This document shows, in pieces, positions 1 through 64,000 of a stretch of DNA of 64,000 nt (within the stretch, counting starts at the first letter, position 1; each line of letters opens with the position of its first letter). Made by a program: the position numbers and the translations under genes. The stretch is from Candidatus Daviesbacteria bacterium (GTDB lineage: Bacteria; Patescibacteriota; Microgenomatia; Daviesbacterales; UBA10151). Below the pieces are notes generated by a model. That model had not been told where the DNA came from. It did no database searches and saw only the letters and a program-made list of their open reading frames with translations. The stretch lies in NCBI GenBank assembly GCA_016186955.1, contig JACPKP010000006.1, positions 4,055 through 68,054 on the forward strand. Reading direction: 5' to 3'.

Positions 1-65
1 ATGCCAAAAATAGGAATAAGGCCTCATTTTTTGCAAAGCTTAAGGGTATTGGCGGAAATTTAAAT

Positions 66-344
66 ATGAAAAGGACACTTGACAGCAGAAGGCAAAATAT
101 TAATATCCAGGTGGGGTTAAACGCAGATTTTGCCGGGAGCATCAATGAACAAACAGGAGAGGCCAGGATGGATTTGCAAATTTTAGCTGATAAGAAAAAT
201 TCAGAGATGAAAGCTTCTGAACTTAAAGCCAAAAAACAGCAGCAGATGGCAGCTGTCTCAGGAGGCGGTAAAAATTTAAGGACTCACCTTGGCGCACAGG
301 AAGGCCAAAGCATGGTGGCAAACGCCATTGCAACCGCAGGATAA
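66..344 (+). CDS. hypothetical small protein (92 aa)
   Basis: Intact ORF in the track; no recognisable motif. Confidence 0.3.
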   Translation: MKRTLDSRRQNINIQVGLNADFAGSINEQTGEARMDLQILADKKNSEMKASELKAKKQQQMAAVSGGGKNLRTHLGAQEGQSMVANAIATAG

Positions 345-347
345 GTT

Positions 348-1832
348 TTACCCTTGAGAAGATTTGTTATTTTTCATTAACCCAAAAACATCAGGGTGTG
401 TTCTCAAATTGAATCCATCTTTTTCCCATCCTAAAAGATTGGGGTCTAAATTTATTCGTTCTTCGTATCTTCTTTTTAAGATTTGATAATAAGATGCATC
501 AATAGCTCGAATATTTAAGTGAGGGAATTGATCCTGAGCCATCAAGAATTTAGCCCATCCATCTGGATCTTCAAGTGGGTGTGCCATAATTTCATATAAA
601 GCTCGTTTACCTCTTTTGTTTGTGGTTACAAAATCCACACTTAGTACTGTTTCAGGAGAATCAAATATATCTCTAAACTGATCCGTTACCGCTAAAGATA
701 AGTTGAGCCCTATTTCATAATCCCTACAGATCAACTGCAATATCCTTGCTACATTAGCTTCCCATGTTGACTGAGCATAAAAACCAATATCTGGTCTAAA
801 CCCATGGATGGTAGGTAAATAATAGTGGTCTCTCCTCTCAGGATCTAATCTAGCTGTCCGCAAAGCTTGCGTAATCATCTGTCGGTATTCAGGGTTTTTC
901 CAAAGTTCAGTGTGTATGCGACTTAATTGAGAACGGTAATCAGTATTTTGCCATAAAGCTAAGGCAATTTCTCTGCGACATGCACTATATCCAGGGGACC
1001 GTCTTGTTCGTCTGCTTGCCTCAGCCCCTCTTTCCAAACAATCAGGATTCTGCCGCAACACCAGCATTTGTTGTCGAGATCTCTCAGTAGCCACAGCTTT
1101 GTATTCAGGATCTTGCCAAAGCTGAGCTAAAGTTTTAGATGAAGATACACGTTTAGATTCTCTAAAATCTGCATCCTCCCACTGTTTTTTTGCTTTTTCA
1201 GCTTGTTTTACCCTTGCCTCAGAACCTTGGTAATAGGTTCTTAGGGAAGCTGCAACCCTTCTTTTATGTTCGGGGTCAACCATTCTTTTTTTTTGTGCTT
1301 CTGATTGGATTTTTCTCCGCTCTTCGTCGGTATATTTAGCAATTCTTCTTGGTTTTTTTACTCTTTCTGATGTAGCACGCCTTGTTAAGTTACCAACTCG
1401 TAACTTTTCTGCTGTCCGTTCTTTTCTATCAGAGTCTTGCCAATATTGATCAAGCCCTTTTTCAACAGCCTTATGATTCTTTTGTCTAAATTCTTCGTTC
1501 TGTCAGAGTCTTTGAATAGCCTCACGGCGGGAGAAATATGGTATATTAGAAATTTTCATTAATTTCCCAACTAATTTATGAGTTAATCCATACTGTGAGG
1601 CAATATCCCTCAAGCTATCACCTTTAGTAGCCATTTGAGATATACGGAATAAAAGATTAGGTTCTCCCTCCGTAGATAAATTTGACGCCTCTATAGCTCT
1701 GAAACGATCTTGTATTCTTGCCGAAAAAGGACGTAACCCTTTAAGAGGTTGGGTAAATACTACATCAACACTGATAGCTCTAAATTTATCAGGATTAAAA
1801 GTTTCATTAGTCATAAATACAGTATTATACAA
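348..1832 (-). pseudogene. LysM-domain protein with W(Q/K)(D/N)PEYR-type repeats, single reading frame interrupted by one in-frame TGA at 1503..1505 (track ORFs 1503..1832 and 348..1283 share a frame)
   Basis: The N-terminal part has a LysM-like motif (GDSLRDIASQYGLTHKLVGKLMKISNI). I translated 1284..1502 by hand on the minus strand and found no further stop; it reads QNEEFRQKNHKAVEKGLDQYWQDSDRKERTAEK... and continues into MVDPEH. Repeats of YWQDSD, QWEDAD, LWQDPEY, LWQNTDY and LWKNPEY follow. An A9 homopolymer lies at 1284..1292 on the coding strand. Confidence 0.5.
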
Positions 1833-1886
1833 TAATGAAGAAAAATATCAAACTATAAGTTTAATTTTGGGTTTTAAATCTGATCT

Positions 1887-1909
1887 GTGGGCAGTAGAGC
1901 ACTCGAACC
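1887..1909 (-). repeat. degenerate copy of the tRNA-Val 3' end (gtgggcagtagagcactcgaacc)
   Basis: It shares 20 of 23 nt with the 3' end of the tRNA-Val gene at 2974..2996, in the same orientation. Confidence 0.5.
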
Positions 1910-1917
1910 TTTTAAAA

Positions 1918-1940
1918 AAACGCCCCCATTGCTGGGGGCG
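1918..1940 (-). terminator. rho-independent terminator for the membrane-protein gene
   Basis: Hairpin cgccccc-attgct-gggggcg followed by a run of T on the minus strand (aaaaaaa on plus). Confidence 0.6.
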
Positions 1941-1962
1941 AAGCCTGTGGTTTTTGGTCGAT

Positions 1963-2361
1963 CTACTGAAAGTACGACAGGAAATATGAGGGAGGATTCC
2001 AATCAGGGCTGGGATTAAACCAGCCATAAATGAAATGGCCCCCGATAACCAGAGTTAATATTCCGAAGAATACCACTCCAGTCAAACTGCCCTCAAAATC
2101 GCCTGAATTTTTGCTCTCTGCCAATCCCTGGTAATTACAAAGGGTCAAGAGCGAGAAGAAAACAATCGGAATCAACCCGCCCAAACCCGACCACAGGATA
2201 TACCCGAACAACACAGAAGCACCTATGATCACTACCAAAGCGATCAATGCTATGGCTAGACCAGCTATAAGCTGACCCAACCCCTTCGCGAAAGAGAGAA
2301 CCATGTGCTTTCCTCCAGAGGTTTGCAACCAGCAAACTATTAAGGTACTCTGACAAACCAA
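1963..2361 (-). CDS. small integral membrane protein (132 aa, several hydrophobic helices)
   Basis: Strongly hydrophobic translation (GLAIALIALVVIIGASVLFGYILWSGLGGLIPIVFF...). An upstream repeat is shared with the neighbouring gene. Confidence 0.5.
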   Translation of the reverse strand: MVCQSTLIVCWLQTSGGKHMVLSFAKGLGQLIAGLAIALIALVVIIGASVLFGYILWSGLGGLIPIVFFSLLTLCNYQGLAESKNSGDFEGSLTGVVFFGILTLVIGGHFIYGWFNPSPDWNPPSYFLSYFQ

Positions 2362-2469
2362 TCAGGCATGGGTATTATATAGAAAGAAGTACTACATGTC
2401 AAACTATGAGTTTAATGTTTAATTTTGGGTTGCTAAATCTGAAAAGAAGTTGGTCAGTATGTAACTATA

Positions 2470-2964
2470 TCAGGATGGTTCTATTAAACGGGATATGTCA
2501 ACAGGTTCTCCCAGCCTAAGCATATTCTTCTCTAAACCCGGTGTCCTGTTAACAAAAAGGAATTTACCTAAAGCTATTGCACTATTTTGAAGAATTCTTA
2601 ATTTCTTTTGGGTGAAGGATTTGAGGTCTTCATGAGTGTCATTGACCGGATTAAGATCACGATAAAAAGCATAGCCACGAAACCAAGCGTATTCATCTCC
2701 TATTTCCCATCTTACTCTGCTTGTCTCATTGAACCTATTAATAATAGGTTGAACAGTTCCCATAAGCAAATTTTCATAAAATACTCCATCATTTTGAAGC
2801 CCTACATTTGGGAAAGGAATCCTAACTCCATCTAGATGTCCTTCGCAGGATGACAAAGTCACAACTCCAACACTAATCAGACCTCTAACCAGACTCTGGA
2901 TTTTAGGGTCTATTTGGTTATGCGGCAGAGGTATATCATTTAACTCTCTAATTTGTTCGTTCAT
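2470..2964 (-). CDS. hypothetical protein; start trimmed to MNEQIREL so it does not overlap the tRNA
   Basis: Intact ORF. The track start at 3003 would overlap tRNA-Val, so I used the internal ATG at 2962..2964. Confidence 0.4.
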   Translation of the reverse strand: MNEQIRELNDIPLPHNQIDPKIQSLVRGLISVGVVTLSSCEGHLDGVRIPFPNVGLQNDGVFYENLLMGTVQPIINRFNETSRVRWEIGDEYAWFRGYAFYRDLNPVNDTHEDLKSFTQKKLRILQNSAIALGKFLFVNRTPGLEKNMLRLGEPVDISRLIEPS

Positions 2965-2973
2965 ATTTGTAAG

Positions 2974-3046
2974 TGGGCAGTAGAGGATTCGAACCTCTGA
3001 CATCGTTCACGTCAAGAACGCGCTCTACCAACTGAGCTAACTGCCC
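2974..3046 (-). tRNA. tRNA-Val (anticodon GAC)
   Basis: Reverse complement reads GGGCAGTTAGCTCAGTTGGTAGAGCGCGTTCTTGACGTGAACGATGTCAGAGGTTCGAATCCTCTACTGCCCA. It has a 7-bp acceptor stem, a D-loop with AGCTCAGTTGG, an anticodon loop TTGACGT and GGTTCGAATCC in the T-arm. Confidence 0.85.
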
Positions 3047-3156
3047 GTAAGCTTTAAGCAATTTTACCACTACTTGCCTTCAAATAAAAACTCCTATATT
3101 ATGATTTATGAGGGTTTATGTGTATATGAGAAAATCTGATGACAGTAAATTAGGGG

Positions 3157-3186
3157 GTTGACAAATTGTTTCTGATACTATAAGAT
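3157..3186 (+). promoter_or_regulatory. sigma70-like promoter (ttgaca - 16/17 nt - tataag) ahead of a leader of about 260 nt
   Basis: ttgacaaattgtttctgatactataagat read directly. Confidence 0.4.
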
Positions 3187-3445
3187 ATGTGCAGTTTAAT
3201 ATTTTGACGTTTGGATTTAGGACGAGAAGGTAAAGATTAGCTTGGGTAGGAAAAAAGGGCCACCGACTGAAAGCTCTTTAAACAAGTAACCCTTACGAAG
3301 GACCACCTGAAAAGTCAAGACGTGTGATTAGCGTTAACCAATCAAGAGCGGTTCGACAAAATGCCGAACAAACGAAGTGGAACCACGGTATTACCGTCTT
3401 CGATATAAATCGAGGGCGGATTTTTTTCGCCTTCATTGAAGGGAG

Positions 3446-3916
3446 GTGAGAAAAATGGAAATACCAAACCAGGAAAAACAACTTTATATAAAAAATTTAC
3501 AACTAATTTCCCCAAAAAGGGCTGTAAAATTGGGGATTAAAGCAATTTCACCACAATTTATGTCTCATGTTGTAAATATTTTCTTTAGGCAAGACGTGTT
3601 TAGCCGGATTGATGATGCTCCTTATCGGTTCAGATTAAACCAACCTATGCCGGCAAGGGAATGGATCTTAGGGAAAGAGGTGTTAGATAGTCGGCAAGTT
3701 AGCCATGATTTACCTTCGCATTCAGGAGGAGATTATGGAAAGTGGCTGGCTATACTGGAAGACCAGGGAGATAAAGAATGGCAGAAAGATCGGGTTATAA
3801 AAGCTAAGGAACTGAGAGCCTACTGCTGGAATGATAGGTGGAATGAAAGCCAGCATGTAGAGAGAATCTACAGGGGTTATCTTTTGTATGATCCAAGGCC
3901 AGGGAAATTGCTCTGA
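3446..3916 (+). CDS. hypothetical protein (156 aa)
   Basis: Intact ORF. A possible RBS gaagggaggtgag lies upstream. Confidence 0.4.
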   Translation: MRKMEIPNQEKQLYIKNLQLISPKRAVKLGIKAISPQFMSHVVNIFFRQDVFSRIDDAPYRFRLNQPMPAREWILGKEVLDSRQVSHDLPSHSGGDYGKWLAILEDQGDKEWQKDRVIKAKELRAYCWNDRWNESQHVERIYRGYLLYDPRPGKLL

Positions 3917-4046
3917 AAGCTGGATTTTATTATCCAGTTTGTGATTTAGAAAAACATCATAATTGGTATGAAAAATACCCGATATATGAATTTTCTATTT
4001 TAGAAAATGAGGTAGAATTTAAGGTTGTAAGATAGCCTTTGATTGG

Positions 4047-4078
4047 GAGCAGTAAAGATGGGTACCCATCTTTACTGC
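4047..4078 (+). terminator. perfect 13-bp hairpin (gcagtaaagatgg gtac ccatctttactgc) between the upstream ORF and thrS
   Basis: Perfect inverted repeat read directly. There is no strong T-tract, so it may be regulatory rather than an intrinsic terminator. Confidence 0.45.
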
Positions 4079-4116
4079 TTTAAGATGGATTTAATTTTTG
4101 TTATAGTATTAACATT

Positions 4117-5370
4117 ATGGATGATAAACAAAGCTTACCATTTGAAGATGACAAAAAGTTAAAAGATCATAAACAAATAGGTCAAGAGATGGAACTTTTT
4201 TTCACCGATGAAATTGCTCCAGGTGCGTCTTTTTGGCTTCCTAAGGGAATGGTAATCTTCAAGGAACTTGAGAAATATATTAGAGAATTGACCTTAGATG
4301 CAGGATACCTGGAAACTTCAACTCCAATTATGGTTAAAAGTGAGTTGTTTAAACAATCCGGACATTGGGAGAAATTTGGAGAACACAATATGTATAACTT
4401 AGTACTCTCTGAAGAGAATGACGAGTCTAAAGCTCTTTCATATTCCTTAAAACCTATGAACTGTCCTGAGTCGACTATTCTTTATAGGTTCAGACCAAGA
4501 AGTTATAAAGAATTACCCTTGCGTTTGATGGAGATTGGCAGGTTGCACAGAAGAGAAAAGTCTGGTGAAGTAAACGGGTTACTGCGGGTCAGACAACTGA
4601 CTATGGATGACGCTCATATTTATGCAAGAGAAGGTCAAATTTTTGATGAAGTATCGAATATTTTGGATACTATGGTAGAGTTTTACAAAAAGCTAGGCTT
4701 TGAACCTGAATTTAGATTTGCCACCAGACCTGAAACTAGGGCTGGGACAGATGAAATGTGGGATAAGGCAGAAGAAACATTATCTGAAGCTATAAAGAAG
4801 AAAGGGATTCAAGCAGGAGATAAAAAAGGTGATGGTGCTTTTTATGGACCTAAAATTGATTTACATATAAAGGATGCCCAAAAACGAGAATGGCAGCTGG
4901 CAACAGTCCAGCTCGATTTTCATATGCCGGAGGCATTTGATTTGAGATATATTAACGAGGAAGGACAAGCTCAAAAACCAGTAATGATACATCGTGCAAT
5001 TTTTGGCTCTTTTGAGAGGTTTATTGCTATTTTGACTGAGCATTTTCAGGGGGCTTTCCCTTTGTGGCTGTCACCAGTCCAGGCACAAATTATACCCATT
5101 TCAGATAAACACATCAACTATGCACAAAAATTACTCGGACAATTTAAGTCCCCAGGGATAAGGGTTGAGATTGACGGAAGGGCAGAAACTATGCAGTCTA
5201 AAATTAGGGATGCCCAAACGCAAAAAATCCCCTACATGATTATTGTAGGAGATAAGGAAGAGCAGTCCGGAAGTATTTCGATAAGAACCAGGGGTGGTGA
5301 AAATTTGGCTAACCAAGATATGGAACAATTTTTGGATAAAATAAAACAAGAGATTGCTGAAAAAGTTTAA
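4117..5370 (+). CDS. thrS: threonyl-tRNA synthetase, catalytic plus anticodon-binding core only (417 aa, no N-terminal TGS/editing domains)
   Basis: Aligns to the E. coli ThrRS C-terminal two-thirds: HRKIGKQLDLYH matches KDHKQIGQEMELFF, with PMNCP, the class II motifs, VMIHRAIFGSFERFIAIL and LAPVQ. Confidence 0.85.
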   Translation: MDDKQSLPFEDDKKLKDHKQIGQEMELFFTDEIAPGASFWLPKGMVIFKELEKYIRELTLDAGYLETSTPIMVKSELFKQSGHWEKFGEHNMYNLVLSEENDESKALSYSLKPMNCPESTILYRFRPRSYKELPLRLMEIGRLHRREKSGEVNGLLRVRQLTMDDAHIYAREGQIFDEVSNILDTMVEFYKKLGFEPEFRFATRPETRAGTDEMWDKAEETLSEAIKKKGIQAGDKKGDGAFYGPKIDLHIKDAQKREWQLATVQLDFHMPEAFDLRYINEEGQAQKPVMIHRAIFGSFERFIAILTEHFQGAFPLWLSPVQAQIIPISDKHINYAQKLLGQFKSPGIRVEIDGRAETMQSKIRDAQTQKIPYMIIVGDKEEQSGSISIRTRGGENLANQDMEQFLDKIKQEIAEKV

Positions 5371-5391
5371 CTGTGCTACAATATATGGTGT

Positions 5392-5460
5392 GTCATTCTA
5401 GGATTTTGTCATCCTGAGCAAAGCGAAGGATATATATTCTTCACTAAGTTCAGAATGACA
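5392..5460 (+). repeat. palindromic intergenic element (tgtcattct...agaatgaca) containing the gtcatcctgagcaaagcgaagga motif
   Basis: Terminal inverted repeats tgtcattct/agaatgaca. The internal motif is shared with other loci (see findings). Confidence 0.5.
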
Positions 5461-5501
5461 GGAAAAAGAGTGGCTTTTTTGAAGTTCAGGGAGGAAAACA
5501 A

Positions 5502-6059
5502 ATCGGTAAATATTATCGTCTAAATCTAAACATTCAAAGCCAAGAGCTTTTGGTAATTGATTCTGATGGCACTAAACTTGGTGTAATCAGCAAGGCAGAG
5601 GCATTGAATAAAGCACATGAACGTGGTTTAGACCTGGTGGAGATTGCGCCAAATGTTAAACCTCCGGTAGCGAAGATTTTGGATTTCCAAAAATTCCGCT
5701 ATGATGAAAGTAAAAAAGAGCAAGCTGCCAAAAAACATGCCAGGGATGTTTCCTTAAAAGAGATCTGGTTATCACCAAGAATCGCCGAGCATGATCTAAA
5801 CACCAGATTAAAAAGGGCTGATGGGTTTTTGAATGAGGGGGATAAGATTTTATTCAGGGTCAAGTTTAAAGGCAGGGAGATGGCACATTTGGAATTTGGG
5901 TTTCAGCTTTTAAAGAAGATTTTTAATCAATTCGGTGATAAAATAACAATTGAGCGTGAACCGAAGGTAGAAGGAAGAAGTATTACGGCAATAATAGGGA
6001 GGAGTAAAGGAGGGCCTAAAACAAATAATCAAGAAACAAGTAACGGAATAACAAAGTAA
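5502..6059 (+). CDS. infC: translation initiation factor IF-3, probable non-AUG start (AUC at 5502 after AGGGAGGA; the track uses TTG at 5550)
   Basis: YRLNLNIQSQELLVIDSDGTKLGVIS aligns to E. coli [25 protein letters not shown]. The frame is open back to 5470 with no ATG. IF3 classically starts with a rare codon. Confidence 0.8.
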   Translation: MGKYYRLNLNIQSQELLVIDSDGTKLGVISKAEALNKAHERGLDLVEIAPNVKPPVAKILDFQKFRYDESKKEQAAKKHARDVSLKEIWLSPRIAEHDLNTRLKRADGFLNEGDKILFRVKFKGREMAHLEFGFQLLKKIFNQFGDKITIEREPKVEGRSITAIIGRSKGGPKTNNQETSNGITK

Positions 6060-6084
6060 TATTCTTCGAGCAATAAACAATATT

Positions 6085-6285
6085 ATGAAAACTAAGCACA
6101 AAACAAAAAAGGCGCTAAGCAAACGGGTTAAAATTACCGGTACAGGTAAAATTTTGCGTTCGCATCAGTTGAGGGCAGGGCATCTTAAACGCCACAAAAC
6201 AAACAGGGCGCTCAGACGCCACAAAGAACCAATCCTGTTGAATAAAACAATGATAAAATCGTTTAAAAGAATGTTAGGTATATAG
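6085..6285 (+). CDS. rpmI: 50S ribosomal protein L35
   Basis: Small basic protein MKTKHKTKKALSKRVKITGTGKILRSHQ..., placed between infC and rplT as in the conserved operon. Confidence 0.8.
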   Translation: MKTKHKTKKALSKRVKITGTGKILRSHQLRAGHLKRHKTNRALRRHKEPILLNKTMIKSFKRMLGI

Positions 6286-6466
6286 AATATGGGGAGGACA
6301 AGGCGTTTTTTCAGGCAATCTAATAAATCAATGTCCGGTACGGAAGGGGCAAGAAATTTTAACCAGACCAACAGAGGAACCTGGCACGAACGGATATTAA
6401 ATTTTATTAAAGTGAGGGGGAAATCCTCCTACGCCAAGGCTTCGGAGGACAAGGGAATAAACTAAG

Positions 6467-6811
6467 ATGGCGAGAGTTAAAAGAGGCGTGGAGTCACACG
6501 CTAAACATAAAAAATTATTAAACTTAACAAAAGGCCATAAAGGCGGCCGGAGTAAGCTGGTCAAACAAGCCAAAGAATCACTCTTGCATGCAGGGCAATA
6601 TGCTTTTGCCGGGAGAAGACAAAGGAGGCGTGATATGAGGAGGCTTTGGATCACCCAGCTTAATGCTGCAACCAGAGTTGAGGGGATAAGTTATTCAAAG
6701 TTTATTGCAAAATTGAAAGAAAAAAATATCCTGCTTGACAGAAAAATCCTGGCAGATTTGGCAGTAAACCAACCAGCAGATTTTAAGAAAATTGTTTCCC
6801 AAGTTAAATAG
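6467..6811 (+). CDS. rplT: 50S ribosomal protein L20
   Basis: MARVKRGVESHAKHKKLLNLTKGHKGGRSKL... matches the L20 N-terminus. Confidence 0.9.
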   Translation: MARVKRGVESHAKHKKLLNLTKGHKGGRSKLVKQAKESLLHAGQYAFAGRRQRRRDMRRLWITQLNAATRVEGISYSKFIAKLKEKNILLDRKILADLAVNQPADFKKIVSQVK

Positions 6812-6821
6812 TATAATTGAT

Positions 6822-7184
6822 ATGGAAAAAATACCTTATTACCATGCTTCACGGTTTAAAACAGACGGTGATTGTAACCCCACATTCCTTTTAGCTGAAG
6901 AGGCTATTTCTGACAGGGCAAATGCTGATTTACATGTATCCTGCATTGGCGCTTCGTTTGGGGAACGAAGGTTTTCCTGGTTCGTTATTGTGTACGGGCC
7001 AAATTCCCCATCAAACAGCCTTGACCAACAATTACAAAGCATCTTATCAAAAGGGACAACCGTTACCATTCCGGATGATTTCATAAATGGTATGGTAGAA
7101 AGATACGTCCTAGAGGACCAAAAAGACAATAATCTATTAAGTAAACCTATCCATAAAGCCAATAAACCATTTAGCCCAAACTAA
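6822..7184 (+). CDS. hypothetical protein
   Basis: ORF between rplT and pheS. I used the internal ATG (MEKIPYY). Confidence 0.3.
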   Translation: MEKIPYYHASRFKTDGDCNPTFLLAEEAISDRANADLHVSCIGASFGERRFSWFVIVYGPNSPSNSLDQQLQSILSKGTTVTIPDDFINGMVERYVLEDQKDNNLLSKPIHKANKPFSPN

Positions 7185-7243
7185 TACCCAACCGCTCTTT
7201 TCATATCTTAAAACACAACTGCCAATATGCTAAAATTCAGCTT

Positions 7244-8302
7244 GTGGAAGAAAAGATTGAACAGTTATTAAATGAGTTCCCAGATAAAATAAAAAATGCC
7301 AAAACACTCAAGGATTGTGATATGCTTTTTCTGGAGCTTTATGGAAAAAAAGGTCATTTAACATTACTCACAAGAGAATTTAGGAATCTTGACAAAAACC
7401 TCCTGCAAAGGATCAGACCGAAGTTCCTCTCCGTAAAAAATCTGGAGATTGATTTAAACAAGCGCAAAGAGGAGATACGGGAAGAGGGATACCGAAAACT
7501 TGAAAGTGAAAAGTTGGATTTGGAAGAGATTGCTTCTCCGGCTTCGCCGGATCGCAATGACGGGCGCCGGAAAGGGCATTTGCATCCTACGACTATTTTC
7601 ATGCAGGAGATAGTTGAACTCTTTAAAAAGCTGGGGTTCCAGCAATATGATGCGCCCCAGATTGATACTGACTATAATAATTTTGAAGTATTAAACATTC
7701 CACCTGAACACCCAGCCAGGGATCTGTGGGACACATTGTACATAAATTCGAAATTCGAAATTCGAAATTCGAAATTACTCCTGAGGACTCATACATCTAA
7801 TTCCCAAATTCATATTATGAGGGAATTCAAACCCCCAATCAGGATGATGGTTTTGGGTAGATGCTTTAGGTATGAAAATTTGGACCCGAGACATGAACAT
7901 ACTTTTGACCAGTTTGAATTAGTTTATATAGACAAGGGCTTGAGCATGGCAAATCTGCAATTTCTTTCCGAATATTTTCTAAAGCACATGTTCGGGCAGG
8001 AGATTAAGGTCAGACTACAACCCGGATATTATCCCTTTACAGAACCTTCAGCAAAAATTTTAGGAGAGTGTATTTTTTGTAAAGGCAGCGGGTGTAAAAT
8101 TTGCGGCGGGGTGGGCTGGCTGGAACTGGCAGGTGCAGGTATGATCCACCCAAAAGTTTTAGAAAATGGCGGTGTTGACCCAAATATTTATTCAGGAATT
8201 GCTTGGGGCGTGGGTCCTGCCAGAATGGCAATGCTTAAATGGGGTATTGAGGATATCAGGGAATTTTTAAAAGGAGATTTGAAATTTCTTCAGAAATTTT
8301 AA
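7244..8302 (+). CDS. pheS: phenylalanyl-tRNA synthetase alpha subunit
   Basis: Class II core motifs (FTEPSAK... GAGMIHPKVLEN... GIAWGVGPARMAML). Contains an in-frame heptamer repeat (attcgaa)x4 at 7745..7776. Confidence 0.9.
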   Translation: MEEKIEQLLNEFPDKIKNAKTLKDCDMLFLELYGKKGHLTLLTREFRNLDKNLLQRIRPKFLSVKNLEIDLNKRKEEIREEGYRKLESEKLDLEEIASPASPDRNDGRRKGHLHPTTIFMQEIVELFKKLGFQQYDAPQIDTDYNNFEVLNIPPEHPARDLWDTLYINSKFEIRNSKLLLRTHTSNSQIHIMREFKPPIRMMVLGRCFRYENLDPRHEHTFDQFELVYIDKGLSMANLQFLSEYFLKHMFGQEIKVRLQPGYYPFTEPSAKILGECIFCKGSGCKICGGVGWLELAGAGMIHPKVLENGGVDPNIYSGIAWGVGPARMAMLKWGIEDIREFLKGDLKFLQKF

Positions 8303-8320
8303 ATTGTCATACAGAAAATT

Positions 8321-10054
8321 ATGAAAGTATCTATTGATTGGTTAAAAGAATTGGTTGAAATAAACGATATCGGCGAAGTGATTCGTCTTCTGCCTTTACG
8401 GACGATTGGAACCAAAGAAGAAACAGAAGATTTCATTGAATTGGACATGAAGGGTTATAACCGGGCTGACCTTTTATCAATGAGGGGGGTTGCTTATGAG
8501 GTGGCTGCGATCACTGATTCAAAAGTGAAATTTTCAGAAAATGAAAGCCAAATTAAAGAAGTTGGCAAAATTAATGTCGAAATTAACAACCCTAAACTCT
8601 GCCCAATTTATTGCGTTGCAAAGATCGAAAACCTAAAAGTTGAACAATCATCTGATGCATGGGTAAAAAAGTTGTCCGATTCTAGTTTGCGCTCAGTCAA
8701 CAAAATTGCAGATATAACAAATTTAATAATGCTGGAATACGGTCAACCGCTGCATGCTTTTGACGCATCTAAAGTTTCAAATGAAACTATTGTGGTAAGA
8801 ATTGCTAAAGATGGGGAAAGGATTACCACATTAGATGGGAAAACCAGGGATCTGGAAACCGCAGATTTGCTGATTGCTGACCCACAAAATAATTTAGGGA
8901 TAGCAGGGGTGATGGGTGGCAAGGATTCTGAAGTAAGTGATTCTACCTCAACAATTTTACTTGAGGCGGCAATTTTTGACCCTGCTGCTTTGCGGGCAAC
9001 CTCCACCAGGCTGGGGATATCATCTGAGGCAAGCAAAAGATTTTATCATGGGTTGACCAAGAAGAGATTGTTCCAAGCTTTGGATGCTGCAATCAAAATG
9101 TATCAGGGTTTGGGTGGAAAATTAACAGCTTTGACAATAGTTGGAGATTTTGAAGACAGGCAAAAAAATATTGTACTGACTAAAGAAAAACTTGATTCAC
9201 TGATTGGAGTTAATATCCCAGCAGATGAGGTTCAAAAATATTTAGAAAAACTACATTTCGCCCTGGCACACCCCCAAGGTGTAGACAGGGATTCGGCTGA
9301 ATTTCACCTCGGGGGTGAATCAAGCTGGACTGTCTCCCCTCCATACTGGAGGCTTGATATAAACATTGAAGAGGATCTGGTGGAAGAAGTAGCAAGGATG
9401 TACGGGTATGAAAAAATTCCTGCCAAAGAATTATCAAAAAACCTGCCTGCCGGCAGGCAGGTTGACCAGAGCTTATTTGAACTGATTTATAAAATAAAAA
9501 CATCCTTGGTCAATCTGGGACTTACTGAAATACAAACATATTCTTTTTACTCAACCCAAATCATAGAAAACTTACAAGTGGACACTGATAATTTGGTAAA
9601 GATAGCCAACCCAATTTCGTCGGAGACAGAATATTTGAGGGACAATATTTGGCCAAACCTTTTGGAAAAGGTTGCCCAAAATATGAAACACGGATTTTCT
9701 GACATAGCGGTATTTGAGGTAGGCAAGGTATATCAGGCTGTTGAGAATAACCGGCCCAAAGAAACTTACAAACTCTCAATTACCCTGTTAAACGGCAGTA
9801 ATAATCCCATCAGGGAGCTTTACCAAATTTTCCAGGATACTTTGTTACACCTGCCTGCCGGCAAGGCAGGCCTTCGAGGTGTGACAAAAAGGGGAAATGA
9901 AGAAAAATATTTCCATCCTACAAGACTTTCGTTTTTAGAACATAGCGGAAAAGAGGTTGGCAAAGTTGCAGAAGTACATCCAAAAATTGTCAATAGGTTT
10001 GGTGTAGAAAAAAGAATAGCGGTACTTGAAATAGAGATTGGAAACCCGTTATAA
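8321..10054 (+). CDS. pheT: phenylalanyl-tRNA synthetase beta subunit (short form, 577 aa)
   Basis: Immediately follows pheS. B3/B4 and B5-like regions are present (GQPLHAFD, FDPAALRATS). A small palindrome insertion lies at 9302..9320. Confidence 0.8.
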   Translation: MKVSIDWLKELVEINDIGEVIRLLPLRTIGTKEETEDFIELDMKGYNRADLLSMRGVAYEVAAITDSKVKFSENESQIKEVGKINVEINNPKLCPIYCVAKIENLKVEQSSDAWVKKLSDSSLRSVNKIADITNLIMLEYGQPLHAFDASKVSNETIVVRIAKDGERITTLDGKTRDLETADLLIADPQNNLGIAGVMGGKDSEVSDSTSTILLEAAIFDPAALRATSTRLGISSEASKRFYHGLTKKRLFQALDAAIKMYQGLGGKLTALTIVGDFEDRQKNIVLTKEKLDSLIGVNIPADEVQKYLEKLHFALAHPQGVDRDSAEFHLGGESSWTVSPPYWRLDINIEEDLVEEVARMYGYEKIPAKELSKNLPAGRQVDQSLFELIYKIKTSLVNLGLTEIQTYSFYSTQIIENLQVDTDNLVKIANPISSETEYLRDNIWPNLLEKVAQNMKHGFSDIAVFEVGKVYQAVENNRPKETYKLSITLLNGSNNPIRELYQIFQDTLLHLPAGKAGLRGVTKRGNEEKYFHPTRLSFLEHSGKEVGKVAEVHPKIVNRFGVEKRIAVLEIEIGNPL

Positions 10055-10062
10055 TTTAAGTC

Positions 10063-10308
10063 GTGGAAAGAATTCAGGTTGGCTTAGGAGTGTGGACAAA
10101 TATGTATACGCACGAAGAGATAGAAGAAAAAGTAAAAAGACCGCCAGACCCCTGGGTTGTTGAATTTGTGACAAAATCATCTTCTTTAACTGAGCAAGAG
10201 AAAAAAGAGTATTTGGATCCTGTAAATTACAGGCAGATGATGCTTGCAGCTTATGAACATATGTGCAAGGAACACGGCAGAAAGCACCATTCTATAATGC
10301 CACAGTAA
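10063..10308 (+). CDS. hypothetical small protein (81 aa)
   Basis: Intact ORF, convergent with the PBP gene. Confidence 0.3.
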   Translation: MERIQVGLGVWTNMYTHEEIEEKVKRPPDPWVVEFVTKSSSLTEQEKKEYLDPVNYRQMMLAAYEHMCKEHGRKHHSIMPQ

Positions 10309-12820
10309 CCCCGACTGAAGAAGAAAACACTCCACCACTGTTATCCTCCAGCGTCACTGTAATGTTATGTGAACCTTTATCACCTTCAGGAAACTCCACA
10401 TGCTGGGCAAAAGGTTCCTGAGTTTGGACATTTTTTTGAGCCCCATCTATACTCCAGGTAACTTTTTTTACCCCTGCGGGGGAATTTGCTTTCGCCAAAA
10501 CATCAAACACCCTGGGGACATTGACCCCGTTACCGATATTGACTATGGCAATTATTGCATTTGTTGAACCGCCCGAGTTAAATCCGGGGATACCGCTGCA
10601 ACCCCTTGCCATACCAACCAGCCTTTGGTCAGGCGCTGTCAGGACCCAATCATCAATCCCTTTCTGCCATTTATTTGCACCTGTGGGGTCATCCTCCTTG
10701 AGCAATACAACATCTTTTTCCTCTGTATCCTCCCCATCATTTGCAATCCTGTGCAGATTGCTTTTACAAACCTTTTGGCGCTGGTAAGAGGGGGCTGCTG
10801 AATTTGGCATTGTTCCTTTCAGGAAAAACTCCTTCCTGGTGGGAGAACCTTCTTTTGGTATACCACCCATCAATCCGTCTACATCACCTGATATGACATT
10901 TTCAGGCTGTTTGGGTCTTTCATCACCCATATCTTTTAAGGCTAGCGTCATAATTTTCTGCCAGATGGGTGAAGCGCCAGTTACACCTGATGTGATAACA
11001 GGGTTCATAACAGAGTTATCGTTATTGCCAACCCAAACCCCAACCACCCTGGAAGACGTATAGCCAAAAGTCCAGTTGTCCCTTTTCTGGTCAGTAGTTC
11101 CTGTTTTGACAGCAACTGTTTTGCCCGGAATATTTAAAACAGAATTGGAGCCAAAAGCTGCCGACCTGGCGCCGTTATCAGACAAAATATTGGAAATGAT
11201 AAAAGCAATCCCTTCATCCAAAACCTTAACTCCTTCCGAATCCCGGTTTTCATATAAAGTCTTGCCCTTGGAATCCTCAACTTTCAAAATTGAAATTGCA
11301 TCATGTTTTTTCCCGCCATTTGCCAACACACCATATGCTGAAGTCAAATCCAGGAGCCTAATTTCCCGTCCGCCTAAAGTCAGGGCTAGACCGGCATTGT
11401 TAATATTTTCTTCTGTTGGCTCCCAGGTTGTCACACCCATCTTGTATGCTAAATCCATGGCATTTTTTACCCCAACCAAAGCCAGCATTTTAACAGCCGG
11501 AATGTTGTAAGAGTTGCCGAGGGCATAGCGTACCTGGACAGGTCCGCGGAATTGGCCGTCATAGTTGACGGGAATATAGGAGGGCCTGTCACCCCCCGGA
11601 AACTCAGTTGATACATCAACCAACACTGATGCTGCGGTGTACCCCTTTTGCAAAGCTGCAGAATAAGTAATTGGCTTTGTGGCGGAGCCCGGCTGCCTTA
11701 AAGCCAGCGCCACATTAACATTCCCGTCATAATCTTTTGCAAAATAATCCTTAGATCCAACCATAGCCAAAATTGCACCAGTCCGGGGATCTAACACAAC
11801 CGCCGCGCCGTTGCCTACTTTATAATTTTTCAGTTTTTCAATCTCCGTCTGGACAATTTTTTGAGTATCTTCCTGTAGTTTATAATCAAGTGTTGTTGTC
11901 ACCTTTAACCCCCCCTGCTCAACCATCTTATCCCCGAATTGTTCAATCAGTTTTTGCTTAACGTACAACACAAAGTGGGGGGCCTTAAACCCGATTTCGT
12001 TTTGGGCGGTCCGGTAAGCCAGCTCCTCGTTTTTTGCTGCTTCAGCCTGGTCTTTCGAAATATAATTATCCTCAACCATCCGCCGCAGTACTTCTGTCTG
12101 CCGTACTTTAGCTAGTTCGGGATGGGTGCCATACGGGGAATAAACAGAAGGCCGCTGGGGCAAACCTGCCAATAGGGAAGCCTCAGCTAAATCCAGCTCT
12201 TTGGCATGTTTTCCAAAATAAAGGTTGGCTGCAGCTTCTATCCCATATGCAGTCCCGCCGTAAGGGATCTCATTTAAATACATTTCTAAAATCTTATCTT
12301 TGGAATAGACCCTTTCAACCTGGACTGCGAGTATCAACTCTTTTACCTTCCTGATCAGGCTGCGGTCGCTGGTCAAAAGCGCATTTTTGACCAATTGCTG
12401 TGTTAGGGTTGAACCCCCGCCTTCCACCTTCCTGTACAACACCAGCTCAAAAAAAGACCTGGCGATGCCTACAGGTGAAAAGCCCTGGTGATTGTAAAAA
12501 TCCTTATCTTCAATAGAGATAGTGGATTTTTTGACCACATCAGGGACTTCTTCAAGTTTGACAGTGGTGCGGTTCTGGTTTTGGAAGATATCATATAAAA
12601 GTTCACCATTGCGGTCGTAAATTTTTGTTGATTGGGCAACATCACGGTTTTGCAGACTTTCAGGTGTGGGAACTTGGGTAAAAAAGAATAAAACCGCGAT
12701 AATAAAAATCAGCACCAGAAAAACCAGGCTGTAAAGTGAGAAGCTTGACAATGTCGATAAAAACCTTAATTTCGAGATATCTGAATAATCAGGATGCCTT
12801 TTAATTCTCCTAAGGGACAT
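10292..12820 (-). CDS. class A penicillin-binding protein (transglycosylase plus transpeptidase) with a C-terminal Ig-like extension
   Basis: N-terminal TM segment, GT51 motifs (EDKDFYNHQG, GGSTLTQQL, RKVKE), transpeptidase SATKP, SYN and KTGT. Confidence 0.9.
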   Translation of the reverse strand: MSLRRIKRHPDYSDISKLRFLSTLSSFSLYSLVFLVLIFIIAVLFFFTQVPTPESLQNRDVAQSTKIYDRNGELLYDIFQNQNRTTVKLEEVPDVVKKSTISIEDKDFYNHQGFSPVGIARSFFELVLYRKVEGGGSTLTQQLVKNALLTSDRSLIRKVKELILAVQVERVYSKDKILEMYLNEIPYGGTAYGIEAAANLYFGKHAKELDLAEASLLAGLPQRPSVYSPYGTHPELAKVRQTEVLRRMVEDNYISKDQAEAAKNEELAYRTAQNEIGFKAPHFVLYVKQKLIEQFGDKMVEQGGLKVTTTLDYKLQEDTQKIVQTEIEKLKNYKVGNGAAVVLDPRTGAILAMVGSKDYFAKDYDGNVNVALALRQPGSATKPITYSAALQKGYTAASVLVDVSTEFPGGDRPSYIPVNYDGQFRGPVQVRYALGNSYNIPAVKMLALVGVKNAMDLAYKMGVTTWEPTEENINNAGLALTLGGREIRLLDLTSAYGVLANGGKKHDAISILKVEDSKGKTLYENRDSEGVKVLDEGIAFIISNILSDNGARSAAFGSNSVLNIPGKTVAVKTGTTDQKRDNWTFGYTSSRVVGVWVGNNDNSVMNPVITSGVTGASPIWQKIMTLALKDMGDERPKQPENVISGDVDGLMGGIPKEGSPTRKEFFLKGTMPNSAAPSYQRQKVCKSNLHRIANDGEDTEEKDVVLLKEDDPTGANKWQKGIDDWVLTAPDQRLVGMARGCSGIPGFNSGGSTNAIIAIVNIGNGVNVPRVFDVLAKANSPAGVKKVTWSIDGAQKNVQTQEPFAQHVEFPEGDKGSHNITVTLEDNSGGVFSSSVGVTVAL

Positions 12821-12866
12821 GTACTAATTATACAAGCCCAAAACTCAAAATTCAAAAGTAAGTAAT

Positions 12867-12895
12867 TTGACTTTTAACCCATAGTATGGTATAGT
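12867..12895 (+). promoter_or_regulatory. sigma70-like promoter ttgact-17-tatagt for the high-GC small gene
   Basis: ttgacttttaacccatagtatggtatagt followed by the RBS ggaggaag. Confidence 0.5.
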
Positions 12896-12926
12896 AATCA
12901 GGCACTTAAATCTTTGGAGGAAGAGG

Positions 12927-13172
12927 ATGAAAGTTTATTACCTTCCCTACGGCGTCAACCATCCGGTTGACACCGAGAGCCTCGCCGCCCTCAAGGCGGC
13001 GGGGATTCCTTTCTCCGTCCTGGAGAAGGACGGAGCGTCCCGGGTTTTAAGAAACCTGGTAGGCGGAGTCGCCTTGGTCGAAGGCCACGGAGCCTTCGAA
13101 ACAGGGCGGTTGATCCGCCGCATCCGCAAGGCCGGGGTTCCGGCCGAGTGCCTGCCGCTGAAGTCACACTGA
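12927..13172 (+). CDS. high-GC small protein (81 aa), function unknown
   Basis: Intact ORF. Its codon usage is GC-rich (GCC, GGC, CGG) in a low-GC context. Confidence 0.5.
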   Translation: MKVYYLPYGVNHPVDTESLAALKAAGIPFSVLEKDGASRVLRNLVGGVALVEGHGAFETGRLIRRIRKAGVPAECLPLKSH

Positions 13173-13175
13173 GCG

Positions 13176-13215
13176 GTAGTTTGCCCCCTACCAGCTGGTA
13201 GGGGGCTTTTTTTGC
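13176..13215 (+). terminator. intrinsic terminator (cccctaccagctggtaggggg plus T8)
   Basis: GC-rich hairpin plus T-tract read directly. Confidence 0.8.
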
Positions 13216-13249
13216 TAAAAAAATCTGTACTTGGTAAAATACAATATAA

Positions 13250-13322
13250 CCGCAGGTGGCAGAACGGTTGATGCAACAGACTGTAAATCTGTGCCAAGTA
13301 GGTTCGACTCCTACCCTGCGGA
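13250..13322 (+). tRNA. tRNA-Tyr (anticodon GTA), class-I-like with a 5-nt variable loop
   Basis: CCGCAGG acceptor stem pairs with CCTGCGG. Anticodon stem ACAGA/TCTGT with loop CTGTAAA, T-arm GTAGG-TTCGACT-CCTAC, discriminator A. Confidence 0.8.
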
Positions 13323-13378
13323 CACAGCGAAGCGAAGGACACAGCGAAGCGAAAGACACAGGGCAAGCTTTACCCTGC
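13323..13378 (+). repeat. tandem acacagcgaagcgaa(g/a)ga units followed by a second copy of the tRNA-Tyr 3' end (taccctgcggac)
   Basis: Read directly. taccctgcggac occurs at 13312, 13365 and 14498. Confidence 0.6.
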
Positions 13379-13551
13379 GGACCGCAAAATATTTCTTTTT
13401 AGACTTAAACTGCCTATGAATAAAAGATGTCAAGACTTCAATATTGCACTTTTGTTTTGCTTAGTCAGAAGGACAAAAAATTCTATAAAGGACCTATAAG
13501 TCATGTGAGGGAATTATAAGATATTTATTTTTTATGCTATAATCAATACTT

Positions 13552-14364
13552 ATGGATACCCCTGAAGAGTTAAGGAATACATTATCTTTAGAATCAAATC
13601 TTTCTAGAATTGGTATCACTTCCTTAACATTTCCTCAAATCTTTGAAAAATCAAGAATATTTGGTTTAAAAGCTAATCGTGCTTTTATACCTGAACAAAG
13701 GGGGAGGGTGGCAGATGCCTTATTATTGATGCTAGAGGTTCATTTTGATCAAAATCCTCGTCCAGATGGCACTCCTTATACGGACCACCCCCTAACCGTA
13801 GCAGATAAAATTATGGATATTATGGTTAATCCTGACCCAGAATTAGTCATAGCAGCCCTATTACATGATAGTGTAGAAGACCAAAGTAATAAACTAGCCA
13901 GAAAATATAGAGGATACAACGCAGATTCAACACTAACAGATGAGCAAGCGGCACTAGAATTTATAAAAGTACACTATGGTGCAAGGGTTGGAAGAACTGT
14001 AGCTGCTCTTTCAAATCCCGATTTCAATGCACAATTAGCAATTTTAGGAATAAATGAGAATCACCCTGATTATAGAATACATAAAAATATTCTTTACGCT
14101 CAACACGTTGCGGAAATCTCTGAAAATCCTGATGCGTTTTTAATTAAATTAATGGATTTTACTTCAAATGCTGGAGATTTAATGAAATTACCAGATGGAT
14201 CCCAAAAAATTAAACTAATGAGGAAATATGGCCCTGTTGTGGGTACCATGAAAGATGGACTGTCCCGATTAAATCTTCCTATTAAGGAAAAAGCAAAAAT
14301 TTTATTAGAAGCTAAATTAGAAGACATCGACAATTATATTAGTCAACAGATATCTGCAAAATGA
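13552..14364 (+). CDS. small alarmone hydrolase, RelA/SpoT-family HD domain (standalone SAH/Mesh1-like; 270 aa)
   Basis: HD motifs R-x-x-G-x-PY-x-x-HPL-x-VA and AALLHDSVED, then LIKLMD...N, match the Rel hydrolase-domain signature. TGA stop. Confidence 0.75.
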   Translation: MDTPEELRNTLSLESNLSRIGITSLTFPQIFEKSRIFGLKANRAFIPEQRGRVADALLLMLEVHFDQNPRPDGTPYTDHPLTVADKIMDIMVNPDPELVIAALLHDSVEDQSNKLARKYRGYNADSTLTDEQAALEFIKVHYGARVGRTVAALSNPDFNAQLAILGINENHPDYRIHKNILYAQHVAEISENPDAFLIKLMDFTSNAGDLMKLPDGSQKIKLMRKYGPVVGTMKDGLSRLNLPIKEKAKILLEAKLEDIDNYISQQISAK

Positions 14365-14495
14365 TTTTTTTCTTATAAATTTCTATAAACATTTATCTCC
14401 TCAAAGCTCAGAAATGGTATCAGGGTGCGACTAGCGTTCACTAGGCGGACCGAACGAAGTGAGGGGAGCAGGGCAACGTTCTTGCGGAGCAAAGT

Positions 14496-14512
14496 TGTTA
14501 CCCTGCGGACAG
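14496..14512 (+). repeat. third copy of the tRNA-Tyr 3' end (gttaccctgcggacag) inside a GC-rich segment at 14420..14512
   Basis: Exact 12-nt match to the tRNA 3' end. Confidence 0.5.
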
Positions 14513-14554
14513 TTTAATCCTATAGTTGCTTTTATTTCTAATTTTAAGTAAAAT

Positions 14555-16402
14555 GTGGTGCTAAATATGAAAGAAGAAGATTTTTCAAGCATCAACAAGG
14601 CAAGGATTTTACCTCCCATTGGTTCAGAGCTTTTCCTTGCCAAACCCGAGCGCAAAGGTAGTTTACCTCCTAAAATTGCCCAAGACAATAGGCTCATTGA
14701 GCATGCAACGTTCAGGAGAGATCTTTATAAATTATTCGATCATATTTTTGAGTCTATTCAAAACCAAAATCTCAGTATTGGCCAAGCGGTTAAAAAGGGA
14801 TTGATCGGAAAATCAGTTGTTACACGCTTATGGGATGGGCTATCCGATTTTCTTAAGCAGGACGAAAACAATGCCAGAATCCTCCTTTATCTTCCGTTTG
14901 AAACCCTGCCGGATTTAACCGCCGAAAATTGTGTAGAGACTGCCACAGGGCAAAGACTGGTAAATTTATACCAAGATGCTTGGATCAGGCTTCTTCATGA
15001 AACAGAACCCCGGGCGAACTTTGTTGACGGCGATATATTGGAACCGGGTCTTGAACAACCCGAAAGAGTCAGCAAAGCAGGCCATCTTACCCCGGAACTT
15101 CTTATTAGGAAAATAATAACAATTACGGATATACTGCTACTTTTAGAAATAATCCCTGACGGAGATCCGTTAAAATCTATTGCCCAAGGAGTAATGGTTT
15201 CCAAAGATCGGGGACTCATAAGCGGGACAGATTGGGAAAAAGCTTGTGAAATTATTGAAAAAAGGATTAAAGACTTAAGCCTTTTATACCAAAGGGGAGA
15301 AGTTTTTAAAGACCCAAGCTCAGATAAAATTAGCCTGGAAAGGGCAAGTTGGTTAAGAAAAGTGCAGGAGGAAGAAGAGGAAAATAAAAAAGCGTACCTG
15401 CTGTCCCAACAAATTCTTGGCGGACAAAATTTAGAGGCTTTAGTCAAACTTGAGGGGTTGGGAACAGTAGTCATGGCATTAATAAAAACCGGTCAATACT
15501 TGGCCAAGAAGGACAGCGGACAAGCCAAAGAATTTGCCTGCCGGGCGGAAAAAATTATTCAGGAAGCTTGGGAATCAAACGAAATTTCCCTAAAGGATGC
15601 AGTATTGGGAGGGTTGAATCAATGGGCAAGGCTGGGAATTGTTGACAATGCATTTTTACAAACGTTGGGAATTAAATTGACTGATCTATCATCCCCATTC
15701 CAATACGATGAGGGGGGACTTTCTTATGAATTCAAAAGTTTGGTTACAGCCGCAAATAAAATAAAATCCCACCCATTTTTGTCCGGAGTTTTGTACCCGG
15801 GTTTTTTGGTATTTGGATCCAGGCTTAAGGGTTATGCGGATCTGAATGCCGACTTGGATGCTGCAATGTTTTTCAGGCCTAATGCAGATTTTAAAAACAG
15901 GATGCAAATTCTCAGAGTTTTAAGAAGAGAGATTCCTGAAATCCCCAGCATTGATAAATTTCTTGAGTATTGGACAACTTTTGAGGAAGGGAAATTGGTA
16001 TTTGGATCAATCAAGGAGGATACCAGAACATTTGTCGGAGAATCGGCAATACATTTTTTTATGGGCGGGGTTTGGATTGTTGGAGAGCCGGAAATTGCGG
16101 AGCTGCGTGACAACATGCTTGAAAGGTATTTAAATTTGTCCCGTTTTGGCGACGCTAAAATACAAATCAGGCAGAAATTCTTAGGCCAAATTGAACTGGA
16201 CATCCTGCAATACAGGTTAATGCATAAAGGATATGGGAAATTTTATCCGCGGGCAGATAAGGGATACACGCAAAATTCGGATTTGATCGATTATCAAAGC
16301 GATTTTTGGGATCCGGGATACAGGAGGGTTGCAACTAAATTATTTTTAAGCCGGGTTTTCCTGCCAGATCTATACCCAAAATACTTCAATCTGCAACTTT
16401 AA
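14555..16402 (+). CDS. large protein (615 aa) with a C-terminal pol-beta-superfamily nucleotidyltransferase motif
   Basis: LVFGSRLKGYADLNADLDAAMFF fits hG[GS]-x(9-13)-DhD of minimal nucleotidyltransferases. The N-terminal roughly 400 aa is helical with no recognisable motif. Confidence 0.55.
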   Translation: MVLNMKEEDFSSINKARILPPIGSELFLAKPERKGSLPPKIAQDNRLIEHATFRRDLYKLFDHIFESIQNQNLSIGQAVKKGLIGKSVVTRLWDGLSDFLKQDENNARILLYLPFETLPDLTAENCVETATGQRLVNLYQDAWIRLLHETEPRANFVDGDILEPGLEQPERVSKAGHLTPELLIRKIITITDILLLLEIIPDGDPLKSIAQGVMVSKDRGLISGTDWEKACEIIEKRIKDLSLLYQRGEVFKDPSSDKISLERASWLRKVQEEEEENKKAYLLSQQILGGQNLEALVKLEGLGTVVMALIKTGQYLAKKDSGQAKEFACRAEKIIQEAWESNEISLKDAVLGGLNQWARLGIVDNAFLQTLGIKLTDLSSPFQYDEGGLSYEFKSLVTAANKIKSHPFLSGVLYPGFLVFGSRLKGYADLNADLDAAMFFRPNADFKNRMQILRVLRREIPEIPSIDKFLEYWTTFEEGKLVFGSIKEDTRTFVGESAIHFFMGGVWIVGEPEIAELRDNMLERYLNLSRFGDAKIQIRQKFLGQIELDILQYRLMHKGYGKFYPRADKGYTQNSDLIDYQSDFWDPGYRRVATKLFLSRVFLPDLYPKYFNLQL

Positions 16403-16475
16403 ATAACAATTTTGGGTTCAAAATCGTTTAACGAGAGTTGCAAACTCGAGTTAAATGAGTTTATCTTGAGTATAT

Positions 16476-17933
16476 CTACCCTTTGTTGAGAATACTTTGC
16501 CATTTAGGAAGAAAGCGCCTGTCTGCCACTTTCGGTCCATAAGCAGTTCCAACAACAGGTACTTCCAGTTTTTGTGTTACGTATTGCAAAAAGGCTTGTT
16601 CCAAACTTTGGCCTTTAGAGGACGTAAGGGTTGTGACTATTGGACGGCACTCGTTTAAAAGTTGAGTAAGCCGGAATTGGCGCTTATAGTGTGCCGGGTC
16701 GCCAGTATCAGGATGCACTTTTATGCCAATGATTTTATCTGCCGCTAAATCAAAATATTCATCCAAATCAGCAACATAACCCTGATATTTATAAGATTCA
16801 ACTACTTGCCAGTCATTTCTTCCAGATAAAACATCCATGTAACTTACCAGTAAACCGTCAAACGCTTTGCTTCTTTCCGCAAAAGTAAGGGAATATTTAA
16901 GAGCAACTGTATCAAAGTATCCGGTTCTGAAATCACCAAGCCAATCATTTGCGGCATTGTTATACGTTTCTACGAGTGTCTCTGTAAGTTCCGGGTCAAA
17001 ACTTACCAAAGGTCCTGCGCCGTGTCTTGTCAGGTAACTTCTGACAACACCAATTCTAAGGATATTCCCACCATAATTATGGTTTTTCAGTGTTGTTAAA
17101 ACATCTCCTGAGGTTGGGTCAACCTGGGTTACATGGGGAACAAAACCATACCGGGGGTGGTGAAGCGCTCCATGGGAAACTTCATTGACTATGGAACCAT
17201 CCTTTTTGAGTAATTCATCTAAATAATCATCTCCGGTAATTTTTATCAGATCCGCAGCATATCCAAAAGCATCTGCTACAAGACTGACAAGCTCTTTATC
17301 TCTCAACACGCTCATTTCGGAATAAACCCTATCCGGGGGAGCTCCTTCGTAAGAAACTAGTAACTCTTCCGCCGTCTTAAGTTTGGCCAGCCTAATATTT
17401 TCAACTTTTCTTAAGATTGTTTCCCTGTCGCTGAATTCACCTGCCCTTATTGAAAGTTCACTGTTAACTGAATCCTGCACTGCTTCACCAACACCTTTTC
17501 CAATTGTGCCTTTTCTATTCAGTCCGCGTAGTACCTCACGGGTTCTGCTTATTCCGCTATGGAAAGGGGTAGTTGCCAGACAATTTTCATCAATAAACAT
17601 TTTTTCCAGAGGGTTTGGGACTCCAAGCTTTTCTAAATCTAGCGCTTCCTGGAAAAGTTCGACCGGGCTTATGACCATATGTTTTAAATAGGTATCCGCA
17701 CCCTCAAACACACCCGCGCCAAAGTGGCTTAGCGCCATCTCGCGTCCGTCATCGTGGATAATATGGTGTCCGCCTTGCCAACCGCCGGAGCGCCACACAG
17801 TATGGGCATTCAGTTTCCGGACAAGCGCTTGGACAGTATTTCCTTTTGATTCTTCGCCCAAAGCAAGACCATTAACTATGGCAAAATATCTTTCGGTTCC
17901 CATAATTTTCCCTTTCGTCCTGAGCGTAGCCAA
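16476..17933 (-). CDS. adenylosuccinate synthetase (PurA)-family protein with a degenerate P-loop
   Basis: Reads NGLALGEESKGN where PurA has GDEGKGK. WQGGHHIIHDDG matches QGGHNAGHT, and YLTRHGAGPL matches TTRVGAGPFP. Confidence 0.6.
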   Translation of the reverse strand: MATLRTKGKIMGTERYFAIVNGLALGEESKGNTVQALVRKLNAHTVWRSGGWQGGHHIIHDDGREMALSHFGAGVFEGADTYLKHMVISPVELFQEALDLEKLGVPNPLEKMFIDENCLATTPFHSGISRTREVLRGLNRKGTIGKGVGEAVQDSVNSELSIRAGEFSDRETILRKVENIRLAKLKTAEELLVSYEGAPPDRVYSEMSVLRDKELVSLVADAFGYAADLIKITGDDYLDELLKKDGSIVNEVSHGALHHPRYGFVPHVTQVDPTSGDVLTTLKNHNYGGNILRIGVVRSYLTRHGAGPLVSFDPELTETLVETYNNAANDWLGDFRTGYFDTVALKYSLTFAERSKAFDGLLVSYMDVLSGRNDWQVVESYKYQGYVADLDEYFDLAADKIIGIKVHPDTGDPAHYKRQFRLTQLLNECRPIVTTLTSSKGQSLEQAFLQYVTQKLEVPVVGTAYGPKVADRRFLPKWQSILNKG

Positions 17934-18133
17934 GTCATGCTTGGCTAGTCGAAGGACTCATCAGTACGGATTTAATCCGCAGAGGGTTGGCAGCGGCCTG
18001 CGGAGACGATGTAATCCGGGGAAAGCATCACTTTATTGATGCAGCCCCAAAGAACAAAGTTTCCGCAGACCTTGAGCTTTTCAGCTCATGCTGCCCGCTT
18101 GCTCACCTTCGGGTGAGCGGTGAAGAGTGTTTG

Positions 18134-19309
18134 CTAACGATCCAAAGCCGGCGCATTCCAGTTGTCGCCACGTACGAGCGCCGGATCCCGCCTTGGCGGG
18201 CGAGAGGCAGCCTGTTTCCGGTTTGAGTCCTGTTCCTGGTCCAGCTTGTCCCAGGGAATGGCCCCCCCTAGCTGTAGTAGGGCGCCCAGGTAACCGTACT
18301 CCTCGTTGCCTGTAGCGACGTTGGACAGCTCCATGATACCCAAGGCATACCGAGTGATGTTACGTTCGAGACGGACGTAGTCCGCTCCAACGTTGACACC
18401 GAGCATCTTGAGCATCATGTCGCGGGTAGTAGCTCCGACAGTTGCCGGAAGTGCGGGGTCCTCCAGGATCCCCTTAATGCGCGTCGCGTCGTGCGCGAGA
18501 GCCCGAGCAACCGGAATTCCAAGGCCGCCAAAGACCTTGTTGATCCGGTTGATGACGGCTTCTGCCTCATCGCGCAGGCCGGCGGTGTCAGGCGGTTGGA
18601 GCATGCCTGGTGGCATAACAGCGGCACCCCCACGGCCGGTCTGAGCCATGGCGAGGACGGAAAGGGCCATCATAGGATTGTTCACCCCCTTGGCCCACGT
18701 ATCGGTCCAGTTGATGAGCAGCTCGTTGAAGCTGCGAAGCGCCGGCCAGAGTTCGGTGTTGAGCCGGGCGAGGAAAGCGCTCTTGCGCTTGTCGCTCATG
18801 AAATTGCCCGGGTACCCGAGCGCCGACAGGACATCCCCGTAACGGCGTTGCTGAGCCAGCTGGTAGACCTTCTTGAAGTTCTCACCGGCAGGCTCTTCCT
18901 GCTCATCGGCAAACTGCTCTGCACGCGCCAGCAGGACTTCAGGTAGTTCGTACAACCCGACCCTTGCAGCGATTGCAGCTCTCATAGCCGACATCACGTC
19001 GATCCGCTCAACCTTGAGCATCCCTCCGACCTTGAGCATCTCCAGGAAGCTTGAGTCGTCAGGAACGGTCGGAAGCGTGTCGAGCGAAGCCGGTTCGGCA
19101 GTGACCTGTTCGGCCGCAGGTGGCGCGGGGGCGAAGGCTTTAGCAGCCTTCTTGGCCGCGATCACGGTGCATCCGGTGATTTCCCGGATTTCATACTCGT
19201 TTAGGAGCACCATTTCGGCATCGCCCGCGACCCCCTGGTCGGCAAGCTTGCCGGTTTGCTCCTCCGAGAAGCCCAGCTCTGTGAGCCGGGTCTTCAGTTC
19301 CTCGTTCAT
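18134..19309 (-). CDS. high-GC hypothetical protein (about 391 aa; start MNEELKTRL preceded by AAAGGAG)
   Basis: Ala/Arg/Gly-rich with GC-rich codons. I used the internal start at 19307..19309, which has a strong RBS. Confidence 0.5.
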   Translation of the reverse strand: MNEELKTRLTELGFSEEQTGKLADQGVAGDAEMVLLNEYEIREITGCTVIAAKKAAKAFAPAPPAAEQVTAEPASLDTLPTVPDDSSFLEMLKVGGMLKVERIDVMSAMRAAIAARVGLYELPEVLLARAEQFADEQEEPAGENFKKVYQLAQQRRYGDVLSALGYPGNFMSDKRKSAFLARLNTELWPALRSFNELLINWTDTWAKGVNNPMMALSVLAMAQTGRGGAAVMPPGMLQPPDTAGLRDEAEAVINRINKVFGGLGIPVARALAHDATRIKGILEDPALPATVGATTRDMMLKMLGVNVGADYVRLERNITRYALGIMELSNVATGNEEYGYLGALLQLGGAIPWDKLDQEQDSNRKQAASRPPRRDPALVRGDNWNAPALDR

Positions 19310-19401
19310 GAAAAACTCCTTTTTGTTTGCTGTCCACAACACATAGCTGTGGATGCGGGGAAACTTCCGTTTCCTCCTTTCTTCACAGTTTCGGGCTGTT
19401 A

Positions 19402-20526
19402 CTAAGAATCGGCTTCTAAAGGTGTAACGTTTTCGCCTTGCCTCGAGTGGCTGATGGGCCATGCGTGGCGGTAGTGGGCGAATACATCTCCCGGGCGGGG
19501 GATGTCCTGGTAGCCGGGCAGCTTAGACTGAGCGCCAAAATGCTCCTGCGCTACCTGAACCATCCGCCAAACCTGATTGAGGTTGGCGGCGTCAATCGTT
19601 ACCTTATCGCCGGTCCGCAGGAACTCGATTAGACCCTGCTTGCTCGGCTTTGACGCCTCCGTCACATAGACGAGGGCTGCACGCACGTCAGCCAAAAGAC
19701 CCGGGTTTTCAACCTGGATGATCCGGCTGCGTCCTCCCAGCTTCTCCGCCCACCAATCCGTAGTGTACGGAAGGAGTCGGCCGGTATAAGTAGGGACTTG
19801 CAGTACGAAAGGATGCCAATGCTCCAAGAGCTGCCGGCAGATTTCCTCCGTCGCCATATTCAAGAAATCAGCTGCCTGGCCAAGATATTCCCTGACGCCC
19901 TCAGCGGTCACGAACCCGCGTCCGATCTCGTCTAAGGCGATCGTCAAATAGCCCTTGAGACCGTAGTAGGTCCATGTGTCCGCGTAGACCGACAGGGCGT
20001 AGTACAGGCCCAAATCGTAATCTTCGGCTGACGAGTCGTTTCCCATGCTTGCAGGCTGGAGCAGCCGCACCTGTTCGGCGCTCCGCTCATCAGACTCAAA
20101 CTGAGAAACTTGAACGACCGGAAGTCCGTCGTTATGGACATTGTAAAAGTCATTTACAACGCCTGTTGCGAGCTGCGGGTTGTACCGGGTTCGCACTCCA
20201 TCAAGCAGCTTGTACTGTCGCTCGGCTGTGCGGAAGAAATCCCCAACATATTGGGATGTACTCCCGGTGCCGTCGAAAAGACTGAGAACCGGCAAGGAAA
20301 CACCGTGGGTCAGAAGATAGGTACCTGGTTCATCACTGGGAACCATCGCGTTATGGCTTTCCCGCGGCTTCTTGCCGACGATGTCGACATTGGGATGAAG
20401 GTGGCCTGTTACGTCGCGGTACGTTTTTCCCGCATCGTGAACACCCTCATGCCGTTGATTCATAGAGCGGACAGTCGCCCGGTAGGATTCCGGGTCAAAT
20501 TGCCGTACATTTTGGGGATTCCCCAT
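19402..20526 (-). CDS. high-GC hypothetical protein (374 aa); possible vWA-like MIDAS-type motif LFDGTGST
   Basis: RBS ggaaaggag before the ATG. The flanking promoter region is AT-rich. The motif assignment is tentative. Confidence 0.45.
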   Translation of the reverse strand: MGNPQNVRQFDPESYRATVRSMNQRHEGVHDAGKTYRDVTGHLHPNVDIVGKKPRESHNAMVPSDEPGTYLLTHGVSLPVLSLFDGTGSTSQYVGDFFRTAERQYKLLDGVRTRYNPQLATGVVNDFYNVHNDGLPVVQVSQFESDERSAEQVRLLQPASMGNDSSAEDYDLGLYYALSVYADTWTYYGLKGYLTIALDEIGRGFVTAEGVREYLGQAADFLNMATEEICRQLLEHWHPFVLQVPTYTGRLLPYTTDWWAEKLGGRSRIIQVENPGLLADVRAALVYVTEASKPSKQGLIEFLRTGDKVTIDAANLNQVWRMVQVAQEHFGAQSKLPGYQDIPRPGDVFAHYRHAWPISHSRQGENVTPLEADS

Positions 20527-20941
20527 CTCAGACTCCTTTCCAAAGGTTATTTACAGTCCAACCAATCAAGATACGTTACGTGCCTTTGATCAGCCGTTGA
20601 TAGTTACCTCCTTTCACTCTTCACTTGTCAATGTGCCTTTTGCCTAGTTTTCTAGACAAACAGGTAAATCTTTATCAGGATCCACTTGTTTGTTTAGAAA
20701 ACGTCGTCAATTGTACTCTAAAATGTAATTTTGTGTCAAGGAACGCTGGCATGAAACAATATAGTGTTAATATTACACTAACTATTGGGAGAAATCAAGA
20801 TCCAAAAGCTCGGTATTTCAATTAAACTCTTCTGAGTATGACGCAACAAATTTACTACAAGATAATATGGTATAATTCAATTATGAATAAAAATGCAGCA
20901 TACAAAGCTAAAGAACCAAAAAAGTTTTAACAGTTCAATTT

Positions 20942-21781
20942 ATGGATCAACAGGAATCTGACCCGGAAAGTACGTTAATTGAGGAGGAGGCAAAAAGTAA
21001 AATAAGGGATTTTTTATCAGATCCAAAATTAAAATTCCACTTCTCCCGTCCATACAGGCTCCAGCAAATACTTTCGCAGGGGATTATTTCCAAGTCATTC
21101 GCAGACCGTGCAAAGCTTGATTATGAAAGTAATTTAGGAATTAGAAATCCAAGGTTAATCAGTATTTCAGACCGGGTAAAAAATAACGAATGGGGCGACT
21201 GGTGGTTGATACAATTTGCGTCGGAGAGGGACAATATCGGTTATTTGCTGCCAAGTGATTTGGAGATTGAATCAACGACCCCTCATCCTTCCGAATCACA
21301 GGTTAAATTCAGGATCAGCCCGAGACAAATAGAAGGCATCTTCGTTATGGATACAAAAACCTTACAAGAACCCATCAGCCAAATTGATTACAGTCTTGAT
21401 GCAACCGGTTTTGTTGCCAGGTATACATTAGCATTAGAAAAAGTTTCCGATTTCAACAGGGAATCGATTCGGAAAAATCATCCCCGTCTTAAATATCTGG
21501 AACACGAACTAAGGGACTTAAGACAAGGTGTGGCTGGTATGAAATATAAGGACTGGCCGGAAGGTGTAAAAAAAGCAATCAGCCTGTTTATTGACCGGGA
21601 AGACGAGATTATTGATGAAATTGCAAAGAAACAGTTGGAAGAATTAATCGGTAAACCCGCTGAAACTATTACACAGCTTGACCTTTACACCCACTTTGCA
21701 AAAAAAGCCGGAATACCAATTTATATTATTGATAAAAATTTATTGGCTGCCAAAGTAGTTTGGCCTCCTGTTGGTAGGTAA
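20942..21781 (+). CDS. hypothetical protein (279 aa)
   Basis: Intact ORF with no motif recognised. Confidence 0.4.
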   Translation: MDQQESDPESTLIEEEAKSKIRDFLSDPKLKFHFSRPYRLQQILSQGIISKSFADRAKLDYESNLGIRNPRLISISDRVKNNEWGDWWLIQFASERDNIGYLLPSDLEIESTTPHPSESQVKFRISPRQIEGIFVMDTKTLQEPISQIDYSLDATGFVARYTLALEKVSDFNRESIRKNHPRLKYLEHELRDLRQGVAGMKYKDWPEGVKKAISLFIDREDEIIDEIAKKQLEELIGKPAETITQLDLYTHFAKKAGIPIYIIDKNLLAAKVVWPPVGR

Positions 21782-21807
21782 ACGAGGTTAAATTAGTATT
21801 AACTTTC

Positions 21808-22434
21808 TTAAGGCTTTCTCCAAATAGGGTAGCAGTGCTCCTTAGTAAATTCTCTGATAAATTCCAGGCTGGATGCAACCAATTCTCCCGGCTTTTTACC
21901 GCTGATCTCAATATATCCAATCATCCTGCCTAAAAACTCTTCCGACCCTCTTTGCCCAAAGGTTATAGTTGAAAGTTTCCCGTCCCGGCGTTGCGACTGG
22001 GTAAACTCAAAGCTGTTTTTAACAATTTTTAAATTACCACAATCCTGCATTTTGATACGAAAACTACTGTCATATTTATCGGAGCTTTTACCAAGTTCAA
22101 ACAATGTCACATGTCCGTCAAGATCAAGGTAACCACTATCTCCACCACCCCATTTAGTTAGATCCATCATACCCGGTTTATAATCTAATTCTGCTGCTTT
22201 CAAACAGCCGTCAGAAAAATGTGCGGGTTTAAATTGCAATCTTTTGGTATCTGGAAAGGCTACAGCTAAATGTTCAATTAATTTAGTAGGTAAAGCAAAC
22301 GGGTCTCCCGGTATGAAATACTCATTAGGCCATTTATAAATCTGGCCTTCATCGGGATCTGTGGAGATCTGATATCTGCCCTCTAGACCAATCTCCTGCA
22401 CCCGGGTGTGTTTAGATTCTAAATGTAAACCCAT
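21808..22434 (-). CDS. hypothetical protein (208 aa)
   Basis: Intact ORF with no motif recognised. Confidence 0.4.
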   Translation of the reverse strand: MGLHLESKHTRVQEIGLEGRYQISTDPDEGQIYKWPNEYFIPGDPFALPTKLIEHLAVAFPDTKRLQFKPAHFSDGCLKAAELDYKPGMMDLTKWGGGDSGYLDLDGHVTLFELGKSSDKYDSSFRIKMQDCGNLKIVKNSFEFTQSQRRDGKLSTITFGQRGSEEFLGRMIGYIEISGKKPGELVASSLEFIREFTKEHCYPIWRKP

Positions 22435-22493
22435 TGAACCAGATTCTATATAGTTTATATCTGTGTGTCAAGTGCGAGTGCAATTGCAAAATC

Positions 22494-24359
22494 TTATCTA
22501 CTGAAGAAGAAATCCCAAATAATCTGGAGGAAATCGCGTCCGGCAGAAACTGATACACCCTGGACACTGGGAGCTGGGGTAGACTGCTGCGGGGCAGGAG
22601 TTGACTGATCCGGGGCAGGGGTAGATGATGAAGTTGTCGGCGCCGGGGTAGAGTTGCTGGTACTGCCGGATGAAGCACACTGGCATTGGCAATAATCACC
22701 GCTCCAGTTGCAACTCCCGCCGCACGAGGTGCAACCTGCTTGCTGCTGGTCACGGCTCATTGTAGATGTAGTCGTAGAAGTTGAATTGGAAGTACTACCG
22801 CTAGGCATTTGGCAGTAAGAGCCGTTCCAACTACCTCCTGCCTGTCCACAGGCTGTGGCAGGATCGCTGCTATAACCTGAAGATGAATAAGGATAGGGCG
22901 TAGCATAGCTCCCTCCGCTTGTTGTCCCTGAAGAATTGTATCCGGCGCATCTGCAATAACCCGGGCTCCAGTCACAGGTTCCTCCGCCAGACCTACATGT
23001 TGACTCCTGACTCTCCCTGCTTCCATAATAGCCGGAAGAAGATGGATAACTAGACGTTCCCGGGTAAGGTGAGTAGCTTGCTCCCGGTGCGCCACCACTA
23101 ATCGGGCTTTGGTAACCCTTGCAATAACAGTGTCCTGAACTCCAATCGCATGTCCCGCCTCCAGACTTACAAGTCGATTCCTGGCTTTCTTTACTTCCGT
23201 AATAACCATCCTGCGAACCAGGGGTGTATGTTTTGATCTCCCCGTTAAAAGCGCACGCACATGAATTGTTTGTCCATTTACAATTAGTTGTCCTGTTACA
23301 CATATCCTGGGGATTATAATTTCCGGTAGTGCCTTCAGGTGAAGAATCACGGCAGGATCCGCCATCCCAATACCTACCCGCCTGGGAACACCTCCAAGCG
23401 TCCTGACTTTTATCCAGGGGTGTACAAACACCTCCAGGACCGTAGTAATAGTTAGCGGGACAAGCTTGTGTATAAACATTCCCACCGTATGAACCGCAGG
23501 CGCAGGTATTATTATTCCATGCGCAATTAGGCGTCCTGGCGCAGTATTCCTGAGGGGTATAGTTGCTACCACCCTCACGGTTTTGCGATATAGACCGGCA
23601 TTTTTCCGGGTTTTGTCTGCAGTATGCAGCGCAGGATTCTGCAGTGTTACAACCGCCCGGACCACTGAAGGATTCCACCCCGACTGATTTTGAATATGAT
23701 GAACATATGTTGTAGTTAGCTGGGTCGCTGCAAAAGGCTTTACAGGTGCCTTCTGAGCTGCATCCACCCGGACCAACCTGCTGCTGGCCGCCGCGCAAAC
23801 CTACCTCCTTTGCAAACTCTGAGCATTTTTGCTTGTTTGCCTCCAATCCGCAAAACGTCATGCAATCTTGGGGTGAAGTACAACCTAAGGCCTCTTTTGC
23901 TTTTTCCAGGATCTTTTTTTCTTCTGTTGACCTGACCTGGCCTCCAACCAGGTTATTTTTCCTGGCAAACGAGTCGCATTCATCTACATGCTCCGGCTTA
24001 TCGCAATAACTTTTACAGCTTTCAAAGGAATTACACCCAAAACTTTGTTTTGCCTTGGCTAAAATCTCATCTTTTTTGACAGTTTCCTGCTCTTCTTTAT
24101 AAAAACCTTTCTTTTTGGCAAAATCAATACAGGTCGTATAGTTTACCGGATCCTCACAAAAGCTCCTGCATGATGAGATATCCTGGCAATCACCAAGTTC
24201 TGCAACCGGAAATGTCACACCATATTTTTGGGCAGTCTCGGCAGAATCACTGGCTGATTGGGTTTGGGCAAAAACACCTTTTACCCCAAAAAACAAAAAA
24301 ATAACAGCCGCAAGAGGGAAAATTATTTTTTTGTATTGTCCGTATATAGTTTCTGTCAT
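22494..24359 (-). CDS. secreted Cys-rich repeat protein with a Ser/Tyr/Pro/Thr-rich tail and a C-terminal QIIWDF motif (621 aa)
   Basis: N-terminal signal peptide. Repeated modules of about 40 aa (C-x-SFC-x-P-x-NY-x-C-x-FAKK-G-(F/Y)) and GPGGC-x-T-x-E-x-C. Ends with DFLQIIWDFFFSR. Confidence 0.6.
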   Translation of the reverse strand: MTETIYGQYKKIIFPLAAVIFLFFGVKGVFAQTQSASDSAETAQKYGVTFPVAELGDCQDISSCRSFCEDPVNYTTCIDFAKKKGFYKEEQETVKKDEILAKAKQSFGCNSFESCKSYCDKPEHVDECDSFARKNNLVGGQVRSTEEKKILEKAKEALGCTSPQDCMTFCGLEANKQKCSEFAKEVGLRGGQQQVGPGGCSSEGTCKAFCSDPANYNICSSYSKSVGVESFSGPGGCNTAESCAAYCRQNPEKCRSISQNREGGSNYTPQEYCARTPNCAWNNNTCACGSYGGNVYTQACPANYYYGPGGVCTPLDKSQDAWRCSQAGRYWDGGSCRDSSPEGTTGNYNPQDMCNRTTNCKWTNNSCACAFNGEIKTYTPGSQDGYYGSKESQESTCKSGGGTCDWSSGHCYCKGYQSPISGGAPGASYSPYPGTSSYPSSSGYYGSRESQESTCRSGGGTCDWSPGYCRCAGYNSSGTTSGGSYATPYPYSSSGYSSDPATACGQAGGSWNGSYCQMPSGSTSNSTSTTTSTMSRDQQQAGCTSCGGSCNWSGDYCQCQCASSGSTSNSTPAPTTSSSTPAPDQSTPAPQQSTPAPSVQGVSVSAGRDFLQIIWDFFFSR

Positions 24360-24658
24360 TTTATTGTATCAAACGGATTTTTATATGCGGAAAATGGATT
24401 AACATACTGAGAGCTTTTGTCAAAAGGGTTTTTATAGGCGGTTTGCAATTTAACTGTTGGTTCCTTAGTATTTTGTTGAACCTTATCGGTGATAAGTTTT
24501 GTAGGGTTTTTGATAATACCAGAGGTGATTAGCAAAAACAGCGCTGATATAAAAATAACTGCAACTAGAAGTAGAATAAGATGTGCTATTCCTGACTGGG
24601 CAAGGAGCAGTTTTTTAACCACTAAACATATAATCCCCAAAGACAGGGATTTTGTCAA
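24356..24658 (-). CDS. small single-TM protein with a C-terminal triple NPF-repeat tail (YKNPF...NPF...AYKNPF)
   Basis: Start overlaps the upstream gene stop (ATGA coupling). Paralogous to 30014..30253. Confidence 0.5.
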   Translation of the reverse strand: MTKSLSLGIICLVVKKLLLAQSGIAHLILLLVAVIFISALFLLITSGIIKNPTKLITDKVQQNTKEPTVKLQTAYKNPFDKSSQYVNPFSAYKNPFDTIK

Positions 24659-24672
24659 GTGTCAAAATATGG

Positions 24673-27264
24673 TTAAACCACACTCAAACACCACGTTTGT
24701 TGTTTTTGGTTTTGAATTTTTTTGCACTCATTTTTGGCAAAGTTTTTATCAGAATCCCAATCGAGTAAGGAAGTACCTATCTGTTTAAAACAACTTTCCT
24801 GATGAATGCTGCTCAAATTCGAGCAAAAATCAATCATCTTATTAGTCTTGCCCACGAATCTATACGACAGAGAAGATATTACTCCACCTATGCAAACACT
24901 TTGAAAATGCAAAGAAAGCATACTCTCACAATTTGTTTTCATTAAAGCAAAATCTTTTGTAAAACCAACTTGGTTGGTGCCAATGGTCCTGATGCAATTA
25001 TCCTGGAACTTTTCAGGGATTTTGAAACACATACGGGCTACCTTAGCAAAATCCTGGTGGTTCAAAATTGCAAAATATGAACTCTGGTATTGCCAACAAA
25101 GCGCCAAATATTTTTCTTCTAAAATGTTACATGGATAAAACGGATCATCTTTTTTCAGGTATACTGTTGCGTGATCAAGTGAGGTAGATGAAGAAGAATT
25201 TTCCATAAATACCCCTGTGTAACATTTTTCTTTATGTATTTGCGACTCAAGGGCATCACAAAGTCTCAAGGATTCCTTAAGTTCCATATCCGTTACAAAC
25301 ATGGCTGCATGCCCCAACCCATGTAAACACTCATAATATTCCAAAGGTTTTGTATAATCTTCCAATTTCCCACAAATTTTTGGGAATTGTGCAGCAAGGC
25401 TTGCTTCGGTTTCAAGGTTTTGACTTTTTAAGTAAGCCTCAATTGTGCCATGATAGCAACCCCCATGACAGGTTGAATCACACTGGCTATAAACACCACT
25501 TATATTATTTAACTTTTCAAATTCTAGCCGGGAGAGGTAGTGGGTAACTTCGTGGCATCTGGCAAAAACTTCCTGATAGTCTTCGTTTTCTCTCAAAAGA
25601 CTCATGGTTTTTGACAAACCAAACTGGTCATATAAAACTTTTGCAACCCTCTTATAACAATTATCCCGACCGCCACTGCCATAACAGATGTTTAACTGAT
25701 CCCTCAAATATGCATTTTTATCCTGCCCTATCTCTACCGAGCTGAAATTATTTTTTTTTTGCCTGCCATATTCTTTGATAATTGTCTCCAGATATTTTAA
25801 GCATTCATCCGGGTTTTGCAGACTCTGACAAACCATTGTTGATTTATCACCCCAACCTGGAATTTCCTGAAATATTAATTCTCCTGCGGCAGCTTTTGTA
25901 CAGGCTGCCAAGTAATTTGGGTCGCTTATTTGCCGGCAACCGCTTATGATTTGTTTGGGATCGCCCGATGCAGCTATATAAAAACCTAATGAATCAACAC
26001 AAGCTTTTTTAAACTGCTCAGAGGTTGAATTTAAACAAACCTTTATCACATCATCAAAGCTTAAATGAAATCTACTCATCAGCAGAGTAGCCTGATTTCT
26101 ACCACAGCTAAATGAATATTTTGGTCCAAAATTTGCCTCTAAATCATCGCAGGGGTAATAAGGGTCATCCTTTTTATAAAAATTTTGGCTTGCCGACCTT
26201 GCAAACTCCATAAAAACTCCATCAAAACAGTAATCGTTTCCTGATTGCAATTTTCTACAGGCAGCCAATGCCTCCTGAAGGTCTTTGGTTGTATAAAAAC
26301 TTGCAACCCCGTGGCCTATTCCATGCATACAACTTGCAAAAGGACCACCTGTTCCGAGTTTATTGCATGCATCTTCTGCTTTGGGTAAATCTTTTAAGCT
26401 TTTCTCAAAAGCCTTATCTAAAAAGCCATGGAAGCAGCCAAAAGCAAAGTCCTGCGAACAAATAGTGATACCTGAAAAACTTTTCTTTTCGTAAATAAGC
26501 TTTCCCATCAGGTGAGTCAAATCATGAACATTTCCGGTAGTTCCTCCCTGTCCTTGATAAGTTTGTTTTAGAAACTGCCAAGTATTTTCAACCCCCTCAA
26601 TCTCCACCATCTCATTTATACTTTTAATTTGTTCATCAGGAGAAAGTTTGTTTAAGTTTGGGCGGATAAAACTTTTATTTTGGTTTTGTGTTTGATTATT
26701 TTTTTTGAAGTTAAAATGAAACAAACTACTGAAAAAGTTTGAAATTTTATTTTTAGCAATTTCAAACCAATTTTGTTTAGTAGTTTTTGGAGGCGGAAAA
26801 TCCTGATCAACCGCACTTGTTTCACCATTGACAATCAATTCTCCTCGAAAATGCGGATAAAGGTGATCATGGAATTTCCAATTGCCGGTTTTAGGTTTAA
26901 AAGCCCAATCCCTTCCAGGGTCTATCTCATGTTTGGGGTCAAACTCAGGATAGGTATCATGAGTAGGATGGATGTTGGAAGCTGGCCAATGCGCATTACT
27001 GCCTTCATTAATAAATATTACAGTTGTATCGGAATCAATCTCAATTGTTTGCGGATCAAACCCATTATCTGTTATTTTAATCACTTGAGTTGCAGAGTGG
27101 GCAAAAGTCGGTTGAGGGAAAAATGAACTATTCTGCAGTAAACTGCGGAGTATCCCTTCGGGAAAGTTCTTCTGTGAACCATTCATCCTCCACAAAGCTT
27201 GCGAGGTATTCTGGTTCAAGAATAACAAAAAGGAGATTAAAAAAAATTTTAAAAAACCCCCCAT
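24673..27264 (-). CDS. secreted protein (863 aa) with an N-terminal cupredoxin-like beta domain and repeated C-x-HG-x-GH modules
   Basis: Signal peptide. VIKITDNGFDPQTIEIDSDTTVIFINEGSNAHWPAS resembles a cupredoxin-like segment. Repeats include CFHGFLD, CMHGIGHG, CYHGTIE and CLHGLGHA. Paralogous to 31051..32274. Confidence 0.55.
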   Translation of the reverse strand: MGGFLKFFLISFLLFLNQNTSQALWRMNGSQKNFPEGILRSLLQNSSFFPQPTFAHSATQVIKITDNGFDPQTIEIDSDTTVIFINEGSNAHWPASNIHPTHDTYPEFDPKHEIDPGRDWAFKPKTGNWKFHDHLYPHFRGELIVNGETSAVDQDFPPPKTTKQNWFEIAKNKISNFFSSLFHFNFKKNNQTQNQNKSFIRPNLNKLSPDEQIKSINEMVEIEGVENTWQFLKQTYQGQGGTTGNVHDLTHLMGKLIYEKKSFSGITICSQDFAFGCFHGFLDKAFEKSLKDLPKAEDACNKLGTGGPFASCMHGIGHGVASFYTTKDLQEALAACRKLQSGNDYCFDGVFMEFARSASQNFYKKDDPYYPCDDLEANFGPKYSFSCGRNQATLLMSRFHLSFDDVIKVCLNSTSEQFKKACVDSLGFYIAASGDPKQIISGCRQISDPNYLAACTKAAAGELIFQEIPGWGDKSTMVCQSLQNPDECLKYLETIIKEYGRQKKNNFSSVEIGQDKNAYLRDQLNICYGSGGRDNCYKRVAKVLYDQFGLSKTMSLLRENEDYQEVFARCHEVTHYLSRLEFEKLNNISGVYSQCDSTCHGGCYHGTIEAYLKSQNLETEASLAAQFPKICGKLEDYTKPLEYYECLHGLGHAAMFVTDMELKESLRLCDALESQIHKEKCYTGVFMENSSSSTSLDHATVYLKKDDPFYPCNILEEKYLALCWQYQSSYFAILNHQDFAKVARMCFKIPEKFQDNCIRTIGTNQVGFTKDFALMKTNCESMLSLHFQSVCIGGVISSLSYRFVGKTNKMIDFCSNLSSIHQESCFKQIGTSLLDWDSDKNFAKNECKKIQNQKQQTWCLSVV

Positions 27265-27317
27265 ACTTAATCAAAATTATACATAAATGAAAATTTTAAG
27301 AAAGTGTTAAAAAAATT

Positions 27318-28322
27318 TTACTTGCCTGTAAGAAAATCCCAAATAATCTGCCAATAACTACGCTCTGTGCTCACACCTGAAACACCCGGGGTTGGGTAAG
27401 CATAACTAGGTGTGCCATAAGATGGGGTGTCATAGCTTGGGGTGCCATAGGATGGAGTTCCATAAGATGGGGTGTCATAGCTTGGTGTGCCATAAGATGG
27501 AGTAGCATATGAGTCACTAGGGGTGCCATAACTAGGCGTACCATAAGATGGGGTTCCATAGGAAGGGGTGCCATAACTTCCTGGGGTGGGATAAGCATAC
27601 CCTGGGGTGTAATAAGTCCCACTTGGTGTTCCATAAGTCCCTGGTGTGTAGTAGCTTGGTGATGGATAGCTGTAGCCTGTCCCTGGGGTGGGATAAGCAT
27701 ATGGTGATGGATATGCGTAACTAGCGCCTGGAGTCGGATAATAATAATTTGGCGAAGCATAAGGACTATAGTATGTGCTCGGAGTCACATACCCTGAATC
27801 CGGCGTGATGTAACCGCTTCCAGGAGTATAGTAAGGACTTGTATAAGTGCCTCCCGGAGTGTAATAGGATGGTGAATAATAAGTCGGGGTGTAGTAATTT
27901 GGTGTTGAGTATGGCGTGTAGTAAGACGGGGAAGTATAGGTTGAGCCCTCGGGAGGGGTGTAATATTGCGGGGTTGAATAGGGTGTATAGTAGGTTGGGG
28001 TCGAATAAGGAGTCGGTGTGTAATAAGTAGGAGTGTTGTAAACAGCAGGAGTATAGTAAGAAGGGCTGGTATAAGTACTTCCTGCTGGTGGTGTTGGATA
28101 AGTAGGAGTGCTATAAGCAACCGGAGTATTATAGGCAGGCGGAGTTGGATAAGTTCCTGGTGTGTAATAATTTGGTGTTGTATAAGGAGGCGGCGGGGTA
28201 TAGTAGGACGGGCTTGTATAATTTGAACCTGCTGGAGGAGTGTAATAGGTTGGGGTTGAATAGGTTGGAGGAGTGTAATAGGTTGGGGTTGAATAACCTC
28301 CGCCTGTCCATGGTGTGTAGTA
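27318..28322 (-). pseudogene. Tyr/Pro/Thr-rich low-complexity tail (about 334 codons) in frame with 28323..30017 and separated from it by a single TGA; ends in YWQIIWDFLTGK
   Basis: Both track ORFs lie in the same minus-strand frame (coordinates 0 mod 3). My hand translation of 27789..28322 gives YYTPWTGGGYSTPTYYTPP... with no stop. Confidence 0.5.
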
Positions 28323-30017
28323 TCATGGTGTGTAGTATTGCGGTGTGGTGTAGGTTGGTGGGGTTGTATAACTCGGTGTAGTGTAAGTAGAACCTGCTGG
28401 AGGAGTGTAATAATAAGGAGTCATATACTGAGGAGGTGTGTAGTAATAAGGTGTTGTGTAATTTGAACCTGCTGGAGGAGTGTAATAAGAAGGCGTTGAA
28501 TAAGTTGGGGTTGGGTATGCACCGGTCGGCGTTGGGTAATTATTCCATGGTGTGTAGTAATTTGGTGTTGTGTAATTTGAACCTGCTGGAGGAGTGTAAT
28601 AAGAAGGCGTTGAATAAGTTCCTGGTGTGTAGTAATTTGGTGTTGTGTAATTTGAACCTGCTGGAGGAGTGTAATACAACGGCGTTGTATAGAAATTAGT
28701 TACAGGTGGTGTCACATACTCAATGTTGTGCGGGGGGGTGTAATAAGTACCCGGAATATAAATGTCGGGTGGCCTGGGCGCCTTTTCATTAAAACCCGGG
28801 CAAGCATCTTTATGATCCTTACAATAATCATAACAACCCCCAGGAGTTGTACAATCACCCATTTCTTTAATCGGTTCATGTTTGACTTCTGTACCAGGGG
28901 TAAAATAAACATAGGGCGTATAATCATCTGTAGGTCTTTGGGAATTACCATCAAATCCTTTGCAGCTTTCAGCCGTTGGGTTTGCCTTACAATAGTCATA
29001 ACATTCACCAGGCGTTTTACAATTTCCCATATCGGCCCTGGCTTCGAAATGAGCATTGGGTACAGTGGGATCAATTCCATCTGGAGCTTGATCCTGGCAA
29101 GAGTCACCATTCCAGTATTTATCCGCTCCAACACAATCTGTAGCCGGTTTAGTCTCTGAAACTGCAGTACATGCTCCTCCCGGCCCATGAAATTCATTAG
29201 AGGGACAAACAAACGGTACATAGTAACCACTTGAATCCGGTGCATAGCTTCTGCATTGGTCCGGATTAGATTCACAATAATTTCTACATGAAGTTACATC
29301 CGTACAACCGCCAGGTCCCCGGAAATCATTTCCCGGGCTAAAGCTCTGGCATGCTTTAAAATTGTTTGGATCAGAACAAAAGGAACCACAGGTCTCCGGG
29401 GTTTGACATCCCCCCGGACCGCCGGTCTCTTTTCCACCCAATAATCCTGTTTTATTAGCAAATTCATTACATTTATCCTGATTGTTCGGATCAGCACAAA
29501 AAGCGCTACAATTCTCTTTAGAATCACAACCCAAATCCTGTTTTGCAGTTTCTAATATCTCTTTTTTATCAGGTTGTTTGACATACCCTCCCAAGATATC
29601 ATGCCTTTTAGCATAGGATTCGCAAGTATCATGGTTGTCATCTTTCGAACAAAAATCCAAACAAGCGCTTGTGGAACCACAACCCAATTCTTTATTTGTA
29701 TCATCCCAAAATTTTGTATCACCATAAACAGTAGGATCATCTTTATAAAAACCGTTTTGCTTCGCATATTCAGAGCAATTATTGTAATTTATCGGGTCAT
29801 TACAAAAATTTGTGCAATCTTCCAGGTTTTTACAACTTCCTAAATCAATAATGGGGTAGGTCAAATCCTGAGAAGTACTATTTGTTGTGCCATTTGATGT
29901 CGGAGATGCTGGTTGTGCATAAATAATGTTTGTAAAAATCAATAAAAGAAAAGCAACTAAAAATAAGGTTAAAGTTTTAGTTAAATTCAAGGATAGGTCT
30001 TTTGTTAAATTGTTCAT
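28323..30017 (-). CDS. secreted Cys-rich repeat protein (564 aa), paralogous to 22494..24359, truncated by TGA at 28323..28325
   Basis: Signal peptide and the same Cys modules (GSCKNLEDCTNFCNDPINYNNCSEYAKQNGFY...). A PY repeat tail begins before the stop. Confidence 0.6.
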   Translation of the reverse strand: MNNLTKDLSLNLTKTLTLFLVAFLLLIFTNIIYAQPASPTSNGTTNSTSQDLTYPIIDLGSCKNLEDCTNFCNDPINYNNCSEYAKQNGFYKDDPTVYGDTKFWDDTNKELGCGSTSACLDFCSKDDNHDTCESYAKRHDILGGYVKQPDKKEILETAKQDLGCDSKENCSAFCADPNNQDKCNEFANKTGLLGGKETGGPGGCQTPETCGSFCSDPNNFKACQSFSPGNDFRGPGGCTDVTSCRNYCESNPDQCRSYAPDSSGYYVPFVCPSNEFHGPGGACTAVSETKPATDCVGADKYWNGDSCQDQAPDGIDPTVPNAHFEARADMGNCKTPGECYDYCKANPTAESCKGFDGNSQRPTDDYTPYVYFTPGTEVKHEPIKEMGDCTTPGGCYDYCKDHKDACPGFNEKAPRPPDIYIPGTYYTPPHNIEYVTPPVTNFYTTPLYYTPPAGSNYTTPNYYTPGTYSTPSYYTPPAGSNYTTPNYYTPWNNYPTPTGAYPTPTYSTPSYYTPPAGSNYTTPYYYTPPQYMTPYYYTPPAGSTYTTPSYTTPPTYTTPQYYTP

Positions 30018-30253
30018 TTGTTTAAAAATGGATTTTTATATGCCTGAAAAGGGTTAAGATATTGGGTGTCTTTGTTGAAAGGATTACGGTACCCGGTTTT
30101 TAAGGTTACTTTGGGGCTTTGTTTTTTACTTAAACCCGGAAGATTTTTAAAAGGGTTATTAATAAAACCGAAATAAATAAGGAGGCTGCCCGCAATAACA
30201 AGCAGTAACAACAACGGTAATGCTAGATGAATTACTCCTTTTTGTTTCCCCAC
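30014..30253 (-). CDS. small single-TM protein with a C-terminal NPF-repeat tail, paralogous to 24356..24658
   Basis: Ends YRNPFNKDTQYLNPFQAYKNPFLNK. Start overlaps the upstream stop. Confidence 0.5.
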   Translation of the reverse strand: MGKQKGVIHLALPLLLLLVIAGSLLIYFGFINNPFKNLPGLSKKQSPKVTLKTGYRNPFNKDTQYLNPFQAYKNPFLNK

Positions 30254-30337
30254 TCTATTAAAACTTTCTTATATATTGTAATCTTGCTCACAATTATTTA
30301 TGCTTGTCAAGAGGCAATTTTTTATGAAGCTCCACGG

Positions 30338-31054
30338 TTAAAACCGTGGTTTTCTGCTTTTTGCTGATGAATCTACCCACGACTTTACAGTCGGGGTTTT
30401 ATCGAGATAAAAGGCATACTCTTCCTCTAATTTTGACAAATCATAAATAAATAATTTTTTACCGACGTAACCAATTAGATTATTATCCCGAAGTTTTTTA
30501 AATTCCTTGGTCACTGACTCCCTAGCCAGACCTGCTTGATAAGCCAGTTGTTCATGGGTAGGGGAGTAGTCAAAAGTAACTTTACCATTGATATTTTTAC
30601 CAAACCTTTTTGAGTAGATAATCAGATGAGTTATGATTTTTAAATATGCATCACCCAAAAGCAATACTTCCACTCTCTGAAAAAATCCATCCAACCCCAG
30701 GTATATTCTTTTTAACAAATCCAGCATAATATCCGGGTTATTCTTTAAAAATTTTTTAAAATAAGTTTTGGGGGCAAAATACCCTTCAACCTCTGATAAA
30801 GCATCATAACTATACTTATCCTGAATATTCCTTAATATTAAAGACATCGGAAATAGGGAGTAGGGTTTATAAATATTCAGTGTCAGCCGGTTATCGTTTA
30901 AAGCGCTAAACATCCTGACTGCCCCTTTTGTTAAGAAAAATATTTTTTTACTCTTCGGATTGATCACTTGTTTTCCCCTGGCAAAAGTCTTTAACCGATA
31001 TTTACTAAAAAAAGATAAAAGTAGTGTTTGAACCTTAGGATGCATAGAATTCAT
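30338..31054 (-). CDS. Crp/FNR-family transcriptional regulator
   Basis: cNMP-binding-like N-terminus and a C-terminal HTH (THEQLAYQAGLARESVTKEFKKLRDNNLI). Overlaps the upstream gene by 4 nt. Confidence 0.7.
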   Translation of the reverse strand: MNSMHPKVQTLLLSFFSKYRLKTFARGKQVINPKSKKIFFLTKGAVRMFSALNDNRLTLNIYKPYSLFPMSLILRNIQDKYSYDALSEVEGYFAPKTYFKKFLKNNPDIMLDLLKRIYLGLDGFFQRVEVLLLGDAYLKIITHLIIYSKRFGKNINGKVTFDYSPTHEQLAYQAGLARESVTKEFKKLRDNNLIGYVGKKLFIYDLSKLEEEYAFYLDKTPTVKSWVDSSAKSRKPRF

Positions 31055-32274
31055 TGGGAGATAAGCGGGGTAAAATTAGACAAACACTGGTTTTGGAATG
31101 GCTGCTCAATTTTTTTACACCAAAACTCTTTTTGGCTTCTGTCTATCGGGTCTGAGATAATTTGGCTGATAATTGTTTGGTAGCATTCCTGTTTGACGCT
31201 TGGGGGGGTATTTTCGCATATAAATATGGCTTGACCCCGACCGCCAACAGAATAAAATGATCCAGCGTTTACAACAATACAGTTGTCATACCATTTAGCG
31301 CCTGCCTGTTGGCAGAGTTGAAATGCTTTAGAAGGATCGCCATTTGTTAAAGGGTGTATTTGCCTGGCTACATTATCCATACACCAAGCGGCATATTGAT
31401 CATTGCCAACTTCCTGACACAGTTGAGATGTTTTAGCAATATCTCCTTTGTTTATTTGATAAATCCTGGCAGCCTGGTTTAACCAACAACCTTTTTGGTA
31501 TTTTTCTTCAAATGCATTACAGGGAAAATACGGGTCGTTGGACAACCAATCCCTTTTTTGTTCCTTCGCGGTCCCCCAATCATGAACACCAAATAAATTT
31601 TCCATAAAGGCGCCGTTATGACAAGAGCTTAAGGCTTCCGGAAATTTATCTTCTTTTTCATAAAGCCTGTCACAGGTTTTTAATGCCTGCGGTAGATCAT
31701 AATTCCAAATCGCCAGGATCGAGTGGCCAGCTGCATGGACACATTGGAAATACCTAACAGAGGATTCTTTACATTTATCAGTCATCTTGGTGATTGCATC
31801 AAACCCTTGGTCTGATGCAGCCTCAATAATCGCTCCATGATAGCAAGCATAAAGAAAGTAGTCTTTGCACTTTAAAATAGCATCTACTCCGTATTTTTGG
31901 TAGGCATAGAAACCAATCTGATGAACTACCAGATGCCCTTCACCGGTGTGGGGCAGTGGTGAGCGTTCTAAGATTTCTAAGGCTTTCTCCACATCAACCC
32001 TTTCTACTAATTTCCTGGCGGCTTTTAAACGAACTGCCTGTTCAGAGGACATAATATCTTTCATTTCCGGGACATCCTCTTTGGCACCTAAAACAGAATT
32101 GGGGGAAGAATTGTTAAAATTAATTGAAGACTGTTTATTATTCGATTGTAGAGAGGTCTTTTTTGGCTGGTGGCGGTATTCCTGCAGTTGAAAAACAACT
32201 GCCGCAGTAATAAAAAGAAGTAAAATAATTTTAAGGTTGACTTTACTATTTCTTTTATTCCATTTAAACTTCAT
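31051..32274 (-). CDS. secreted or membrane-anchored protein (407 aa) with repeated C-x-H-x-GH modules, paralogous to the C-terminal half of 24673..27264
   Basis: CYHGAIIEAAS, CVHAAGHSILA, CHNGAFMENLFG and CMDNVARQ repeats, with an N-terminal hydrophobic segment. Confidence 0.55.
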   Translation of the reverse strand: MKFKWNKRNSKVNLKIILLLFITAAVVFQLQEYRHQPKKTSLQSNNKQSSINFNNSSPNSVLGAKEDVPEMKDIMSSEQAVRLKAARKLVERVDVEKALEILERSPLPHTGEGHLVVHQIGFYAYQKYGVDAILKCKDYFLYACYHGAIIEAASDQGFDAITKMTDKCKESSVRYFQCVHAAGHSILAIWNYDLPQALKTCDRLYEKEDKFPEALSSCHNGAFMENLFGVHDWGTAKEQKRDWLSNDPYFPCNAFEEKYQKGCWLNQAARIYQINKGDIAKTSQLCQEVGNDQYAAWCMDNVARQIHPLTNGDPSKAFQLCQQAGAKWYDNCIVVNAGSFYSVGGRGQAIFICENTPPSVKQECYQTIISQIISDPIDRSQKEFWCKKIEQPFQNQCLSNFTPLISQ

Positions 32275-32324
32275 TAATCTTGTATAACAGAACCTGAGAA
32301 AATTTTCCAGATGCTTACTAAATA

Positions 32325-32753
32325 TTAATGTACTCTGTTCTTTCTTTTTACCCGAAGTTGGGCAAGGGATTTCTCCAGGATTGCCAATGTTTCTACATAT
32401 TCTTCATCAGATAATTTTTGTTCCAAAGCTTGCTCAGCTCTTTTTCTGGCTTCCTCAACCTTTTTCTCATCAATCTCATCCTCATCTACAGCCAAATCTG
32501 TCAATATTGTCAGGGTGTTTTCTGCAATCTGCATAAACCCTGCCCCAACAGCCATAACCTGGGTTTTATTCCCATGTTTTATCTTTAATTCTCCGGGAAC
32601 CGTTTTTGCCATCAAATTTGCATGGTGGGGAAGTATACCCAGTTCACCTTCAGATGACGGCAGTGTCACAAGATCAACCAATCCTTCAAAAATCTGCTTT
32701 TCCGGAGTGACAATTTTTAAATTCAGCTGGGACATACTTGGAATTATATTCAA
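32325..32753 (-). CDS. atpC: F1 ATP synthase epsilon subunit
   Basis: LNLKIVTPEKQIFEGLVDLVTLPSSEGELGILPHHANL is typical of the epsilon subunit. Confidence 0.85.
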   Translation of the reverse strand: MNIIPSMSQLNLKIVTPEKQIFEGLVDLVTLPSSEGELGILPHHANLMAKTVPGELKIKHGNKTQVMAVGAGFMQIAENTLTILTDLAVDEDEIDEKKVEEARKRAEQALEQKLSDEEYVETLAILEKSLAQLRVKRKNRVH

Positions 32754-33139
32754 TTTATAGTAGCATTGCCAATATGGCAGAACACGGGTGCGGGGCGATA
32801 ATAATAACCTGTATCGACTACCGCTTTCAGGAATATATCAATAAGTGGATCGGGGAAAATTTCTTGCCCGGCACATATGACAGGGGGGCATTTGCAGGCG
32901 CTGCAAAAAGCCTTGATACCATAGTTGAACAAGTCGGGATATCTGCCAAACTGCACCATATAAAAAAAGTTGTTTTAATCAACCATGAGGACTGCGGGGC
33001 ATATGGGAAAGAGGGGAGAATTGACCAACATATCAAGGACCTTAAAAAAGCCCGTCAAAGAATTACAAAACAGTACCCCATATTTGAAATAGATACCTTC
33101 TATCTTAAACTTGATGGTACTTTTGAACAGGACTTCTAG
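32738..33139 (+). CDS. small beta-carbonic-anhydrase-like protein (133 aa)
   Basis: Motifs C-I-D-Y-R and H-E-D-C-G fit the beta-carbonic-anhydrase zinc ligand pattern CxDxR...HxxCG. Confidence 0.45.
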   Translation: MELYSIYSSIANMAEHGCGAIIITCIDYRFQEYINKWIGENFLPGTYDRGAFAGAAKSLDTIVEQVGISAKLHHIKKVVLINHEDCGAYGKEGRIDQHIKDLKKARQRITKQYPIFEIDTFYLKLDGTFEQDF

Positions 33140-33183
33140 CCCTATAGTTTGACAAACCGGCGGATTTAAGATATAATCATCGC

Positions 33184-33744
33184 ATGATTATTGAATCAAT
33201 TTCCCATACTGTGGAAGTAAAAAGGAATTTTGTGAAACCGGCCGAACAGGTTGTGAGAAAACTTGCAGAGGATTACAGCAAGTCATACATGTCATACAGG
33301 AATGCTGTTTGGCTAGATAATAGTGGTGCTGACTACTTTATTATCGGTAGGATACCGGCGCTGGAATTTCTTTTGCAGTCATTGAACCAAAGCAGACTGG
33401 TCAAACTTGTTAAAATAGGTACGTCGTTTGATCAAATCCAAAATGTAAAATTTGAGTCTTTCCCAATGATAGGCGAAAGCGCTATAAGAGGTGTCCTTGA
33501 ATATTATGAAGCAGCACAATCCGAAGTATGCCGCGCTTACCATGCAAGCATGATATCACCCGGCAACCGGTTTGTGTTGGAAAATTGGCTGGGAGCAAGC
33601 TCGGTATATGAGGAATTTCTGGCTGCAATCGGACAGTCCCAAGCCGCTTTAAGAATCGCAAATTTTGCAATCAACAGATTAAACGCCCAAGTTTTCCACA
33701 AATTAGCACAGAATTCTCAACATGAAAGAATATTTACCCATTGA
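33184..33744 (+). CDS. hypothetical protein (186 aa)
   Basis: Intact ORF. Confidence 0.35.
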   Translation: MIIESISHTVEVKRNFVKPAEQVVRKLAEDYSKSYMSYRNAVWLDNSGADYFIIGRIPALEFLLQSLNQSRLVKLVKIGTSFDQIQNVKFESFPMIGESAIRGVLEYYEAAQSEVCRAYHASMISPGNRFVLENWLGASSVYEEFLAAIGQSQAALRIANFAINRLNAQVFHKLAQNSQHERIFTH

Positions 33745-34279
33745 CTTCTGTTTAGAATTTAACTTAGAGAGAAATGGTTTAATTTGGAAATTTTTGGGTT
33801 TACCGCTAGCAAATGACACGGGTTTTACTTCACATATGATCAATTACGTTAATTGTTATGTAGATTGGCACGATGTTTATAAAAATCCAAGAGAAGCCAG
33901 AATGCACATGTATTTAGACGGACTTCACCCTCTTGGTTTAGAAAAACCAAACTTTGAAGAAAAACTATTCAGGATGAGAAGATGGGCGGATGCCATTTTA
34001 GCTTTTGATTCAATAATGACGGATGATTATAATCCCAAGATAGATGTTAATGAACTAAAAAAAATGCTAAGTAACAGTACTCTTCCAAGACCCAGTATTT
34101 TAATACATCCAACAGGAAAAGAAAGTTTAATCAAACTTTTTAGTAATTTAGATTGCTTCTATAACCCATACGATAGACATTTGAATACTGCCCCAATCAA
34201 ACATAATTGGAACGGTTTTGTAGACAACGTAAAATCTGGAAAATTTATAGAGGAATGGAAACGTCAAAAAGGGAGATAG
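33722..34279 (+). CDS. hypothetical protein (185 aa)
   Basis: Intact ORF overlapping the previous one. Confidence 0.35.
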   Translation: MKEYLPIDFCLEFNLERNGLIWKFLGLPLANDTGFTSHMINYVNCYVDWHDVYKNPREARMHMYLDGLHPLGLEKPNFEEKLFRMRRWADAILAFDSIMTDDYNPKIDVNELKKMLSNSTLPRPSILIHPTGKESLIKLFSNLDCFYNPYDRHLNTAPIKHNWNGFVDNVKSGKFIEEWKRQKGR

Positions 34280-34341
34280 GTTATTTTAAATCTTCAGCTC
34301 CACCGATCATGATCATATAGAAAACAGTTTTTAGTTAATTT

Positions 34342-34665
34342 TTAATCTCTGATTCTGGTGAATTTTCTTTTAAAATTTTTGCCTGATTTTATTGCTCTTA
34401 AAAGAACTTTCTTTTTATTTTCTACTGACTCATCTTTTAAACGCAGCAATATTACACCGAAATGAACTAATTTTTCTTTGAAGACTAATTCACCAAAATC
34501 TTTGTCCATGGTTAGGAGAATTCTATTTTCTTTATTGGCAATATCTAAAATGTCAGAATCAGGTTTATTTAGAGCTACTTCTATTGCAGAAATTACATCA
34601 AGACCTAAATCTTTTAAGTATTTAGGTATTTGAATACCCAGATTTTCATCTGTTATAAATTTCAT
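34342..34665 (-). CDS. DUF5615-like (PIN-related) putative toxin
   Basis: MKFITDENLGIQIPKYLKDLGLDVISA...ILLTMDKDFGEL matches the DUF5615 pattern (hxxDENL...LTxDKDF). Confidence 0.6.
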   Translation of the reverse strand: MKFITDENLGIQIPKYLKDLGLDVISAIEVALNKPDSDILDIANKENRILLTMDKDFGELVFKEKLVHFGVILLRLKDESVENKKKVLLRAIKSGKNFKRKFTRIRD

Positions 34666-34888
34666 GAAGGTAAGAGACAGCTTGGGATTGGGGTTTGGAA
34701 ACCTGTTTTACAGCATATTCTACAGCTGCTTTAATATCAGCTTCCTCAAGTTGTGGGAAATCTTCTAGAATGTCTTTTATAGTTAACTTCTGAGCTAAAA
34801 GCCTTAAAATTTGCTCCACTGTTATTCTTGTCCCTGCAACAATTGGTTTTCCCAACATAATTTTAGGATCAGTTATAATCTTTGGCAT
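34646..34888 (-). CDS. DUF433-like putative antitoxin
   Basis: PKIMLGKPIVAGTRITVEQILRLL is typical of DUF433. Overlaps the downstream partner by 20 nt. Confidence 0.6.
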   Translation of the reverse strand: MPKIITDPKIMLGKPIVAGTRITVEQILRLLAQKLTIKDILEDFPQLEEADIKAAVEYAVKQVSKPQSQAVSYLHEIYNR

Positions 34889-34912
34889 AAACTTATTATA
34901 GCATAGAGTGGG

Positions 34913-37226
<2,314 letters not shown>

Positions 37227-37248
37227 ATTTTAAATTGCAAATTAAAAA

Positions 37249-38805
37249 TTATTTTTTATTTGTTTTCTGAAACATCTTCATAAACTCAGTGGTAATTTTC
37301 TCCAACTCTTTAGTCAATTTTTCATCCAACTCTTTTTTTTCAGCAATTTCGCCTAAAAGTTTTTTCTCTTTCAACCTTAAATTTTTGATAAACTCTGTTT
37401 CAATCTCTTTAACTTTTTCAACATCAACCTCATCAAAATACCCGTTTGTGACAACCCAAAGGATAACAACTTGTTCTTCAACAGGAACAGGGGAGTAGGG
37501 CGGCTGTTTTAAAACCTCTGTTATACGCCTACCTCTTTCGATCTGCGCCTTAGTAGAAGCATCCAGATCTGATGAAAACTGGGCAAAAGCAGCCAGTTCC
37601 CTAAATTGGGCCAAATTCAACCTTAATTTCCCCGCAACTGATTTCATGGCTTTAGTCTGGGCTGCACCGCCAACCCTGGACACTGATAAACCCACATTAA
37701 GGGCCGGCCTTGTCCCTGCATAGAATAAATCAGACTCTAGGTAAATCTGCCCGTCTGTAATGGAAATAACATTGGTCGGAATATAGGCGGACACATCTCC
37801 AGCCTGCGTTTCAATAATCGGTAAGGCTGTCAGGGAACCTCCGCCAAAATCCTGGTTTAATCTGGCAGCCCGCTCAAGTAACCTGGAATGCAGGTAAAAT
37901 ACATCTCCTGGATAAGCTTCGCGGCCAGAAGGCCTTCTCAGCAGAAGCGACATCTGGCGGTAAGCCCAAGCATGTTTTGACAAGTCATCAAAAATGACCA
38001 GTGCATCTTTCCCCTGGTCCATAAAATATTCACCGATTGCACAACCTACGTAGGGAGCAAGATATTGCATGGATGCCGGGTCGGAAGCAGATGCCACAAC
38101 CACAATTGTATGGTCCATGGCTTTATTTTCTTCAAGTTTGGCCACAAGCTGGGCAACCTTGGAAACTTTTTGGCCGATTGCCACATAAATACAAATAACA
38201 GGACTTTCACCTCGGGGGTGTCCACCAGACTTAAACCGAGCTTCACCCCCGAGGTGGGCCTGGTTGATGATGGTGTCAACAGCTATTGTAGTTTTACCGG
38301 TATTGCGGTCACCGATAATAAGCTCCCTTTGGCCCCTGCCTATAGGGATCATGCTGTCTATGGCCTTAATGCCTGTTTGAAGAGGGATATCAACACCTTG
38401 GCGGGTTATAACACCTGAGGCAATTTTTTCAACAGGATAATATGTCTTAGTCTTGACCGGACCTTTGCCATCAAGCGGCTGGCCTAAGGCATTAACAACC
38501 CTACCTACCAAAGCTTCTCCAACAGGCACTTCTAAAACCCTGCCTGTTGTTTTTACCAAATCTCCCTCTTTAATTTTGGTAAAATCTCCCAGGATAACCG
38601 CACCAACGTTGTAGGTTTCCAGGTTCAAAGCTAAGCCAAAAATTGACCCGGGGAATTCAATCAGCTCAGAGGCCTGGACATCTGATAACCCTTCTATCCT
38701 GGCAATACCGTCTCCCACTTCCACAACAGTACCGACATTGGTCTTGCCTGCCTTCATTTTCAAACCCTTAATTTCTTTTTCAATCTGGTTGATTATATCT
38801 GACAT
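37249..38805 (-). CDS. atpA: F1 ATP synthase alpha subunit
   Basis: [19 protein letters not shown]-loop, with IYVAIGQK. An insertion encoded by palindromes lies at 38205..38258. Confidence 0.95.
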
Positions 38806-38807
38806 TT

Positions 38808-39203
38808 TTAACTTCTTATTACGTTTCTGACTTGTTCAATCCTGTTGGCAAAAGTGTCCTCAAAAACTTCATCACCTATCTTAAGCCTAAAACCTCCCAA
38901 AAGTTCCGTGTTGATAACAATTTCGGTTTCAAAAATTTTCTGGTTCATACTGATTAATTTAGTTATCCCATTAAGTTGATGTTTTGATAACGGGTAAGGA
39001 ACTTCAACAATCAGCCGGTGTTTATCCAGCTCATTTTTAATAAGTTTCATATATAAGTTTAATGATTCAACCGCTTCACCCTTAGGCTGTTTTTTTAAAA
39101 GGTCTAAAAACATCCTAACCTTTTGGGCGCTTAACTTATCATTTACAAAACTCTCCCTTGCAAGTTTGATAATTAAATTTTTTAAGTTGGCATTTTTAGT
39201 CAT
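38808..39203 (-). CDS. atpH: F1 ATP synthase delta subunit (short, 131 aa)
   Basis: Position between atpF and atpA, with delta-like C-terminal helices. Confidence 0.7.
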
Positions 39204-39205
39204 TT

Positions 39206-39697
39206 TTAAAGTTTTTTAATAGCGCTATCAACTACCTCTTGCTGTTTTTTAAGATCCAATGAACCTGCAATAACTTTCCTCAAACTAACAATAACTACCT
39301 CAGACAACTCTTCCCTCATCTCCTGTTGCATCTTCTCCCGCTCTGATACTATCGCCTGCTGGCCTTTGGCCAGCATATCTTTAATGTCCAACTGTGCTCT
39401 TGCATGGGCATCCGCTAAAACCTGTTCCCCTGATTTTGTAGCTTCATCTATAATTTTTTTAGCATCATTTGCAGCCACTCTTAAAACCTTTTCTTTCTCC
39501 TCTTCGGTTTTTAAGAGTTTTTTTTCAATCTCCTCCGCATTTTTTAAGCTTTGGGCAATGGTATCCTTACGCTCTTTTAACACCTTAAGGATTGGCTTAT
39601 AAAGCAGCTTTTTAAGTATAAAAAGCAGCGCCAAAAAATTAACTATCTGGGCTGCAAGCAGTATAGGTTGTACACCAAAATCTTTTAAAAAATCCAT
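39206..39697 (-). CDS. atpF: Fo ATP synthase subunit b
   Basis: N-terminal TM helix then a long charged coiled coil. Operon position. Confidence 0.8.
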   Translation of the reverse strand: MDFLKDFGVQPILLAAQIVNFLALLFILKKLLYKPILKVLKERKDTIAQSLKNAEEIEKKLLKTEEEKEKVLRVAANDAKKIIDEATKSGEQVLADAHARAQLDIKDMLAKGQQAIVSEREKMQQEMREELSEVVIVSLRKVIAGSLDLKKQQEVVDSAIKKL

Positions 39698-39702
39698 AGA
39701 GA

Positions 39703-40040
<338 letters not shown>

Positions 40041-40164
40041 TTAGCGGTTTCAATCAGCGTTTTACTGCCGAATTGTCCACTACAACCTTTAATTTGTATT
40101 CCCTCCTTTCTTTAAATTTTTAATTTTAACTTGCATTTTTGACCTTTTATTTTTGAATTTTGGC

Positions 40165-40887
40165 TTAATGGCTTTCGTGTTTTTCGCTCAAAAGCACCAT
40201 AAAAACCAGCGTCAGCATCATAAATACCGCAGCTTGTACAAACCCAACTATAATCTCCAGAAAATAAAAGGGGAGCGGCAGCAGGAAAGCAGCAATGTTT
40301 GAGATTGTTGCCAAAACTACCTCTCCTGCAAATATATTACCAAAAAGCCGAAAGGAAAGCGACATTATCTTGGTAAACTCAGATACTATCTCCAACATCC
40401 CGACGAAAAGGAAGATCGGGTTTAGCGAAACCCAGCGGATTAGATAATTTTTAATGCCCAGATATTTTACCGCCAGGATATGGGTTGCCGCTGCGGAAAC
40501 CAGCGCCAAAGCCAAGGTAGTATTTAAATCTGAGTTCATTGAGCGAAGAAGCGGCGCCCCATTAAAACTGATGGTGGAAAACCCCGGTAATAGGCCGAGG
40601 AGGTTTCCCATCACAATCAGCAGGAAAAAAGTCATGACAATTGGAAAAATAACAGCAGTTTTAGAGTGTGCCAGGTCTTCAACGGTCTGAAACCCCAATT
40701 CTACAACCATCTCAAAAAAGTTCTGGATCCCAGAAGGAACCTTCTGAATTCTCCTGGTTGCCAGAAAACTTAGTATTACCAAAAACCCCATTGTTATCCA
40801 GGTTACAAGCAGAGTATTGGTTAAAGGCAGGCTGCCGATTTGTCCGATAATTTCCGGTTTCAAAACTATTTCATTTTCCATATTCAA
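40165..40887 (-). CDS. atpB: Fo ATP synthase subunit a
   Basis: Polytopic membrane protein with the conserved R in LSFRLFGNIFAGE. Confidence 0.85.
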   Translation of the reverse strand: MNMENEIVLKPEIIGQIGSLPLTNTLLVTWITMGFLVILSFLATRRIQKVPSGIQNFFEMVVELGFQTVEDLAHSKTAVIFPIVMTFFLLIVMGNLLGLLPGFSTISFNGAPLLRSMNSDLNTTLALALVSAAATHILAVKYLGIKNYLIRWVSLNPIFLFVGMLEIVSEFTKIMSLSFRLFGNIFAGEVVLATISNIAAFLLPLPFYFLEIIVGFVQAAVFMMLTLVFMVLLSEKHESH

Positions 40888-40954
40888 TCCTAAGTATTGT
40901 AACCAATAGCAAGGTGACGAGTCAACAGATTCAACTGTAGAAGTTTAGGAGTTG

Positions 40955-41028
40955 TCAAAACTTTGTCATCTCTCGCGAATGCGAGTATTTCTGAAACAAG
41001 TTCAGAGATTCCTCGTTATACTCGGAAT
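40955..41028 (+). repeat. TIR-bounded repeat of about 70 nt (ttgtcatctc ... ctcggaatgacag), related to the copy at 48328..48395
   Basis: Shares ttgtcatctc, agagattcctcg and actcgga blocks with the second copy. Confidence 0.55.
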
Positions 41029-41172
41029 GACAGCTTCTTTGTTAAATCCTGAACAATTACCTTGTCATGCTGGTTCACCTGGAACCCTTGACAACTATGG
41101 GTTAGATGTGTTAGGATTCTTTTTACGCACATTGACAAGGGGTTGGGGAGGAAAAATTCGGAGGAGGAGAAA

Positions 41173-41511
41173 ATGGGATTTTTGAGTAGTTGGTTCGGTT
41201 CGCCGGATGAAGTCCGGCTCACCCGGGAGGAGCTGACCGAGGCTTTGTCCTTGATCGGCACCACCCCAGCGGGGTTGGCTGGGCTCGCCAAGCAAGACTC
41301 TGCGGAGCTTTCCCGGCGGGCGGCCGAGGAAACCAAAAATGCCGACACGGCCGAGGCGGCCGTGTTAGCAGCGTACAACAAGCAGCTTCGTCAGCTGCAG
41401 CTCGAGCGGGACGGTGGTCTCGCTAATGCCGCATACACGCGGGGTTTGGCGCGAATCATTGACCGCAAGGCACAAATCCAAGCCTCGCTCGCGGGAAAGC
41501 TCGCGGGCTAA
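41173..41511 (+). CDS. high-GC small protein (about 112 aa) with its own promoter-like ttgaca at 41131, RBS GGAGGAG and terminator
   Basis: GC-rich codons. Start chosen at the ATG after GGAGGAGGAG. Confidence 0.45.
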   Translation: MGFLSSWFGSPDEVRLTREELTEALSLIGTTPAGLAGLAKQDSAELSRRAAEETKNADTAEAAVLAAYNKQLRQLQLERDGGLANAAYTRGLARIIDRKAQIQASLAGKLAG

Positions 41512-41559
41512 CAGAACATCCACACCTCCTCCTCTTCCCCTTTTGCCGGCCTGGGGCCG

Positions 41560-41597
41560 GCGTGCGGCCCCCTACCACCGTGGTAGGGGGCTTCTTT
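41560..41597 (+). terminator. intrinsic terminator (ccccctaccaccgtggtaggggg plus a T-run), near-identical to the terminator at 13176
   Basis: Hairpin plus cttcttttta. Confidence 0.75.
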
Positions 41598-41695
41598 TTA
41601 TTGGAGTCTGCCGAAAACCGTGGACTGTAGTCCACGGATGAAGGCGACGGAAAGAAGCGGAGCTTCATCTTTTTTAAAATGTTATAATACCGATT

Positions 41696-43294
41696 ATGTC
41701 TTCTGAAAAGTTTGAAACTTTAAGCGGCATACCCCTGGAAACTTATTACTCCCCTAAAAAACGCGGGAAAAATTATAAAATAAACCTGGGCAATCCCGGT
41801 GAATATCCTTACACAAGGGGGATCCACAAAACTGGTTACCGGGGGAAACTTTGGACCATGCGCCAGTTTGCCGGCTTTGGGACAGCCGAGGAAACCAACG
41901 GGAGGTTTAAATATCTTTTGTCAGAGGGCCAAACAGGGCTTTCCACAGCCTTTGACCTGCCAACCCTTTACGGAAGGGATACCGACGACCCGGGCAGGGA
42001 TGCCACCGAACCACCTGCATGGCCTGACTTTGGCGAAGGCGGGGTAGCATGCTCATCACTTTTGGATATGGAGGCGCTGTTTAAGGATATCCCCCTGGAA
42101 GATGTCTCCGTATCAATGACCATTAACGGCCCTGCCTCAATAATTTGGGCGATGTTTTTGGCAAACAGTGATAACAGGGGGTTTGAGAGAAAAAATTTAC
42201 GGGGGACGCTGCAAAATGATATATTAAAAGAATTCCATGCTCAAAACGAACAGCTTTTTCCGCTCCGGCCCAGTATGAGGCTGGTCGCCGATACTATTGG
42301 TTTTGCCATAAAAGAAGTCCCGCTTTTTAACCCGGTCTCCGTTTCCGGTTACCACATCCGGGAAAAAGGGTCAACAGCGGTCCAAGAGCTGGCTTTTACC
42401 TTATCCGACGGGTTTGCCTATCTGGATGAATGCCTCACCCGGGGCATGGATATTGATGAAGTGGCGCCAAGGCTTAGTTTTTTCTTTAACTCCCACAATG
42501 ATTTTTTTGAAGAGATCTGCAAATTTAGGGCTGCCAGAAGAATTTGGGCCAAGGAATTGAAGGAAAAATACGGGGCAAAACAGGAACGAAGTTGGAAACT
42601 CAAATTCCATACCCAAACCGCAGGCTGCAGTCTTTACCAAAACCGGATTGCCAATAACGAAGTCAGGATCACCCTGCAGGCTTTAGCAGCTGTATTGGGA
42701 GGGACGCAAAGCCTGCACACCGATGCCATAGACGAGGCTGAATCCCTGCCTACCCAGGAAGCAGTTAAAAAAGCCCTCCGCACCCAGCAGATCATCGCTT
42801 ATGAATCCGGGGTTGCCAAAACCGTTGACCCTTTGGGCGGAAGTTATTTTATAGAAGGGCTGACAAACCATATGGAACAAGAGGCAAGAAAATATTTTGA
42901 GGAGATTGAAAAAATAGGCGGTGTTATAGCTGCCGCTGAAGAAGGCTATCAAAAATATGTGATTGAAGAGGCCGGGTTTGAATATGAGATGGCCAAGGAC
43001 CGGGGGGATCTGGTGATCGTCGGGGTGAATAAATTTTTAGACCCAAGGGATGCGCCCACTGTCCGCAACAAAGACCCACAAGGTTTATCAAGACAATTGG
43101 ACAGGCTAAAAAATTTAAGGGCAAACCGCAACAATGATGAGGTTTTAAAATCCTTAGCTAAATTAAAAGATGTATGTCAAGGCCATGAAAATGTCATGCC
43201 GGCGCTGGTTGATGCAGCCAAAGCATATGCCACACTTGGTGAGATGACAAATAAAATGAAGGAGGTGTTTGGGGAAGCGCAAAGGCCAACTTAA
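41696..43294 (+). CDS. methylmalonyl-CoA mutase family, catalytic (substrate-binding TIM-barrel) domain only, 532 aa
   Basis: YPYTRGIHKTGYRGKLWTMRQFAGFGTAEETNGRFKYLLSEGQTGLSTAFDLPT is the MCM N-terminal signature. No B12-binding domain. Confidence 0.75.
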   Translation: MSSEKFETLSGIPLETYYSPKKRGKNYKINLGNPGEYPYTRGIHKTGYRGKLWTMRQFAGFGTAEETNGRFKYLLSEGQTGLSTAFDLPTLYGRDTDDPGRDATEPPAWPDFGEGGVACSSLLDMEALFKDIPLEDVSVSMTINGPASIIWAMFLANSDNRGFERKNLRGTLQNDILKEFHAQNEQLFPLRPSMRLVADTIGFAIKEVPLFNPVSVSGYHIREKGSTAVQELAFTLSDGFAYLDECLTRGMDIDEVAPRLSFFFNSHNDFFEEICKFRAARRIWAKELKEKYGAKQERSWKLKFHTQTAGCSLYQNRIANNEVRITLQALAAVLGGTQSLHTDAIDEAESLPTQEAVKKALRTQQIIAYESGVAKTVDPLGGSYFIEGLTNHMEQEARKYFEEIEKIGGVIAAAEEGYQKYVIEEAGFEYEMAKDRGDLVIVGVNKFLDPRDAPTVRNKDPQGLSRQLDRLKNLRANRNNDEVLKSLAKLKDVCQGHENVMPALVDAAKAYATLGEMTNKMKEVFGEAQRPT

Positions 43295-43297
43295 ATT

Positions 43298-44341
43298 ATG
43301 GTTGAATGGGAATTTAAAAAATTAAACCCAAATAGTGTAACTTTTGCCAGGCTTGATGGAGAGCTGGAAAAATTAAAGGCAGACTATACAAAAGTTCTCA
43401 GGATGGCTTTAGAATCTAAAGTTTCCTCTCCTTCCTTTTCAAAATATCCGGTTAGAGGCAGCCTGGGGACACCGGACTCCCACAAAATGTTTGCAGGAAA
43501 TATTGAGTATGGGTTTTGCCAGGCGCTTCATATGGAGGAAGCTGCTGTGGCATCATTCCGCTCAATATATAAAAGGCCGGGCCGGCAGCGGGCTATTTTG
43601 GGGATTGTTGCAGGAAATCCGGAAATTTTTACCGGACCTTGCGGAAACTGTAGGGACATCCTGCTTGATGAATTTAACCCAAACCTTGAGATAGTTTCAG
43701 GCTCCCCAACAGGCGGCACGGCAATTGTCTCAACACTTGGGGATTTTCTATTTGACAGGTTTAAAAAAATCCCCAGGCAAAATGCGCTAACCCTGGCGCC
43801 GGATGGTTTTATCACCAAAGTCTGGGACACGCTGCGGGAAGGGGAGAGGCTTACTTTTGACGGGTGCTCACCAGACAATATCCATCCGGAGAGAAGATAT
43901 TATGCTTCCATTTCCACAAAACGGAATATTTATTTTGGCGGACTGGACCTAATGTGTGATGACCATCCCATTTATCCGCTTAGGGATGCAATAAGAAGCG
44001 CACGGAGAACACATGATGCGGATATAAATTATGTTATAGTCCTGGGTAAAAATCCCTCAAACAACCCTCCCCATGTCATGTACAAAGACAGGCAGCACCT
44101 TTTCGAGCTTAACTGCCAGCAGGAAATGCTTTTAGGAAGACAACAGAACCCCAAGGTTTACCTGGTGTCCCAAAAAGAGCGGGGGGGTATAGGTAATGTC
44201 TGGCAAACTTCTGTCAAGGAGTGGCTGCCTTGCCCTTTTAGTGCAAGAAATTTTGGGGATGAATTTGTAAAAAATTTAACTCAATATTATCAAAACAAAA
44301 ACAACTCCAAACCTCCCCAGCTCTTTTGGCGGATAAATTAA
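43298..44341 (+). CDS. cytidine/deoxycytidylate-deaminase-family zinc-binding protein (347 aa)
   Basis: HMEEAAV ... PCGNCRDIL fits the H(A/C)E...PCxxC deaminase motif. Confidence 0.5.
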   Translation: MVEWEFKKLNPNSVTFARLDGELEKLKADYTKVLRMALESKVSSPSFSKYPVRGSLGTPDSHKMFAGNIEYGFCQALHMEEAAVASFRSIYKRPGRQRAILGIVAGNPEIFTGPCGNCRDILLDEFNPNLEIVSGSPTGGTAIVSTLGDFLFDRFKKIPRQNALTLAPDGFITKVWDTLREGERLTFDGCSPDNIHPERRYYASISTKRNIYFGGLDLMCDDHPIYPLRDAIRSARRTHDADINYVIVLGKNPSNNPPHVMYKDRQHLFELNCQQEMLLGRQQNPKVYLVSQKERGGIGNVWQTSVKEWLPCPFSARNFGDEFVKNLTQYYQNKNNSKPPQLFWRIN

Positions 44342-44428
44342 CAGGGGAGAGAGTAACCCCTCCCTTATTTTTTAAAATCACTGATACCCTTTGGCCTGAA
44401 GTTTAAAAAGTTATGTTATAATTCCTTT

Positions 44429-44701
44429 ATGTTTAAACAAACAGAAAAAGTTTCCGAATATGAGTTGCCTATTAAAATATGGCCTCAAAAAAATGGAGGC
44501 TTTGTTGTAACCTCACCCTTGTGGAATGACTGTTATGCACAAGGAGACACAGTGGACGAGGCAGTACTGGAAATTACCGCACTTGCTCAATCTTTAATTG
44601 AATTATATAAGGAAGAAGGGTTAAAAATCCCTCTAAAATTAGCTGGTGAAAAAAAGTTTGATAACCCAAATCTCTCTGTGCCAATTTTAGTAGCAGTATG
44701 A
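44429..44701 (+). CDS. hicB: HicB-family antitoxin
   Basis: A small protein of about 90 aa whose TGA stop overlaps the ATG of the next gene. Confidence 0.6.
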   Translation: MFKQTEKVSEYELPIKIWPQKNGGFVVTSPLWNDCYAQGDTVDEAVLEITALAQSLIELYKEEGLKIPLKLAGEKKFDNPNLSVPILVAV

Positions 44702-44910
44702 ATCCTCTCACGTACAGAGAAATTATCAAAAAGGCCCGTAAAGTGGGTTTTGTATTCCGCAGGAACACAGGAGGAACCCATGAAATCTGGTGGAATGAAG
44801 CCAAAAGGAAAACATGTATTATCCCTCACCACCATGAAATTAAACCGGGAACTTTAAAAAATATCTTGAGACAAATGGGACTAACTGAAGCAGAATTTAA
44901 AAAACTATAA
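44698..44910 (+). CDS. hicA: HicA-family mRNA interferase toxin
   Basis: GFVFRRNTGGTHEIWWNE...IPHHHEIKPGTLKNILRQMGL matches the HicA pattern (GSHxxx...IPxH..l..GTl..Il+Q.gl). Confidence 0.7.
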   Translation: MNPLTYREIIKKARKVGFVFRRNTGGTHEIWWNEAKRKTCIIPHHHEIKPGTLKNILRQMGLTEAEFKKL

Positions 44911-44912
44911 TC

Positions 44913-46733
44913 TTACTGATACCCCTTGGCCTGAAGTTTAAAAAGCCCAGCATATTGACCGTTTAATTTTATCAGCTCTTTGTGGCTGCCTGATTCAACT
45001 ATTTTCCCGTCTCCTATCACATAAATTTTATCCGCATTCCGAACAGTTGAAAACCTGTGGGAGATTATAATCACTGTTTTATCTTTAGAAAGTCTCTCAA
45101 CCCGGTTAAAAACCTCGCTTTCAGCCTTGGCATCAAGCGCTGCGGTGGGTTCATCCAAAATTAAAACAGGGGCGTTTCTGAAAAAAGCCCTGGCCAGGGC
45201 AACCTTTTGCCACTGGCCGCCGGATAACTCCTGTCCGCCCTCAAAGGTCCTGCCCAGCATCTGGTCGTAATTTTCCTCCAGATCTTCAACCATTGACTTT
45301 GCCCCGGCATTTTTAACGGCATCCTTAATATCCGCTAAATTATTGTCTCCCCAAACCCTGCCGAAGAAAATATTTTCCCTGACACTATATTCATACTTGC
45401 TGTAGTCCTGAAACAATACCCCCAGGCTTTTCCACCACGATTCAAGCTCCAAATCCTTCAGGCTTACCCCATCCACCAGGATTTCCCCAGAGTCAACATC
45501 ATAAAACCTGGCCAGAAGTTTTACCAGGGTGGTTTTGCCGGCGCCGTTTTCCCCAACCAACGCCACTTTTTCTCCGGGATCAACAGTCAAAGAGAAGTTA
45601 TCAAAAACCTTTTTATTGGTCGCTGGGTAAGTAAAGCTGATGTTTTTAAACTCGATGGCAGGCGTTTTATTAAAATCCCGCTTGATTGGATTTTCCCTTT
45701 CTGCAACCAGCGGTTGCTTGTCTAAAACCTCAAACATTGACGAAACATAAAGGCTGGTTTCAAACATGTTGACCAGGTTGCGGAAAAACCCGGCCACGCC
45801 GTTTTGGAAGTTTGAGACAGCTGTCGTAAAGTAGCTGATGTCACCGATGGTGATCTTTTTTGATATTGACTGCATGATGATGAAAACCAATATGCCAACA
45901 AATACAATTCCGCTGAATAAGTCAAACAGCATATTCAAAAAAAGGTATTTTGTGGCAAGATCCCGGTTTTTTTTATAGAAGTTTTCATGCAGCCCCCTCA
46001 TCTCCCCTAAAAACCAGGCCGGCAGCCTGAAAATTTTCATATCCGCTATGGCATTTCTATCCTGCAAAAGCCATGACAGGTACCAGAATTTTTTTCTGTT
46101 GGGGGAATTCTCATCCCAAAGCACCCATGAAAGCTCTGATTGTTTAGTCCTGTTGATAAACTCAGGCACTGCAACAACCAAAATTACCAGTATCAAAACT
46201 GGGGAGAGGCTAAACAAAATCACCATTGATGCCGCCATCTGGACAAAACCCTGGAAGGTAAAAAATATATACTGGATCATATTAAGCGGCCTCCAGGCAT
46301 AAGAATCCCTGACTTTCTCCAATGTATTTTTAAATTCGCTGTCATCAAAGTAGGCCAGATCCAAACTTGAGACTTTCAGCAAAACTTTCTGGTATAAAGC
46401 AATGGGGATTTTTGTATTGATTAACCTTAAGAAATAATCCTGGATGGAAAAAACAATGCTTTGCAGGGTATAGAGCAAAACCGCTGCCGCAACCAAAGCT
46501 GTTATAGATTTGTAGTCCGGCAAGCCTCCTGAGACAACCGGAACTATTTGGTCAATAATCAGCTTAAAATTATACGCTATGGCAAACGGCACCAGGGCGG
46601 GCAGGGTAACCGCTATGCTGTAAAAAATAAAAAGCCGCTTATCTATAGACCAGAAAAGTCTAATCAATCTTCCTGAGGTGATGATGGTGCTTTTAAGTTT
46701 GGTAAATTTTTCCGAGTATCTGGTTTTGAACAT
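44913..46733 (-). CDS. ABC exporter, fused permease plus ATPase (MsbA-like, 606 aa)
   Basis: N-terminal six-TM region, Walker A GENGAGKTT, signature LSGGQWQKVALARA, Walker B LILDEPTAALD. Confidence 0.85.
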   Translation of the reverse strand: MFKTRYSEKFTKLKSTIITSGRLIRLFWSIDKRLFIFYSIAVTLPALVPFAIAYNFKLIIDQIVPVVSGGLPDYKSITALVAAAVLLYTLQSIVFSIQDYFLRLINTKIPIALYQKVLLKVSSLDLAYFDDSEFKNTLEKVRDSYAWRPLNMIQYIFFTFQGFVQMAASMVILFSLSPVLILVILVVAVPEFINRTKQSELSWVLWDENSPNRKKFWYLSWLLQDRNAIADMKIFRLPAWFLGEMRGLHENFYKKNRDLATKYLFLNMLFDLFSGIVFVGILVFIIMQSISKKITIGDISYFTTAVSNFQNGVAGFFRNLVNMFETSLYVSSMFEVLDKQPLVAERENPIKRDFNKTPAIEFKNISFTYPATNKKVFDNFSLTVDPGEKVALVGENGAGKTTLVKLLARFYDVDSGEILVDGVSLKDLELESWWKSLGVLFQDYSKYEYSVRENIFFGRVWGDNNLADIKDAVKNAGAKSMVEDLEENYDQMLGRTFEGGQELSGGQWQKVALARAFFRNAPVLILDEPTAALDAKAESEVFNRVERLSKDKTVIIISHRFSTVRNADKIYVIGDGKIVESGSHKELIKLNGQYAGLFKLQAKGYQ

Positions 46734-46815
46734 ATTTTAATCCTAGCATAAAGGTTAAAAGATTGGGTATAATGAATATTACTCTTTAAACGGAGTGAGA
46801 AGTTATCTTTAAAAT

Positions 46816-47997
46816 ATGACAAATGACGAAAAGTATAAACTAATAACCAGGAATCTGGAAGAAGTTTTAACTGATAGAGAGCTAAAAGAGCTCATTGCTT
46901 CAGGAAAACCTTTAAAACACTACATCGGCCTTGAGATTTCAGGAAAAGCCCATGCAGGATGGGTTTTTATGATGCTTAAAATTAAAGACTTGCAGGATGC
47001 AGGCGTTGAAACAAATATTCTTTTGGCTGATTGGCATACCTGGCTTAATAAAAAACTTGACGGAACGTTAGAAACTGCCAAAAGGCTGGCAAGGGATTAT
47101 TTTGAAGAAGCGCTTAAAGCAACAGCACTTTGCGCCGGAGCAGATCCTGATAGAATAAACTTTGTTTTAGGAAGTGAACTTTATAAAAAATTGGGAAGTG
47201 ATTACTGGGCGAAAGTCATCAAAGTAGCCAAAGCCACTACAGTTGCCAGGATGATGCGCTCCACAACAATAATGGGGCGCAAAGAATCTGAAGTTTCAGA
47301 CACTGCCATGTTATTTTACCCGGCGATGCAATCTGCTGATATTTTTGCACTTGGGGTAAATATAGCCCACTCAGGAACTGATCAAAGAAACGTTCATGTT
47401 GTAGCCAGGGAAGCAGCTGGGGAGTTGGGGGAAGAAAAACCAATTGCCATCCATCACCACTTATTACTTGGCTTAGCACGTCCCACTGGTATATACACAC
47501 AGCAGGAGATAAAACAAGCACAACAAATTTCACAAGAACTTCCTGACAATTTCGATCAGGTAATAAAAAATGCCCAAGATTTATCAGGTAAACCTAGTTT
47601 AGATGCAATAAAATTGGCCTTGAAAATGAGTAAATCTGTTCCTGACAGCGCAGTTTTTATTCATGATTCCCCTGAAGAGATCAAAAGAAAGGTGATGAAT
47701 GCTTTTTGCCCAGAGGGAAAGGTAACATTCAACCCGATTCTGGACTGGGTAAAATGGCTGATATTCTACAACCCCACAACCTTTACAGTAAAACGCGACC
47801 CTAAGTATGGATCGAATTTGACATATACGTCTTATTTTGATTTAGAAAAGGATTATGTTTCTAAAAATTTGCACCCCCAGGATTTAAAAACTGCAGTTGC
47901 GGATTGGTTAATCGAAAAACTGGAACCTGCCCGCAAATACTTTGAAGGCCCAAAAAGAAAAACTGCACTGGAGGAGATTGATAGATTAACAAATTAA
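46816..47997 (+). CDS. tyrS: tyrosyl-tRNA synthetase, archaeal/eukaryotic-like class Ic form (393 aa)
   Basis: The HIGH-region variant YIGLEISGKAHAGW plus DLQDAGVETNILLADWHTWLNKK matches the archaeal-type TyrRS pattern. KMSKS is present. TrpRS cannot be fully excluded. Confidence 0.65.
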   Translation: MTNDEKYKLITRNLEEVLTDRELKELIASGKPLKHYIGLEISGKAHAGWVFMMLKIKDLQDAGVETNILLADWHTWLNKKLDGTLETAKRLARDYFEEALKATALCAGADPDRINFVLGSELYKKLGSDYWAKVIKVAKATTVARMMRSTTIMGRKESEVSDTAMLFYPAMQSADIFALGVNIAHSGTDQRNVHVVAREAAGELGEEKPIAIHHHLLLGLARPTGIYTQQEIKQAQQISQELPDNFDQVIKNAQDLSGKPSLDAIKLALKMSKSVPDSAVFIHDSPEEIKRKVMNAFCPEGKVTFNPILDWVKWLIFYNPTTFTVKRDPKYGSNLTYTSYFDLEKDYVSKNLHPQDLKTAVADWLIEKLEPARKYFEGPKRKTALEEIDRLTN

Positions 47998-48314
47998 CTT
48001 TTACGTAAAAGGCCCTGACTTAAACCTAACCACAACCCTAATAAACCTACGAGACCTATTATGGTCTGCGGCCCTTCTTTGAGTAATAATTGAGTTACAT
48101 AATCCATATCATGGCCTTGCGCTAATGATGCCTGAGTCATCCACAAAGTTGACCCGACAACTCCAATCAAAAAACCTGTTGCGCCCCATTTTAATGCATT
48201 CTTCCACGACCATCTCAAACCCCCTCTTTCAGAAGGCGCTTGAACAATATTTTGTGGTATTGGTTCTTGTTCCTGATAACTCATGATAAGAAGTTTATCA
48301 CAACTTATCAACAA
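47994..48314 (-). CDS. small membrane protein (106 aa)
   Basis: Two hydrophobic helices (GFLIGVVGSTLWM, TIIGLVGLLGLWLGL). Confidence 0.4.
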   Translation of the reverse strand: MLISCDKLLIMSYQEQEPIPQNIVQAPSERGGLRWSWKNALKWGATGFLIGVVGSTLWMTQASLAQGHDMDYVTQLLLKEGPQTIIGLVGLLGLWLGLSQGLLRKS

Positions 48315-48472
48315 TTGTATTTGTCATCTCGACCGTAGTGAAGAGGCCCCTTTAATCAAGAGATTCCTCGACTACGCTCGGAGTACCAGTTGACTGGGAA
48401 GAACTGAACTCATACTTGTAATTAATAACTCATTTCCTGTTCCCTTAACATCTCCTTTTTTACATTACTGTC

Positions 48473-48501
48473 TTGACTCTAATTCTCTCGTGTATTAGAG
48501 T
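48473..48501 (+). promoter_or_regulatory. promoter ttgact-17-tagagt overlapped by a 26-nt palindrome (actctaattctctcgtgtattagagt); putative operator
   Basis: Read directly. A second copy of ctctcgtgtattagagt lies at 48986..49003. Confidence 0.5.
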
Positions 48502-48508
48502 TTTAAGA

Positions 48509-48979
48509 ATGACAAAGATCTCAAGAATCCCTATAGAAGTAAGGCGGATGGGATATTTTATTTCAAATCTTTGGAATGCTTTCAGCCTTCTTGAAAGTAG
48601 GGAAGAAGCTGTGATTTTTTTGAAGGAACTACTAACTCCTACTGAAATAAGAATGATGGCAAAAAGAATCCAAATTGCTAAAATGTTGCTCGAAGGATAT
48701 AAATATGATGACATCAAAACCCATGTGAGGGTTACTAATAATACTATTTCGTCAGTAAACAGTAAGCTGCAGTTTGAGGATGGTGGAGGATATTTAAAAA
48801 TAGTAAAGCGATTAATTCAAATTGAGAGTAAAAGACAAGACAAATTGGAGGGTAAAAAAAGTATTTTTGATCCAGGTCCTTATGCTGGAAGAAAAACTAC
48901 TGAGTGGCTTTTAAATAAATCTGCTAAGAAATTACAAAACTATATCAAAAGAAAATCCGTTGAGAAACAAACTGATTAA
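48509..48979 (+). CDS. TrpR-like (YerC/YecD family) DNA-binding protein
   Basis: LLTPTEIRMMAKRIQIAKMLLEGYKYDDIKTHVRVTNNTISSVN matches the TrpR/YerC HTH pattern. Start trimmed to MTKISRIP. Confidence 0.55.
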   Translation: MTKISRIPIEVRRMGYFISNLWNAFSLLESREEAVIFLKELLTPTEIRMMAKRIQIAKMLLEGYKYDDIKTHVRVTNNTISSVNSKLQFEDGGGYLKIVKRLIQIESKRQDKLEGKKSIFDPGPYAGRKTTEWLLNKSAKKLQNYIKRKSVEKQTD

Positions 48980-49039
48980 CTCTGATACTCTCGTGTATTA
49001 GAGTATGTTTCGGAAAGATCTTTTCAAAAGTTGTTAACT

Positions 49040-49098
49040 TCGGAAAATTCAAAAAGAAAAGCTGCGCTGGAGGAAATGGAGAGATTAACTGCTAAGTA
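49040..49098 (+). repeat. diverged duplicate of the tyrS 3' end (about 80% identity to 47950..47997), encoding ...KRKAALEEMERLTAK*
   Basis: Direct comparison of the two segments, which differ at only a handful of positions. Confidence 0.6.
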
Positions 49099-49387
49099 AT
49101 TTAAAATCAACAAGATATCTGACAGGTATTTTTTCAATATATTTAATCCCGGGGTGAGGTAACAATTGTTGTAATATGGCATCCTGTAAATCAGATTCAA
49201 CTTTTAAAATATACCTGAGGCAGAGCATAGGATTCGGGTGCCCGGGAAGCTCATGTATCACTTCTAAAACACCCTGCATTGTTTTAATATCCAATATAGT
49301 AGCTTTATAATCTGTATTTTCTGCAAGCTCTGCAGACAATTCATCTGCTAAATAATCACTTAATACATTCTCTGCTTCCATAGACAA
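49085..49387 (-). CDS. hypothetical small protein (100 aa)
   Basis: Intact ORF. Confidence 0.3.
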   Translation of the reverse strand: MSMEAENVLSDYLADELSAELAENTDYKATILDIKTMQGVLEVIHELPGHPNPMLCLRYILKVESDLQDAILQQLLPHPGIKYIEKIPVRYLVDFKLLSS

Positions 49388-49773
49388 AATTTAGCATATT
49401 TCCTGTAAAAATTACAACTCTTTGATTTTTCCCGATCATTATATCTGTTTGCAGTTGATTTTAAAATGTAATCCTGGGTGGTATCCCTAAAGTTTTTTGT
49501 CTCACCCCATATTTTTTCACCCAAATACCCCAAACTGCCCCCACCGTAGGGGGATAAAAACAGTGGCCACCATCTTTCAAACATTGTTTGCTGCATCTTC
49601 AGATGAAGTGCAGCTATATTTGCTTCACCAACCACAATCATTCCTCCGGCAAAAATAATTCCTCCCACTCCTCCAACTATAGTCCAGGGGCTGGTTATAA
49701 AATTTTTAAGTTCTTGCTTTGGCAGGTTAATGACGTCTTCAACCTTCAATGGCTTGTATGCACGTTCAAACAT
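49360..49773 (-). CDS. hypothetical small membrane protein (137 aa)
   Basis: Intact ORF with the hydrophobic segment PWTIVGGVGGIIFAGGMIVV. Confidence 0.35.
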   Translation of the reverse strand: MFERAYKPLKVEDVINLPKQELKNFITSPWTIVGGVGGIIFAGGMIVVGEANIAALHLKMQQTMFERWWPLFLSPYGGGSLGYLGEKIWGETKNFRDTTQDYILKSTANRYNDREKSKSCNFYRKYAKFCLWKQRMY

Positions 49774-50190
49774 GTGCTCTATATAACATTATGCAGGATA
49801 ATATGCAAGAAGGATTACTCAGGTCTTGGTTGCCTAAAACTCAACAAAAACGCAGCTGTCAGTAAACTTCCAACTACAAATCCTGTCAGAAAGGGCTGTT
49901 TATCTGGAAAATAATCAATCGCATTATTAAGCTTTTTGATCTGTGCATGAGTCCTGATAATAGCCTCAGCTTGTTTGACAGCCCAAAAACCTTCTAACCC
50001 ATCTTTTTCCTGCATATGGTATTATTATCTTGAAAGAGCGGATTATTTGCAAGGACTAAAATGGATACATTTATCAGGAAATACCGCCTGCTTTATATAA
50101 TACTTACTGCAATTGGAACCATAGCAATCATTTTGTTTGCATTGGCGCCTCTCTTTTACTAGAATCCACCCGCTTTGGTATAATTCCTTC

Positions 50191-52317
50191 ATGAATCTGA
50201 ACTCCTCCTTATTATCTATACCCGGCATTGGCTCATATTTTTCCTGGAAGCTTAAAAAGTTAAATTTAAATACCCTGGAAGATTTAATTTATCACTTTCC
50301 TTTCCGCTATGATGATTTTTCGGCAATAAAACACACCCTGGAAGCACAAATTGGGGACAAAGTGACAATTATCGGGGAGGTCTGGTCAATTAAAAATATC
50401 TATACCAGATACGGTAAAGTTTTAACCCAGGCAATTTTCAATGACGGGACATCGCCGGTAACTTTAACCTGGTTTAACTCCGCCTGGCTTACCAAACAAA
50501 TTAAAGCAGGGGACAGGCTGCAAGTCTCCGGAAAAATCAGCAAATACAAAAACCGTTTCTCAATAATGATGCCTGTTTGGGAGAAGATTTCCGAAATCCG
50601 AAATAATACGCCCGCTTCGCGAACGAAATCCGAAATCCGAAATCCGTTGCATACCGGCAGGCTGGTCCCGGTTTATCCTGAAACTGAAGGGTTGTCTTCA
50701 AAATGGTTAAGGGCAAAGATATCTTTTTTCCTGCCAAAAATATTACCCCAGATAGAAGACCCGTTGCCCAACCGAATAAAAGAAAACATGCTTGATTTAA
50801 CTAAAGCGCTGGGACAGGTGCATTTCCCTTCTTCCTGGGGAGAAATTGAAAAAGCAAGGCAACGTTTAGGTTTTGATGAACTGTTTTATCTCCAATTGGC
50901 TACTTTAAAATCCCGCCATGACTGGGAGTTGAAACCCACAATTGAAAAATTTCAAATTTCAAATTTCAAATTCCAAATTGTCAATTTTTTGGACAATCTT
51001 CCTTTTAAATTAACTACCGCCCAACAAAAAGTTATTGATGAGATCATGGTGGATTTTGAAAAAACTACTCCCATGAACAGGCTGGTGCAGGGCGAGGTGG
51101 GATCCGGAAAAACAGTTGTGGCGGCGGCCGCTGCTTTCATTGCATACCTGAACGGTTTTAAAACCCTTTATATGGCGCCAACGGAAATTTTAGCTTTTCA
51201 GCATTACACAACCTTAAGCGATCTTTTTAAATCCTTTAGCGTAGGGGTGGGGATTTATACCGGGTCAAGAAAATTTACATCCTCGTCATTGCGAGCGAAG
51301 CGAAGCAATCTCAAAAAAAAGATTGCTTCTTCGCCTTCGGCTCCTCGCAATGACGTTCCTGATATCATAGTCGGAACCCATGCATTGCTTTCATCTAAAC
51401 TTCCTACTGAAAATGTGGGGCTTGTGATTGTTGATGAACAGCAACGCTTTGGTGTGGAACAGCGCTCGCTTTTGCGCTCAAAAGCCAAGGTGCCGCATTT
51501 TTTAACAATGACCGCAACCCCAATCCCCAGGACTGTTGCCCTAACTTTATACGGGGATTTGGATTTATCAATAATTGACAAACTTCCAAAGGGCAGAAAG
51601 AAGGTTAAAACATATGTAGTCCCCAACAAAAAACGCTCTGATGCTTATAAATTTATAGAAAAAAAGGTGCGGGCAGGCGGCCAGGTCTATATTATTACCC
51701 CTTTAATTGAGGAGTCAGAGACTATGCTGGCTGTAAAAGCGGTCAAGGTTGAATTTGAAAGGTTGAAAAAAGAGATCTTCCCGAAACTTAATTTAGGGCT
51801 TTTGCATGGCAGACTCAAATCAAAAGAAAAAGAGCAGGTTATCAGTGATTTTAAAGACGGTAAAATTAATATCCTGGTATCAACATCAGTAGTAGAGGTG
51901 GGGGTTGATGTTAAAAATGCCACTATTATGCTAATTGAAGGCGCGGAAAGATTTGGGCTGGCACAACTCCATCAGCTCCGGGGCAGGGTAGGAAGGGAAG
52001 AAAAACAGTCGTATTGCCTGCTCTTTCCGTCAACCGAAGAATCATCAATTAAATCCAGGTTGAAAAACCTGGAGCGGATTTTTGACGGGTTGAAACTTGC
52101 TGAGCTTGACCTGAAGATCAGGGGGTCAGGGGAGATTTTCGGCGCCAGGCAATCAGGCAGGTTTGAACTGAAAATCGCCAGCTTTCAAGACCTTAACCTG
52201 ATAGAAAAAACCAGGGCTGCAGCCAAACAAATTTTGGCAGAGGATTCAACACTTGCCAAGTACCCACAACTTGCGCTAAAATTAGAAACTATAACATCAG
52301 GCGCAATGCCTGATTGA
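50191..52317 (+). CDS. recG: ATP-dependent DNA helicase RecG
   Basis: Wedge/OB region, helicase motif I GEVGSGKT, DEQQRFGV, TATPIPRT and the motif VI region QLRGRVGR. Start chosen at MNLNSS. Contains three in-frame repeat insertions. Confidence 0.85.
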   Translation: MNLNSSLLSIPGIGSYFSWKLKKLNLNTLEDLIYHFPFRYDDFSAIKHTLEAQIGDKVTIIGEVWSIKNIYTRYGKVLTQAIFNDGTSPVTLTWFNSAWLTKQIKAGDRLQVSGKISKYKNRFSIMMPVWEKISEIRNNTPASRTKSEIRNPLHTGRLVPVYPETEGLSSKWLRAKISFFLPKILPQIEDPLPNRIKENMLDLTKALGQVHFPSSWGEIEKARQRLGFDELFYLQLATLKSRHDWELKPTIEKFQISNFKFQIVNFLDNLPFKLTTAQQKVIDEIMVDFEKTTPMNRLVQGEVGSGKTVVAAAAAFIAYLNGFKTLYMAPTEILAFQHYTTLSDLFKSFSVGVGIYTGSRKFTSSSLRAKRSNLKKKIASSPSAPRNDVPDIIVGTHALLSSKLPTENVGLVIVDEQQRFGVEQRSLLRSKAKVPHFLTMTATPIPRTVALTLYGDLDLSIIDKLPKGRKKVKTYVVPNKKRSDAYKFIEKKVRAGGQVYIITPLIEESETMLAVKAVKVEFERLKKEIFPKLNLGLLHGRLKSKEKEQVISDFKDGKINILVSTSVVEVGVDVKNATIMLIEGAERFGLAQLHQLRGRVGREEKQSYCLLFPSTEESSIKSRLKNLERIFDGLKLAELDLKIRGSGEIFGARQSGRFELKIASFQDLNLIEKTRAAAKQILAEDSTLAKYPQLALKLETITSGAMPD
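51283..51357 (+). repeat. 75-nt palindromic element inserted in frame in recG, encoding TSSSLRAKRSNLKKKIASSPSAPRNDV
   Basis: cgtcattgcgagcgaagcgaagcaatc-tcaaaaaaaaga-gattgcttcttcgccttcggctcctcgcaatgacg. The two arms are reverse complements. Confidence 0.65.
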
Positions 52318-52323
52318 TACTTT

Positions 52324-52527
52324 ATGCCGCAGGAACCAAAGAAAAAACATTCTAAAGCAAGAAAGCGCACAAGACGAGCCTCTATTATTTTGGAGGCTGT
52401 AGATTTGGTGGCCTGCAAAAACTGCAACCAAAAGACCCTGGCTCACATGGCCTGCAGAAACTGCGGCTTTTACGCCGGAAAAAATATATTGAATATTAAG
52501 AAAAAAGCTGTTGTAATGCGCGCCTAG
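52324..52527 (+). CDS. rpmF: 50S ribosomal protein L32
   Basis: The basic N-terminus and CxxC...CxxC pattern (CKNCNQ, CRNCG) are typical of L32. Confidence 0.8.
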   Translation: MPQEPKKKHSKARKRTRRASIILEAVDLVACKNCNQKTLAHMACRNCGFYAGKNILNIKKKAVVMRA

Positions 52528-52896
52528 ATGAAAACATCAAATGACCCAAGGCATCTGCAAAGAATAAAGGTCATGCAGGAACTTTTTGCCTGGAATTTTA
52601 AAAAAAATAGCGCTCCGGGGAGTGAAACGGGGAAAAAAATAGTCAGCAACCTAGCACAAATTGATTTATTAATCCAATCATCTGCACCCTCCTGGCCTCT
52701 GGATAAAATTAACAGGGTGGATTTGGCAATTTTGCGCCTGGCTGTTTATGAGCTTATGCTGGACAAAAAAAATCCGCTTAAGGTCATTATAGACGAAGCT
52801 GTGGAACTTGCCAAAGAGTTTGGAGGAGAATCTTCCCCCTCTTTTATCAATGGCGCTTTAGGTAAACTTATCACTGACAATCAAATCATGGTATAA
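52528..52896 (+). CDS. nusB: transcription antitermination factor NusB (short)
   Basis: RVDLAILRLAVYELML...VIIDEAVELAKEFGG...FINGALGKL matches NusB. Confidence 0.7.
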   Translation: MKTSNDPRHLQRIKVMQELFAWNFKKNSAPGSETGKKIVSNLAQIDLLIQSSAPSWPLDKINRVDLAILRLAVYELMLDKKNPLKVIIDEAVELAKEFGGESSPSFINGALGKLITDNQIMV

Positions 52897-52954
52897 TACC
52901 CCCTTGACTTACCTTAACAATATTGCGTAAGTTTAAGAAAGCATACCCGCCAAT

Positions 52955-53185
52955 ATGCAACAACAAGTTATTGAGGAAATTGCAAAACATTTAGGAATTA
53001 CCGCAGCTGACATAGATCCAAGCGCTTCTTTGGGTGAAGACTTGGGAATAGGTCCGGTTGAACTGACAGACCTGTTATCTGCAATCGCTGTTAAATTTAA
53101 AGTAAATTTTGAGCCTTCAGAACTGGAAGGGCTGAGAACAGTCAATGATATCGTGGTAATGGTTGAAGACCAAAGCTTGGAATAA
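52955..53185 (+). CDS. acyl-carrier-protein-like protein lacking the conserved phosphopantetheine-attachment Ser
   Basis: It has an ACP-like four-helix pattern (EIAKHLGI...DLGIGPVELTDLL). No DSL motif is present; the aligned position reads EDL/GIGP. Confidence 0.45.
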   Translation: MQQQVIEEIAKHLGITAADIDPSASLGEDLGIGPVELTDLLSAIAVKFKVNFEPSELEGLRTVNDIVVMVEDQSLE

Positions 53186-53850
53186 TGTTTAATGAGGACT
53201 TGCTTAAAAAGAAAATCTACCAGACCGCCTTCACCCACCGTTCTTTTTTAAACGAGAACAAGAAGGCAACTGAGTCTAACGAAAGGCTGGAATTTTTGGG
53301 GGACAGCGTACTGTCACTGATCATCTCCTCTTTCCTGTATAATTCACGCCCGCAAGATGCAGAGGGGGATTTAACAAACCTACGGTCATTTATAGTCAAA
53401 ACCCAATCGTTGGCAAAAGCTGCAAGGTCGTTGGACCTCGGAAAATTCCTGGGGTTATCAAAAGGCGAAGAGATGTCCGGAGGAAGGGAAAATACCCAGA
53501 TTCTCGCCAATACCTTTGAAGCCTTCTTGGGGGCTATTTATCTTGACCAAGGACTGGAGGCTGCAAGAAGGTTTATTGAAGATAACCTGCTGCCCTTTTT
53601 TACAGAAGAGCTTAAAAGCGGACCTCCCAAAGACGCTAAATCAATGCTTCAAGAGCTTACCCAAACAAAAACAAAGCAATCACCCAAATACAAAATTATC
53701 CAAACCTTTGGTCCTGACCATGCCAAAGAATTTAAAGTGGGGGCCTTTTTACAAAACCGCCAGATCGGGGAGGGTAGCGGACCGAGCAAGCAGGTGGCGG
53801 AGGAACAAGCTGCCAACAAAGCTTTGGATTTTTTCACCAAACAGGATTAG
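53185..53850 (+). CDS. rnc: ribonuclease III
   Basis: Signature ERLEFLGDSVL, with a C-terminal dsRBD (SGPSKQVAEEQAANKAL). Confidence 0.9.
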   Translation: MFNEDLLKKKIYQTAFTHRSFLNENKKATESNERLEFLGDSVLSLIISSFLYNSRPQDAEGDLTNLRSFIVKTQSLAKAARSLDLGKFLGLSKGEEMSGGRENTQILANTFEAFLGAIYLDQGLEAARRFIEDNLLPFFTEELKSGPPKDAKSMLQELTQTKTKQSPKYKIIQTFGPDHAKEFKVGAFLQNRQIGEGSGPSKQVAEEQAANKALDFFTKQD

Positions 53851-53907
53851 TGCTTGCTCTTCTCTCAATATCAGGCTATAATTTTAGGGTTAGAAATAGG
53901 ATATCAT

Positions 53908-54297
53908 ATGCTAAAGATTAGACTCATGCGAATAGGTGCGAAAAAACGACCATTTTACCGGGTGGTGGCTGTTGATGAGAGAAATAAACGGACAGGGGGT
54001 TATCTTGAACTACTGGGAACCTATAACCCAATTAGCAACCCTCATGAAATAAATTTAAAACAGGACCGGATTGATGAATGGTTCAAAAAAGGCGCCCAGC
54101 CATCAGACGGTTTTTTGCGGATAATTGGTAAAGCGCCCCAAAGGCTGCCAAGAAAACCAAAGAAAACAGCAGTCAACCTTCAGGTTCCAAAATCAACTGA
54201 GCAAAAACCTTTAGCTACCAATACACAGTCTGATGAGAACAACCCTGAAAAAGAGCAAGACCAGAAAATAGGTTTATCAGAACCATCTTTAGAATAA
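53908..54297 (+). CDS. rpsP: 30S ribosomal protein S16 with a C-terminal extension
   Basis: MLKIRLMRIGAKKRPFYRVVAVDERNKRTGGYLELLGTYNP matches S16. I used the internal ATG at 53908. Confidence 0.85.
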   Translation: MLKIRLMRIGAKKRPFYRVVAVDERNKRTGGYLELLGTYNPISNPHEINLKQDRIDEWFKKGAQPSDGFLRIIGKAPQRLPRKPKKTAVNLQVPKSTEQKPLATNTQSDENNPEKEQDQKIGLSEPSLE

Positions 54298-54593
54298 TGA
54301 AAGACCTTGTAGAATATATCGTTAAACAGATTGTCAACAACCCTGATGACGTATCAGTAGACGAGGAAAACAGTGAGGGCAGGGTCAATTTAACTCTTGG
54401 TGTAAATCCTGAAGATATGGGCATAGTAATCGGTAAAGGCGGACATACTATTAAAGCGATCCGCAAGCTTTTAATCATACGGGCTATGGCAGACAACAGT
54501 CTGGTAAATTTACAGCTTGCTGAACCTGCAGATAGCGGCAAGAATCCAACCGCCAAAGACAAACCCGGTCAAGGGCAGGAAGAACCGGCTTAA
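54297..54593 (+). CDS. KH-domain RNA-binding protein (YlqC-like)
   Basis: GIVIGKGGHTIKAIRKL is a KH GxxG loop. Conserved position after rpsP. Confidence 0.7.
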   Translation: MKDLVEYIVKQIVNNPDDVSVDEENSEGRVNLTLGVNPEDMGIVIGKGGHTIKAIRKLLIIRAMADNSLVNLQLAEPADSGKNPTAKDKPGQGQEEPA

Positions 54594-54621
54594 ACCCTGG
54601 ATGATGATACCCGGCCCAGCT

Positions 54622-55299
54622 ATGAAGATTTCCATCATAACTTTATTTCCGGAAATTTTTCTTCCTGTATTTAACTCTTCAATTTTAGGAAGGGCGCAAA
54701 AAAAGGGTAAGGTAGCGTTTGAAATGATCAATTTACGGGATTTTGGCCAGGGGAGACATAAAACAGTTGATGATAAACCATACGGCGGAGGGGTAGGCAT
54801 GGTACTGAAAGTTGACGTACTGGCTAAAGCTTTAAATTCAGCGGCAAGAGTCCAGAGTCCAGAGTCCAGGGTAATTTTGATGTCCGCCTCCGGTAAAACT
54901 TTTAACCAAACAAAGGCGAAGAGCCTTTCCAAGCGCAAACAATTAATTATTGTTTGCGGGCATTACGAGGGTGTAGACCAAAGGTTTATTGACAAATACA
55001 TTGACGAGGAGATATCGATAGGTGATTATATCTTAACCGGGGGAGAAATTCCCGCCATGGCTGTAATTGATTCCCTCACCAGACTTTTACCGGGTGTTTT
55101 AGAAAAACCAGAAGCTACTAAAAAAGAGAGTTTTGAAAATGGGTTGCTGGAACATCCCCAATATACCAGGCCGGAAACTTTCAAGGGCATGAAAGTACCC
55201 AAGGTGTTACTCTCGGGAAACCATGCAAAAATAGCAAACTGGCAGGATGAAAAATCCCGCCAAAAAACTAATAAAGTCCGTCCTGACCTCTTGGGGTAA
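54622..55299 (+). CDS. trmD: tRNA (guanine37-N1)-methyltransferase
   Basis: MKISIITLFPEIF ... IVCGHYEGVDQRFID ... GGEIPAMAVIDS are TrmD signatures. I used the ATG at 54622. Confidence 0.85.
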   Translation: MKISIITLFPEIFLPVFNSSILGRAQKKGKVAFEMINLRDFGQGRHKTVDDKPYGGGVGMVLKVDVLAKALNSAARVQSPESRVILMSASGKTFNQTKAKSLSKRKQLIIVCGHYEGVDQRFIDKYIDEEISIGDYILTGGEIPAMAVIDSLTRLLPGVLEKPEATKKESFENGLLEHPQYTRPETFKGMKVPKVLLSGNHAKIANWQDEKSRQKTNKVRPDLLG

Positions 55300-55310
55300 T
55301 TCTTTTTCAA

Positions 55311-56618
55311 ATGGCTTCCAGAATTGAAAAATGGCTTAAAATTGACAAATCAATACCACAAAGGATTGCTGTGTTAGAAAGTAAATATGCTGAGCTTTAT
55401 GGTAAAAACCCCCGCAACCATACAGTCTTTCTGACGCCGGGAAGAGCTGAGGCTTTGGGAGGGCATACAGATTATAATGAAGGTTTTACAATCTCCGCCA
55501 ATATCCCGCAAAACCTGCTTATTCTGGGTGAGGCAAGAGAGGATAACATAGGTTTGGTAAACTCCTTAAATCAAGACAACTCAGTTATTCCTTTTACGGT
55601 TGATGGAAAAAAACTTATTCTGGAGAAATCAAATCCAGGAGATAAGGATGCATGGTCAAATTACATTAAAGGGGTTGTTTGGGGCCTGTTAAAATACGGT
55701 ATACCGCTAAAGGGTTTTAATGCAGTTTTAGAAAGTACTATCCCAACAGGGGCGGGCGTCAGCTCTTCTGCTGCCATAGAAGTAGCTGCCGCCAAGCTTG
55801 CAGTTGGCTTATCCAAGGCAGAAATAACAGACCTGGAACTTGTTAAGGTATGCAGGGAGGCTGAAAACAGTTATGTTGGAGTCCCATGCGGATATTTGGA
55901 CCAGGCAACGATCACTTTATCCGATGGCAACTGGCTTTTTATAAGCCACAGAGCAGATGAAAATCTGCCGTTTACCTTTAAAAATATACCTTTGGATTTA
56001 CAAGCCCTAGGCCTGTCTATGGTGGTCGGGTTTGACCCGGAAATCAAACATATCCTCACAGAAGGTAAATTTAAAGCCCGGAAAAAAGCATGCGATTATT
56101 CAATCTTGATACTCCAAGAGCTTTTAGGAGAAAAGGTTGTATCTCTGCGTGATGTTTCCCCGAAAAAACTCCAGCCCTTCTATAACAAACTGTCCGGTAA
56201 GCTTGGGGAAAGAAGAGCCAGGTGGATCAAACATATTGTTGAGGAAAATGAACGCGTCAAAAAAGCGGCAAATGCTTTAATAAAAGGGGATACAATAACC
56301 ATGGGAAAACTGATGACAATTGCCGGGAAAAGCGCAATTTTCGGTTATGAGCTTGGTGAAGATACCGATGAATTGGGATTTGTTTATAACCTAGTTGTCA
56401 AAGAAAAAAAGGCTTGGGGAGTCAAAGGCATCAGGAATATGGGAGGGGGTTTCAACCCGACAACTATTGCTTTGATAGAAACGGACAAGGTGGAAAGGTA
56501 TAAGGAGTCTGTTTCAAAATATTATCAGGCGGCTTTCAAAAGGGAGTACCGGCTATTCGATTTTATACCTGCACCAGCTACAGTAAGGCTTAAAATGGAT
56601 TCATTGGAAAGGATTTGA
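55311..56618 (+). CDS. GHMP-family sugar kinase, galactokinase-like
   Basis: PTGAGVSSSAAIEVA is GHMP motif II, with N-terminal GRAEALGGHTDYNEG as in GalK. Confidence 0.7.
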   Translation: MASRIEKWLKIDKSIPQRIAVLESKYAELYGKNPRNHTVFLTPGRAEALGGHTDYNEGFTISANIPQNLLILGEAREDNIGLVNSLNQDNSVIPFTVDGKKLILEKSNPGDKDAWSNYIKGVVWGLLKYGIPLKGFNAVLESTIPTGAGVSSSAAIEVAAAKLAVGLSKAEITDLELVKVCREAENSYVGVPCGYLDQATITLSDGNWLFISHRADENLPFTFKNIPLDLQALGLSMVVGFDPEIKHILTEGKFKARKKACDYSILILQELLGEKVVSLRDVSPKKLQPFYNKLSGKLGERRARWIKHIVEENERVKKAANALIKGDTITMGKLMTIAGKSAIFGYELGEDTDELGFVYNLVVKEKKAWGVKGIRNMGGGFNPTTIALIETDKVERYKESVSKYYQAAFKREYRLFDFIPAPATVRLKMDSLERI

Positions 56619-57332
56619 TTTCCCCTTAGCGCCTGTGACTTCTTCTGATTCTATAATTGGAGTGTTTTTCTGGAAATTTTTAATTTGTGCAAGCAGGGCT
56701 TCTTCATCTGTAGAAAGCGATGAAACAGGCTGGTCAATATTCCCAATACTGGTGGGCACACCCTGATAAAAAGCAGCCAGTGTGAGCGTAACCTGAATAT
56801 TATTGGAAGCCCTCCCTCCGGTTATGTCCAATTGGTTGATTTTCATAACACGGGCAGCATCCTTGACCTTTAATATAAATTCTTTTAGCGCACTTACTTC
56901 ACCGGTGGCTGTTATATTAATCACATAATCGGAAATTTTATCACTTGAGGGTTGTGCATTGCCGGATATGGCAAAATTCATATCATCAAGCTGCATTTTA
57001 CTGCTTTGTAATAAAAACAACAGCTGGTTGGCTGCACCCGGGACATCTTTTTCAGCAGGGACAGCAGCCAAAGCTAATTTGAAATTATCCTGATATAAAG
57101 CTTTATCAGTTTGCCTCAAAATATCCAGTTTTTTACTTAAAGTGTCATTCCTGATATTTATATCTTTTATCAGTTTATTGGTTTCGTTTAAGGATTTAAT
57201 ATGGGGTACAATAATTAAAATGATTAAAATTAAACACACCAAAGCAGAGAAAACAGGCACTACCATCACCTTGTACCGGGACAGTGCGGGGTTTGAAAAA
57301 ACTTCACTCAACTGTTCTTTAATCCTATTCAT
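56601..57332 (-). CDS. type IV pilus assembly protein PilO-like
   Basis: Single N-terminal TM segment plus a coiled coil, placed after pilN. Confidence 0.55.
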   Translation of the reverse strand: MNRIKEQLSEVFSNPALSRYKVMVVPVFSALVCLILIILIIVPHIKSLNETNKLIKDINIRNDTLSKKLDILRQTDKALYQDNFKLALAAVPAEKDVPGAANQLLFLLQSSKMQLDDMNFAISGNAQPSSDKISDYVINITATGEVSALKEFILKVKDAARVMKINQLDITGGRASNNIQVTLTLAAFYQGVPTSIGNIDQPVSSLSTDEEALLAQIKNFQKNTPIIESEEVTGAKGKSNPFQ

Positions 57333-57892
57333 GTTTTGGCCTTTGCACCGGCTAAGATAATTGTTAAATCGAATCTGATATTGCCATTTGCCCCCCTGCT
57401 TAGGTTATCAACTTTGGCTGCAGCTATCTTACCTTCGTTTACCGAAGAGTCTGTCAGGTTACCAAAAAAAGTTTCCAGGGCCAATATGTTGGTCGTATCA
57501 CCTGAAAATGAAGTCTGCCCGTTTTTTCCTATACTAAAAGTTAACATCCTGATATCTGCCGGCATTAAAGCTACAATCAAATTAAAAGACTGTGGCGGTA
57601 GTGAATCCTGCTCGTTCAAAGAGCTGATGCTTTTCAACCTATTTTTAAGCACAAAGCTTAGGATTTCTTCTTCGTGTAAAAAACTGACCTGTTCTTTGGT
57701 ATTGTTTAATTTCTTTTCTGCTTCAGATAATTTTAAACGCTGGTAGATTTCCATCCCTAAAATTGTGGCGCTCAAAATTATTGTCAGAACAAGAAACAAT
57801 ATGGAAATCCGTAGTATTTTTTTTCTACTGACTTTTTCTTTAATTGAAACACCTATCTCCGGAGGCAGAAGATTGATTGAAATATTTGCCAT
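57329..57892 (-). CDS. type IV pilus assembly protein PilN-like
   Basis: The INLLPPE motif at the N-terminus is a PilN hallmark, followed by a TM helix. Confidence 0.65.
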   Translation of the reverse strand: MANISINLLPPEIGVSIKEKVSRKKILRISILFLVLTIILSATILGMEIYQRLKLSEAEKKLNNTKEQVSFLHEEEILSFVLKNRLKSISSLNEQDSLPPQSFNLIVALMPADIRMLTFSIGKNGQTSFSGDTTNILALETFFGNLTDSSVNEGKIAAAKVDNLSRGANGNIRFDLTIILAGAKAKT

Positions 57893-58930
57893 TTATATTT
57901 GTTTTAAAGCTAAACCCACGGCTACTGAATAGAGTGGGCCTTCTGTAGCCAGTTTACCTTTTAGGCTGGGGTCTATATTTATAGTAGACCAGGGGTCAGC
58001 TTCCTGAACTTCCAATTCTAAAACACTGGTGAAATACCTGACTAACCCGGGTAATTGTGAACCACCCCCTGTTAATACCACCCTTTTGACAGGTATCTGG
58101 CGGTTTTGGATCTCATGGGCCTGGATGACCCTTTTGCCTTCTGCGGCAATTACATCAATAATCGGCCTTATTATCTGGAATAGTTTCCCCTCAAGCTGGT
58201 CTTCCAATAAACCATAAACTTTTTTATATTCTTCTGACTGGACTAGCTCAAAATTAAAATTTTGGGCGATGGCCCGGGTTAAGGCATTACCCCCGGTTGA
58301 AATTGACCTTGTTAAAAGTATCAGGTCTTCCGAGACAATTGCATAATCAGTGGTGGTTGCCCCCAGTTGAACTAGCAAAGTAGTCGGGGAATAAGGGTTA
58401 GTGCTGATCAACGATCTTGTTGCCGCAATGACCTCAGTCTCAATCACTACAGGTTTAAGTTCAGCTATCCCTAAAACTTTTAGGTATTTGTTGACTAACA
58501 TTTTAGAGGAGGCTATAACAAACACCACTGTCCTGCTTTTGGGCCCTTTTTGCGGAGAGCGGAAAATAACCTGGTAGTTTAGATTAACATCCTGCACCGG
58601 CATAGGCACAAACTCCTCAGCTGCAAAACGGATTGCCTGGCCAAGCTCATCATCAGACAGGTAAGGCAGGTCGTAAATCACCCGGGTAAAGATTCTGGAT
58701 TCAGGAAGGGCAATAATTACATCCTTGGTAGGCGCTTTTACTTCACTAACTAGGTTTTTGATGGCATTGGCTACAGCCTCTAAATCCAAATCCGAATCTG
58801 AAACAATACCCGGAGATGGTGATACCACATGACCTAAAGATACCAGTTTCTTATTTTTACCATCAGTTGACAGTACTACAACTTTTATGGAAGAGAAACC
58901 GATATCAAGCCCCATGGTTATTTTACCCAT
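57893..58930 (-). CDS. pilM: type IV pilus assembly ATPase-fold protein PilM
   Basis: Actin-like fold start (GLDIGFSSIKVVVL). Length 345 aa. Placed upstream of pilN. Confidence 0.7.
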   Translation of the reverse strand: MGKITMGLDIGFSSIKVVVLSTDGKNKKLVSLGHVVSPSPGIVSDSDLDLEAVANAIKNLVSEVKAPTKDVIIALPESRIFTRVIYDLPYLSDDELGQAIRFAAEEFVPMPVQDVNLNYQVIFRSPQKGPKSRTVVFVIASSKMLVNKYLKVLGIAELKPVVIETEVIAATRSLISTNPYSPTTLLVQLGATTTDYAIVSEDLILLTRSISTGGNALTRAIAQNFNFELVQSEEYKKVYGLLEDQLEGKLFQIIRPIIDVIAAEGKRVIQAHEIQNRQIPVKRVVLTGGGSQLPGLVRYFTSVLELEVQEADPWSTINIDPSLKGKLATEGPLYSVAVGLALKQI

Positions 58931-58977
58931 ATATCCATTTTAAACATAAATAAACCAAAAGATCAAACGGGATTTTT

Positions 58978-60792
58978 TTACTTTTTGATTTGGTAACTGC
59001 CTTTAACCAGGGTATAGCTGCCTGAAGGGCCGGCGGAAAAAAGGGTAGAAGCAAGGCCTGTTTCATATTCAATTATGGAGCTGTTTAGGACCTTTATCTT
59101 CCAACCGGTTAATTCTTTAAAAGTATTGCCTGTCCCAGGCTCTATAATACCATTATTGGCATAAAATACCCCTGAATTACCATTACTGTTAAATTTTATG
59201 GCTGAGATACCATTGGTCCTGGAATCATAGGTTGACAGCGCCATTACTAAGCTGCTTCCCTGGCCTGTCCCGTTTAAGTGGTTGTTGCTGTTTAAAGTTA
59301 TTATTCCTCCGCTTGAAGCATCACCCACAACTATAACCCCTGATGTTGTACCATAGCTTGAAGCAAGTGTAATAGTATTATGGCTGTCCATAGTCAGGTT
59401 ACCTGTAATCCATATAGGTGTGGTAATTGTGACATTACAGTTGCTACCCAAGTTAACACTGCCTACTATTTTTCCTGAAGCAAGGGTTGCAACACATCCT
59501 ACATCGCCAGTTCTTGTCTCAACCGCTGTAGCCTGGTTTTGCCATTCAATTATATTGGCTTCCGAAACTGGAAAAACCTTGGGCGGAGGGTCATCATATC
59601 CGGGATGTGACGTACCTGCTACAGTAGAATCAGCGATTGTTTTATAATAAGCATCACCCCCTATATCAGAACCTATAATTGTATTGGCATGTGCATTGCC
59701 TCCCACATCTATCGGTTGTTGCGGGTTTTCGCCCTCAAGTTTTGTAACTGACCCTCCCATATAGGTCTGAAAGCTTAAATCCCCGCTGAACGCATTCCAG
59801 GTTGGGTTGCCTGTATTCCAATTCGGGGACCATTTCGGCAAACCCCTGGTATAACCCTGGGCAATATCATTTTGCCATGACCAGTAATTAGAATTATTAG
59901 AGCTGGTGTCTAAAACAATCCAGTAGGTTGTTTCTGCAGTAAGTTTAGGGAGGGAGTTGAAAGTAACCTCTATCCAGCCGTAATCACCGGTAACCAAATT
60001 ACTATATAAACTTCCTGACGTTAAAACGCCGTTTTTATCCGGGCGCCCGCCTTGGTCTTCCATGATCCTAACTGTTATGTCCGGCGGATTGCCGAATTTT
60101 TTAATTTTTATCAGTACTTTATTGATGACTTCTGTAGTAGTCGGCTTAAAACTCTGAGCGATATCCAGCCTGTCATCACCTGAAACATTTTTCCCGAATA
60201 TAAAATCAGCACAGTTGGCCCCAACGCAATTCGGCTGCTGGTCCGCCTGAGGCTGAGTCCCTCCGGCAACCCAAGCATCACCGGTGATAACATTGTTATT
60301 GCCGGCTTCTATATTGCCATTTGAGTAAATCGACCCGTTGATAGTATTTGAGTTGCCCATCTCAAACCCCCCGGCGCCTATTTGCACCCCGTAAACAAAA
60401 GCTACCCCGATCCCCCTGGAAGCTTCAGCCTTAACTGTTTTCCTGCTTTTCGGGTTTGTTTTATTGGGTATATAACCGGTCGACTCAACTACTTTTGTCA
60501 CACCATCTGCTTTGGTGGTAATTATTGTGATATATTCACCGTCTCCAAAACTGATCCCGTTGGAACCGGTCCCTGAATAAGACCCGCCTGTTGTATTTAT
60601 CGAAGCTATGGCCTGATCCATCCCTGCTTCAGCAATATTTAAGGCTTTTTCAGAATTAATCGTATAGGTTGCATTCTGAAAGTAGAGCGTTGAACCGGCT
60701 ACAATCAGCAAGGTACCTAAAAATACAATCGATAAGGCGATCAAGGCCAGCACCAAAATTTGTCCTGACTGTGGATGGTTGTTCATTTTCAA
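58978..60792 (-). CDS. large secreted or pilus-associated protein (604 aa) with an N-terminal hydrophobic anchor and a Gly/Asn/Thr-rich beta-rich body (PilX/PilY1-like candidate adhesin)
   Basis: N-terminus QSGQILVLALIALSIVFLG (pseudopilin-like without Glu5). Located at the head of the pseudopilin operon. Confidence 0.4.
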   Translation of the reverse strand: MKMNNHPQSGQILVLALIALSIVFLGTLLIVAGSTLYFQNATYTINSEKALNIAEAGMDQAIASINTTGGSYSGTGSNGISFGDGEYITIITTKADGVTKVVESTGYIPNKTNPKSRKTVKAEASRGIGVAFVYGVQIGAGGFEMGNSNTINGSIYSNGNIEAGNNNVITGDAWVAGGTQPQADQQPNCVGANCADFIFGKNVSGDDRLDIAQSFKPTTTEVINKVLIKIKKFGNPPDITVRIMEDQGGRPDKNGVLTSGSLYSNLVTGDYGWIEVTFNSLPKLTAETTYWIVLDTSSNNSNYWSWQNDIAQGYTRGLPKWSPNWNTGNPTWNAFSGDLSFQTYMGGSVTKLEGENPQQPIDVGGNAHANTIIGSDIGGDAYYKTIADSTVAGTSHPGYDDPPPKVFPVSEANIIEWQNQATAVETRTGDVGCVATLASGKIVGSVNLGSNCNVTITTPIWITGNLTMDSHNTITLASSYGTTSGVIVVGDASSGGIITLNSNNHLNGTGQGSSLVMALSTYDSRTNGISAIKFNSNGNSGVFYANNGIIEPGTGNTFKELTGWKIKVLNSSIIEYETGLASTLFSAGPSGSYTLVKGSYQIKK

Positions 60793-61352
60793 TCGTTCCT
60801 TAAAAAAGCTTCTGTGGTAGCAATATTTTGCAGGATCGGCACACCTGCTTTTTGTTTTAGTGTGATGGAAATTTTAACCTTTGCTGCCGTGGTAGGGGGC
60901 ACTTCAGCTCCGCTGGCATCAAAATACTGAAACAATACATTATTTACATTAAAAGCCAGTATCTGGTCCGCAGCAGGCCTTTTGCTCACACTGTCCGGAA
61001 AAACTTTATATCTCAGTTTATCAATATCAAAATAATACAGCGCATAGTCATATGTATCCGGGATAAAGTTACCTGACGTATCCAGCGCCGGCAACTTCAG
61101 CGTTAAAACTTGGGCTGAAGTAGTGTATGTAGGCGAAGAAACAGGATATCCGGATGCTACACCACCCGAACCCTTAATACTGGCTTGTATGCTTGACAAA
61201 ACATTGTTGGCAGAAATCCCTTGGTCCACTTTTGAATTTTGCAGATAATAAAGACCGGTGTTTTGCACTATCAGCATAAAAGCATATACTCCTATTATTG
61301 CAATAATTGTGATAACAATTATTGTCTCAAGCAGTGTAAAACCTTTTTCCAC
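60789..61352 (-). CDS. type IV (pseudo)pilin, prepilin motif GFTLLE
   Basis: KGFTLLETIIVITIIAIIG is the class III signal. Confidence 0.7.
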   Translation of the reverse strand: MEKGFTLLETIIVITIIAIIGVYAFMLIVQNTGLYYLQNSKVDQGISANNVLSSIQASIKGSGGVASGYPVSSPTYTTSAQVLTLKLPALDTSGNFIPDTYDYALYYFDIDKLRYKVFPDSVSKRPAADQILAFNVNNVLFQYFDASGAEVPPTTAAKVKISITLKQKAGVPILQNIATTEAFLRND

Positions 61353-61353
61353 T

Positions 61354-61764
61354 TTAGTTTAACCCGTTCTCCGAGACCATAGTTTTTAAAGTTACCTTCT
61401 CATCCCGGCCGTTTTCCTGCCATGTTATGGTAACGGTAACTGCTTTAACCAATTCGCCTTGTGTACAAATTGCCGGGTCACAATCGCTAATTGACACCAC
61501 ACCGCTTCCGAAAGTAAGCAAACTCAACCTGCTGTCTGTTATTTGCTGATCACCATACGAAAGGTTGGGGTATTTTAGCTCCCTCTTTTCCTCAATCTGT
61601 TTTAAGGCAATCTCCCTGGCGGTGCTTAAATTACTGCTTTTACCAACCAGCCTGATTGAATTCGGCAGGCTGCCTATTAAAAACACTAAAAAACCTACAG
61701 TCACAACAACCAACAACAACTCAACCATACTGACACCCCGGTTATTTTTAAACTGATAGTTCAT
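61354..61764 (-). CDS. type IV (pseudo)pilin, motif GVSMVELL
   Basis: Prepilin-type N-terminus. Confidence 0.65.
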   Translation of the reverse strand: MNYQFKNNRGVSMVELLLVVVTVGFLVFLIGSLPNSIRLVGKSSNLSTAREIALKQIEEKRELKYPNLSYGDQQITDSRLSLLTFGSGVVSISDCDPAICTQGELVKAVTVTITWQENGRDEKVTLKTMVSENGLN

Positions 61765-62672
61765 TTTTTTATTTCACCGGTAGCGAAGATCGCATAATCA
61801 AAAAATAGGGGGATCATTTTGGCTTTATATACCTGAAGGGTTTTCTGGCTTTGGCCGGCTGTACCAATAGAAGTATAGATCGTAGCCTGAGGAGGCAGGG
61901 AACAATCACTGAATGGATCAGTAGTGCACCCCACACCAGGAATGATTGGCTGGACAGCTACCCTTTGGCTGTCATCAGCATAGAGGATACGCACCTTAAT
62001 GATCATTGGCGTCAGTGGCGACTGAGCTGAGAAATCAAAATTATACTTGCAAAGGAAAGACCTACTCGCGTCTGTTGTATTCAAGGAACTGGTGGTATTA
62101 ATCGGAGCAGGATTCGGGATAGCATCTGGCGCCTCACATCTGCTGAAACCATTTCCGCTTCTTGAAGAATCCGGGTCAACAAACTTTTTGACTGATTTGT
62201 ATATACCTGCACTATCCCTGTATATCAAGTTTATCTCTGCAGCAGGTACGGATGATGAGGCAGGGACGTTCCCAAAATAAACATCAACTTTGTTTTGTGT
62301 GTAATATGGGGCAAACGGCTGGTTGATATTGGCAAGCCAAAACTGGGCAACCTGATCTTTGCCGATGGGGGGGAATTCAAGCGCCTGTTTTGGCCTGGGC
62401 AAACTATCGGCAACTTTTACTTCTGCCTTTGACTGGTTCCCCAAGTCAAAACTCGGAATATTTAAAGGCAGGTCTCCTGCTTTTAAGGCTTTCTCAATCC
62501 CTGCCTCTGCCGCTGAAAAAGCCCTGGATGACTGCTCAGTTTGGGTTGATGTGGCAATATCAGTAATGGAACGCTGGGTAATGGTCAACCCGATGGCCAG
62601 CGCCACCAACATTGTTAAAAGTAAAACTATGACAATTTGCCCTTTTTTGTTTTTCATACCCGATACTTTCAT
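61761..62672 (-). CDS. PilX-like minor pilin (303 aa; no Glu5)
   Basis: KKGQIVIVLLLTMLVALAIGL N-terminus. Confidence 0.5.
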   Translation of the reverse strand: MKVSGMKNKKGQIVIVLLLTMLVALAIGLTITQRSITDIATSTQTEQSSRAFSAAEAGIEKALKAGDLPLNIPSFDLGNQSKAEVKVADSLPRPKQALEFPPIGKDQVAQFWLANINQPFAPYYTQNKVDVYFGNVPASSSVPAAEINLIYRDSAGIYKSVKKFVDPDSSRSGNGFSRCEAPDAIPNPAPINTTSSLNTTDASRSFLCKYNFDFSAQSPLTPMIIKVRILYADDSQRVAVQPIIPGVGCTTDPFSDCSLPPQATIYTSIGTAGQSQKTLQVYKAKMIPLFFDYAIFATGEIKK

Positions 62673-63316
62673 TTTAGCTGGACTGTTGTCTTAAAATCAA
62701 TAACTCCTGATCCACCAAGCTGGTTTTCAAACCCGGAACCAGCTGATACTGATGGGCCAACCTGGAATTGTATGGTAATTGCATCCTTATTCTGCCCTGA
62801 TTGGGGGATACTACTAAAACTGCCGTTTTGCACAGATACCCCGGCAGGTGAGTCATCAGTCAATTTAACAGGCGCTGAGAAAGTAAAATAATCTGTAAAA
62901 TCCCCCTCCGAATCTGTGCAATAATCCTGAAGAGCTGTAGGAGCCTTGATTGAATTAATAGAATTCTTAAAGATATAGCCGTTGACACCCGGACCCGGGG
63001 GGGCAAAAGAGTATCTTGAGGCCTGCCCTTTAGTTAAAATAACAATTTTACCGGGGGTCCAGCAAACCAGGACATCGGCATCCCTGAGCGCCTGGGTTAT
63101 ATTGTTTAGGGCCACCTGGCCGTTTTGGACAACTTTGCTAATCAGCCTGGTTTTATCACTACCCTTAAAAGTCCGCAACAACAAGTCTGTTAAGATAAAA
63201 CCGATCACCCCGATTATTAAAACCGCTATCAGCGCCTCAATAAGGGCAAAGCCTTTGTTAGTTTTTTTCATTTTGGAACTAAAATTCCGCCAGCACAGTA
63301 ACCAGGCGGGATTCAT
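62669..63316 (-). CDS. type IV (pseudo)pilin, motif GFALIEAL
   Basis: Prepilin-type N-terminus KGFALIEALIAVLIIGVIG. Confidence 0.65.
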   Translation of the reverse strand: MNPAWLLCWRNFSSKMKKTNKGFALIEALIAVLIIGVIGFILTDLLLRTFKGSDKTRLISKVVQNGQVALNNITQALRDADVLVCWTPGKIVILTKGQASRYSFAPPGPGVNGYIFKNSINSIKAPTALQDYCTDSEGDFTDYFTFSAPVKLTDDSPAGVSVQNGSFSSIPQSGQNKDAITIQFQVGPSVSAGSGFENQLGGSGVIDFKTTVQLK

Positions 63317-63803
63317 GCGTGCCAGTAGTATCTGTCCACTGGATCAAAACTGTAACTGTTTTCTGGCCTGGGACACCTGGGAGAGGAGCCTCACCGAGAA
63401 CAATTACCTGCCTTTTGAAATCCGTGCCTGAGATTGTCAGGGTTTCAGGCAGAACCTGGTAATTAAGCCATACTATGCTGGCAGGCGCGCCAGTGCAGGG
63501 TGTCCCTGAATCTTTCAAAATATACGTGCATGCGTTATTTACAGAAGGGCAACTTGTAGACCATAAATTACTCCACTGCAAGTTAGTGTCATAAGGCCCG
63601 CAGACTGCCAGGTTGCGCGACTTGATAGTCTTTACTTTTTCCATAGCCTCCTGCGCCAGCTTGGTAGCCTGGGTCTGGTTTCTGGAAAACTGGCTGTTCC
63701 GCAAGCCAATGATTGTAACTACTGTCAGGGCGGATAATACTACCGCCACCACCCCTGCAGTGACTGCAATTTCTAAAAGGGACTGTCCCTTTTGGTTGGT
63801 CAA
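63279..63803 (-). CDS. type IV (pseudo)pilin, motif GQSLLEIA
   Basis: Prepilin-type N-terminus. Confidence 0.65.
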   Translation of the reverse strand: MTNQKGQSLLEIAVTAGVVAVVLSALTVVTIIGLRNSQFSRNQTQATKLAQEAMEKVKTIKSRNLAVCGPYDTNLQWSNLWSTSCPSVNNACTYILKDSGTPCTGAPASIVWLNYQVLPETLTISGTDFKRQVIVLGEAPLPGVPGQKTVTVLIQWTDTTGTHESRLVTVLAEF

Positions 63804-64000
63804 TAGATTAATCCTCCTCTGTCAATATATACCTTTTGGGTCTTGTTATTTTTAGCATTTTTCAGTTCTACCCAGAAAGGGAAAAGTCCAGTGTAGGGTG
63901 CGCCCCGGCAAAGGAAATTGACTTGGGAGCCGGTAAATATGACATCATCCTGGTCAGTACCCGTCAATATCCCGCATTTATCCTCTGAAATGGTAACTTC

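Follow-up and report, generated by a model that had tools for sequence, protein, structure and literature searches.

A conserved cluster of genes for exported Cys- and His-rich proteins in Microgenomates, possibly a regulated envelope module

Several described systems resemble parts of the locus reported here. The Helicobacter cysteine-rich proteins (Hcp) are built of Sel1-like repeats, each of which holds one disulfide. Tyr/Pro-rich, cross-linked structural proteins include plant extensins, mussel foot proteins and the Tyr-rich proteins of the Bacillus spore coat with the laccase CotA. Gram-positive wall-spanning surface proteins run from a signal peptide through a functional domain and a Pro-rich wall-spanning region to a C-terminal anchor. 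One of our families, C, has the same layout: its signal peptide is succeeded by folded modules, then by a long low-complexity region rich in Pro and Thr, and its conserved C-terminus has a basic last residue. Cys-rich extracellular proteins of CPR bacteria have been proposed as attachment mediators (PMC4736985).

The cluster lies in a 64,000-nucleotide stretch of a Candidatus Daviesbacteria genome (hereafter the window) and encodes three families of exported proteins, called A, B and C. Like Hcp, the A proteins are exported and built of all-helical repeats of about 34 to 36 residues in which a Cys pair can bridge both helices; they differ by an invariant patch of five His, one Met and one Glu and by recurrent fusions to cupredoxins, neither of which is known from Hcp, and neither Sel1 nor any other Pfam repeat model matched them. 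Unlike the Gram-positive proteins, C has neither LPXTG nor a C-terminal transmembrane (TM) helix (nor was another known sorting motif found), its stalk contains 23% Tyr, and a separate one-TM partner, B, is conserved beside it. The long Tyr/Pro/Thr/Ser repeats of C (YYTPP, TPSYG), encoded beside putative copper proteins, recall the cross-linked structural proteins, but there is no sequence homology, cross-linking of the stalk is putative, and in A no fold of the tyrosinase, laccase or peroxidase type was detected. The three families matched nothing in Pfam or NCBIfam, nor any PDB sequence or fold, in keeping with a preliminary description of the window that had recognised none of them as a described family.

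Gene order, paralogy and conservation

On the minus strand of the window, open reading frames (ORFs) follow in the order A1 (31051..32274, 407 aa, identical to NCBI HYW46_03740 of Candidatus Daviesbacteria), a Crp-family transcription regulator gene also recognised by Pfam (crp, 30338..31054, 238 aa), B1 (30014..30253, 79 aa) and C1 (27318..30017, about 900 aa if read through, namely an ORF at 28323..30017 and its same-frame continuation), then A2 (24673..27264, 863 aa), B2 (24356..24658, at most 100 aa, its true start being uncertain) and C2 (22494..24359, 621 aa). These ORF positions agree throughout with the preliminary description wherever it had placed them, and BLASTP bore out the paralogous pairs that it had proposed: A1 matches both halves of A2 (3e-23 and 1e-21, 26% and 24% identity), B1 matches B2 (8e-21, 46% identity) and C1 matches C2 (6e-67, 35% identity across 335 aa). 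The coupling of B to C by an ATGA overlap was likewise found in both copies, and a third such overlap joins A1 to crp. A single N-terminal hydrophobic segment is present in each of A1, B, C1 and C2, with no further TM segment, and A2 starts with a signal-peptide-like N-terminus, read from the sequence only; the suggested export or surface location is thus backed by a signal peptide or membrane anchor on all the proteins.

We compared 38 genome loci from Daviesbacteria, Levybacteria, Blackburnbacteria and other Microgenomates. About 30 of them keep the order (atpC)-A1-(crp)-B-C-A2, and the conserved unit is therefore one of four genes, A1-B-C-A2, to which a second B-C pair is occasionally added. 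Co-occurrence of the three families extends well beyond the source genome, and the phrase 'tandemly duplicated three-gene surface module' applies specifically to the window. In most loci A genes flank C on both sides. The gene for ATP synthase epsilon, atpC (32325..32753, minus strand, in the window), is the conserved upstream neighbour of A1: it is directly upstream in L001, L003, L011, L030 and L033, and in seven further loci it lies no more than 5 kb away. Median orthologue identity is 73% for A1 versus 67% for atpC.

The B-C pair is the older core of the cluster. It recurs without A in five loci of Parcubacteria-type genomes and in one Daviesbacteria locus (L046). In all four Parcubacteria-type loci examined in this respect (L045, L047, L048, L049), a one-TM gene lies directly upstream of a C-like gene, and its product ends in ...NPx...NPx...(Y)(K/E)NPF. 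A Sungiibacteriota locus (L044) encodes B and C as a single fusion protein, composed of a TM helix, ETNPFEIKSNPFEFFKNPF and Cys modules; in such a fusion the NPF tail and the exported modules would share one side of the membrane. Conversely, the A domain and its cupredoxin partner are also found without B-C; examples are a locus of a high-GC organism (L043) and proteins that carry as many as nine A domains in tandem.

Architecture of the exported proteins

The C-x-HG-x-GH modules initially noticed in A do exist as motifs, but not as free-standing repeats: C-x-H-G and C-x-H-x-x-G-H are the openings of the first two of the eight Cys-pair helical repeats, of about 34 aa each, that make up an A domain. 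Its 16 Cys form eight pairs, with 7 to 16 residues within a pair and 20 to 33 (mostly about 22) between pairs. In A1, a disordered linker joins the membrane anchor at the N-terminus (residues 9-32) to a single A domain, and the AF2 model is all-helical (pLDDT 85.5, pTM 0.75); A2 is composed of a signal peptide, a cupredoxin-like domain and two A domains. The family comprises at least 5,500 clusters (5,513 at E <= 1e-3). Residues H114, H118, H146, H180, H184, M224 and E225 of A1 are invariant across 211 divergent domains; of the roughly 200 domains aligned, which come from 149 representatives of 50%-identity clusters, no fewer than 192 retain them. The clustering of these His and the geometry of the putative disulfides are deduced from the repeat register.

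The cupredoxin-like segment reported earlier at the N-terminus of the longer A copy (residues 54-145 of A2, nucleotides 26830..27105) does not by itself reach the Pfam cut-off for Cupredoxin_1 (22.2 bits, E 1.4e-4, for a cut-off of 27), whereas the same domain in relatives passes the Pfam cut-offs. Cupredoxin_1 was found in 17 of the 30 multi-domain relatives scanned, at an N-terminal, C-terminal or internal position. The strict motif WPASNxHPTH...HDH is present in 39 of 156 representatives, and the domain that carries this signature is always joined to A domains. This recurrent fusion strengthens the link of A to copper. The sequence of the A2 domain matches the cupredoxin fold family (Cupredoxin_1, PF13473; Copper-bind, PF00127), yet the type-1 ligands are replaced (HCH by HDH, with no Met): its motif WPASNIHPTH...WKFHDH has four His and neither a Cys nor a Met ligand. 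Without these blue-copper ligands it is probably not an ordinary electron carrier. Its sole PDB match was NirK (9cck_A), in a weak alignment that places FHDH over YHCH; in this weak alignment, NirK and multicopper oxidases have copper ligands where the A2-type domain has HPxH and HxH. Metal binding and redox chemistry, both suggested earlier, are putative. Cys density, which had been taken as a further sign of metal binding, is better explained otherwise: the numerous Cys most likely form disulfides instead of binding metal, given their helix-hairpin spacing, Sec-type export and the MdbA-like and VKOR disulfide machinery encoded by CPR bacteria (bioRxiv 10.1101/335083).

B1 and B2 each have, as first described, one TM helix and a tail with three spaced NPF motifs (YRNPF, YLNPF and YKNPF in B1; YKNPF, YVNPF and YKNPF in B2). 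The consensus of the tail among orthologues is K-V-x-L-K-T-E-Y-K-N-P-F-x-K-E-T-Q-Y-V-N-P-F-x-x-Y-K-N-P-F.

The description of C as Cys modules followed by a low-complexity tail also stood. C1 has a signal peptide, eight four-Cys modules (32 Cys, in seven C-x5-C-x3-C-x6/8-C modules and one C-x11-C-x11-C-x11-C module), a stalk of 478 aa with 23% Tyr, 22% Thr and 22% Pro, and the C-terminal sequence GVST...WQIIWDFLTGK. AF2 predicts two short helices per module in residues 1-420 (pLDDT 72, pTM 0.30). C2 has a signal peptide, five C1-like four-Cys modules, more Cys modules of other spacing (48 Cys in total), a Ser/Gly/Thr/Pro tail and the C-terminal sequence QGVS...FLQIIWDFFFSR. The (L/W)QIIWDF ending thought to be conserved is not a fixed motif among orthologues, which end in QGVS(T), a hydrophobic or amphipathic stretch of 10 to 14 residues, then G-K/R. 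This segment is weakly amphipathic (median hydrophobic moment 0.56, versus 0.41 for shuffled tails, whose 95th percentile is 0.66). Tyr represents 17 to 26% of the C tail in loci with A genes and 0 to 8% in loci without A, a correlation confounded by phylogeny, with L046 as the only within-clade counter-example.

Regulation and possible function

The crp product resembles Crp/FNR regulators by its HTH_Crp_2 domain (7e-10, 39.2 bits, for a cut-off of 27) and a cNMP-binding-like domain just under the cut-off (27.1 versus 27.5 bits); its NCBIfam matches, to NtcA, FnrL and CRP, are weak. It contains no Cys, and is therefore not an oxygen sensor of the FNR type. The box TGTGAGCAAGATTACA (30277..30292, minus strand), between crp and B1, is the sole TGTRA-N6-TYACA match in the window, and the form TGTGA-N6-T(T/C)ACA fits CRP half-sites. 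Among the loci compared, crp is embedded between A1 and B in nine, and all nine have TGTGA-N6-TTACA before B, versus 4 of the 22 loci that lack the embedded crp, which backs the earlier proposal that the embedded regulator controls expression. The box lies inside an element, cTTGACA-N11-TTGTGA-N6-TTACAAT, conserved as a whole across the loci with embedded crp; its TTGACA and TACAAT hexamers are 24 nt apart, an unusual promoter geometry.

Gene order, paralogy, conservation, export signals, invariant residues, domain fusions and the box were observed directly; the topology in the membrane, the disulfides, the docking, metal binding and catalysis, if any, are inferred. Our tentative reading is a regulated envelope module made of a tether (B), a displayed stalk protein (C) and a probable copper-binding partner (A), which would be three exported components of the cell envelope of a monoderm CPR bacterium. 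B would span the membrane once, N-terminus inside, with an outside tail ending in three Y-x-N-P-F peptides. C would be synthesised in coordination with B, owing to the ATGA overlap, and secreted via the Sec pathway. Docking on the B tail would probably keep C at the membrane, perhaps aided by the short amphipathic segment at the C-terminus of C itself; its eight helical-hairpin modules, probably disulfide-stapled, would be carried outward on the Tyr/Thr/Pro stalk of about 450 residues. A1, membrane-anchored, and A2, secreted, would both be disulfide-stapled helical solenoids, whose invariant patch of five His, one Met and one Glu may lie on four consecutive helices; this patch and the cupredoxin-like domain of A2, which has four His and no Cys, would probably bind copper together. 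A most likely would act on or with the Tyr-rich stalk, either by oxidative cross-linking or maturation, or by gripping the repeats in the solenoid groove. The Crp-family regulator would control transcription of B-C(-A2...) via the TGTGA-N6-TTACA box at the B promoter.

Since A occurs without B-C and B-C without A, the association may be lineage-specific synteny rather than function. On this account, which we consider rather unlikely, A would represent a family of surface metalloproteins in its own right and B-C a separate pair of surface proteins, neighbours without functional relation in an atpC-A1-B-C-A2-...-PBP1 synteny inherited in small, rarely rearranged genomes. Besides the five Parcubacteria-type loci and L046 with B-C only, and L043 with A and a cupredoxin domain only, it is favoured by the presence of atpC and a class A PBP, unrelated but conserved, at the flanks of the cluster in several genomes. 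Yet the gene order holds even where crp has been inserted between A1 and B, where unrelated insertions separate atpD from atpC, and where the downstream content varies; moreover, A genes lie on either side of C in most loci, Tyr-rich tails track the presence of A, and in the window A1 is translationally coupled to a regulator whose box precedes B.

It is also unlikely that the cluster serves extracytoplasmic metal handling or a short redox chain, in which copper, or a different thiophilic metal, would be bound or buffered by A, its cupredoxin-like domain and the Cys-rich C, or these would pass electrons to an external acceptor, with stalk and tether serving only to position the proteins. The invariant His, Met and Glu of A and its repeated fusion to cupredoxin-like domains fit such a role, as does the likeness of the four-His motif to the copper ligands that NirK and multicopper oxidases have between domains, but a type-1 electron-transfer site requires a Cys and a Met that the cupredoxin-like domain does not have, and the cluster contains no CopA/CsoR/CueR-type genes, cytochromes or quinone enzymes. 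The 32 to 48 Cys of C could be counted as ligands, although the fixed C-x5-C-x3-C-x8-C spacing on helical hairpins of Sec-exported proteins fits disulfides better than metal thiolates; a P-type ATPase does adjoin the fused B-C gene of L044, but its record shows no heavy-metal-binding domain. Finally, we find it very unlikely that B and C form or tip a surface filament for attachment (a pilin-like fibre or adhesin), B being a short E5-less pilin-like subunit processed by prepilin peptidase and C the separately encoded globular part, by analogy with the split Geobacter pilin PilA-N/PilA-C. About two-thirds of B proteins start with (N/R)(Q)(K/R)-G and continue into a hydrophobic helix, like the window's own pilin leaders (for example TNQKG-QSLLE and KKG-QIVIV), but the Gly is missing in the other third, Glu at +5 is found in no B, and the fusion protein of L044 does not start with a leader ending in Gly. 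The window also contains a type IV pilus cluster (56601..63803), to which the genes described here are unlinked. Pilins commonly carry disulfides, and the fusion and fission of B and C would suit a split pilin; against this, C carries a cleavable Sec signal of its own and a low-complexity stalk of 450 aa, and in this it differs from the head domain of a pilin.

The interrupted C1 reading frame

C1 is cut by an in-frame TGA (28323..28325, minus strand), which arises where the two copies of a perfect tandem duplication of 15 nt meet (28309..28338; TRF period 15, 2.0 copies, 100% identity), ATACTACACACCATG being present twice on the minus strand. In the window TGA acts as a normal stop codon, with 23 of 74 ORFs ending in it. 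Intact C1 orthologues measure 800 to 980 aa; that of L001 (926 aa) reads QYYTPWTGGGY, with no duplication. If the cut before the end of the stalk is real, the full-length protein would be dispensable in the source genome.

Gene order and conservation of the cluster

On the minus strand of the window, the cluster reads A1 (31051..32274, 407 aa), a Crp-family gene, crp (30338..31054, 238 aa), B1 (30014..30253, 79 aa), C1 (28323..30017, 564 aa, the same frame running on to 27318 past a single TGA), A2 (24673..27264, 863 aa), B2 (24356..24658, up to 100 aa) and C2 (22494..24359, 621 aa). The A proteins are exported and His-rich, with helical repeats; the B proteins have one transmembrane (TM) helix and an NPF tail, and the C proteins carry Cys modules followed by a low-complexity tail. 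The preliminary description took the region for two tandem copies of a three-gene module, A-B-C. By BLASTP, all three pairs are indeed paralogous: A1 matches both halves of A2 (3e-23 and 1e-21), B1 matches B2 (8e-21, 46% identity), and C1 matches C2 over the N-terminal 335 aa (6e-67, 35% identity). The four-base ATGA overlap is found at B1/C1 and B2/C2 as described, and also at A1/crp.

The duplicated unit itself did not stand. A1 has an identical counterpart, annotated as hypothetical, in a genome of Candidatus Daviesbacteria, a phylum in Microgenomates, within CPR/Patescibacteria. We compared 42 loci, collected by contig look-ups and a one-genome-per-species scan, in which ORFs were called and searched with the window's proteins. 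The order A1, B, C, A2-like is kept in about 30 of 38 genome loci, and a second B-C pair, as in the window, is limited to a few (L021, L025, L030). Since the former is widespread and the latter rare, the conserved unit is the four genes A1-B-C-A2. The crp gene lies between A1 and B in nine loci, and several have atpC directly upstream of the cluster. Compared with the window's proteins, orthologues reach a median identity of 73% for A1, 67% for atpC, 58% for B, 57% for A2 and 56% for the C modules, so that A1 is more strongly constrained than the ATP synthase subunit.

In the window, a gap of about 2.1 kb (32738..34888) separates atpC from atpD, yet atpC still adjoins A1, as it does in other genomes. 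This gap holds a putative carbonic anhydrase gene (Pro_CA_2, 1.9e-16), two plus-strand ORFs of unknown function and a small toxin-antitoxin-like pair. In locus L001, a third A-type paralogue (14318..15439, minus strand, 373 aa) is encoded in opposite orientation between C and the A2 gene that carries the cupredoxin domain, which indicates that A genes multiply locally.

The B-C pair

A Sec-type signal peptide opens the C proteins. In C1, 32 Cys are arranged as seven C-x5-C-x3-C-x6/8-C modules and one C-x11-C-x11-C-x11-C, and in the AF2 model every four-Cys module consists of two short helices (local pLDDT 80-90, with an overall pTM of only 0.30). The modules are followed by a stalk of 478 aa, rich in Tyr (23%), Thr (22%) and Pro (22%). 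QIIWDF, which had been proposed as a fixed C-terminal motif, is not one: orthologues end in QGVS(T), a hydrophobic or amphipathic stretch of 10 to 14 residues, and G-K/R. This stretch is weakly amphipathic and too short for a membrane span, and a Kyte-Doolittle scan found no TM-like segment at the C-terminus. The combination of motif, TM helix and basic cluster that marks LPXTG/sortase, PEP-CTERM and GlyGly-CTERM-type signals is therefore lacking; no sortase was found among the cluster neighbours examined.

C1 is interrupted. A perfect 15-nt tandem duplication (28309..28338, minus strand) lies inside its YYTPW repeat, and its junction creates an in-frame TGA (28323..28325) that costs the last 335 or so residues, that is, about two-thirds of the stalk and the conserved C-terminus. 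The L001 orthologue is intact (926 aa) and reads QYYTPWTGGGY at the equivalent position. From the duplication junction and the intact orthologue, we take C1 for a full-length C gene that a slippage-type duplication, or an assembly error, has interrupted; the duplication could reflect reversible slippage, population heterogeneity or an assembly artefact. Recoding of the TGA (code 4 or 25, or selenocysteine) was rejected, because TGA is in ordinary use as a stop, ending 23 of 74 ORFs including B1, B2 and A1, and because this one falls exactly at the duplication junction.

The B proteins have a basic N-terminus, often N-Q-K-G followed by V/I-I-H-L, then a single TM helix and a tail with the orthologue consensus K-V-x-L-K-T-E-Y-K-N-P-F-x-K-E-T-Q-Y-V-N-P-F-x-x-Y-K-N-P-F. 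Only nine proteins matched B as a query, because genes this short are seldom called, and B homologues were recovered from the loci instead. Distant C-like proteins, with 23 to 31% identity, occur in Pacebacteria, Paceibacterota and Sungiibacteriota. Four of these distant loci have the genes apart (L045, L047, L048, L049), and in each of them a small one-TM gene ends 2 to 14 nt 5' of the C-like gene, and its product ends in ...NPx...NPx...(Y)(K/E)NPF. In L044 (Sungiibacteriota CP066690, 5977..7059) B and C are fused into one protein of 360 aa, with a TM helix, three NPF motifs (ETNPFEIKSNPFEFFKNPF) and Cys modules; the fusion implies that NPF tail and exported modules share one side of the membrane, presumably the outside of the cell. 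A P-type ATPase gene lies directly downstream of the fused gene. No A domain was found within 6 kb of these five loci, and the Daviesbacteria locus L046, which reads atpC, three glycosyltransferase genes and B-C, has no A either. As far as the compared loci tell, B-C predates its link to A, and forms a pair of putative tether and Cys-module protein that is conserved across CPR/Patescibacteria.

In L046 the three glycosyltransferase genes (family 2, 3542..7278) occupy the usual place of A1 between atpC and B-C; they may hint at glycosylation of the Ser/Thr/Tyr-rich tails. Tyr makes up 17 to 26% of the C tail where A genes are present versus 0 to 8% where they are not, a difference confounded by phylogeny.

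The A domain and its cupredoxin-like partner

The A domain gives a confident, all-helical AF2 model (pLDDT 85.5, pTM 0.75). The domain has 16 Cys, in eight pairs that recur about every 34 residues and lie at helix ends, spaced as would suit one disulfide between the two helices of each repeat. The C-x-H-G and C-x-H-x-x-G-H motifs noticed earlier are present, not as free-standing repeats but as the starts of the long helices in repeats one and two. When 1.84 billion cluster representatives (50% identity clusters) were searched with a profile, 5,513 clusters matched at E <= 1e-3, 816 of them at E <= 1e-30. Some relatives have up to nine A domains in tandem; the giant proteins P0202 (3580 aa, on an 831-kb contig), P0204, P0205, P0211 and P0214 have five to nine.

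Across 211 domains from 149 representatives, H114, H118, H146, H180, H184, M224 and E225, as well as the Cys pairs, are conserved in almost all sequences without a gap at the aligned column. The seven invariant residues sit on four long helices in succession, at equivalent heights of the repeat register, and would thus form a contiguous patch. Several identities were considered for this domain. It matches no Sel1 model, nor any SLR protein in structure, which speaks against the Sel1-like repeat/Hcp family, and it has neither the six-His four-helix bundle nor the tyrosinase-like fold of type-3 copper proteins (tyrosinase, hemocyanin). Heme binding by its His and Met residues was also considered, but CPR bacteria in general are not known to synthesize heme. 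A role as disulfide oxidase for C was set aside, as CPR bacteria already carry MdbA/VKOR (bioRxiv 10.1101/335083). Searches of Pfam, NCBIfam and PDB sequences, run with single sequences as well as a profile, identified none of the A, B and C modules, in keeping with the preliminary view that they are undescribed, and no description of the three families was found in the literature searched.

A2 also carries a cupredoxin-like domain (residues 54-145), which scores 22.2 bits against the Cupredoxin model, below the Pfam cut-off of 27; the orthologous domain exceeds the cut-off in relatives (P0229, 67.5 bits; P0213, 46.4; P0233, 45.9; P0259, 37.8). Such domains occur in 17 of the 30 multi-domain relatives scanned, at the N-terminus, at the C-terminus or between A domains. 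A strict signature, WPASNxHPTH...(W/F)x(F/Y)HDH, with four His and neither Cys nor Met, was found in 39 of 156 representatives. The domain is probably not a blue copper protein, as it lacks the type-1 ligands His, Cys, His and Met (C-x(2-4)-H-x(2-5)-M, towards the C-terminus): in the A2 motif F-H-D-H-L-Y-P-H-F-R-G, as in 39 related domains, Asp replaces Cys and Met is absent. Its sole PDB sequence match is copper nitrite reductase (NirK), in a weak alignment that pairs FHDH with YHCH, so that Asp stands in A2 where NirK has Cys. Together, signature and alignment suggest that the His at the copper-binding positions of NirK and multicopper oxidases are kept and the blue-copper Cys lost.

Possible regulation and function

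By its domain content, the product of 30338..31054 is a predicted Crp/FNR transcription factor, with a C-terminal Crp helix-turn-helix (HTH_Crp_2, 39.2 bits, cut-off 27) and a cNMP-binding-like domain of borderline score (27.1 bits, cut-off 27.5). It contains no Cys, hence no cluster for [4Fe-4S], and is not an FNR-type oxygen sensor. TGTRA-N6-TYACA has a single match in the 64 kb window, which falls between crp and B1 (30277..30292); this box, TTGTGAGCAAGATTACAA, is the candidate target of the Crp-family protein, the two making a matched candidate regulator and operator. It is present in 9 of 9 loci with an embedded crp versus 4 of 22 without. The longer element cTTGACA-N11-TTGTGA-N6-TTACAAT is conserved between the window (30270..30312) and L007, L016, L017, L019, L023, L024, L027 and L041, and L030 has perfect TGTGA-N6-TCACA boxes 5' of both its B genes. 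Consensus-like -35 and -10 hexamers (TTGACA to TACAAT) are 24 nt apart, which is not canonical, and the box sits in the spacer, overlapping the -10. When up to two mismatches were allowed, matches were no more numerous than chance, so that no second Crp box was recognized; Rfam and tRNA scans found no RNA elements in the cluster region. The earlier suggestion that the crp gene points to regulated expression thus gains from a conserved box next to B wherever crp is embedded.

These data support an extracytoplasmic, regulated envelope module. Most likely, the NPF tail of B would tether C at the membrane, and the Cys modules of C would be displayed on a Tyr/Thr/Pro stalk that spans the wall. The A proteins would bind copper and work on this stalk or together with it, for which the invariant site, the cupredoxin fusions and the correlation with Tyr-rich tails give indirect support. 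Fe-S binding by the four-Cys modules is unlikely in Sec-exported proteins. For the Cys, disulfides are more likely than metal ligation, given Sec export, the helical-hairpin position of the Cys and the MdbA-like and VKOR proteins reported in CPR bacteria (bioRxiv 10.1101/335083). A role in attachment has been proposed for extracellular Cys-rich proteins of CPR bacteria (PMC4736985).

There are three rival readings. The genes could serve metal homeostasis or an external redox chain, in which case stalk and tether would do no more than hold the proteins in place. The cluster could also encode a pilin-like fibre, a reading that would start from the basic N-terminus and TM helix of B. However, B does not show the full signal of a type IV pilin: of the class III signal (basic leader and Gly, then a helix with Glu at +5), Gly is found in about two-thirds of the B proteins and the Glu in none (V-I-H-L-A). 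Elsewhere on the minus strand, a type IV pilus-like cluster (56601..63803) holds five pilin-like ORFs, four with G-F/Q/V-x-L-x-E leaders and one without Glu at +5. Finally, mere synteny between unrelated surface proteins would suit the distant loci where B-C stands apart from A.

The envelope module being the preferred reading, its general kind is familiar: an anchored, stalked surface protein with helical-repeat partners, in a Crp-controlled operon. What is new is the three families, the His5-Met-Glu site, the Cys-less four-His cupredoxin variant and the NPF tether. A bolder proposal, which we regard as improbable, is that the A domain and this variant form a new class of extracytoplasmic copper oxidase, cross-linking the Tyr-rich C stalk and the Y-x-N-P-F tail of B into a covalent envelope layer in Microgenomates; if true, a cell-surface structure specific to CPR bacteria would have its genetic basis in the cluster. 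Much of bacterial diversity belongs to CPR/Patescibacteria, which live attached to other cells and whose envelope is almost unknown in its molecular composition. A, with at least 5,500 clusters at 50% identity, is a very large uncharacterised family that has a sharply defined invariant His/Met/Glu site and a dedicated cupredoxin variant. If it binds copper and acts on the stalk, it would define a new family of enzymes, and with it a new mode of surface construction in bacteria; otherwise, B-C would still mark a candidate attachment or envelope protein in organisms without genetic tools.

Two further features of the window were recorded. A high-GC island (18134..20526; GC 0.588 versus about 0.40 elsewhere) has two minus-strand ORFs of 442 and 374 aa, neither with a Pfam or PADLOC match; the second matches the phage family phrog_2971 (9e-10), by which the island is probably foreign DNA. 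A gene for a class A penicillin-binding protein (Transgly, Transpeptidase and Big_7) lies at 10292..12820, and is also found in L001, L003 and L046, a few kb downstream of the cluster.

Follow-up and report, generated by a model that had tools for sequence, protein, structure and literature searches.

A minimal carbonic-anhydrase-like gene separates atpC from the other ATP synthase genes in a Daviesbacteria-like lineage, beside an insertion hotspot with a mobile toxin-antitoxin cassette

We found that atpC, which encodes the epsilon subunit of the ATP synthase, is split from the other atp genes by a gene for a minimal beta-carbonic-anhydrase-like protein (Pro_CA_2) in a 64,000-nucleotide stretch from Candidatus Daviesbacteria bacterium (GCA_016186955.1 JACPKP010000006.1:4055-68054; hereafter the window), and that this split is an old arrangement in the Daviesbacteria-like lineage. 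Between atpD and Pro_CA_2, whose 3' ends converge, lies a hotspot for unrelated small cargo, which in the window includes a toxin-antitoxin (TA) pair. As a whole, we consider it reasonably probable that an old Pro_CA_2 split was followed by a later hotspot, and that a mobile TA cassette arrived there by recombinase-free, homology-assisted integration.

All eight F1Fo subunit genes were detected in the window by Pfam/TIGRFAM-type profile matches and ORF calls (Table 1). A preliminary description, made from the sequence alone, had listed a contiguous minus-strand atpB-E-F-H-A-G-D, with atpC 2.2 kb beyond atpD and five genes between them; profile matches and ORF coordinates bear this out. The gap measures 2,177 bp and contains, from atpD, the DUF433/DUF5615 pair, two plus-strand ORFans and Pro_CA_2 (the last three on the opposite strand), so that the direct succession of atpD and atpC in one unit, which characterizes an atpBEFHAGDC operon, is absent from the window. 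The AtpD protein shares 83% identity with its counterpart in a Candidatus Daviesbacteria MAG, and an exact-sequence look-up returned no match. No Rfam match was found between 31000 and 37000. Both tRNA genes of the window are far from the gap, which excludes a tRNA-linked island.

Table 1. Features of the atp locus and the adjoining hotspot, with positions counted from the first nucleotide of the window
Feature	Position	Strand	Basis
atpC (F1 epsilon), 136 aa from ATG 32735, N- and C-terminal domains	32325-32735 (long ORF to 32753)	-	PF02823, PF00401; TIGR01216, 116.8 bits
Promoter-like site of atpC, TTGGCA-18-TATAAT	32743-32772	-	consensus match; within 38-bp spacer
Pro_CA_2, 121-aa minimal beta-carbonic-anhydrase-like protein	32774-33139	+	PF20393, 60.9 bits vs cut-off 30
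Consensus promoter TTGACA-17-TATAAT	33149-33177	+	12 of 12 positions matching; ends 6 nt before ORFan 1 ATG
ORFan 1, 186 aa, first of two-gene unit	33184-33744	+	long ORF
ORFan 2, 185 aa, second of two-gene unit	33722-34279	+	long ORF
Direct-repeat copy 2, 44-nt relic of atpD 3' end encoding FYMIMIGGAEDLK*	34279-34322	-	repeat search, peptide scan, alignment
TA cassette (-10 box, DUF433, DUF5615), 0.57 kb	34342-34906	-	span of blastn homology
DUF5615/COG4634 PIN-like predicted toxin, Mut7-C group, 107 aa	34342-34665	-	PF18480, 73.2 bits vs 23.8, E 1.8e-20
DUF433 (COG2442) predicted antitoxin, 80 aa	34646-34888	-	PF04255, 78.7 bits vs 23.6, E 2.8e-22
Promoter-like site of TA cassette, TTTAAA-16-TGcTATAAT	34895-34922	-	consensus match
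Direct-repeat copy 1, last 11 atpD codons, stop and 2 nt	34911-34948	-	repeat search, peptide scan, alignment
atpD (F1 beta), final gene of atpBEFHAGD unit	34913-36316	-	TIGR01039, 817 bits
atpG	36318-37226	-	Pfam match
atpA	37249-38805	-	Pfam match
atpH, short delta, 131 aa	38808-39203	-	Pfam match
atpF	39206-39697	-	Pfam match
atpE	39810-40037	-	c-subunit ORF
atpB	40165-40887	-	Pfam match

In the 80 genomes fetched via atpD, atpC lies 8-231 bp after atpD wherever it was detected (a Woykebacteria locus included), except in two close relatives of the window. The divergent arrangement of atpC and Pro_CA_2 was identified in two relatives (L001 and L003) and in about 40 related Daviesbacteria-like metagenomic contigs, 23 of which additionally show atpD convergent and downstream of Pro_CA_2. 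Minimal versions of the split, with Pro_CA_2 alone between atpD and atpC, are present in L115 (7-bp gap) and L108 (39 bp). An assembly artefact was rejected, given that about 40 independent contigs show the split.

Several epsilon profiles start at residue 7 of the long atpC ORF, corresponding to ATG 32735, and we placed the start of Pro_CA_2 at ATG 32774 because its homologues are mostly 120-121 aa long. Read from these likely starts, the genes diverge across a 38-bp spacer; the antisense overlap previously proposed for the carbonic-anhydrase-like gene and the atpC start is thus an artefact of TTG starts in the longest ORFs. The 133-aa length given to that gene likewise depends on a TTG start and was not confirmed, whereas its likeness to carbonic anhydrases was (PF20393). 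All promoter assignments here are consensus matches. In the promoter-like site within the spacer, the -10 box ends 7 nt ahead of the atpC ATG, and across 38 split-clade loci there are 34 motif matches at 6-9 nt before the ATG, versus just 4 matches in 56 canonical loci at 5-9 nt. This site and the -10 box kept in relatives support the option, named earlier next to read-through across convergent genes, that atpC has a promoter of its own, and we infer that atpC is probably a separate transcription unit with a leaderless or near-leaderless mRNA.

The Pro_CA_2 protein has the zinc ligands Cys-His-Cys and the Asp-Arg pair (CxDxR ... HxxC) of beta-carbonic anhydrases, and the corresponding residues C13, D15, R17, H71 and C74 are invariant in 35 sequences and also in distant homologues. 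Its AlphaFold2 model (pLDDT 87.9) retrieved with Foldseek only beta-carbonic anhydrases among the top 21 PDB matches, the best being the Cab-type enzyme 1g5c (TM-score 0.71, query-normalised; E 3e-6). The product is thus predicted to have a beta-carbonic anhydrase fold. A profile search of PDB sequences gave a best E of 0.015, and the protein scores below the cut-off of the Pro_CA family PF00484 (16.6 bits against 25.7). While the predicted fold and the invariant residues are like those of Cab-type enzymes, Pro_CA_2 differs from them in this sub-threshold score and in having only 121 aa, against 155-225 aa in the matched solved chains; CO2 hydration is a putative activity.

In relatives, Pro_CA_2 and atpD converge on an interval of between 7 bp and 5.9 kb, the contents of which include EamA, PIG-L, glyoxalase, HTH_3 with Gp49, Fic/Doc, a ParE-like toxin and others, several of which represent TA-like modules. 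A TA module at this place, described before as unusual and as lying inside the operon, is thus not exceptional for the clade, and it sits downstream of the atpBEFHAGD unit, in the variable zone between convergent gene ends. The four cargo genes of the window had no homologue in the gaps of relatives from two collection scans; the TA pair recurs in the gap of L161.

The two plus-strand hypotheticals listed earlier were confirmed as long ORFs, overlapping by 23 nt. Both lack homologues among 5.8 billion proteins. The 185-aa ORFan matched itself only in this set, with no Pfam, PADLOC or PHROGs match, and an exhaustive HMMER search of 1.84 billion representatives with the 186-aa ORFan returned itself and one weak match (E 3e-4); a single-sequence AlphaFold2 model of the latter was unusable (pLDDT 35). 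Short Logan contigs with the ORFan pair break off within the toxin gene or immediately ahead of it and revealed no alternative empty site.

The assignments to DUF433 and DUF5615 stood up to profile searches, both above the Pfam curated cut-offs, and the DUF5615 protein also matches Mut7-C (PF01927, 32.3 bits against a cut-off of 23.3, E 1.3e-07). COG2442 (DUF433) is a predicted PIN-associated antitoxin family (PMC2701414), and its pairing with COG4634-type PIN-like toxins has been predicted to form a TA system (PMC2701414, PMC5499597). The two genes have the layout of type II systems, being adjacent and co-oriented with the antitoxin upstream and a 20-nt overlap. VapBC45 of M. tuberculosis (Rv2018/Rv2019), which combines COG2442 with a Mut7-C PIN-like protein (COG4634/PIN_10), shares the Pfam families and the overlapping, antitoxin-first order; unlike VapBC45-type systems, the pair described here forms a minimal 0.57-kb unit of predicted activity with an apparent leaderless promoter, behind housekeeping genes and beside a duplicated gene end. 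We found 285 homologues of the DUF5615 protein, including an exact match in a Daviesbacteria MAG, and two stretches of it, FITDENLG and DKDFGEL, which may contain the acidic catalytic residues of the PIN-like core, do not vary among four diverged copies. The dN/dS values (0.04-0.06 for DUF433 and about 0.10 for DUF5615; range for both 0.04-0.11) indicate purifying selection on both genes, which speaks for their maintenance only. PADLOC matched none of the five gap proteins, and in PHROGs the TA pair matched unannotated families only. The pair is most likely a selfish addiction module in which a PIN-like RNase toxin would be neutralised by a DNA-binding DUF433 antitoxin; we do not think that it regulates the ATP synthase.

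In the promoter-like site of the cassette, the -35 box overlaps the atpD stop codon, and the 6 nt left between the -10 box and the ATG of DUF433 suggest that the mRNA is leaderless; four cassette copies retain this -10 box and spacing. Copies with 75-80% nucleotide identity (blastn) occur elsewhere in Daviesbacteria behind three different genes, namely atpD (L161), a fragment of a mevalonate-diphosphate-decarboxylase (MDD) gene (L162-L165) and a SpoU methylase gene (L166). Homology begins at the -10 box and stops at the toxin stop codon. These boundaries and contexts show that the cassette is mobile. Relatives with an atpD no more distant than that of L161 lack it, and there is no second copy in the window.

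In the window, the cassette has the 3' end of atpD on one side and a relic duplicate of it on the other. The relic, which the preliminary description does not mention, includes the same 2 nt beyond the stop as atpD, and its stop is 1 nt from that of the convergent ORFan. The insert thus lies between the real atpD end and the copy, leaving atpD intact, and direct repeats from the 3' end of the target flank inserts in relatives as well, as in islands at gene 3' ends. A chance match was rejected, the relic being in frame, inclusive of the stop and 2 nt, and scoring z = 8.2 and 11 against shuffled probes in two scans; L161, too, has a relic in this position, after that locus' own cassette copy. 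There, the relic is about 94% identical to the atpD end of L161 itself, while the atpD ends of the window and L161 are about 82% identical. Relics of atpD were detected in four relatives (L109, L110, L112 with two copies, and L161), and no relic of any kind follows the cassette in contexts L162 and L166. Two further relics are present in the window, one that follows an ABC-transporter gene and brackets a HicB/HicA-like pair, and one behind a class I aminoacyl-tRNA synthetase gene.

We identified 3'-end relics for 10 of 613 genes in loci resembling the Candidate Phyla Radiation (CPR; the window, L001-L005 and L081-L172) versus 1 of 708 in other loci, an enrichment that is biased, the CPR-like loci having been fetched around the atp hotspot and four of the ten genes being atpD. 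Reversed-sequence controls gave zero relics. Measured from the end of the stop codon, the left repeat boundary lies 120 to 25 nt upstream and the right one anywhere from 21 nt upstream to 8 nt downstream, and this variation argues against a fixed att core. The repeats stem from at least five unrelated genes (atpD, ABC transporter, tRNA synthetase, MDD and atpC), with no fixed core among them and ends that lie tens of bases apart when aligned on the stop codon. Relics are about 30 to more than 120 nt long, most repeats having 30-85 bp; the annotation gives the MDD fragment of L162 a length of 178 aa. The window cassette contains the two TA genes only and thus no recombinase, nor did one turn up among 19 cassette and gap proteins of L109, L110 and L112 or among the 25 families that occur most often in 76 gap proteins.

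Islands at the 3' ends of conserved genes include SGI1 at trmE, SCCmec at rlmH and the tRNA-gene islands. Like these, the inserts described here sit at the 3' end of an essential gene, repeats of that end keep the gene intact, and tandem accretion is possible, as in L112; they differ in their size of 0.5-2.4 kb, in the absence of an integrase among the proteins checked and in repeats that come from many genes with variable boundaries. Integron gene cassettes typically do not carry their own promoters, as the cassettes here are predicted to do. Campbell-type integration and homology-facilitated illegitimate recombination are known from experiments on naturally transformable bacteria, with anchors of hundreds of bp. 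Their product, an intact gene followed by foreign DNA and a partial 3' copy of the gene, resembles what we found, whereas most repeats here have only 30-85 bp, and we know of no demonstration of such integration in CPR bacteria. The atp genes are divided into two clusters in cyanobacteria and chloroplasts, and into separate F0 and F1 operons in some alpha-proteobacteria. In these known cases, as here, ATP synthase genes occupy more than one transcription unit, but beta and epsilon stay together, whereas in the locus described here epsilon is the only subunit to have separated, its gene lying head to head with one for a carbonic-anhydrase-like protein. A literature search found no account of PF20393, of CPR bacteria with a split atp operon or of TA cassettes flanked by relics.

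The preliminary description pictured an intact atpBEFHAGDC operon interrupted by the TA module and three further genes, which, taken as a recent break at this locus, would have left atpC stranded. Five genes do separate atpD and atpC, and the failure to find four of them in the gaps of relatives in the two scans fits such an event, with the TA pair present in the gap of L161, but the Pro_CA_2 split common to about 40 related contigs and two MAGs, the minimal versions in L115 and L108 and the atpC promoter box kept across the clade do not. This reading is already contradicted and we regard it as very improbable; an ancient insert conserved in relatives, which the description itself had named as counter-evidence, is largely what the contigs sharing the split with Pro_CA_2 represent. 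Another possibility is that the arrangement is functional, with Pro_CA_2 and perhaps the TA pair modulating the ATP synthase, for example by CO2/bicarbonate-proton chemistry coupled to epsilon expression via overlapping divergent promoters. Pro_CA_2 is linked to atpC in two arrangements, being divergent in Daviesbacteria-like contigs or lying on the same strand about 90-140 bp behind it in L075 and the Falkowbacteria MAG L012, and in most loci the spacer between the divergent genes is only 13-40 bp, which forces an overlap of the two promoters. Nevertheless, no atp genes lie near the more distant homologues of Pro_CA_2 (45-54% identity), cargo of 0.7-1.7 kb parts atpC from Pro_CA_2 in some relatives and the TA cassette is also found behind unrelated genes, and a functional coupling thus seems quite unlikely to us.

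Other readings concern how the cassettes moved. They could be non-autonomous islets mobilized by a site-specific recombinase encoded elsewhere that uses the 3' ends of conserved genes as attachment sites, consistent with the flanking direct repeats, with the tandem accretion in L112 (three copies of the atpD end) and with an HTH_17 protein adjoining atpD in L109, of MerR-like DNA-binding fold, that could be excisionase-like. One recombinase with one att core cannot, however, explain repeats from at least five unrelated genes with variable lengths and end points, and the cassette proteins examined include no recombinase; we hold this explanation to be unlikely. About as little weight goes to the view that the relics are by-products of sloppy insertion (staggered-break repair, template switching or a trimmed tandem duplication) and that the window and L161 share the TA insertion by descent. 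The cassette-to-relic junction is indeed homologous in the two loci, and the spread of relic lengths up to the 178-aa MDD fragment would fit erosion of larger duplications. Against it, one cassette lies behind three different genes, several relatives with an atpD at least as close as that of L161 lack it, and the greater similarity of the L161 relic to its own atpD end fits recent recombination better than neutral decay over a long time.

In the history that we favour, the Pro_CA_2 gene came to lie between atpD and atpC, divergent from atpC, which would have become its own unit, and the hotspot now holds the ORFan pair with its consensus promoter and the TA cassette with its own. The incoming DNA, circular or anchored at one end, would contain a short piece of the target's 3' end and integrate by homologous recombination, either of the Campbell type or as homology-facilitated illegitimate recombination, and would thereby duplicate the last 10-40 codons without a cassette-encoded recombinase. 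The repeat-flanked cassette could then excise and, in other genomes, insert again at that conserved gene end. This mechanism is read back from its presumed end products; neither a donor, nor a circular form, nor an empty site of this cassette was observed. Repeats of 30-50 bp are short for RecA-dependent recombination, and later erosion or another enzyme may be involved. We raise tentatively, as a rather doubtful generalization, that Daviesbacteria and perhaps CPR bacteria in general gain genes via recombinase-free mini-cassettes, often TA pairs with leaderless promoters, that land at the 3' ends of housekeeping genes by copying their last 10-40 codons, the repeats serving as portable homology. 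If true, it would be a concrete answer to how chromosomal TA systems move without transposases.

Our results show that the order of atpD and atpC, commonly regarded as near-invariant, has been stably rearranged across a whole CPR lineage, placing the regulatory subunit epsilon under its own predicted promoter, head to head with a minimal carbonic-anhydrase-like gene. They also carry a warning for annotation, in that longest-ORF starts produce false overlaps in genomes that apparently use leaderless transcripts. The 3' end of atpD is a recurrent landing site for small cassettes, and TA pairs between duplicated gene ends, with no recombinase among the proteins checked, suggest a way, open to test, in which TA modules could move and tiny, compact genomes acquire genes.

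ORF listing and profile searches of the window gave the layout in the table below. They agree with the preliminary description, in which the genes atpBEFHAGD were followed by a DUF433/DUF5615 toxin-antitoxin (TA)-like pair, three plus-strand genes and a detached atpC, and which was essentially right as an observation. The overlap it described between the starts of atpC and the gene for the small beta-carbonic-anhydrase-like protein Pro_CA_2 (PF20393) vanishes when both genes start at ATG: the 142-aa atpC and 133-aa Pro_CA_2 ORFs overlap only through the extension of each to an upstream TTG codon. With ATG starts the genes are divergent and separated by a 38-bp spacer. Several epsilon profiles begin to match at residue 7 of the long atpC ORF, and Pro_CA_2 homologues are mostly 120-121 aa long. 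The delta subunit has 131 aa and matched only positions 59-170 of the OSCP profile, which has 172; atpF ends at 39206, which leaves no space for a longer N-terminus.

Features of the window
Feature	Position	Strand
atpB	40165-40887	minus
atpE	39810-40037	minus
atpF	39206-39697	minus
atpH (short)	38808-39203	minus
atpA	37249-38805	minus
atpG	36318-37226	minus
atpD	34913-36316	minus
DUF433/DUF5615 cassette	34342-34906	
DUF433 gene	34646-34888	minus (as atpD)
DUF5615 gene	34342-34665	minus (as atpD)
atpD 3'-end relic (44 nt)	34279-34322	
185-aa ORF	33722-34279	plus
186-aa ORF	33184-33744	plus
Pro_CA_2 gene	ATG 32774	plus
atpC	ATG 32735, end 32325	minus
Cys-rich protein cluster	22494-32274	
Cluster proteins with repetitive tails	22494-24359; 28323-30017	
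863-aa gene	24673-27264	
407-aa gene	31051-32274	
Methylmalonyl-CoA mutase family gene	41696-43294	
ABC-transporter gene	44913-46733	
Region with HicB/HicA-like pair	44377-44948	
HicB-like gene	44429-44701	
HicA-like gene	44698-44911	
Class I aminoacyl-tRNA synthetase gene	46816-47997	
Region from synthetase end to relic	47951-49089	
Synthetase 3'-end relic (40 nt)	49050-49089	
Further start codons with TATAAT-like box 6-8 nt upstream	12820, 13552, 22434, 41696, 44429, 50191, 58930	

Just upstream of the atp operon is a full-length gene of the methylmalonyl-CoA mutase family (PF01642, E 2.7e-193), an enzyme unexpected in a Candidate Phyla Radiation (CPR) genome of reduced metabolism. The window also encodes a cluster of large Cys-rich proteins, probably secreted, two of which have Tyr/Thr/Pro-rich repetitive tails. 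Next to atpC, on its downstream side, lies the 407-aa gene, which is distantly paralogous to the 863-aa gene and keeps its place in several relatives, with a Crp-like regulator gene next.

The operon was previously described as interrupted by the TA module. This interpretation did not hold: comparison with related loci showed that Pro_CA_2 split the operon long ago, and that the pair belongs among the many small cargos that occupy a hotspot downstream of atpD. The DUF5615 protein and the 185-aa ORFan have identical counterparts in a Candidatus Daviesbacteria MAG. For the atpD protein, identity is 82-83% to the counterparts in L001, in L002, which is labelled only Patescibacteria group, and in the Daviesbacteria MAG L003. 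Among 80 genomes fetched through atpD, a downstream atpC was found in 75, at a distance of 8-231 bp in all but L001 (1,256 bp) and L003 (1,882 bp); in both of these, atpC is divergent from a Pro_CA_2 homologue. When metagenomes were scanned with Pro_CA_2 as the seed, 80 loci came back, and about 40 of them have the divergent atpC and Pro_CA_2 pair; atpD is convergent with Pro_CA_2 in 23 of these. The gap from Pro_CA_2 to atpD measures 7 bp in L115, 39 bp in L108 and up to 5.9 kb in L109. Since some 40 loci share the split and the gap varies from 7 bp upwards, the split is old and clade-wide, and the minimal state is atpD, opposite-strand Pro_CA_2, then atpC. In a Woykebacteria locus (L004) atpC still lies 13 bp after atpD. 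Two further loci, the Falkowbacteria MAG L012 and L075, have a longer, co-oriented Pro_CA_2-like gene ~90-140 bp downstream of atpC.

Seventy-six ORFs taken from this gap in the window and in related loci match 46 different Pfam families, including EamA transporters, PIG-L, glyoxalases, class V aminotransferase and MFS, as well as the TA-like HTH_3 with Gp49 (HigBA-like) and Fic/Doc; the gap of L003 holds a ParE/YafQ-like toxin and its partner. No homologue of the window's four cargo genes was found in the loci from two collection scans, and homologue searches identified the 185-aa and 186-aa hypotheticals as true ORFans. Related coiled-coil genes (~122-125 aa) form single-gene inserts in L084 (7090-7574) and in the atpD-Pro_CA_2 gap of L001 (7377-7745). 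Pfam XhlA matched two unnamed gap proteins, probably including that of L001.

The model of the 121-aa Pro_CA_2 protein is confident (pLDDT 88), and among solved structures beta-class carbonic anhydrases match it best, with the Cab enzyme 1g5c at the top. The CxDxR and HxxC residues are invariant among homologues; the protein's score does not reach the PF00484 threshold, and its sequence resembles those of solved structures only marginally. A minimal zinc enzyme with the beta-carbonic-anhydrase fold is a plausible prediction, and the linkage of its gene to ATP synthase genes is clade-specific. A 352-aa protein downstream of the Pro_CA_2-like gene in L075 (8558-9616), with CxDGR and HxGC-type motifs, may be a second carbonic-anhydrase-like protein beside atp genes.

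The proposal that atpC has its own promoter gained support from consensus matches. Upstream of atpC, a TTGGCA-18-TATAAT site ends 7 nt short of the ATG, and a -10-like hexamer ending 6-9 nt before this codon occurs 34 times in 38 distinct loci of the split clade (Daviesbacteria-like, with atpC detached from atpD and divergent from Pro_CA_2), against a background of 1-2 matches per offset further upstream. The 56 canonical loci, with atpC after atpD, have only four such matches at 5-9 nt. A conserved predicted promoter of its own appears to drive atpC. TATAAT-like boxes lie 6-8 nt before the ATG in 10 of the 68 window genes (~15%), among them the 186-aa ORFan, with a perfect TTGACA-17-TATAAT upstream, and the DUF433 gene. 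This frequency points to common use of leaderless transcripts in the genome, and we infer that the first genes of transcription units are often leaderless and that atpC is one of these.

The DUF433 and DUF5615 assignments held in profile searches, scoring far over the Pfam cut-offs, and the toxin also matches Mut7-C. Pairs of COG2442/DUF433 with PIN-like toxins of the Mut7-C group have been published as a predicted type II TA family, for which VapB45 of M. tuberculosis provides a structural example (PMC2701414, PMC5499597). The two genes overlap by 20 nt. Directly beyond the toxin stop lies a relic, a partial duplicate of the atpD 3' end, that reads FYMIMIGGAEDLK-stop on the atpD strand (z-score 8-11 against shuffled probes); the two bases after its stop are those after the real atpD stop. 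The relic and the convergent 185-aa ORFan have stops that lie 1 nt apart, so atpD and the ORFan abutted before the insertion. The cassette is mobile, with copies of 75-80% DNA identity in three different contexts in other Daviesbacteria: behind atpD and followed by an atpD-end relic as in the window (L161), behind a 178-aa fragment of a mevalonate-diphosphate-decarboxylase (MDD) gene (L162-L165) and behind a SpoU methylase gene (L166). The homology extends from a TGnTATAAT box to the toxin stop codon, and both genes are strongly constrained (dN/dS 0.04-0.11, dS saturated). The L161 relic is ~94% identical to its own atpD end, whereas the atpD ends of the window and L161 share only ~82% over the same stretch.

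Such relics recur. Significant atpD-end relics were detected in 5 of 27 close relatives, the window counted. Besides the window and L161 these are L109, where an 84-nt repeat flanks a 1.5-kb insert encoding DUF5678, HTH_3 and HTH_17 proteins, L110, whose 1.15-kb insert encodes a Gp49/HTH_3 pair, and L112, where the atpD end is present in three tandem copies. Interleaved with these three copies (L112, 7667-10447) are a 33-nt repeat found four times, containing the near-palindrome ATTTGTGACAAAT, and a 67-nt repeat found twice with a hairpin at its end. Both repeats may serve a cassette array as operators, terminators or recombination sites. Within the window, the 3' end of the ABC-transporter gene (LFKLQAKGYQ-stop) is repeated ~500 nt downstream. 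Between the copies is a HicB/HicA-like pair (HicA by eye from translation), with a TATAAT-6-ATG start and oriented opposite to the transporter gene; it is the window's second relic-flanked putative TA cassette. The synthetase gene has a relic reading KRKAALEEMERLTAK-stop, separated from the gene's end by a 106-aa ORF and by a 168-aa Trp-repressor-like gene. The MDD gene is present twice in L162 (448-4742) and likewise in L163-L165: 2.7 kb of cargo, comprising a YafQ-type pair, NUDIX, HAD and a 313-aa ORF, separates a complete gene from the 178-aa C-terminal copy downstream, and the DUF433/DUF5615 cassette comes directly after this copy. L084 shows an atpC-end relic after its 125-aa coiled-coil gene, itself placed after atpC. 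Overall, 10 of 613 genes in CPR-like loci (the window, L001-L005 and L081-L172) have a relic versus 1 of 708 in other loci, an enrichment that is no more than indicative, since the CPR-like loci were sampled with a bias toward the atp hotspot; reversed-sequence controls of the fetched loci yielded none.

No recombinase gene is present in the window cassette or in the relatives' cassettes examined one by one, and one main rival explanation is that a recombinase acting in trans moves them. The relic repeats derive from at least five unrelated genes, and where they begin and end, on the left and on the right, shifts by tens of bases with respect to the stop codon. Both facts argue against one site-specific enzyme that acts on a fixed core. 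The other main rival is that larger local duplications were eroded to relics. The product form is an intact gene, the insert, a partial 3' copy and the original downstream DNA. This form is expected if a circular fragment that includes part of the gene's 3' end integrates by a single crossover, and homology-facilitated illegitimate recombination would give an identical product. Because the form fits both, we favour a host-recombination route, possibly after DNA uptake. In compact genomes, selection would keep only those insertions that rebuild the end of an essential gene. The pattern of relic-flanked, recombinase-free cassettes is the most interesting result of this analysis and merits a genome-wide test.

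Follow-up and report, generated by a model that had tools for sequence, protein, structure and literature searches.

The palindrome inside recG of this Candidatus Daviesbacteria bacterium probably consists of two hairpin units joined head to head, of the CGTC-tagged REP/Ssn-related-motif (SRM) class and its ATTGCGAG subtype. Because like inverted units bracket an Ssn-type gene elsewhere, Daviesbacteria included, the recG element looks like such a cassette of ~400 bp without the gene.

The palindrome in recG and its orthologs

The host gene is a plus-strand ORF of 708 aa (50191..52317) in the 64-kb window, the whole stretch of DNA that was analyzed, and its product matches a Candidatus Daviesbacteria RecG at NCBI with 100% identity. 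An imperfect palindrome of 72 nt, CGTCATTGCGAG...CTCGCAATGACG, occupies positions 51284–51355 of this gene; the original prediction of a near-perfect repeat of 75 nt at 51283–51357 was right about its existence and differs slightly in extent. The A8 run (51313–51320), which had been recognized as a loop region, forms the loop of the long hairpin. When folded as single-stranded DNA, 51284–51355 reached −26.9 kcal/mol, compared to −9.6 ± 2.4 for shuffled sequences (z −7.3; 0 of 200 as good), and RNA folding of the palindrome gave −37.5 kcal/mol (z −6.9).

The left hairpin unit, CGTCATTGCGAGCGAAGCGAAGCAATCTC (51284..51312, plus strand), has the head CGTC and the tail TC. In its stem, ATTGC (51288–51292) pairs with GCAAT (51305–51309) around an inner GCGAAGC mini-hairpin, and the invariant C follows at 51310. 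An A-rich spacer (51313..51318), which together with 51319–51320 makes up the A8 run, leads to the right unit, CGTCATTGCGAGGAGCCGAAGGCGAAGAAGCAATCTT (51319..51355, minus strand), with the same head and boxes and a longer inner hairpin, GCCGAAGGC. The inner parts of the two arms have no complementarity to each other. With its heads outward and a spacer of 6 nt, the element is an 'HH dimer' as defined in PMC3733652.

As first proposed, the palindrome is read in frame within ORF 50191–52317, where it is translated as SSLRAKRSNLKKKIASSPSAPRNDV, and the ~25 added residues (about 364–388) lie between helicase motifs, namely Ib and II. The insert is bordered by a strand ending in YTGS (motif Ib) and by DIIVGTHAL/motif II (DEQQ). 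In the AlphaFold model, pLDDT is below 50 at residues 366–373 and 375–386, with confident strands at 353–356 and 392–395 on either side, and RecG from T. maritima (1GM5) has an 18-residue segment at the equivalent position. The insert peptides had no match in NCBIfam and Pfam at E values up to 10, in libraries that may lack an RPE model. The palindrome is an insertion relative to canonical RecG and to many orthologs with ~5 residues at this place. For RecG it is most likely no adaptation but a passenger that the protein tolerates as a disordered surface loop of 25 residues.

Four other Daviesbacteria recG genes (63–68% protein identity) were checked as DNA, and each carries a dimer of the same kind at the same codon position; hallmark peptides of the dimer occur in about 15 of 120 RecG orthologs. 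The refuting observation named at the outset, the same segment in RecG orthologs, is therefore borne out in part: the segment is extra compared to canonical RecG, but with the dimers in the four orthologs and the hallmark peptides it is not a simple lineage-specific insertion. Many orthologs have no hairpin and only a ~5-residue loop at the insertion site, and others hold unrelated hairpin sequences there, the loop being length-variable and hypervariable. For the heptamer-array hairpins of other orthologs, no convincing extra copies were found in 20-kb flanks. The dimer is translated in different reading frames, as VIARSETTKQS in RecG orthologs and as SSLRAKRSNL here. At the DNA level, 34 box positions are identical in the four orthologs, compared to only 46% identity at synonymous third positions of flanking conserved codons. 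Since the peptide frame varies and the DNA boxes are identical, conservation acts on the DNA. In a neighbor-joining tree of 120 RecG sequences, the SRM-bearing alleles were scattered; the tree is star-like, with all sequences at about 65% identity, and repeated gain and repeated loss or replacement are thus inseparable in it.

Unit consensus, spread and the GIY-YIG nuclease gene

The hairpin units share the consensus (C/T)GTCATTGCGAG...GAAGCAATC(T/C)C. Among 262 units adjoining ssn genes, conservation is 87–99% for GAG and 98% for the C that follows the palindrome; both recG units conform, the left one at all conserved positions, and the C is present in all three ATTGC units of the window. The conserved boxes are (C/T)GTCATTGCGAG and GCAATC, and not the 11-mer GCGAAGCGAAG by which the family had been defined. 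ATTGC units have a perfect stem of 5 bp and an interior of 12–22 nt. The head is CGTC on both recG units and the pheS unit described below and TGTC on the units at 5407 and 41032, and the unit tail is CTC/CTT in this window compared to CCA in alphaproteobacterial copies.

The pattern GTCATTGCGAG-N30-60-CTCGCAATGAC was found at at least 120 genome loci with one shared architecture, against ~1 match expected by chance. The dimer-bearing taxa include Alpha-, Gamma- and Deltaproteobacteria, Bacteroidota, Cyanobacteria, Chloroflexota, Planctomycetota and the candidate phyla radiation (CPR), and 92 IMG/VR contigs, which may be host DNA, also carry the pattern. No target-site duplication was seen in 119 of 123 dimers, and flank complementarity of dimers was absent beyond position −1/+1. 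Long open frames contain 61 of the 123, a count that says little where genomes are GC-rich. When the ORFs up to 1.5 kb away from the 123 dimers were clustered all against all, no neighbor family recurred. Rfam searches at gathering thresholds (window and 18 element loci) and by E-value scan (element) yielded only tRNA, ffh and noise, and a full-text literature search for the box sequences retrieved only unrelated primers.

The link to a nuclease emerged starting from the GIY-YIG gene; the element loci alone did not reveal it. Near the 120 genome copies, a probe with an approximate query sequence of E. coli YhbQ gave one GIY-YIG match (L118). In 80 metagenome loci, units lie within 150 bp of a 96-aa GIY-YIG gene, upstream in 61 and downstream in 66. 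Unit density is 6.7–7.8 per kb adjoining the gene and 0.2–0.5 per kb beyond 1 kb, a 20–30-fold enrichment with the geometry of the recG dimer. The ATTGC stem is present in 171 of 182 units beside the gene, most with heads outward. A Daviesbacteria cassette (L208) has ssn-flanking units near-identical to the recG arms, and only 2 of its 29 positions distinguish the left recG unit from the one lying 22 nt upstream of the ssn gene there. No ssn gene was found within the 64-kb window. The flanked proteins (P0121–P0240) are 86–118 aa long, most of them 93–100, with PF01541 as the sole Pfam match and only weak GIY-YIG matches in NCBIfam and PDB searches. Their catalytic spacing, Y8/Y19/E66, equals that of Y6/Y17/E64 in the 94-aa SsnA; size and catalytic spacing agree with SsnA, and membership in the Ssn nuclease family of CDD (cd10448) is putative. 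Isolated phages encode only distant relatives of the nuclease (35% identity).

A single unit of the ATTGCGA subtype, CGTCATTGCGATCCGGCGAAGCCGGAGAAGCAATCTC, lies in frame in pheS (7526..7562, minus strand; ORF 7244–8302). It is translated as EEIASPASPDRND where the N-terminal coiled coil meets the catalytic core. Compared to PheS of P. aeruginosa (4P71), 6 extra residues are present at the 'DVTLPGR' junction. A related head-to-head dimer, TGTCATCCTGAGCAAAGCGAAGGAT plus minus-strand TGTCATTCTGAACTTAGTGAAGAAT (5407..5460), has the stems ATCCT and ATTCT; it is intergenic, with a class II aminoacyl-tRNA synthetase ORF ending 37 nt before it and infC downstream, and a truncated head lies beside it at 5392–5407. 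A related unit with an ATTCC stem, TGTCATTCCGAGTATAACGAGGAATCTC (41005..41032, minus strand), is intergenic upstream of atpB, and its degenerate inverted partner starts at 40966. A degenerate unit at 48323–48390 was absent from the earlier list. That reading also missed the units at 7526–7562 and 41005–41032.

Four blocks had been named as relatives of the palindrome, and they fared unevenly. The block at 5411 is a relative, as it belongs to the 5407–5460 dimer and the same superfamily, but it is of other stem subtypes (ATCCT and ATTCT). The tandem 17-mers at 13323–13356 have only the GCGAAGCGAAG string in common with the family and lack both a GTCAT head and a stem, and the block at 14430–14495 has no family feature. 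The block at 17925 is doubtful: a hairpin is present at 17917–17957, but its GTCAT head is missing and it could count only as a degenerate relative. There are three ATTGC units in the 64 kb, all within recG and pheS, and roughly 66 kb from three further Daviesbacteria loci contained no ATTGCGAG-subtype unit. The ATTGCGAG/ATTGC subtype is sparse and low-copy in Daviesbacteria.

Proposed origin and alternative explanations

For Ssn homologs of Neisseria and Wolbachia, a single-stranded unit folds alone and is then bound sequence-specifically by its cognate nuclease (PMC11893778). The bases critical for Ssn are those of the GTC head and the C that follows the palindrome, this C being most critical for binding; the cut falls a few nucleotides 5′ of the head, needs the HGTC head and affects one strand only (PMC11893778). 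The recG element would be a miniature non-autonomous derivative of the ssn cassette. Its spread and turnover would involve single-stranded DNA breaks and repair from other copies, with no cut-and-paste transposition, and sites already occupied may be re-targeted. Such turnover and re-targeting would explain the fresh-looking units at the same RecG codon in several orthologs.

A stronger version of this proposal, in which Ssn/SRM is genuinely mobile and its repeats are re-targeted through single-stranded DNA breaks made by Ssn and repair from another copy, is unlikely in our estimate. Sites that already hold a unit or dimer would receive a new one or be converted by it. Truncated heads are stacked 14–25 nt upstream of complete units at L041, L118, L004 and window position 5392, and mobile re-targeting would explain these stacks, the identical boxes beside saturated synonymous sites, and the fresh-looking or hybrid dimers at the same RecG codon in different Daviesbacteria. 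The literature contains no demonstration of SRM unit mobility, and neither published study settled mobility or site choice. If the proposal is true, a permissive loop of a fork-remodeling helicase would be a long-lived 'landing pad' for several hairpin DNA families.

The stable folding of the transcript segment (−37.5 kcal/mol, z −6.9), together with the retention of some hairpin at the RecG site in orthologs and the argument that many REPs act as RNA elements (Di Nocera et al., PMC3733652), could point to a regulatory hairpin in the recG mRNA, such as a translation brake or a site for RNase III or another nuclease, kept for expression tuning. We consider this quite improbable: the conservation lies in specific sequence (GTCATTGCGAG and GCAATC) rather than in arm-to-arm pairing, units occur in both orientations, in intergenic DNA and, across unrelated phyla, on either side of a nuclease gene, many orthologs have a 5-residue loop without any hairpin, and RNA is not bound by Ssn (PMC11893778) and no Rfam family matched. 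Selection on the peptide, as an adaptive surface insertion modifying RecG, would recall the mutator or altered-recombination phenotypes speculated for REPs in repair genes, and it would suit both the striking excess of intragenic REPs in replication/repair genes and tRNA synthetases (PMC3733652) and the confinement of the three ATTGC units of the window to recG and pheS. This explanation is very unlikely, as the frames differ between orthologs (SLRAKRSNL and VIARSETTKQS), the insert has pLDDT below 50, and some orthologs have an unrelated hairpin sequence or nothing at the site; in compact CPR genomes with little intergenic room, surviving copies would be biased into permissive loops.

Other mobile repeats resemble the dimer in outline. 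A REPIN, a REP doublet mobilized by a RAYT/IS200-like Y1 transposase, is built in the same way, from two inverted hairpin units whose short heads are unpaired, and likewise lacks target-site duplications, and Y1_Tnp genes exist in Daviesbacteria, two of them within 20 kb of recG in L206. Nevertheless, the head here is CGTC/TGTC and not GTAG, no transposase was linked to CGTC repeats in the 2013 survey (PMC3733652), the Y1_Tnp gene of L206 has another repeat at its flanks, neighbor-ORF clustering at 120 element loci showed no recurrent Y1 gene, and ATTGC units are 20–30-fold enriched beside a GIY-YIG gene, which together leave little probability for a REPIN. Least credible is a classical MITE from an insertion sequence with a DDE transposase, or a palindrome made by local template switching in a variable loop, even though the element is short, palindromic and non-coding alone and its site is length-variable. 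Target-site duplications are lacking, the supposed terminal repeats are units that fold by themselves and surround a GIY-YIG gene, not a DDE gene, and the exact-box matches in other phyla, at least 120 in number, exclude a local origin.

Comparison with known repeat systems

Di Nocera, De Gregorio and Rocco (BMC Genomics 2013, PMC3733652) described CGTC-tagged REPs together with their HH dimers and with copies inside genes, in frame in genes for DNA repair and tRNA synthetases, and linked no enzyme and no transposase to them. The recG element shares the terminal tag CGTC, for which TGTC or CCTC can stand in, AT at stem positions 1–2, the 3-nt tail, the predominance of head-to-head dimers that fold into one long hairpin with a spacer of 20–100 bp or shorter, and the in-frame intragenic location, notably in DNA-repair and tRNA synthetase genes. 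The four families CGTC-1 to CGTC-4 have stems of 8–9 bp and loops of 4–5 nt and cover five phyla without CPR (PMC3733652); the 5-bp stem and 12–22-nt interior found here fall outside the dimensions of all four. That survey also mentions Bradyrhizobium CGTC-1 repeats with other loops (PMC3733652).

SRM correspond to the NTS/dRS3 repeats of Neisseria and are cut as single-stranded DNA by Ssn, single-domain GIY-YIG nucleases that do not bind RNA (Chenal et al., Nat Commun 2025, PMC11893778). Shared with SRM are the unpaired HGTC head directly 5′ of the palindrome, in the recG units too; a palindrome beginning with AT (W-Y) and followed directly by C, in recG ATTGC...GCAAT-C; inverted units on both sides of a ~95-aa GIY-YIG gene, which holds for the subtype including Daviesbacteria L208; and a spread over many phyla. 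The stem differs, being ATTGC/GCAAT with a structured interior of 12–22 nt compared to ATTCCCGC-GAAA-GCGGGAAT. The recG copy is also intragenic, whereas only 2% of the NTS in N. meningitidis lie inside genes (PMC11893778); no nuclease gene was seen in the window, and cleavage of the units here is predicted. The published search string, HGTCWYN(0-2)YYVSBRHN(0-5)WNVSBRGN(0-2)RNCYNB (PMC11893778), which is a tool and not a definition, has 0 matches in the window; the canonical NTS fits it and 0 of 6 units do.

Four points are new. The CGTC-tagged REP/SRM class is present in a CPR genome, which extends the recently characterized system of Ssn and hairpin motifs to this radiation. The ATTGCGAG subtype escapes the published string, which thus misses the very widespread GTCATTGCGAG...GCAATC subtype. 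A second in-frame unit is located in pheS (7526–7562), and in tiny gene-dense genomes the repeats persist in housekeeping genes (recG and pheS) as disordered loops. Finally, in many Daviesbacteria orthologs the same RecG loop is occupied by dimers of this kind or by other hairpins, and its recurrent use by several hairpin families offers a natural allele series for tests of mobility and site choice. For annotation, VIARSEATKQS, SLRAKRSNL and ARND in proteins are best read as translated repeat DNA and not as protein motifs.

The Rickettsia palindromic elements (RPE), which Ogata and colleagues are said to have described in 2000, reportedly lie in frame in housekeeping genes and are translated as surface peptides, and the classic RPE-1 is said to be about 150 bp long and to encode a conserved peptide. 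The recG palindrome is likewise in frame in a housekeeping gene and translated as an extra surface peptide, but it is 72 bp long and its peptide frame varies between orthologs. RPE-4 is a CGTC-4 repeat and RPE-6 a CGTC-1 repeat (PMC3733652). As in the REPIN/RAYT system, an inverted REP doublet without target-site duplication would be the non-autonomous partner of a repeat-flanked single-copy nuclease gene; here the enzyme is of the GIY-YIG type and the head CGTC, where REPIN/RAYT systems have an HUH Y1 transposase and a GTAG head. A repeated palindromic element does sit within a conserved gene, as recG attests, but it does not constitute a 'second family' of miniature palindromic elements, since it belongs to the CGTC-tagged REP/SRM class (PMC3733652 and PMC11893778). 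The recG palindrome is a new example of a published class of selfish hairpin repeats and not a new kind.

The recG palindrome and the protein loop that holds it

The palindrome in recG spans 51284–51355 and has the sequence CGTCATTGCGAGCGAAGCGAAGCAATCTC-A6-AAGATTGCTTCTTCGCCTTCGGCTCCTCGCAATGACG, with perfect complementarity over its outermost 12 nt. Folded as single-stranded DNA, the surrounding 91-nt stretch reached −26.9 kcal/mol compared to −9.6 ± 2.4 kcal/mol for shuffled sequences (z = −7.3; 0 of 200 as low); folded as RNA, the element stretch reached −37.5 kcal/mol. The element lies in frame within a 708-aa RecG ORF (50191–52317), confirming the original prediction of an in-frame hairpin, and translation of the ORF returned the peptide that had been predicted. 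An NCBI protein from Candidatus Daviesbacteria matches the ORF at 100% identity, and the window was therefore assigned to a candidate-phyla-radiation (CPR, Microgenomates) genome. No Rfam family was found for the element, for which an RNA regulatory hairpin is a weaker explanation, and the insert peptide had no protein-family match.

In an alignment with Thermotoga maritima RecG (1GM5), the insert stands in place of the 18-residue TTPSEKEKIKSGLRNGQI, located between the motif-Ib strand (ending in TGS) and DVVIGTHAL. An AlphaFold model built with 51 orthologs as input (mean pLDDT 77.9) gave pLDDT below 50 for residues 366–373 and 375–386, with confident strands on either side (353–356 and 392–395). 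The other long low-confidence loops were 137–150, the sole other one in the N-terminal two-thirds, and 645–657 near the C terminus. Two more repeat-like stretches were seen inside recG (~50590–50650 and ~50950–51000); CCGAAAT heptamer direct repeats give the second hypervariable loop its SEIRN...SEIRNP sequence, and AAATTTC-type heptamers encode KFQISNFKFQIVNF.

Conservation of the insert among RecG orthologs

Across 120 aligned RecG orthologs (61–68% identity), the interval from YTGS(R/K)K to D(I/V)I(I/V)GTHAL varied from ~5 to 57 residues, with some orthologs having a 5-residue loop alone at the insert site. Approximately 15 of the 120 contained hallmark peptides of this DNA (for example VIARSETTKQS...IATLPSVARND, VIASKAKQS...PRND and VIPSEARNL). 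In the four of these inspected at the DNA level (L001–L004), a hairpin dimer was found at the codon position matching the window insert. Three of the dimers have the same termini as the window copy (GTCATTGCGAG and CTCGCAATGAC), while the fourth is a hybrid containing an ATTCC stem in its left unit and a truncated additional head. The element is read as SSLRAKRSNL in the window versus VIARSE.TKQS in other orthologs; the window copy has a pyrimidine leader 1 nt shorter ahead of its head, and the frame is regained within the element. The shared boxes therefore have different peptide readings, indicating that the DNA boxes are conserved and the peptide is not. All 34 box positions were identical in four RecG orthologs, compared to just 46% of the third positions of identical-residue codons among 88 flanking codons. 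Judged from these sequences, conservation acts on the DNA recognition boxes, and an adaptive peptide is a weaker reading. Such box conservation fits a sequence-reading protein such as Ssn, a single-domain GIY-YIG nuclease, together with either constraint or repeated copy renewal.

The same RecG site also harbors unrelated hairpins composed of inverted short-repeat (heptamer) arrays at three Daviesbacteria recG loci (L205, 11060–11140; L206, 11050–11125; L207, 11125–11190). Examples include GGGGAAA ×4 opposite CACCCTT ×4 and GAGTCAAGAGTC arrays, and the encoded peptides are KGKGERGKG..SPFTLHP, SRVKSQG..LATSHY and IKEKNHQSSIINHQS. Units were present in some orthologs at a second variable loop in the wedge domain (WEK to LHTG), and the RecG ortholog P0015 has dimers at both loops. 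Element-bearing alleles were scattered in a neighbor-joining tree of RecG, although its star-like topology decides nothing. L206 contains two Y1_Tnp (IS200/RAYT-like) genes (1–603 and 15188–15856) less than 20 kb from recG, the second with direct copies of GTCTAYCTACCACACTTCCAKGGTGAATT on either side.

Repeat units in the window and across bacteria

A scan of the window for GTCAT followed by a 5-bp stem gave 12 units, compared to 4.5 in shuffled sequences. The recG pair was among the copies judged convincing. So was a lone in-frame ATTGC-type unit in pheS (7526–7562, peptide EEIASPASPDRND), which adds six residues at the junction of coiled coil and core relative to PheS 4P71. The others were a dimer (5407–5460; stems ATCCT and ATTCT) that separates a class II aminoacyl-tRNA synthetase gene from infC, and an ATTCC unit (41005–41032) upstream of atpB. 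The scan also gave a degenerate copy (48323–48390). Blocks at 13323 and 14430, previously proposed as family members, have neither head nor stem and were not counted. Daviesbacteria DNA has few ATTGC-type units, with three in the window, the recG pair only in L002 and none in ~66 kb of L205–L207.

Other features of the window were also recorded. The tRNA-Tyr(GTA) gene (13250–13323) is only 74 nt, so its variable region is short; a long variable arm is normal for bacterial tRNA-Tyr. Downstream of the gene are two 17-nt tandem repeats (GACACAGCGAAGCGAAG; within 13324–13382), and copies of its 3′ end with a hairpin (CAGGGCAA...TTACCCTGCGGAC) at ~13360–13382 and 14472–14510 bracket an HD-domain ORF (13552–14364), an arrangement that resembles the att-site duplications of an integrated element. 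A GC-rich island at 18000–20600 (58.8% versus ~40% elsewhere) may be foreign DNA; it contains two minus-strand ORFs with overlapping ends (18134–19462 and 19402–20526), the former with no Pfam match.

One genome per species was scanned for exact matches to GTCATTGCGAG-N30–60-CTCGCAATGAC, which placed the dimer at 120 loci or more, against an estimated chance expectation of ~1 match (22 fixed bases, 596 Gb, 31 spacings); a local origin of the recG palindrome is a weaker explanation. Hosts among the matches listed include Bradyrhizobium, sphingomonads, Rickettsiales, Legionellales, delta- and gammaproteobacteria, Bacteroidota, Cyanobacteria, Chloroflexota, Planctomycetota, Berkelbacteria and Saccharibacteria. 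The copies share a plan of head, ATTGC stem, GCGAAGC-like or longer inner hairpin, (A/G)AGCAATC(C/T), variable spacer and mirror image. Each half folds by itself, which makes the element an inverted pair of units. The recG units fit the consensus derived from 262 unit copies, (T/C)GTCATTGCGAG...G-A-(A/G)-GCAATC-(T/C)-C. Target-site duplications were absent in 119 of 123 dimer copies, whose flanks were biased at position −1 only (C 66%, T 24%), and a classical MITE is likewise a weaker reading. In IMG/VR, 92 predicted viral contigs (L209–L288 and others), which may be phage or host DNA, contain the exact dimer pattern, some in three copies.

Truncated heads without a body (GTCATTGCGA(G) or GTCATTC..) were seen 14–25 nt upstream of complete units, accounting for ~14 of 616 heads. 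They occur at L041 (three in a row), L118 (~1632–1652), the RecG ortholog locus L004 (1287–1307) and 5392–5407 of the window. These stacked heads, for which the published Ssn cut position does not account, hint that new units would arrive at already occupied sites.

A GIY-YIG nuclease and the published repeat class

At one of the 120 dimer loci (L118), a 96-aa GIY-YIG gene lies between ATTGC units. Its family shows 60–75% identity across CPR, cyanobacteria, proteobacteria, Elusimicrobia and others. A search with the family alignment gave 80 metagenome loci, with units within 150 bp upstream of the gene in 61 and downstream in 66, and unit density was 6.7–7.8 per kb adjoining the gene versus 0.2–0.5 per kb more than 1 kb away. 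The ATTGC stem is present in nearly all flanking units (171 of 182). Upstream units mostly share the strand of the gene and downstream units mostly lie on the other one, so that heads point outward; the geometry is like that of the recG dimer, with a gene instead of the spacer. A Daviesbacteria genome carries such a cassette (L208), whose units match the recG left arm at all but two positions. The N-terminal extension annotated for the Ssn-type protein P0155, MSYNYCHCEEERRSNL, corresponds to a repeat unit (TGTCATTGCGAGGAGGAACGACGAAGCAATCTC) read as protein, so the start codon of P0155 was probably mis-called. Many contigs with an Ssn-type gene are only ~1 kb, as repeat-bounded DNA would give. 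Among isolated phages, only distant nuclease homologs (35% identity) were found, in Rhizobium phages.

Two REP superfamilies have been distinguished by their unpaired tag, either GTAG or CGTC (Di Nocera et al. 2013, PMC3733652). CGTC repeats, which include Neisseria dRS3 and Rickettsia RPE-4 and RPE-6, have AT at stem positions 1–2, a 3-nt tail and predominantly head-to-head dimers, and 'apparently lack a dedicated transposase' (PMC3733652); a REPIN mobilized by a Y1 transposase is a weaker account of the recG element. NTS repeats, generalized as Ssn-related motifs (SRMs), flank ~94-aa single-domain GIY-YIG genes (Ssn, cd10448) (Chenal et al. 2025, PMC11893778). Ssn proteins bind the hairpin as single-stranded DNA only and cut a few nucleotides upstream of the head, with the GTC head important for cleavage and the C after the palindrome for binding; the NTS-ssnA-NTS layout is insertion-sequence-like, with mobility not demonstrated in that study (PMC11893778). 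From sequence comparison, the most plausible reading of the recG element is a miniature SRM-ssn-SRM cassette that lacks the ORF, lodged in a disordered RecG loop and translated through.

The palindromic element of the original prediction is real, but it belongs to a repeat class that, like its partner enzyme, is already described rather than to a new family. Of modest interest are the second copy in pheS, the recurrent use of one RecG loop by several hairpin families and a subtype missed by the published motif. The published degenerate SRM string fits the canonical NTS and no unit in the window, placing the ATTGC subtype outside that search tool, and the stem and loop dimensions of the subtype do not match those of CGTC-1 to CGTC-4. 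The recG element is ordinary in kind, and what is new is the phylum and the host gene for the described class.
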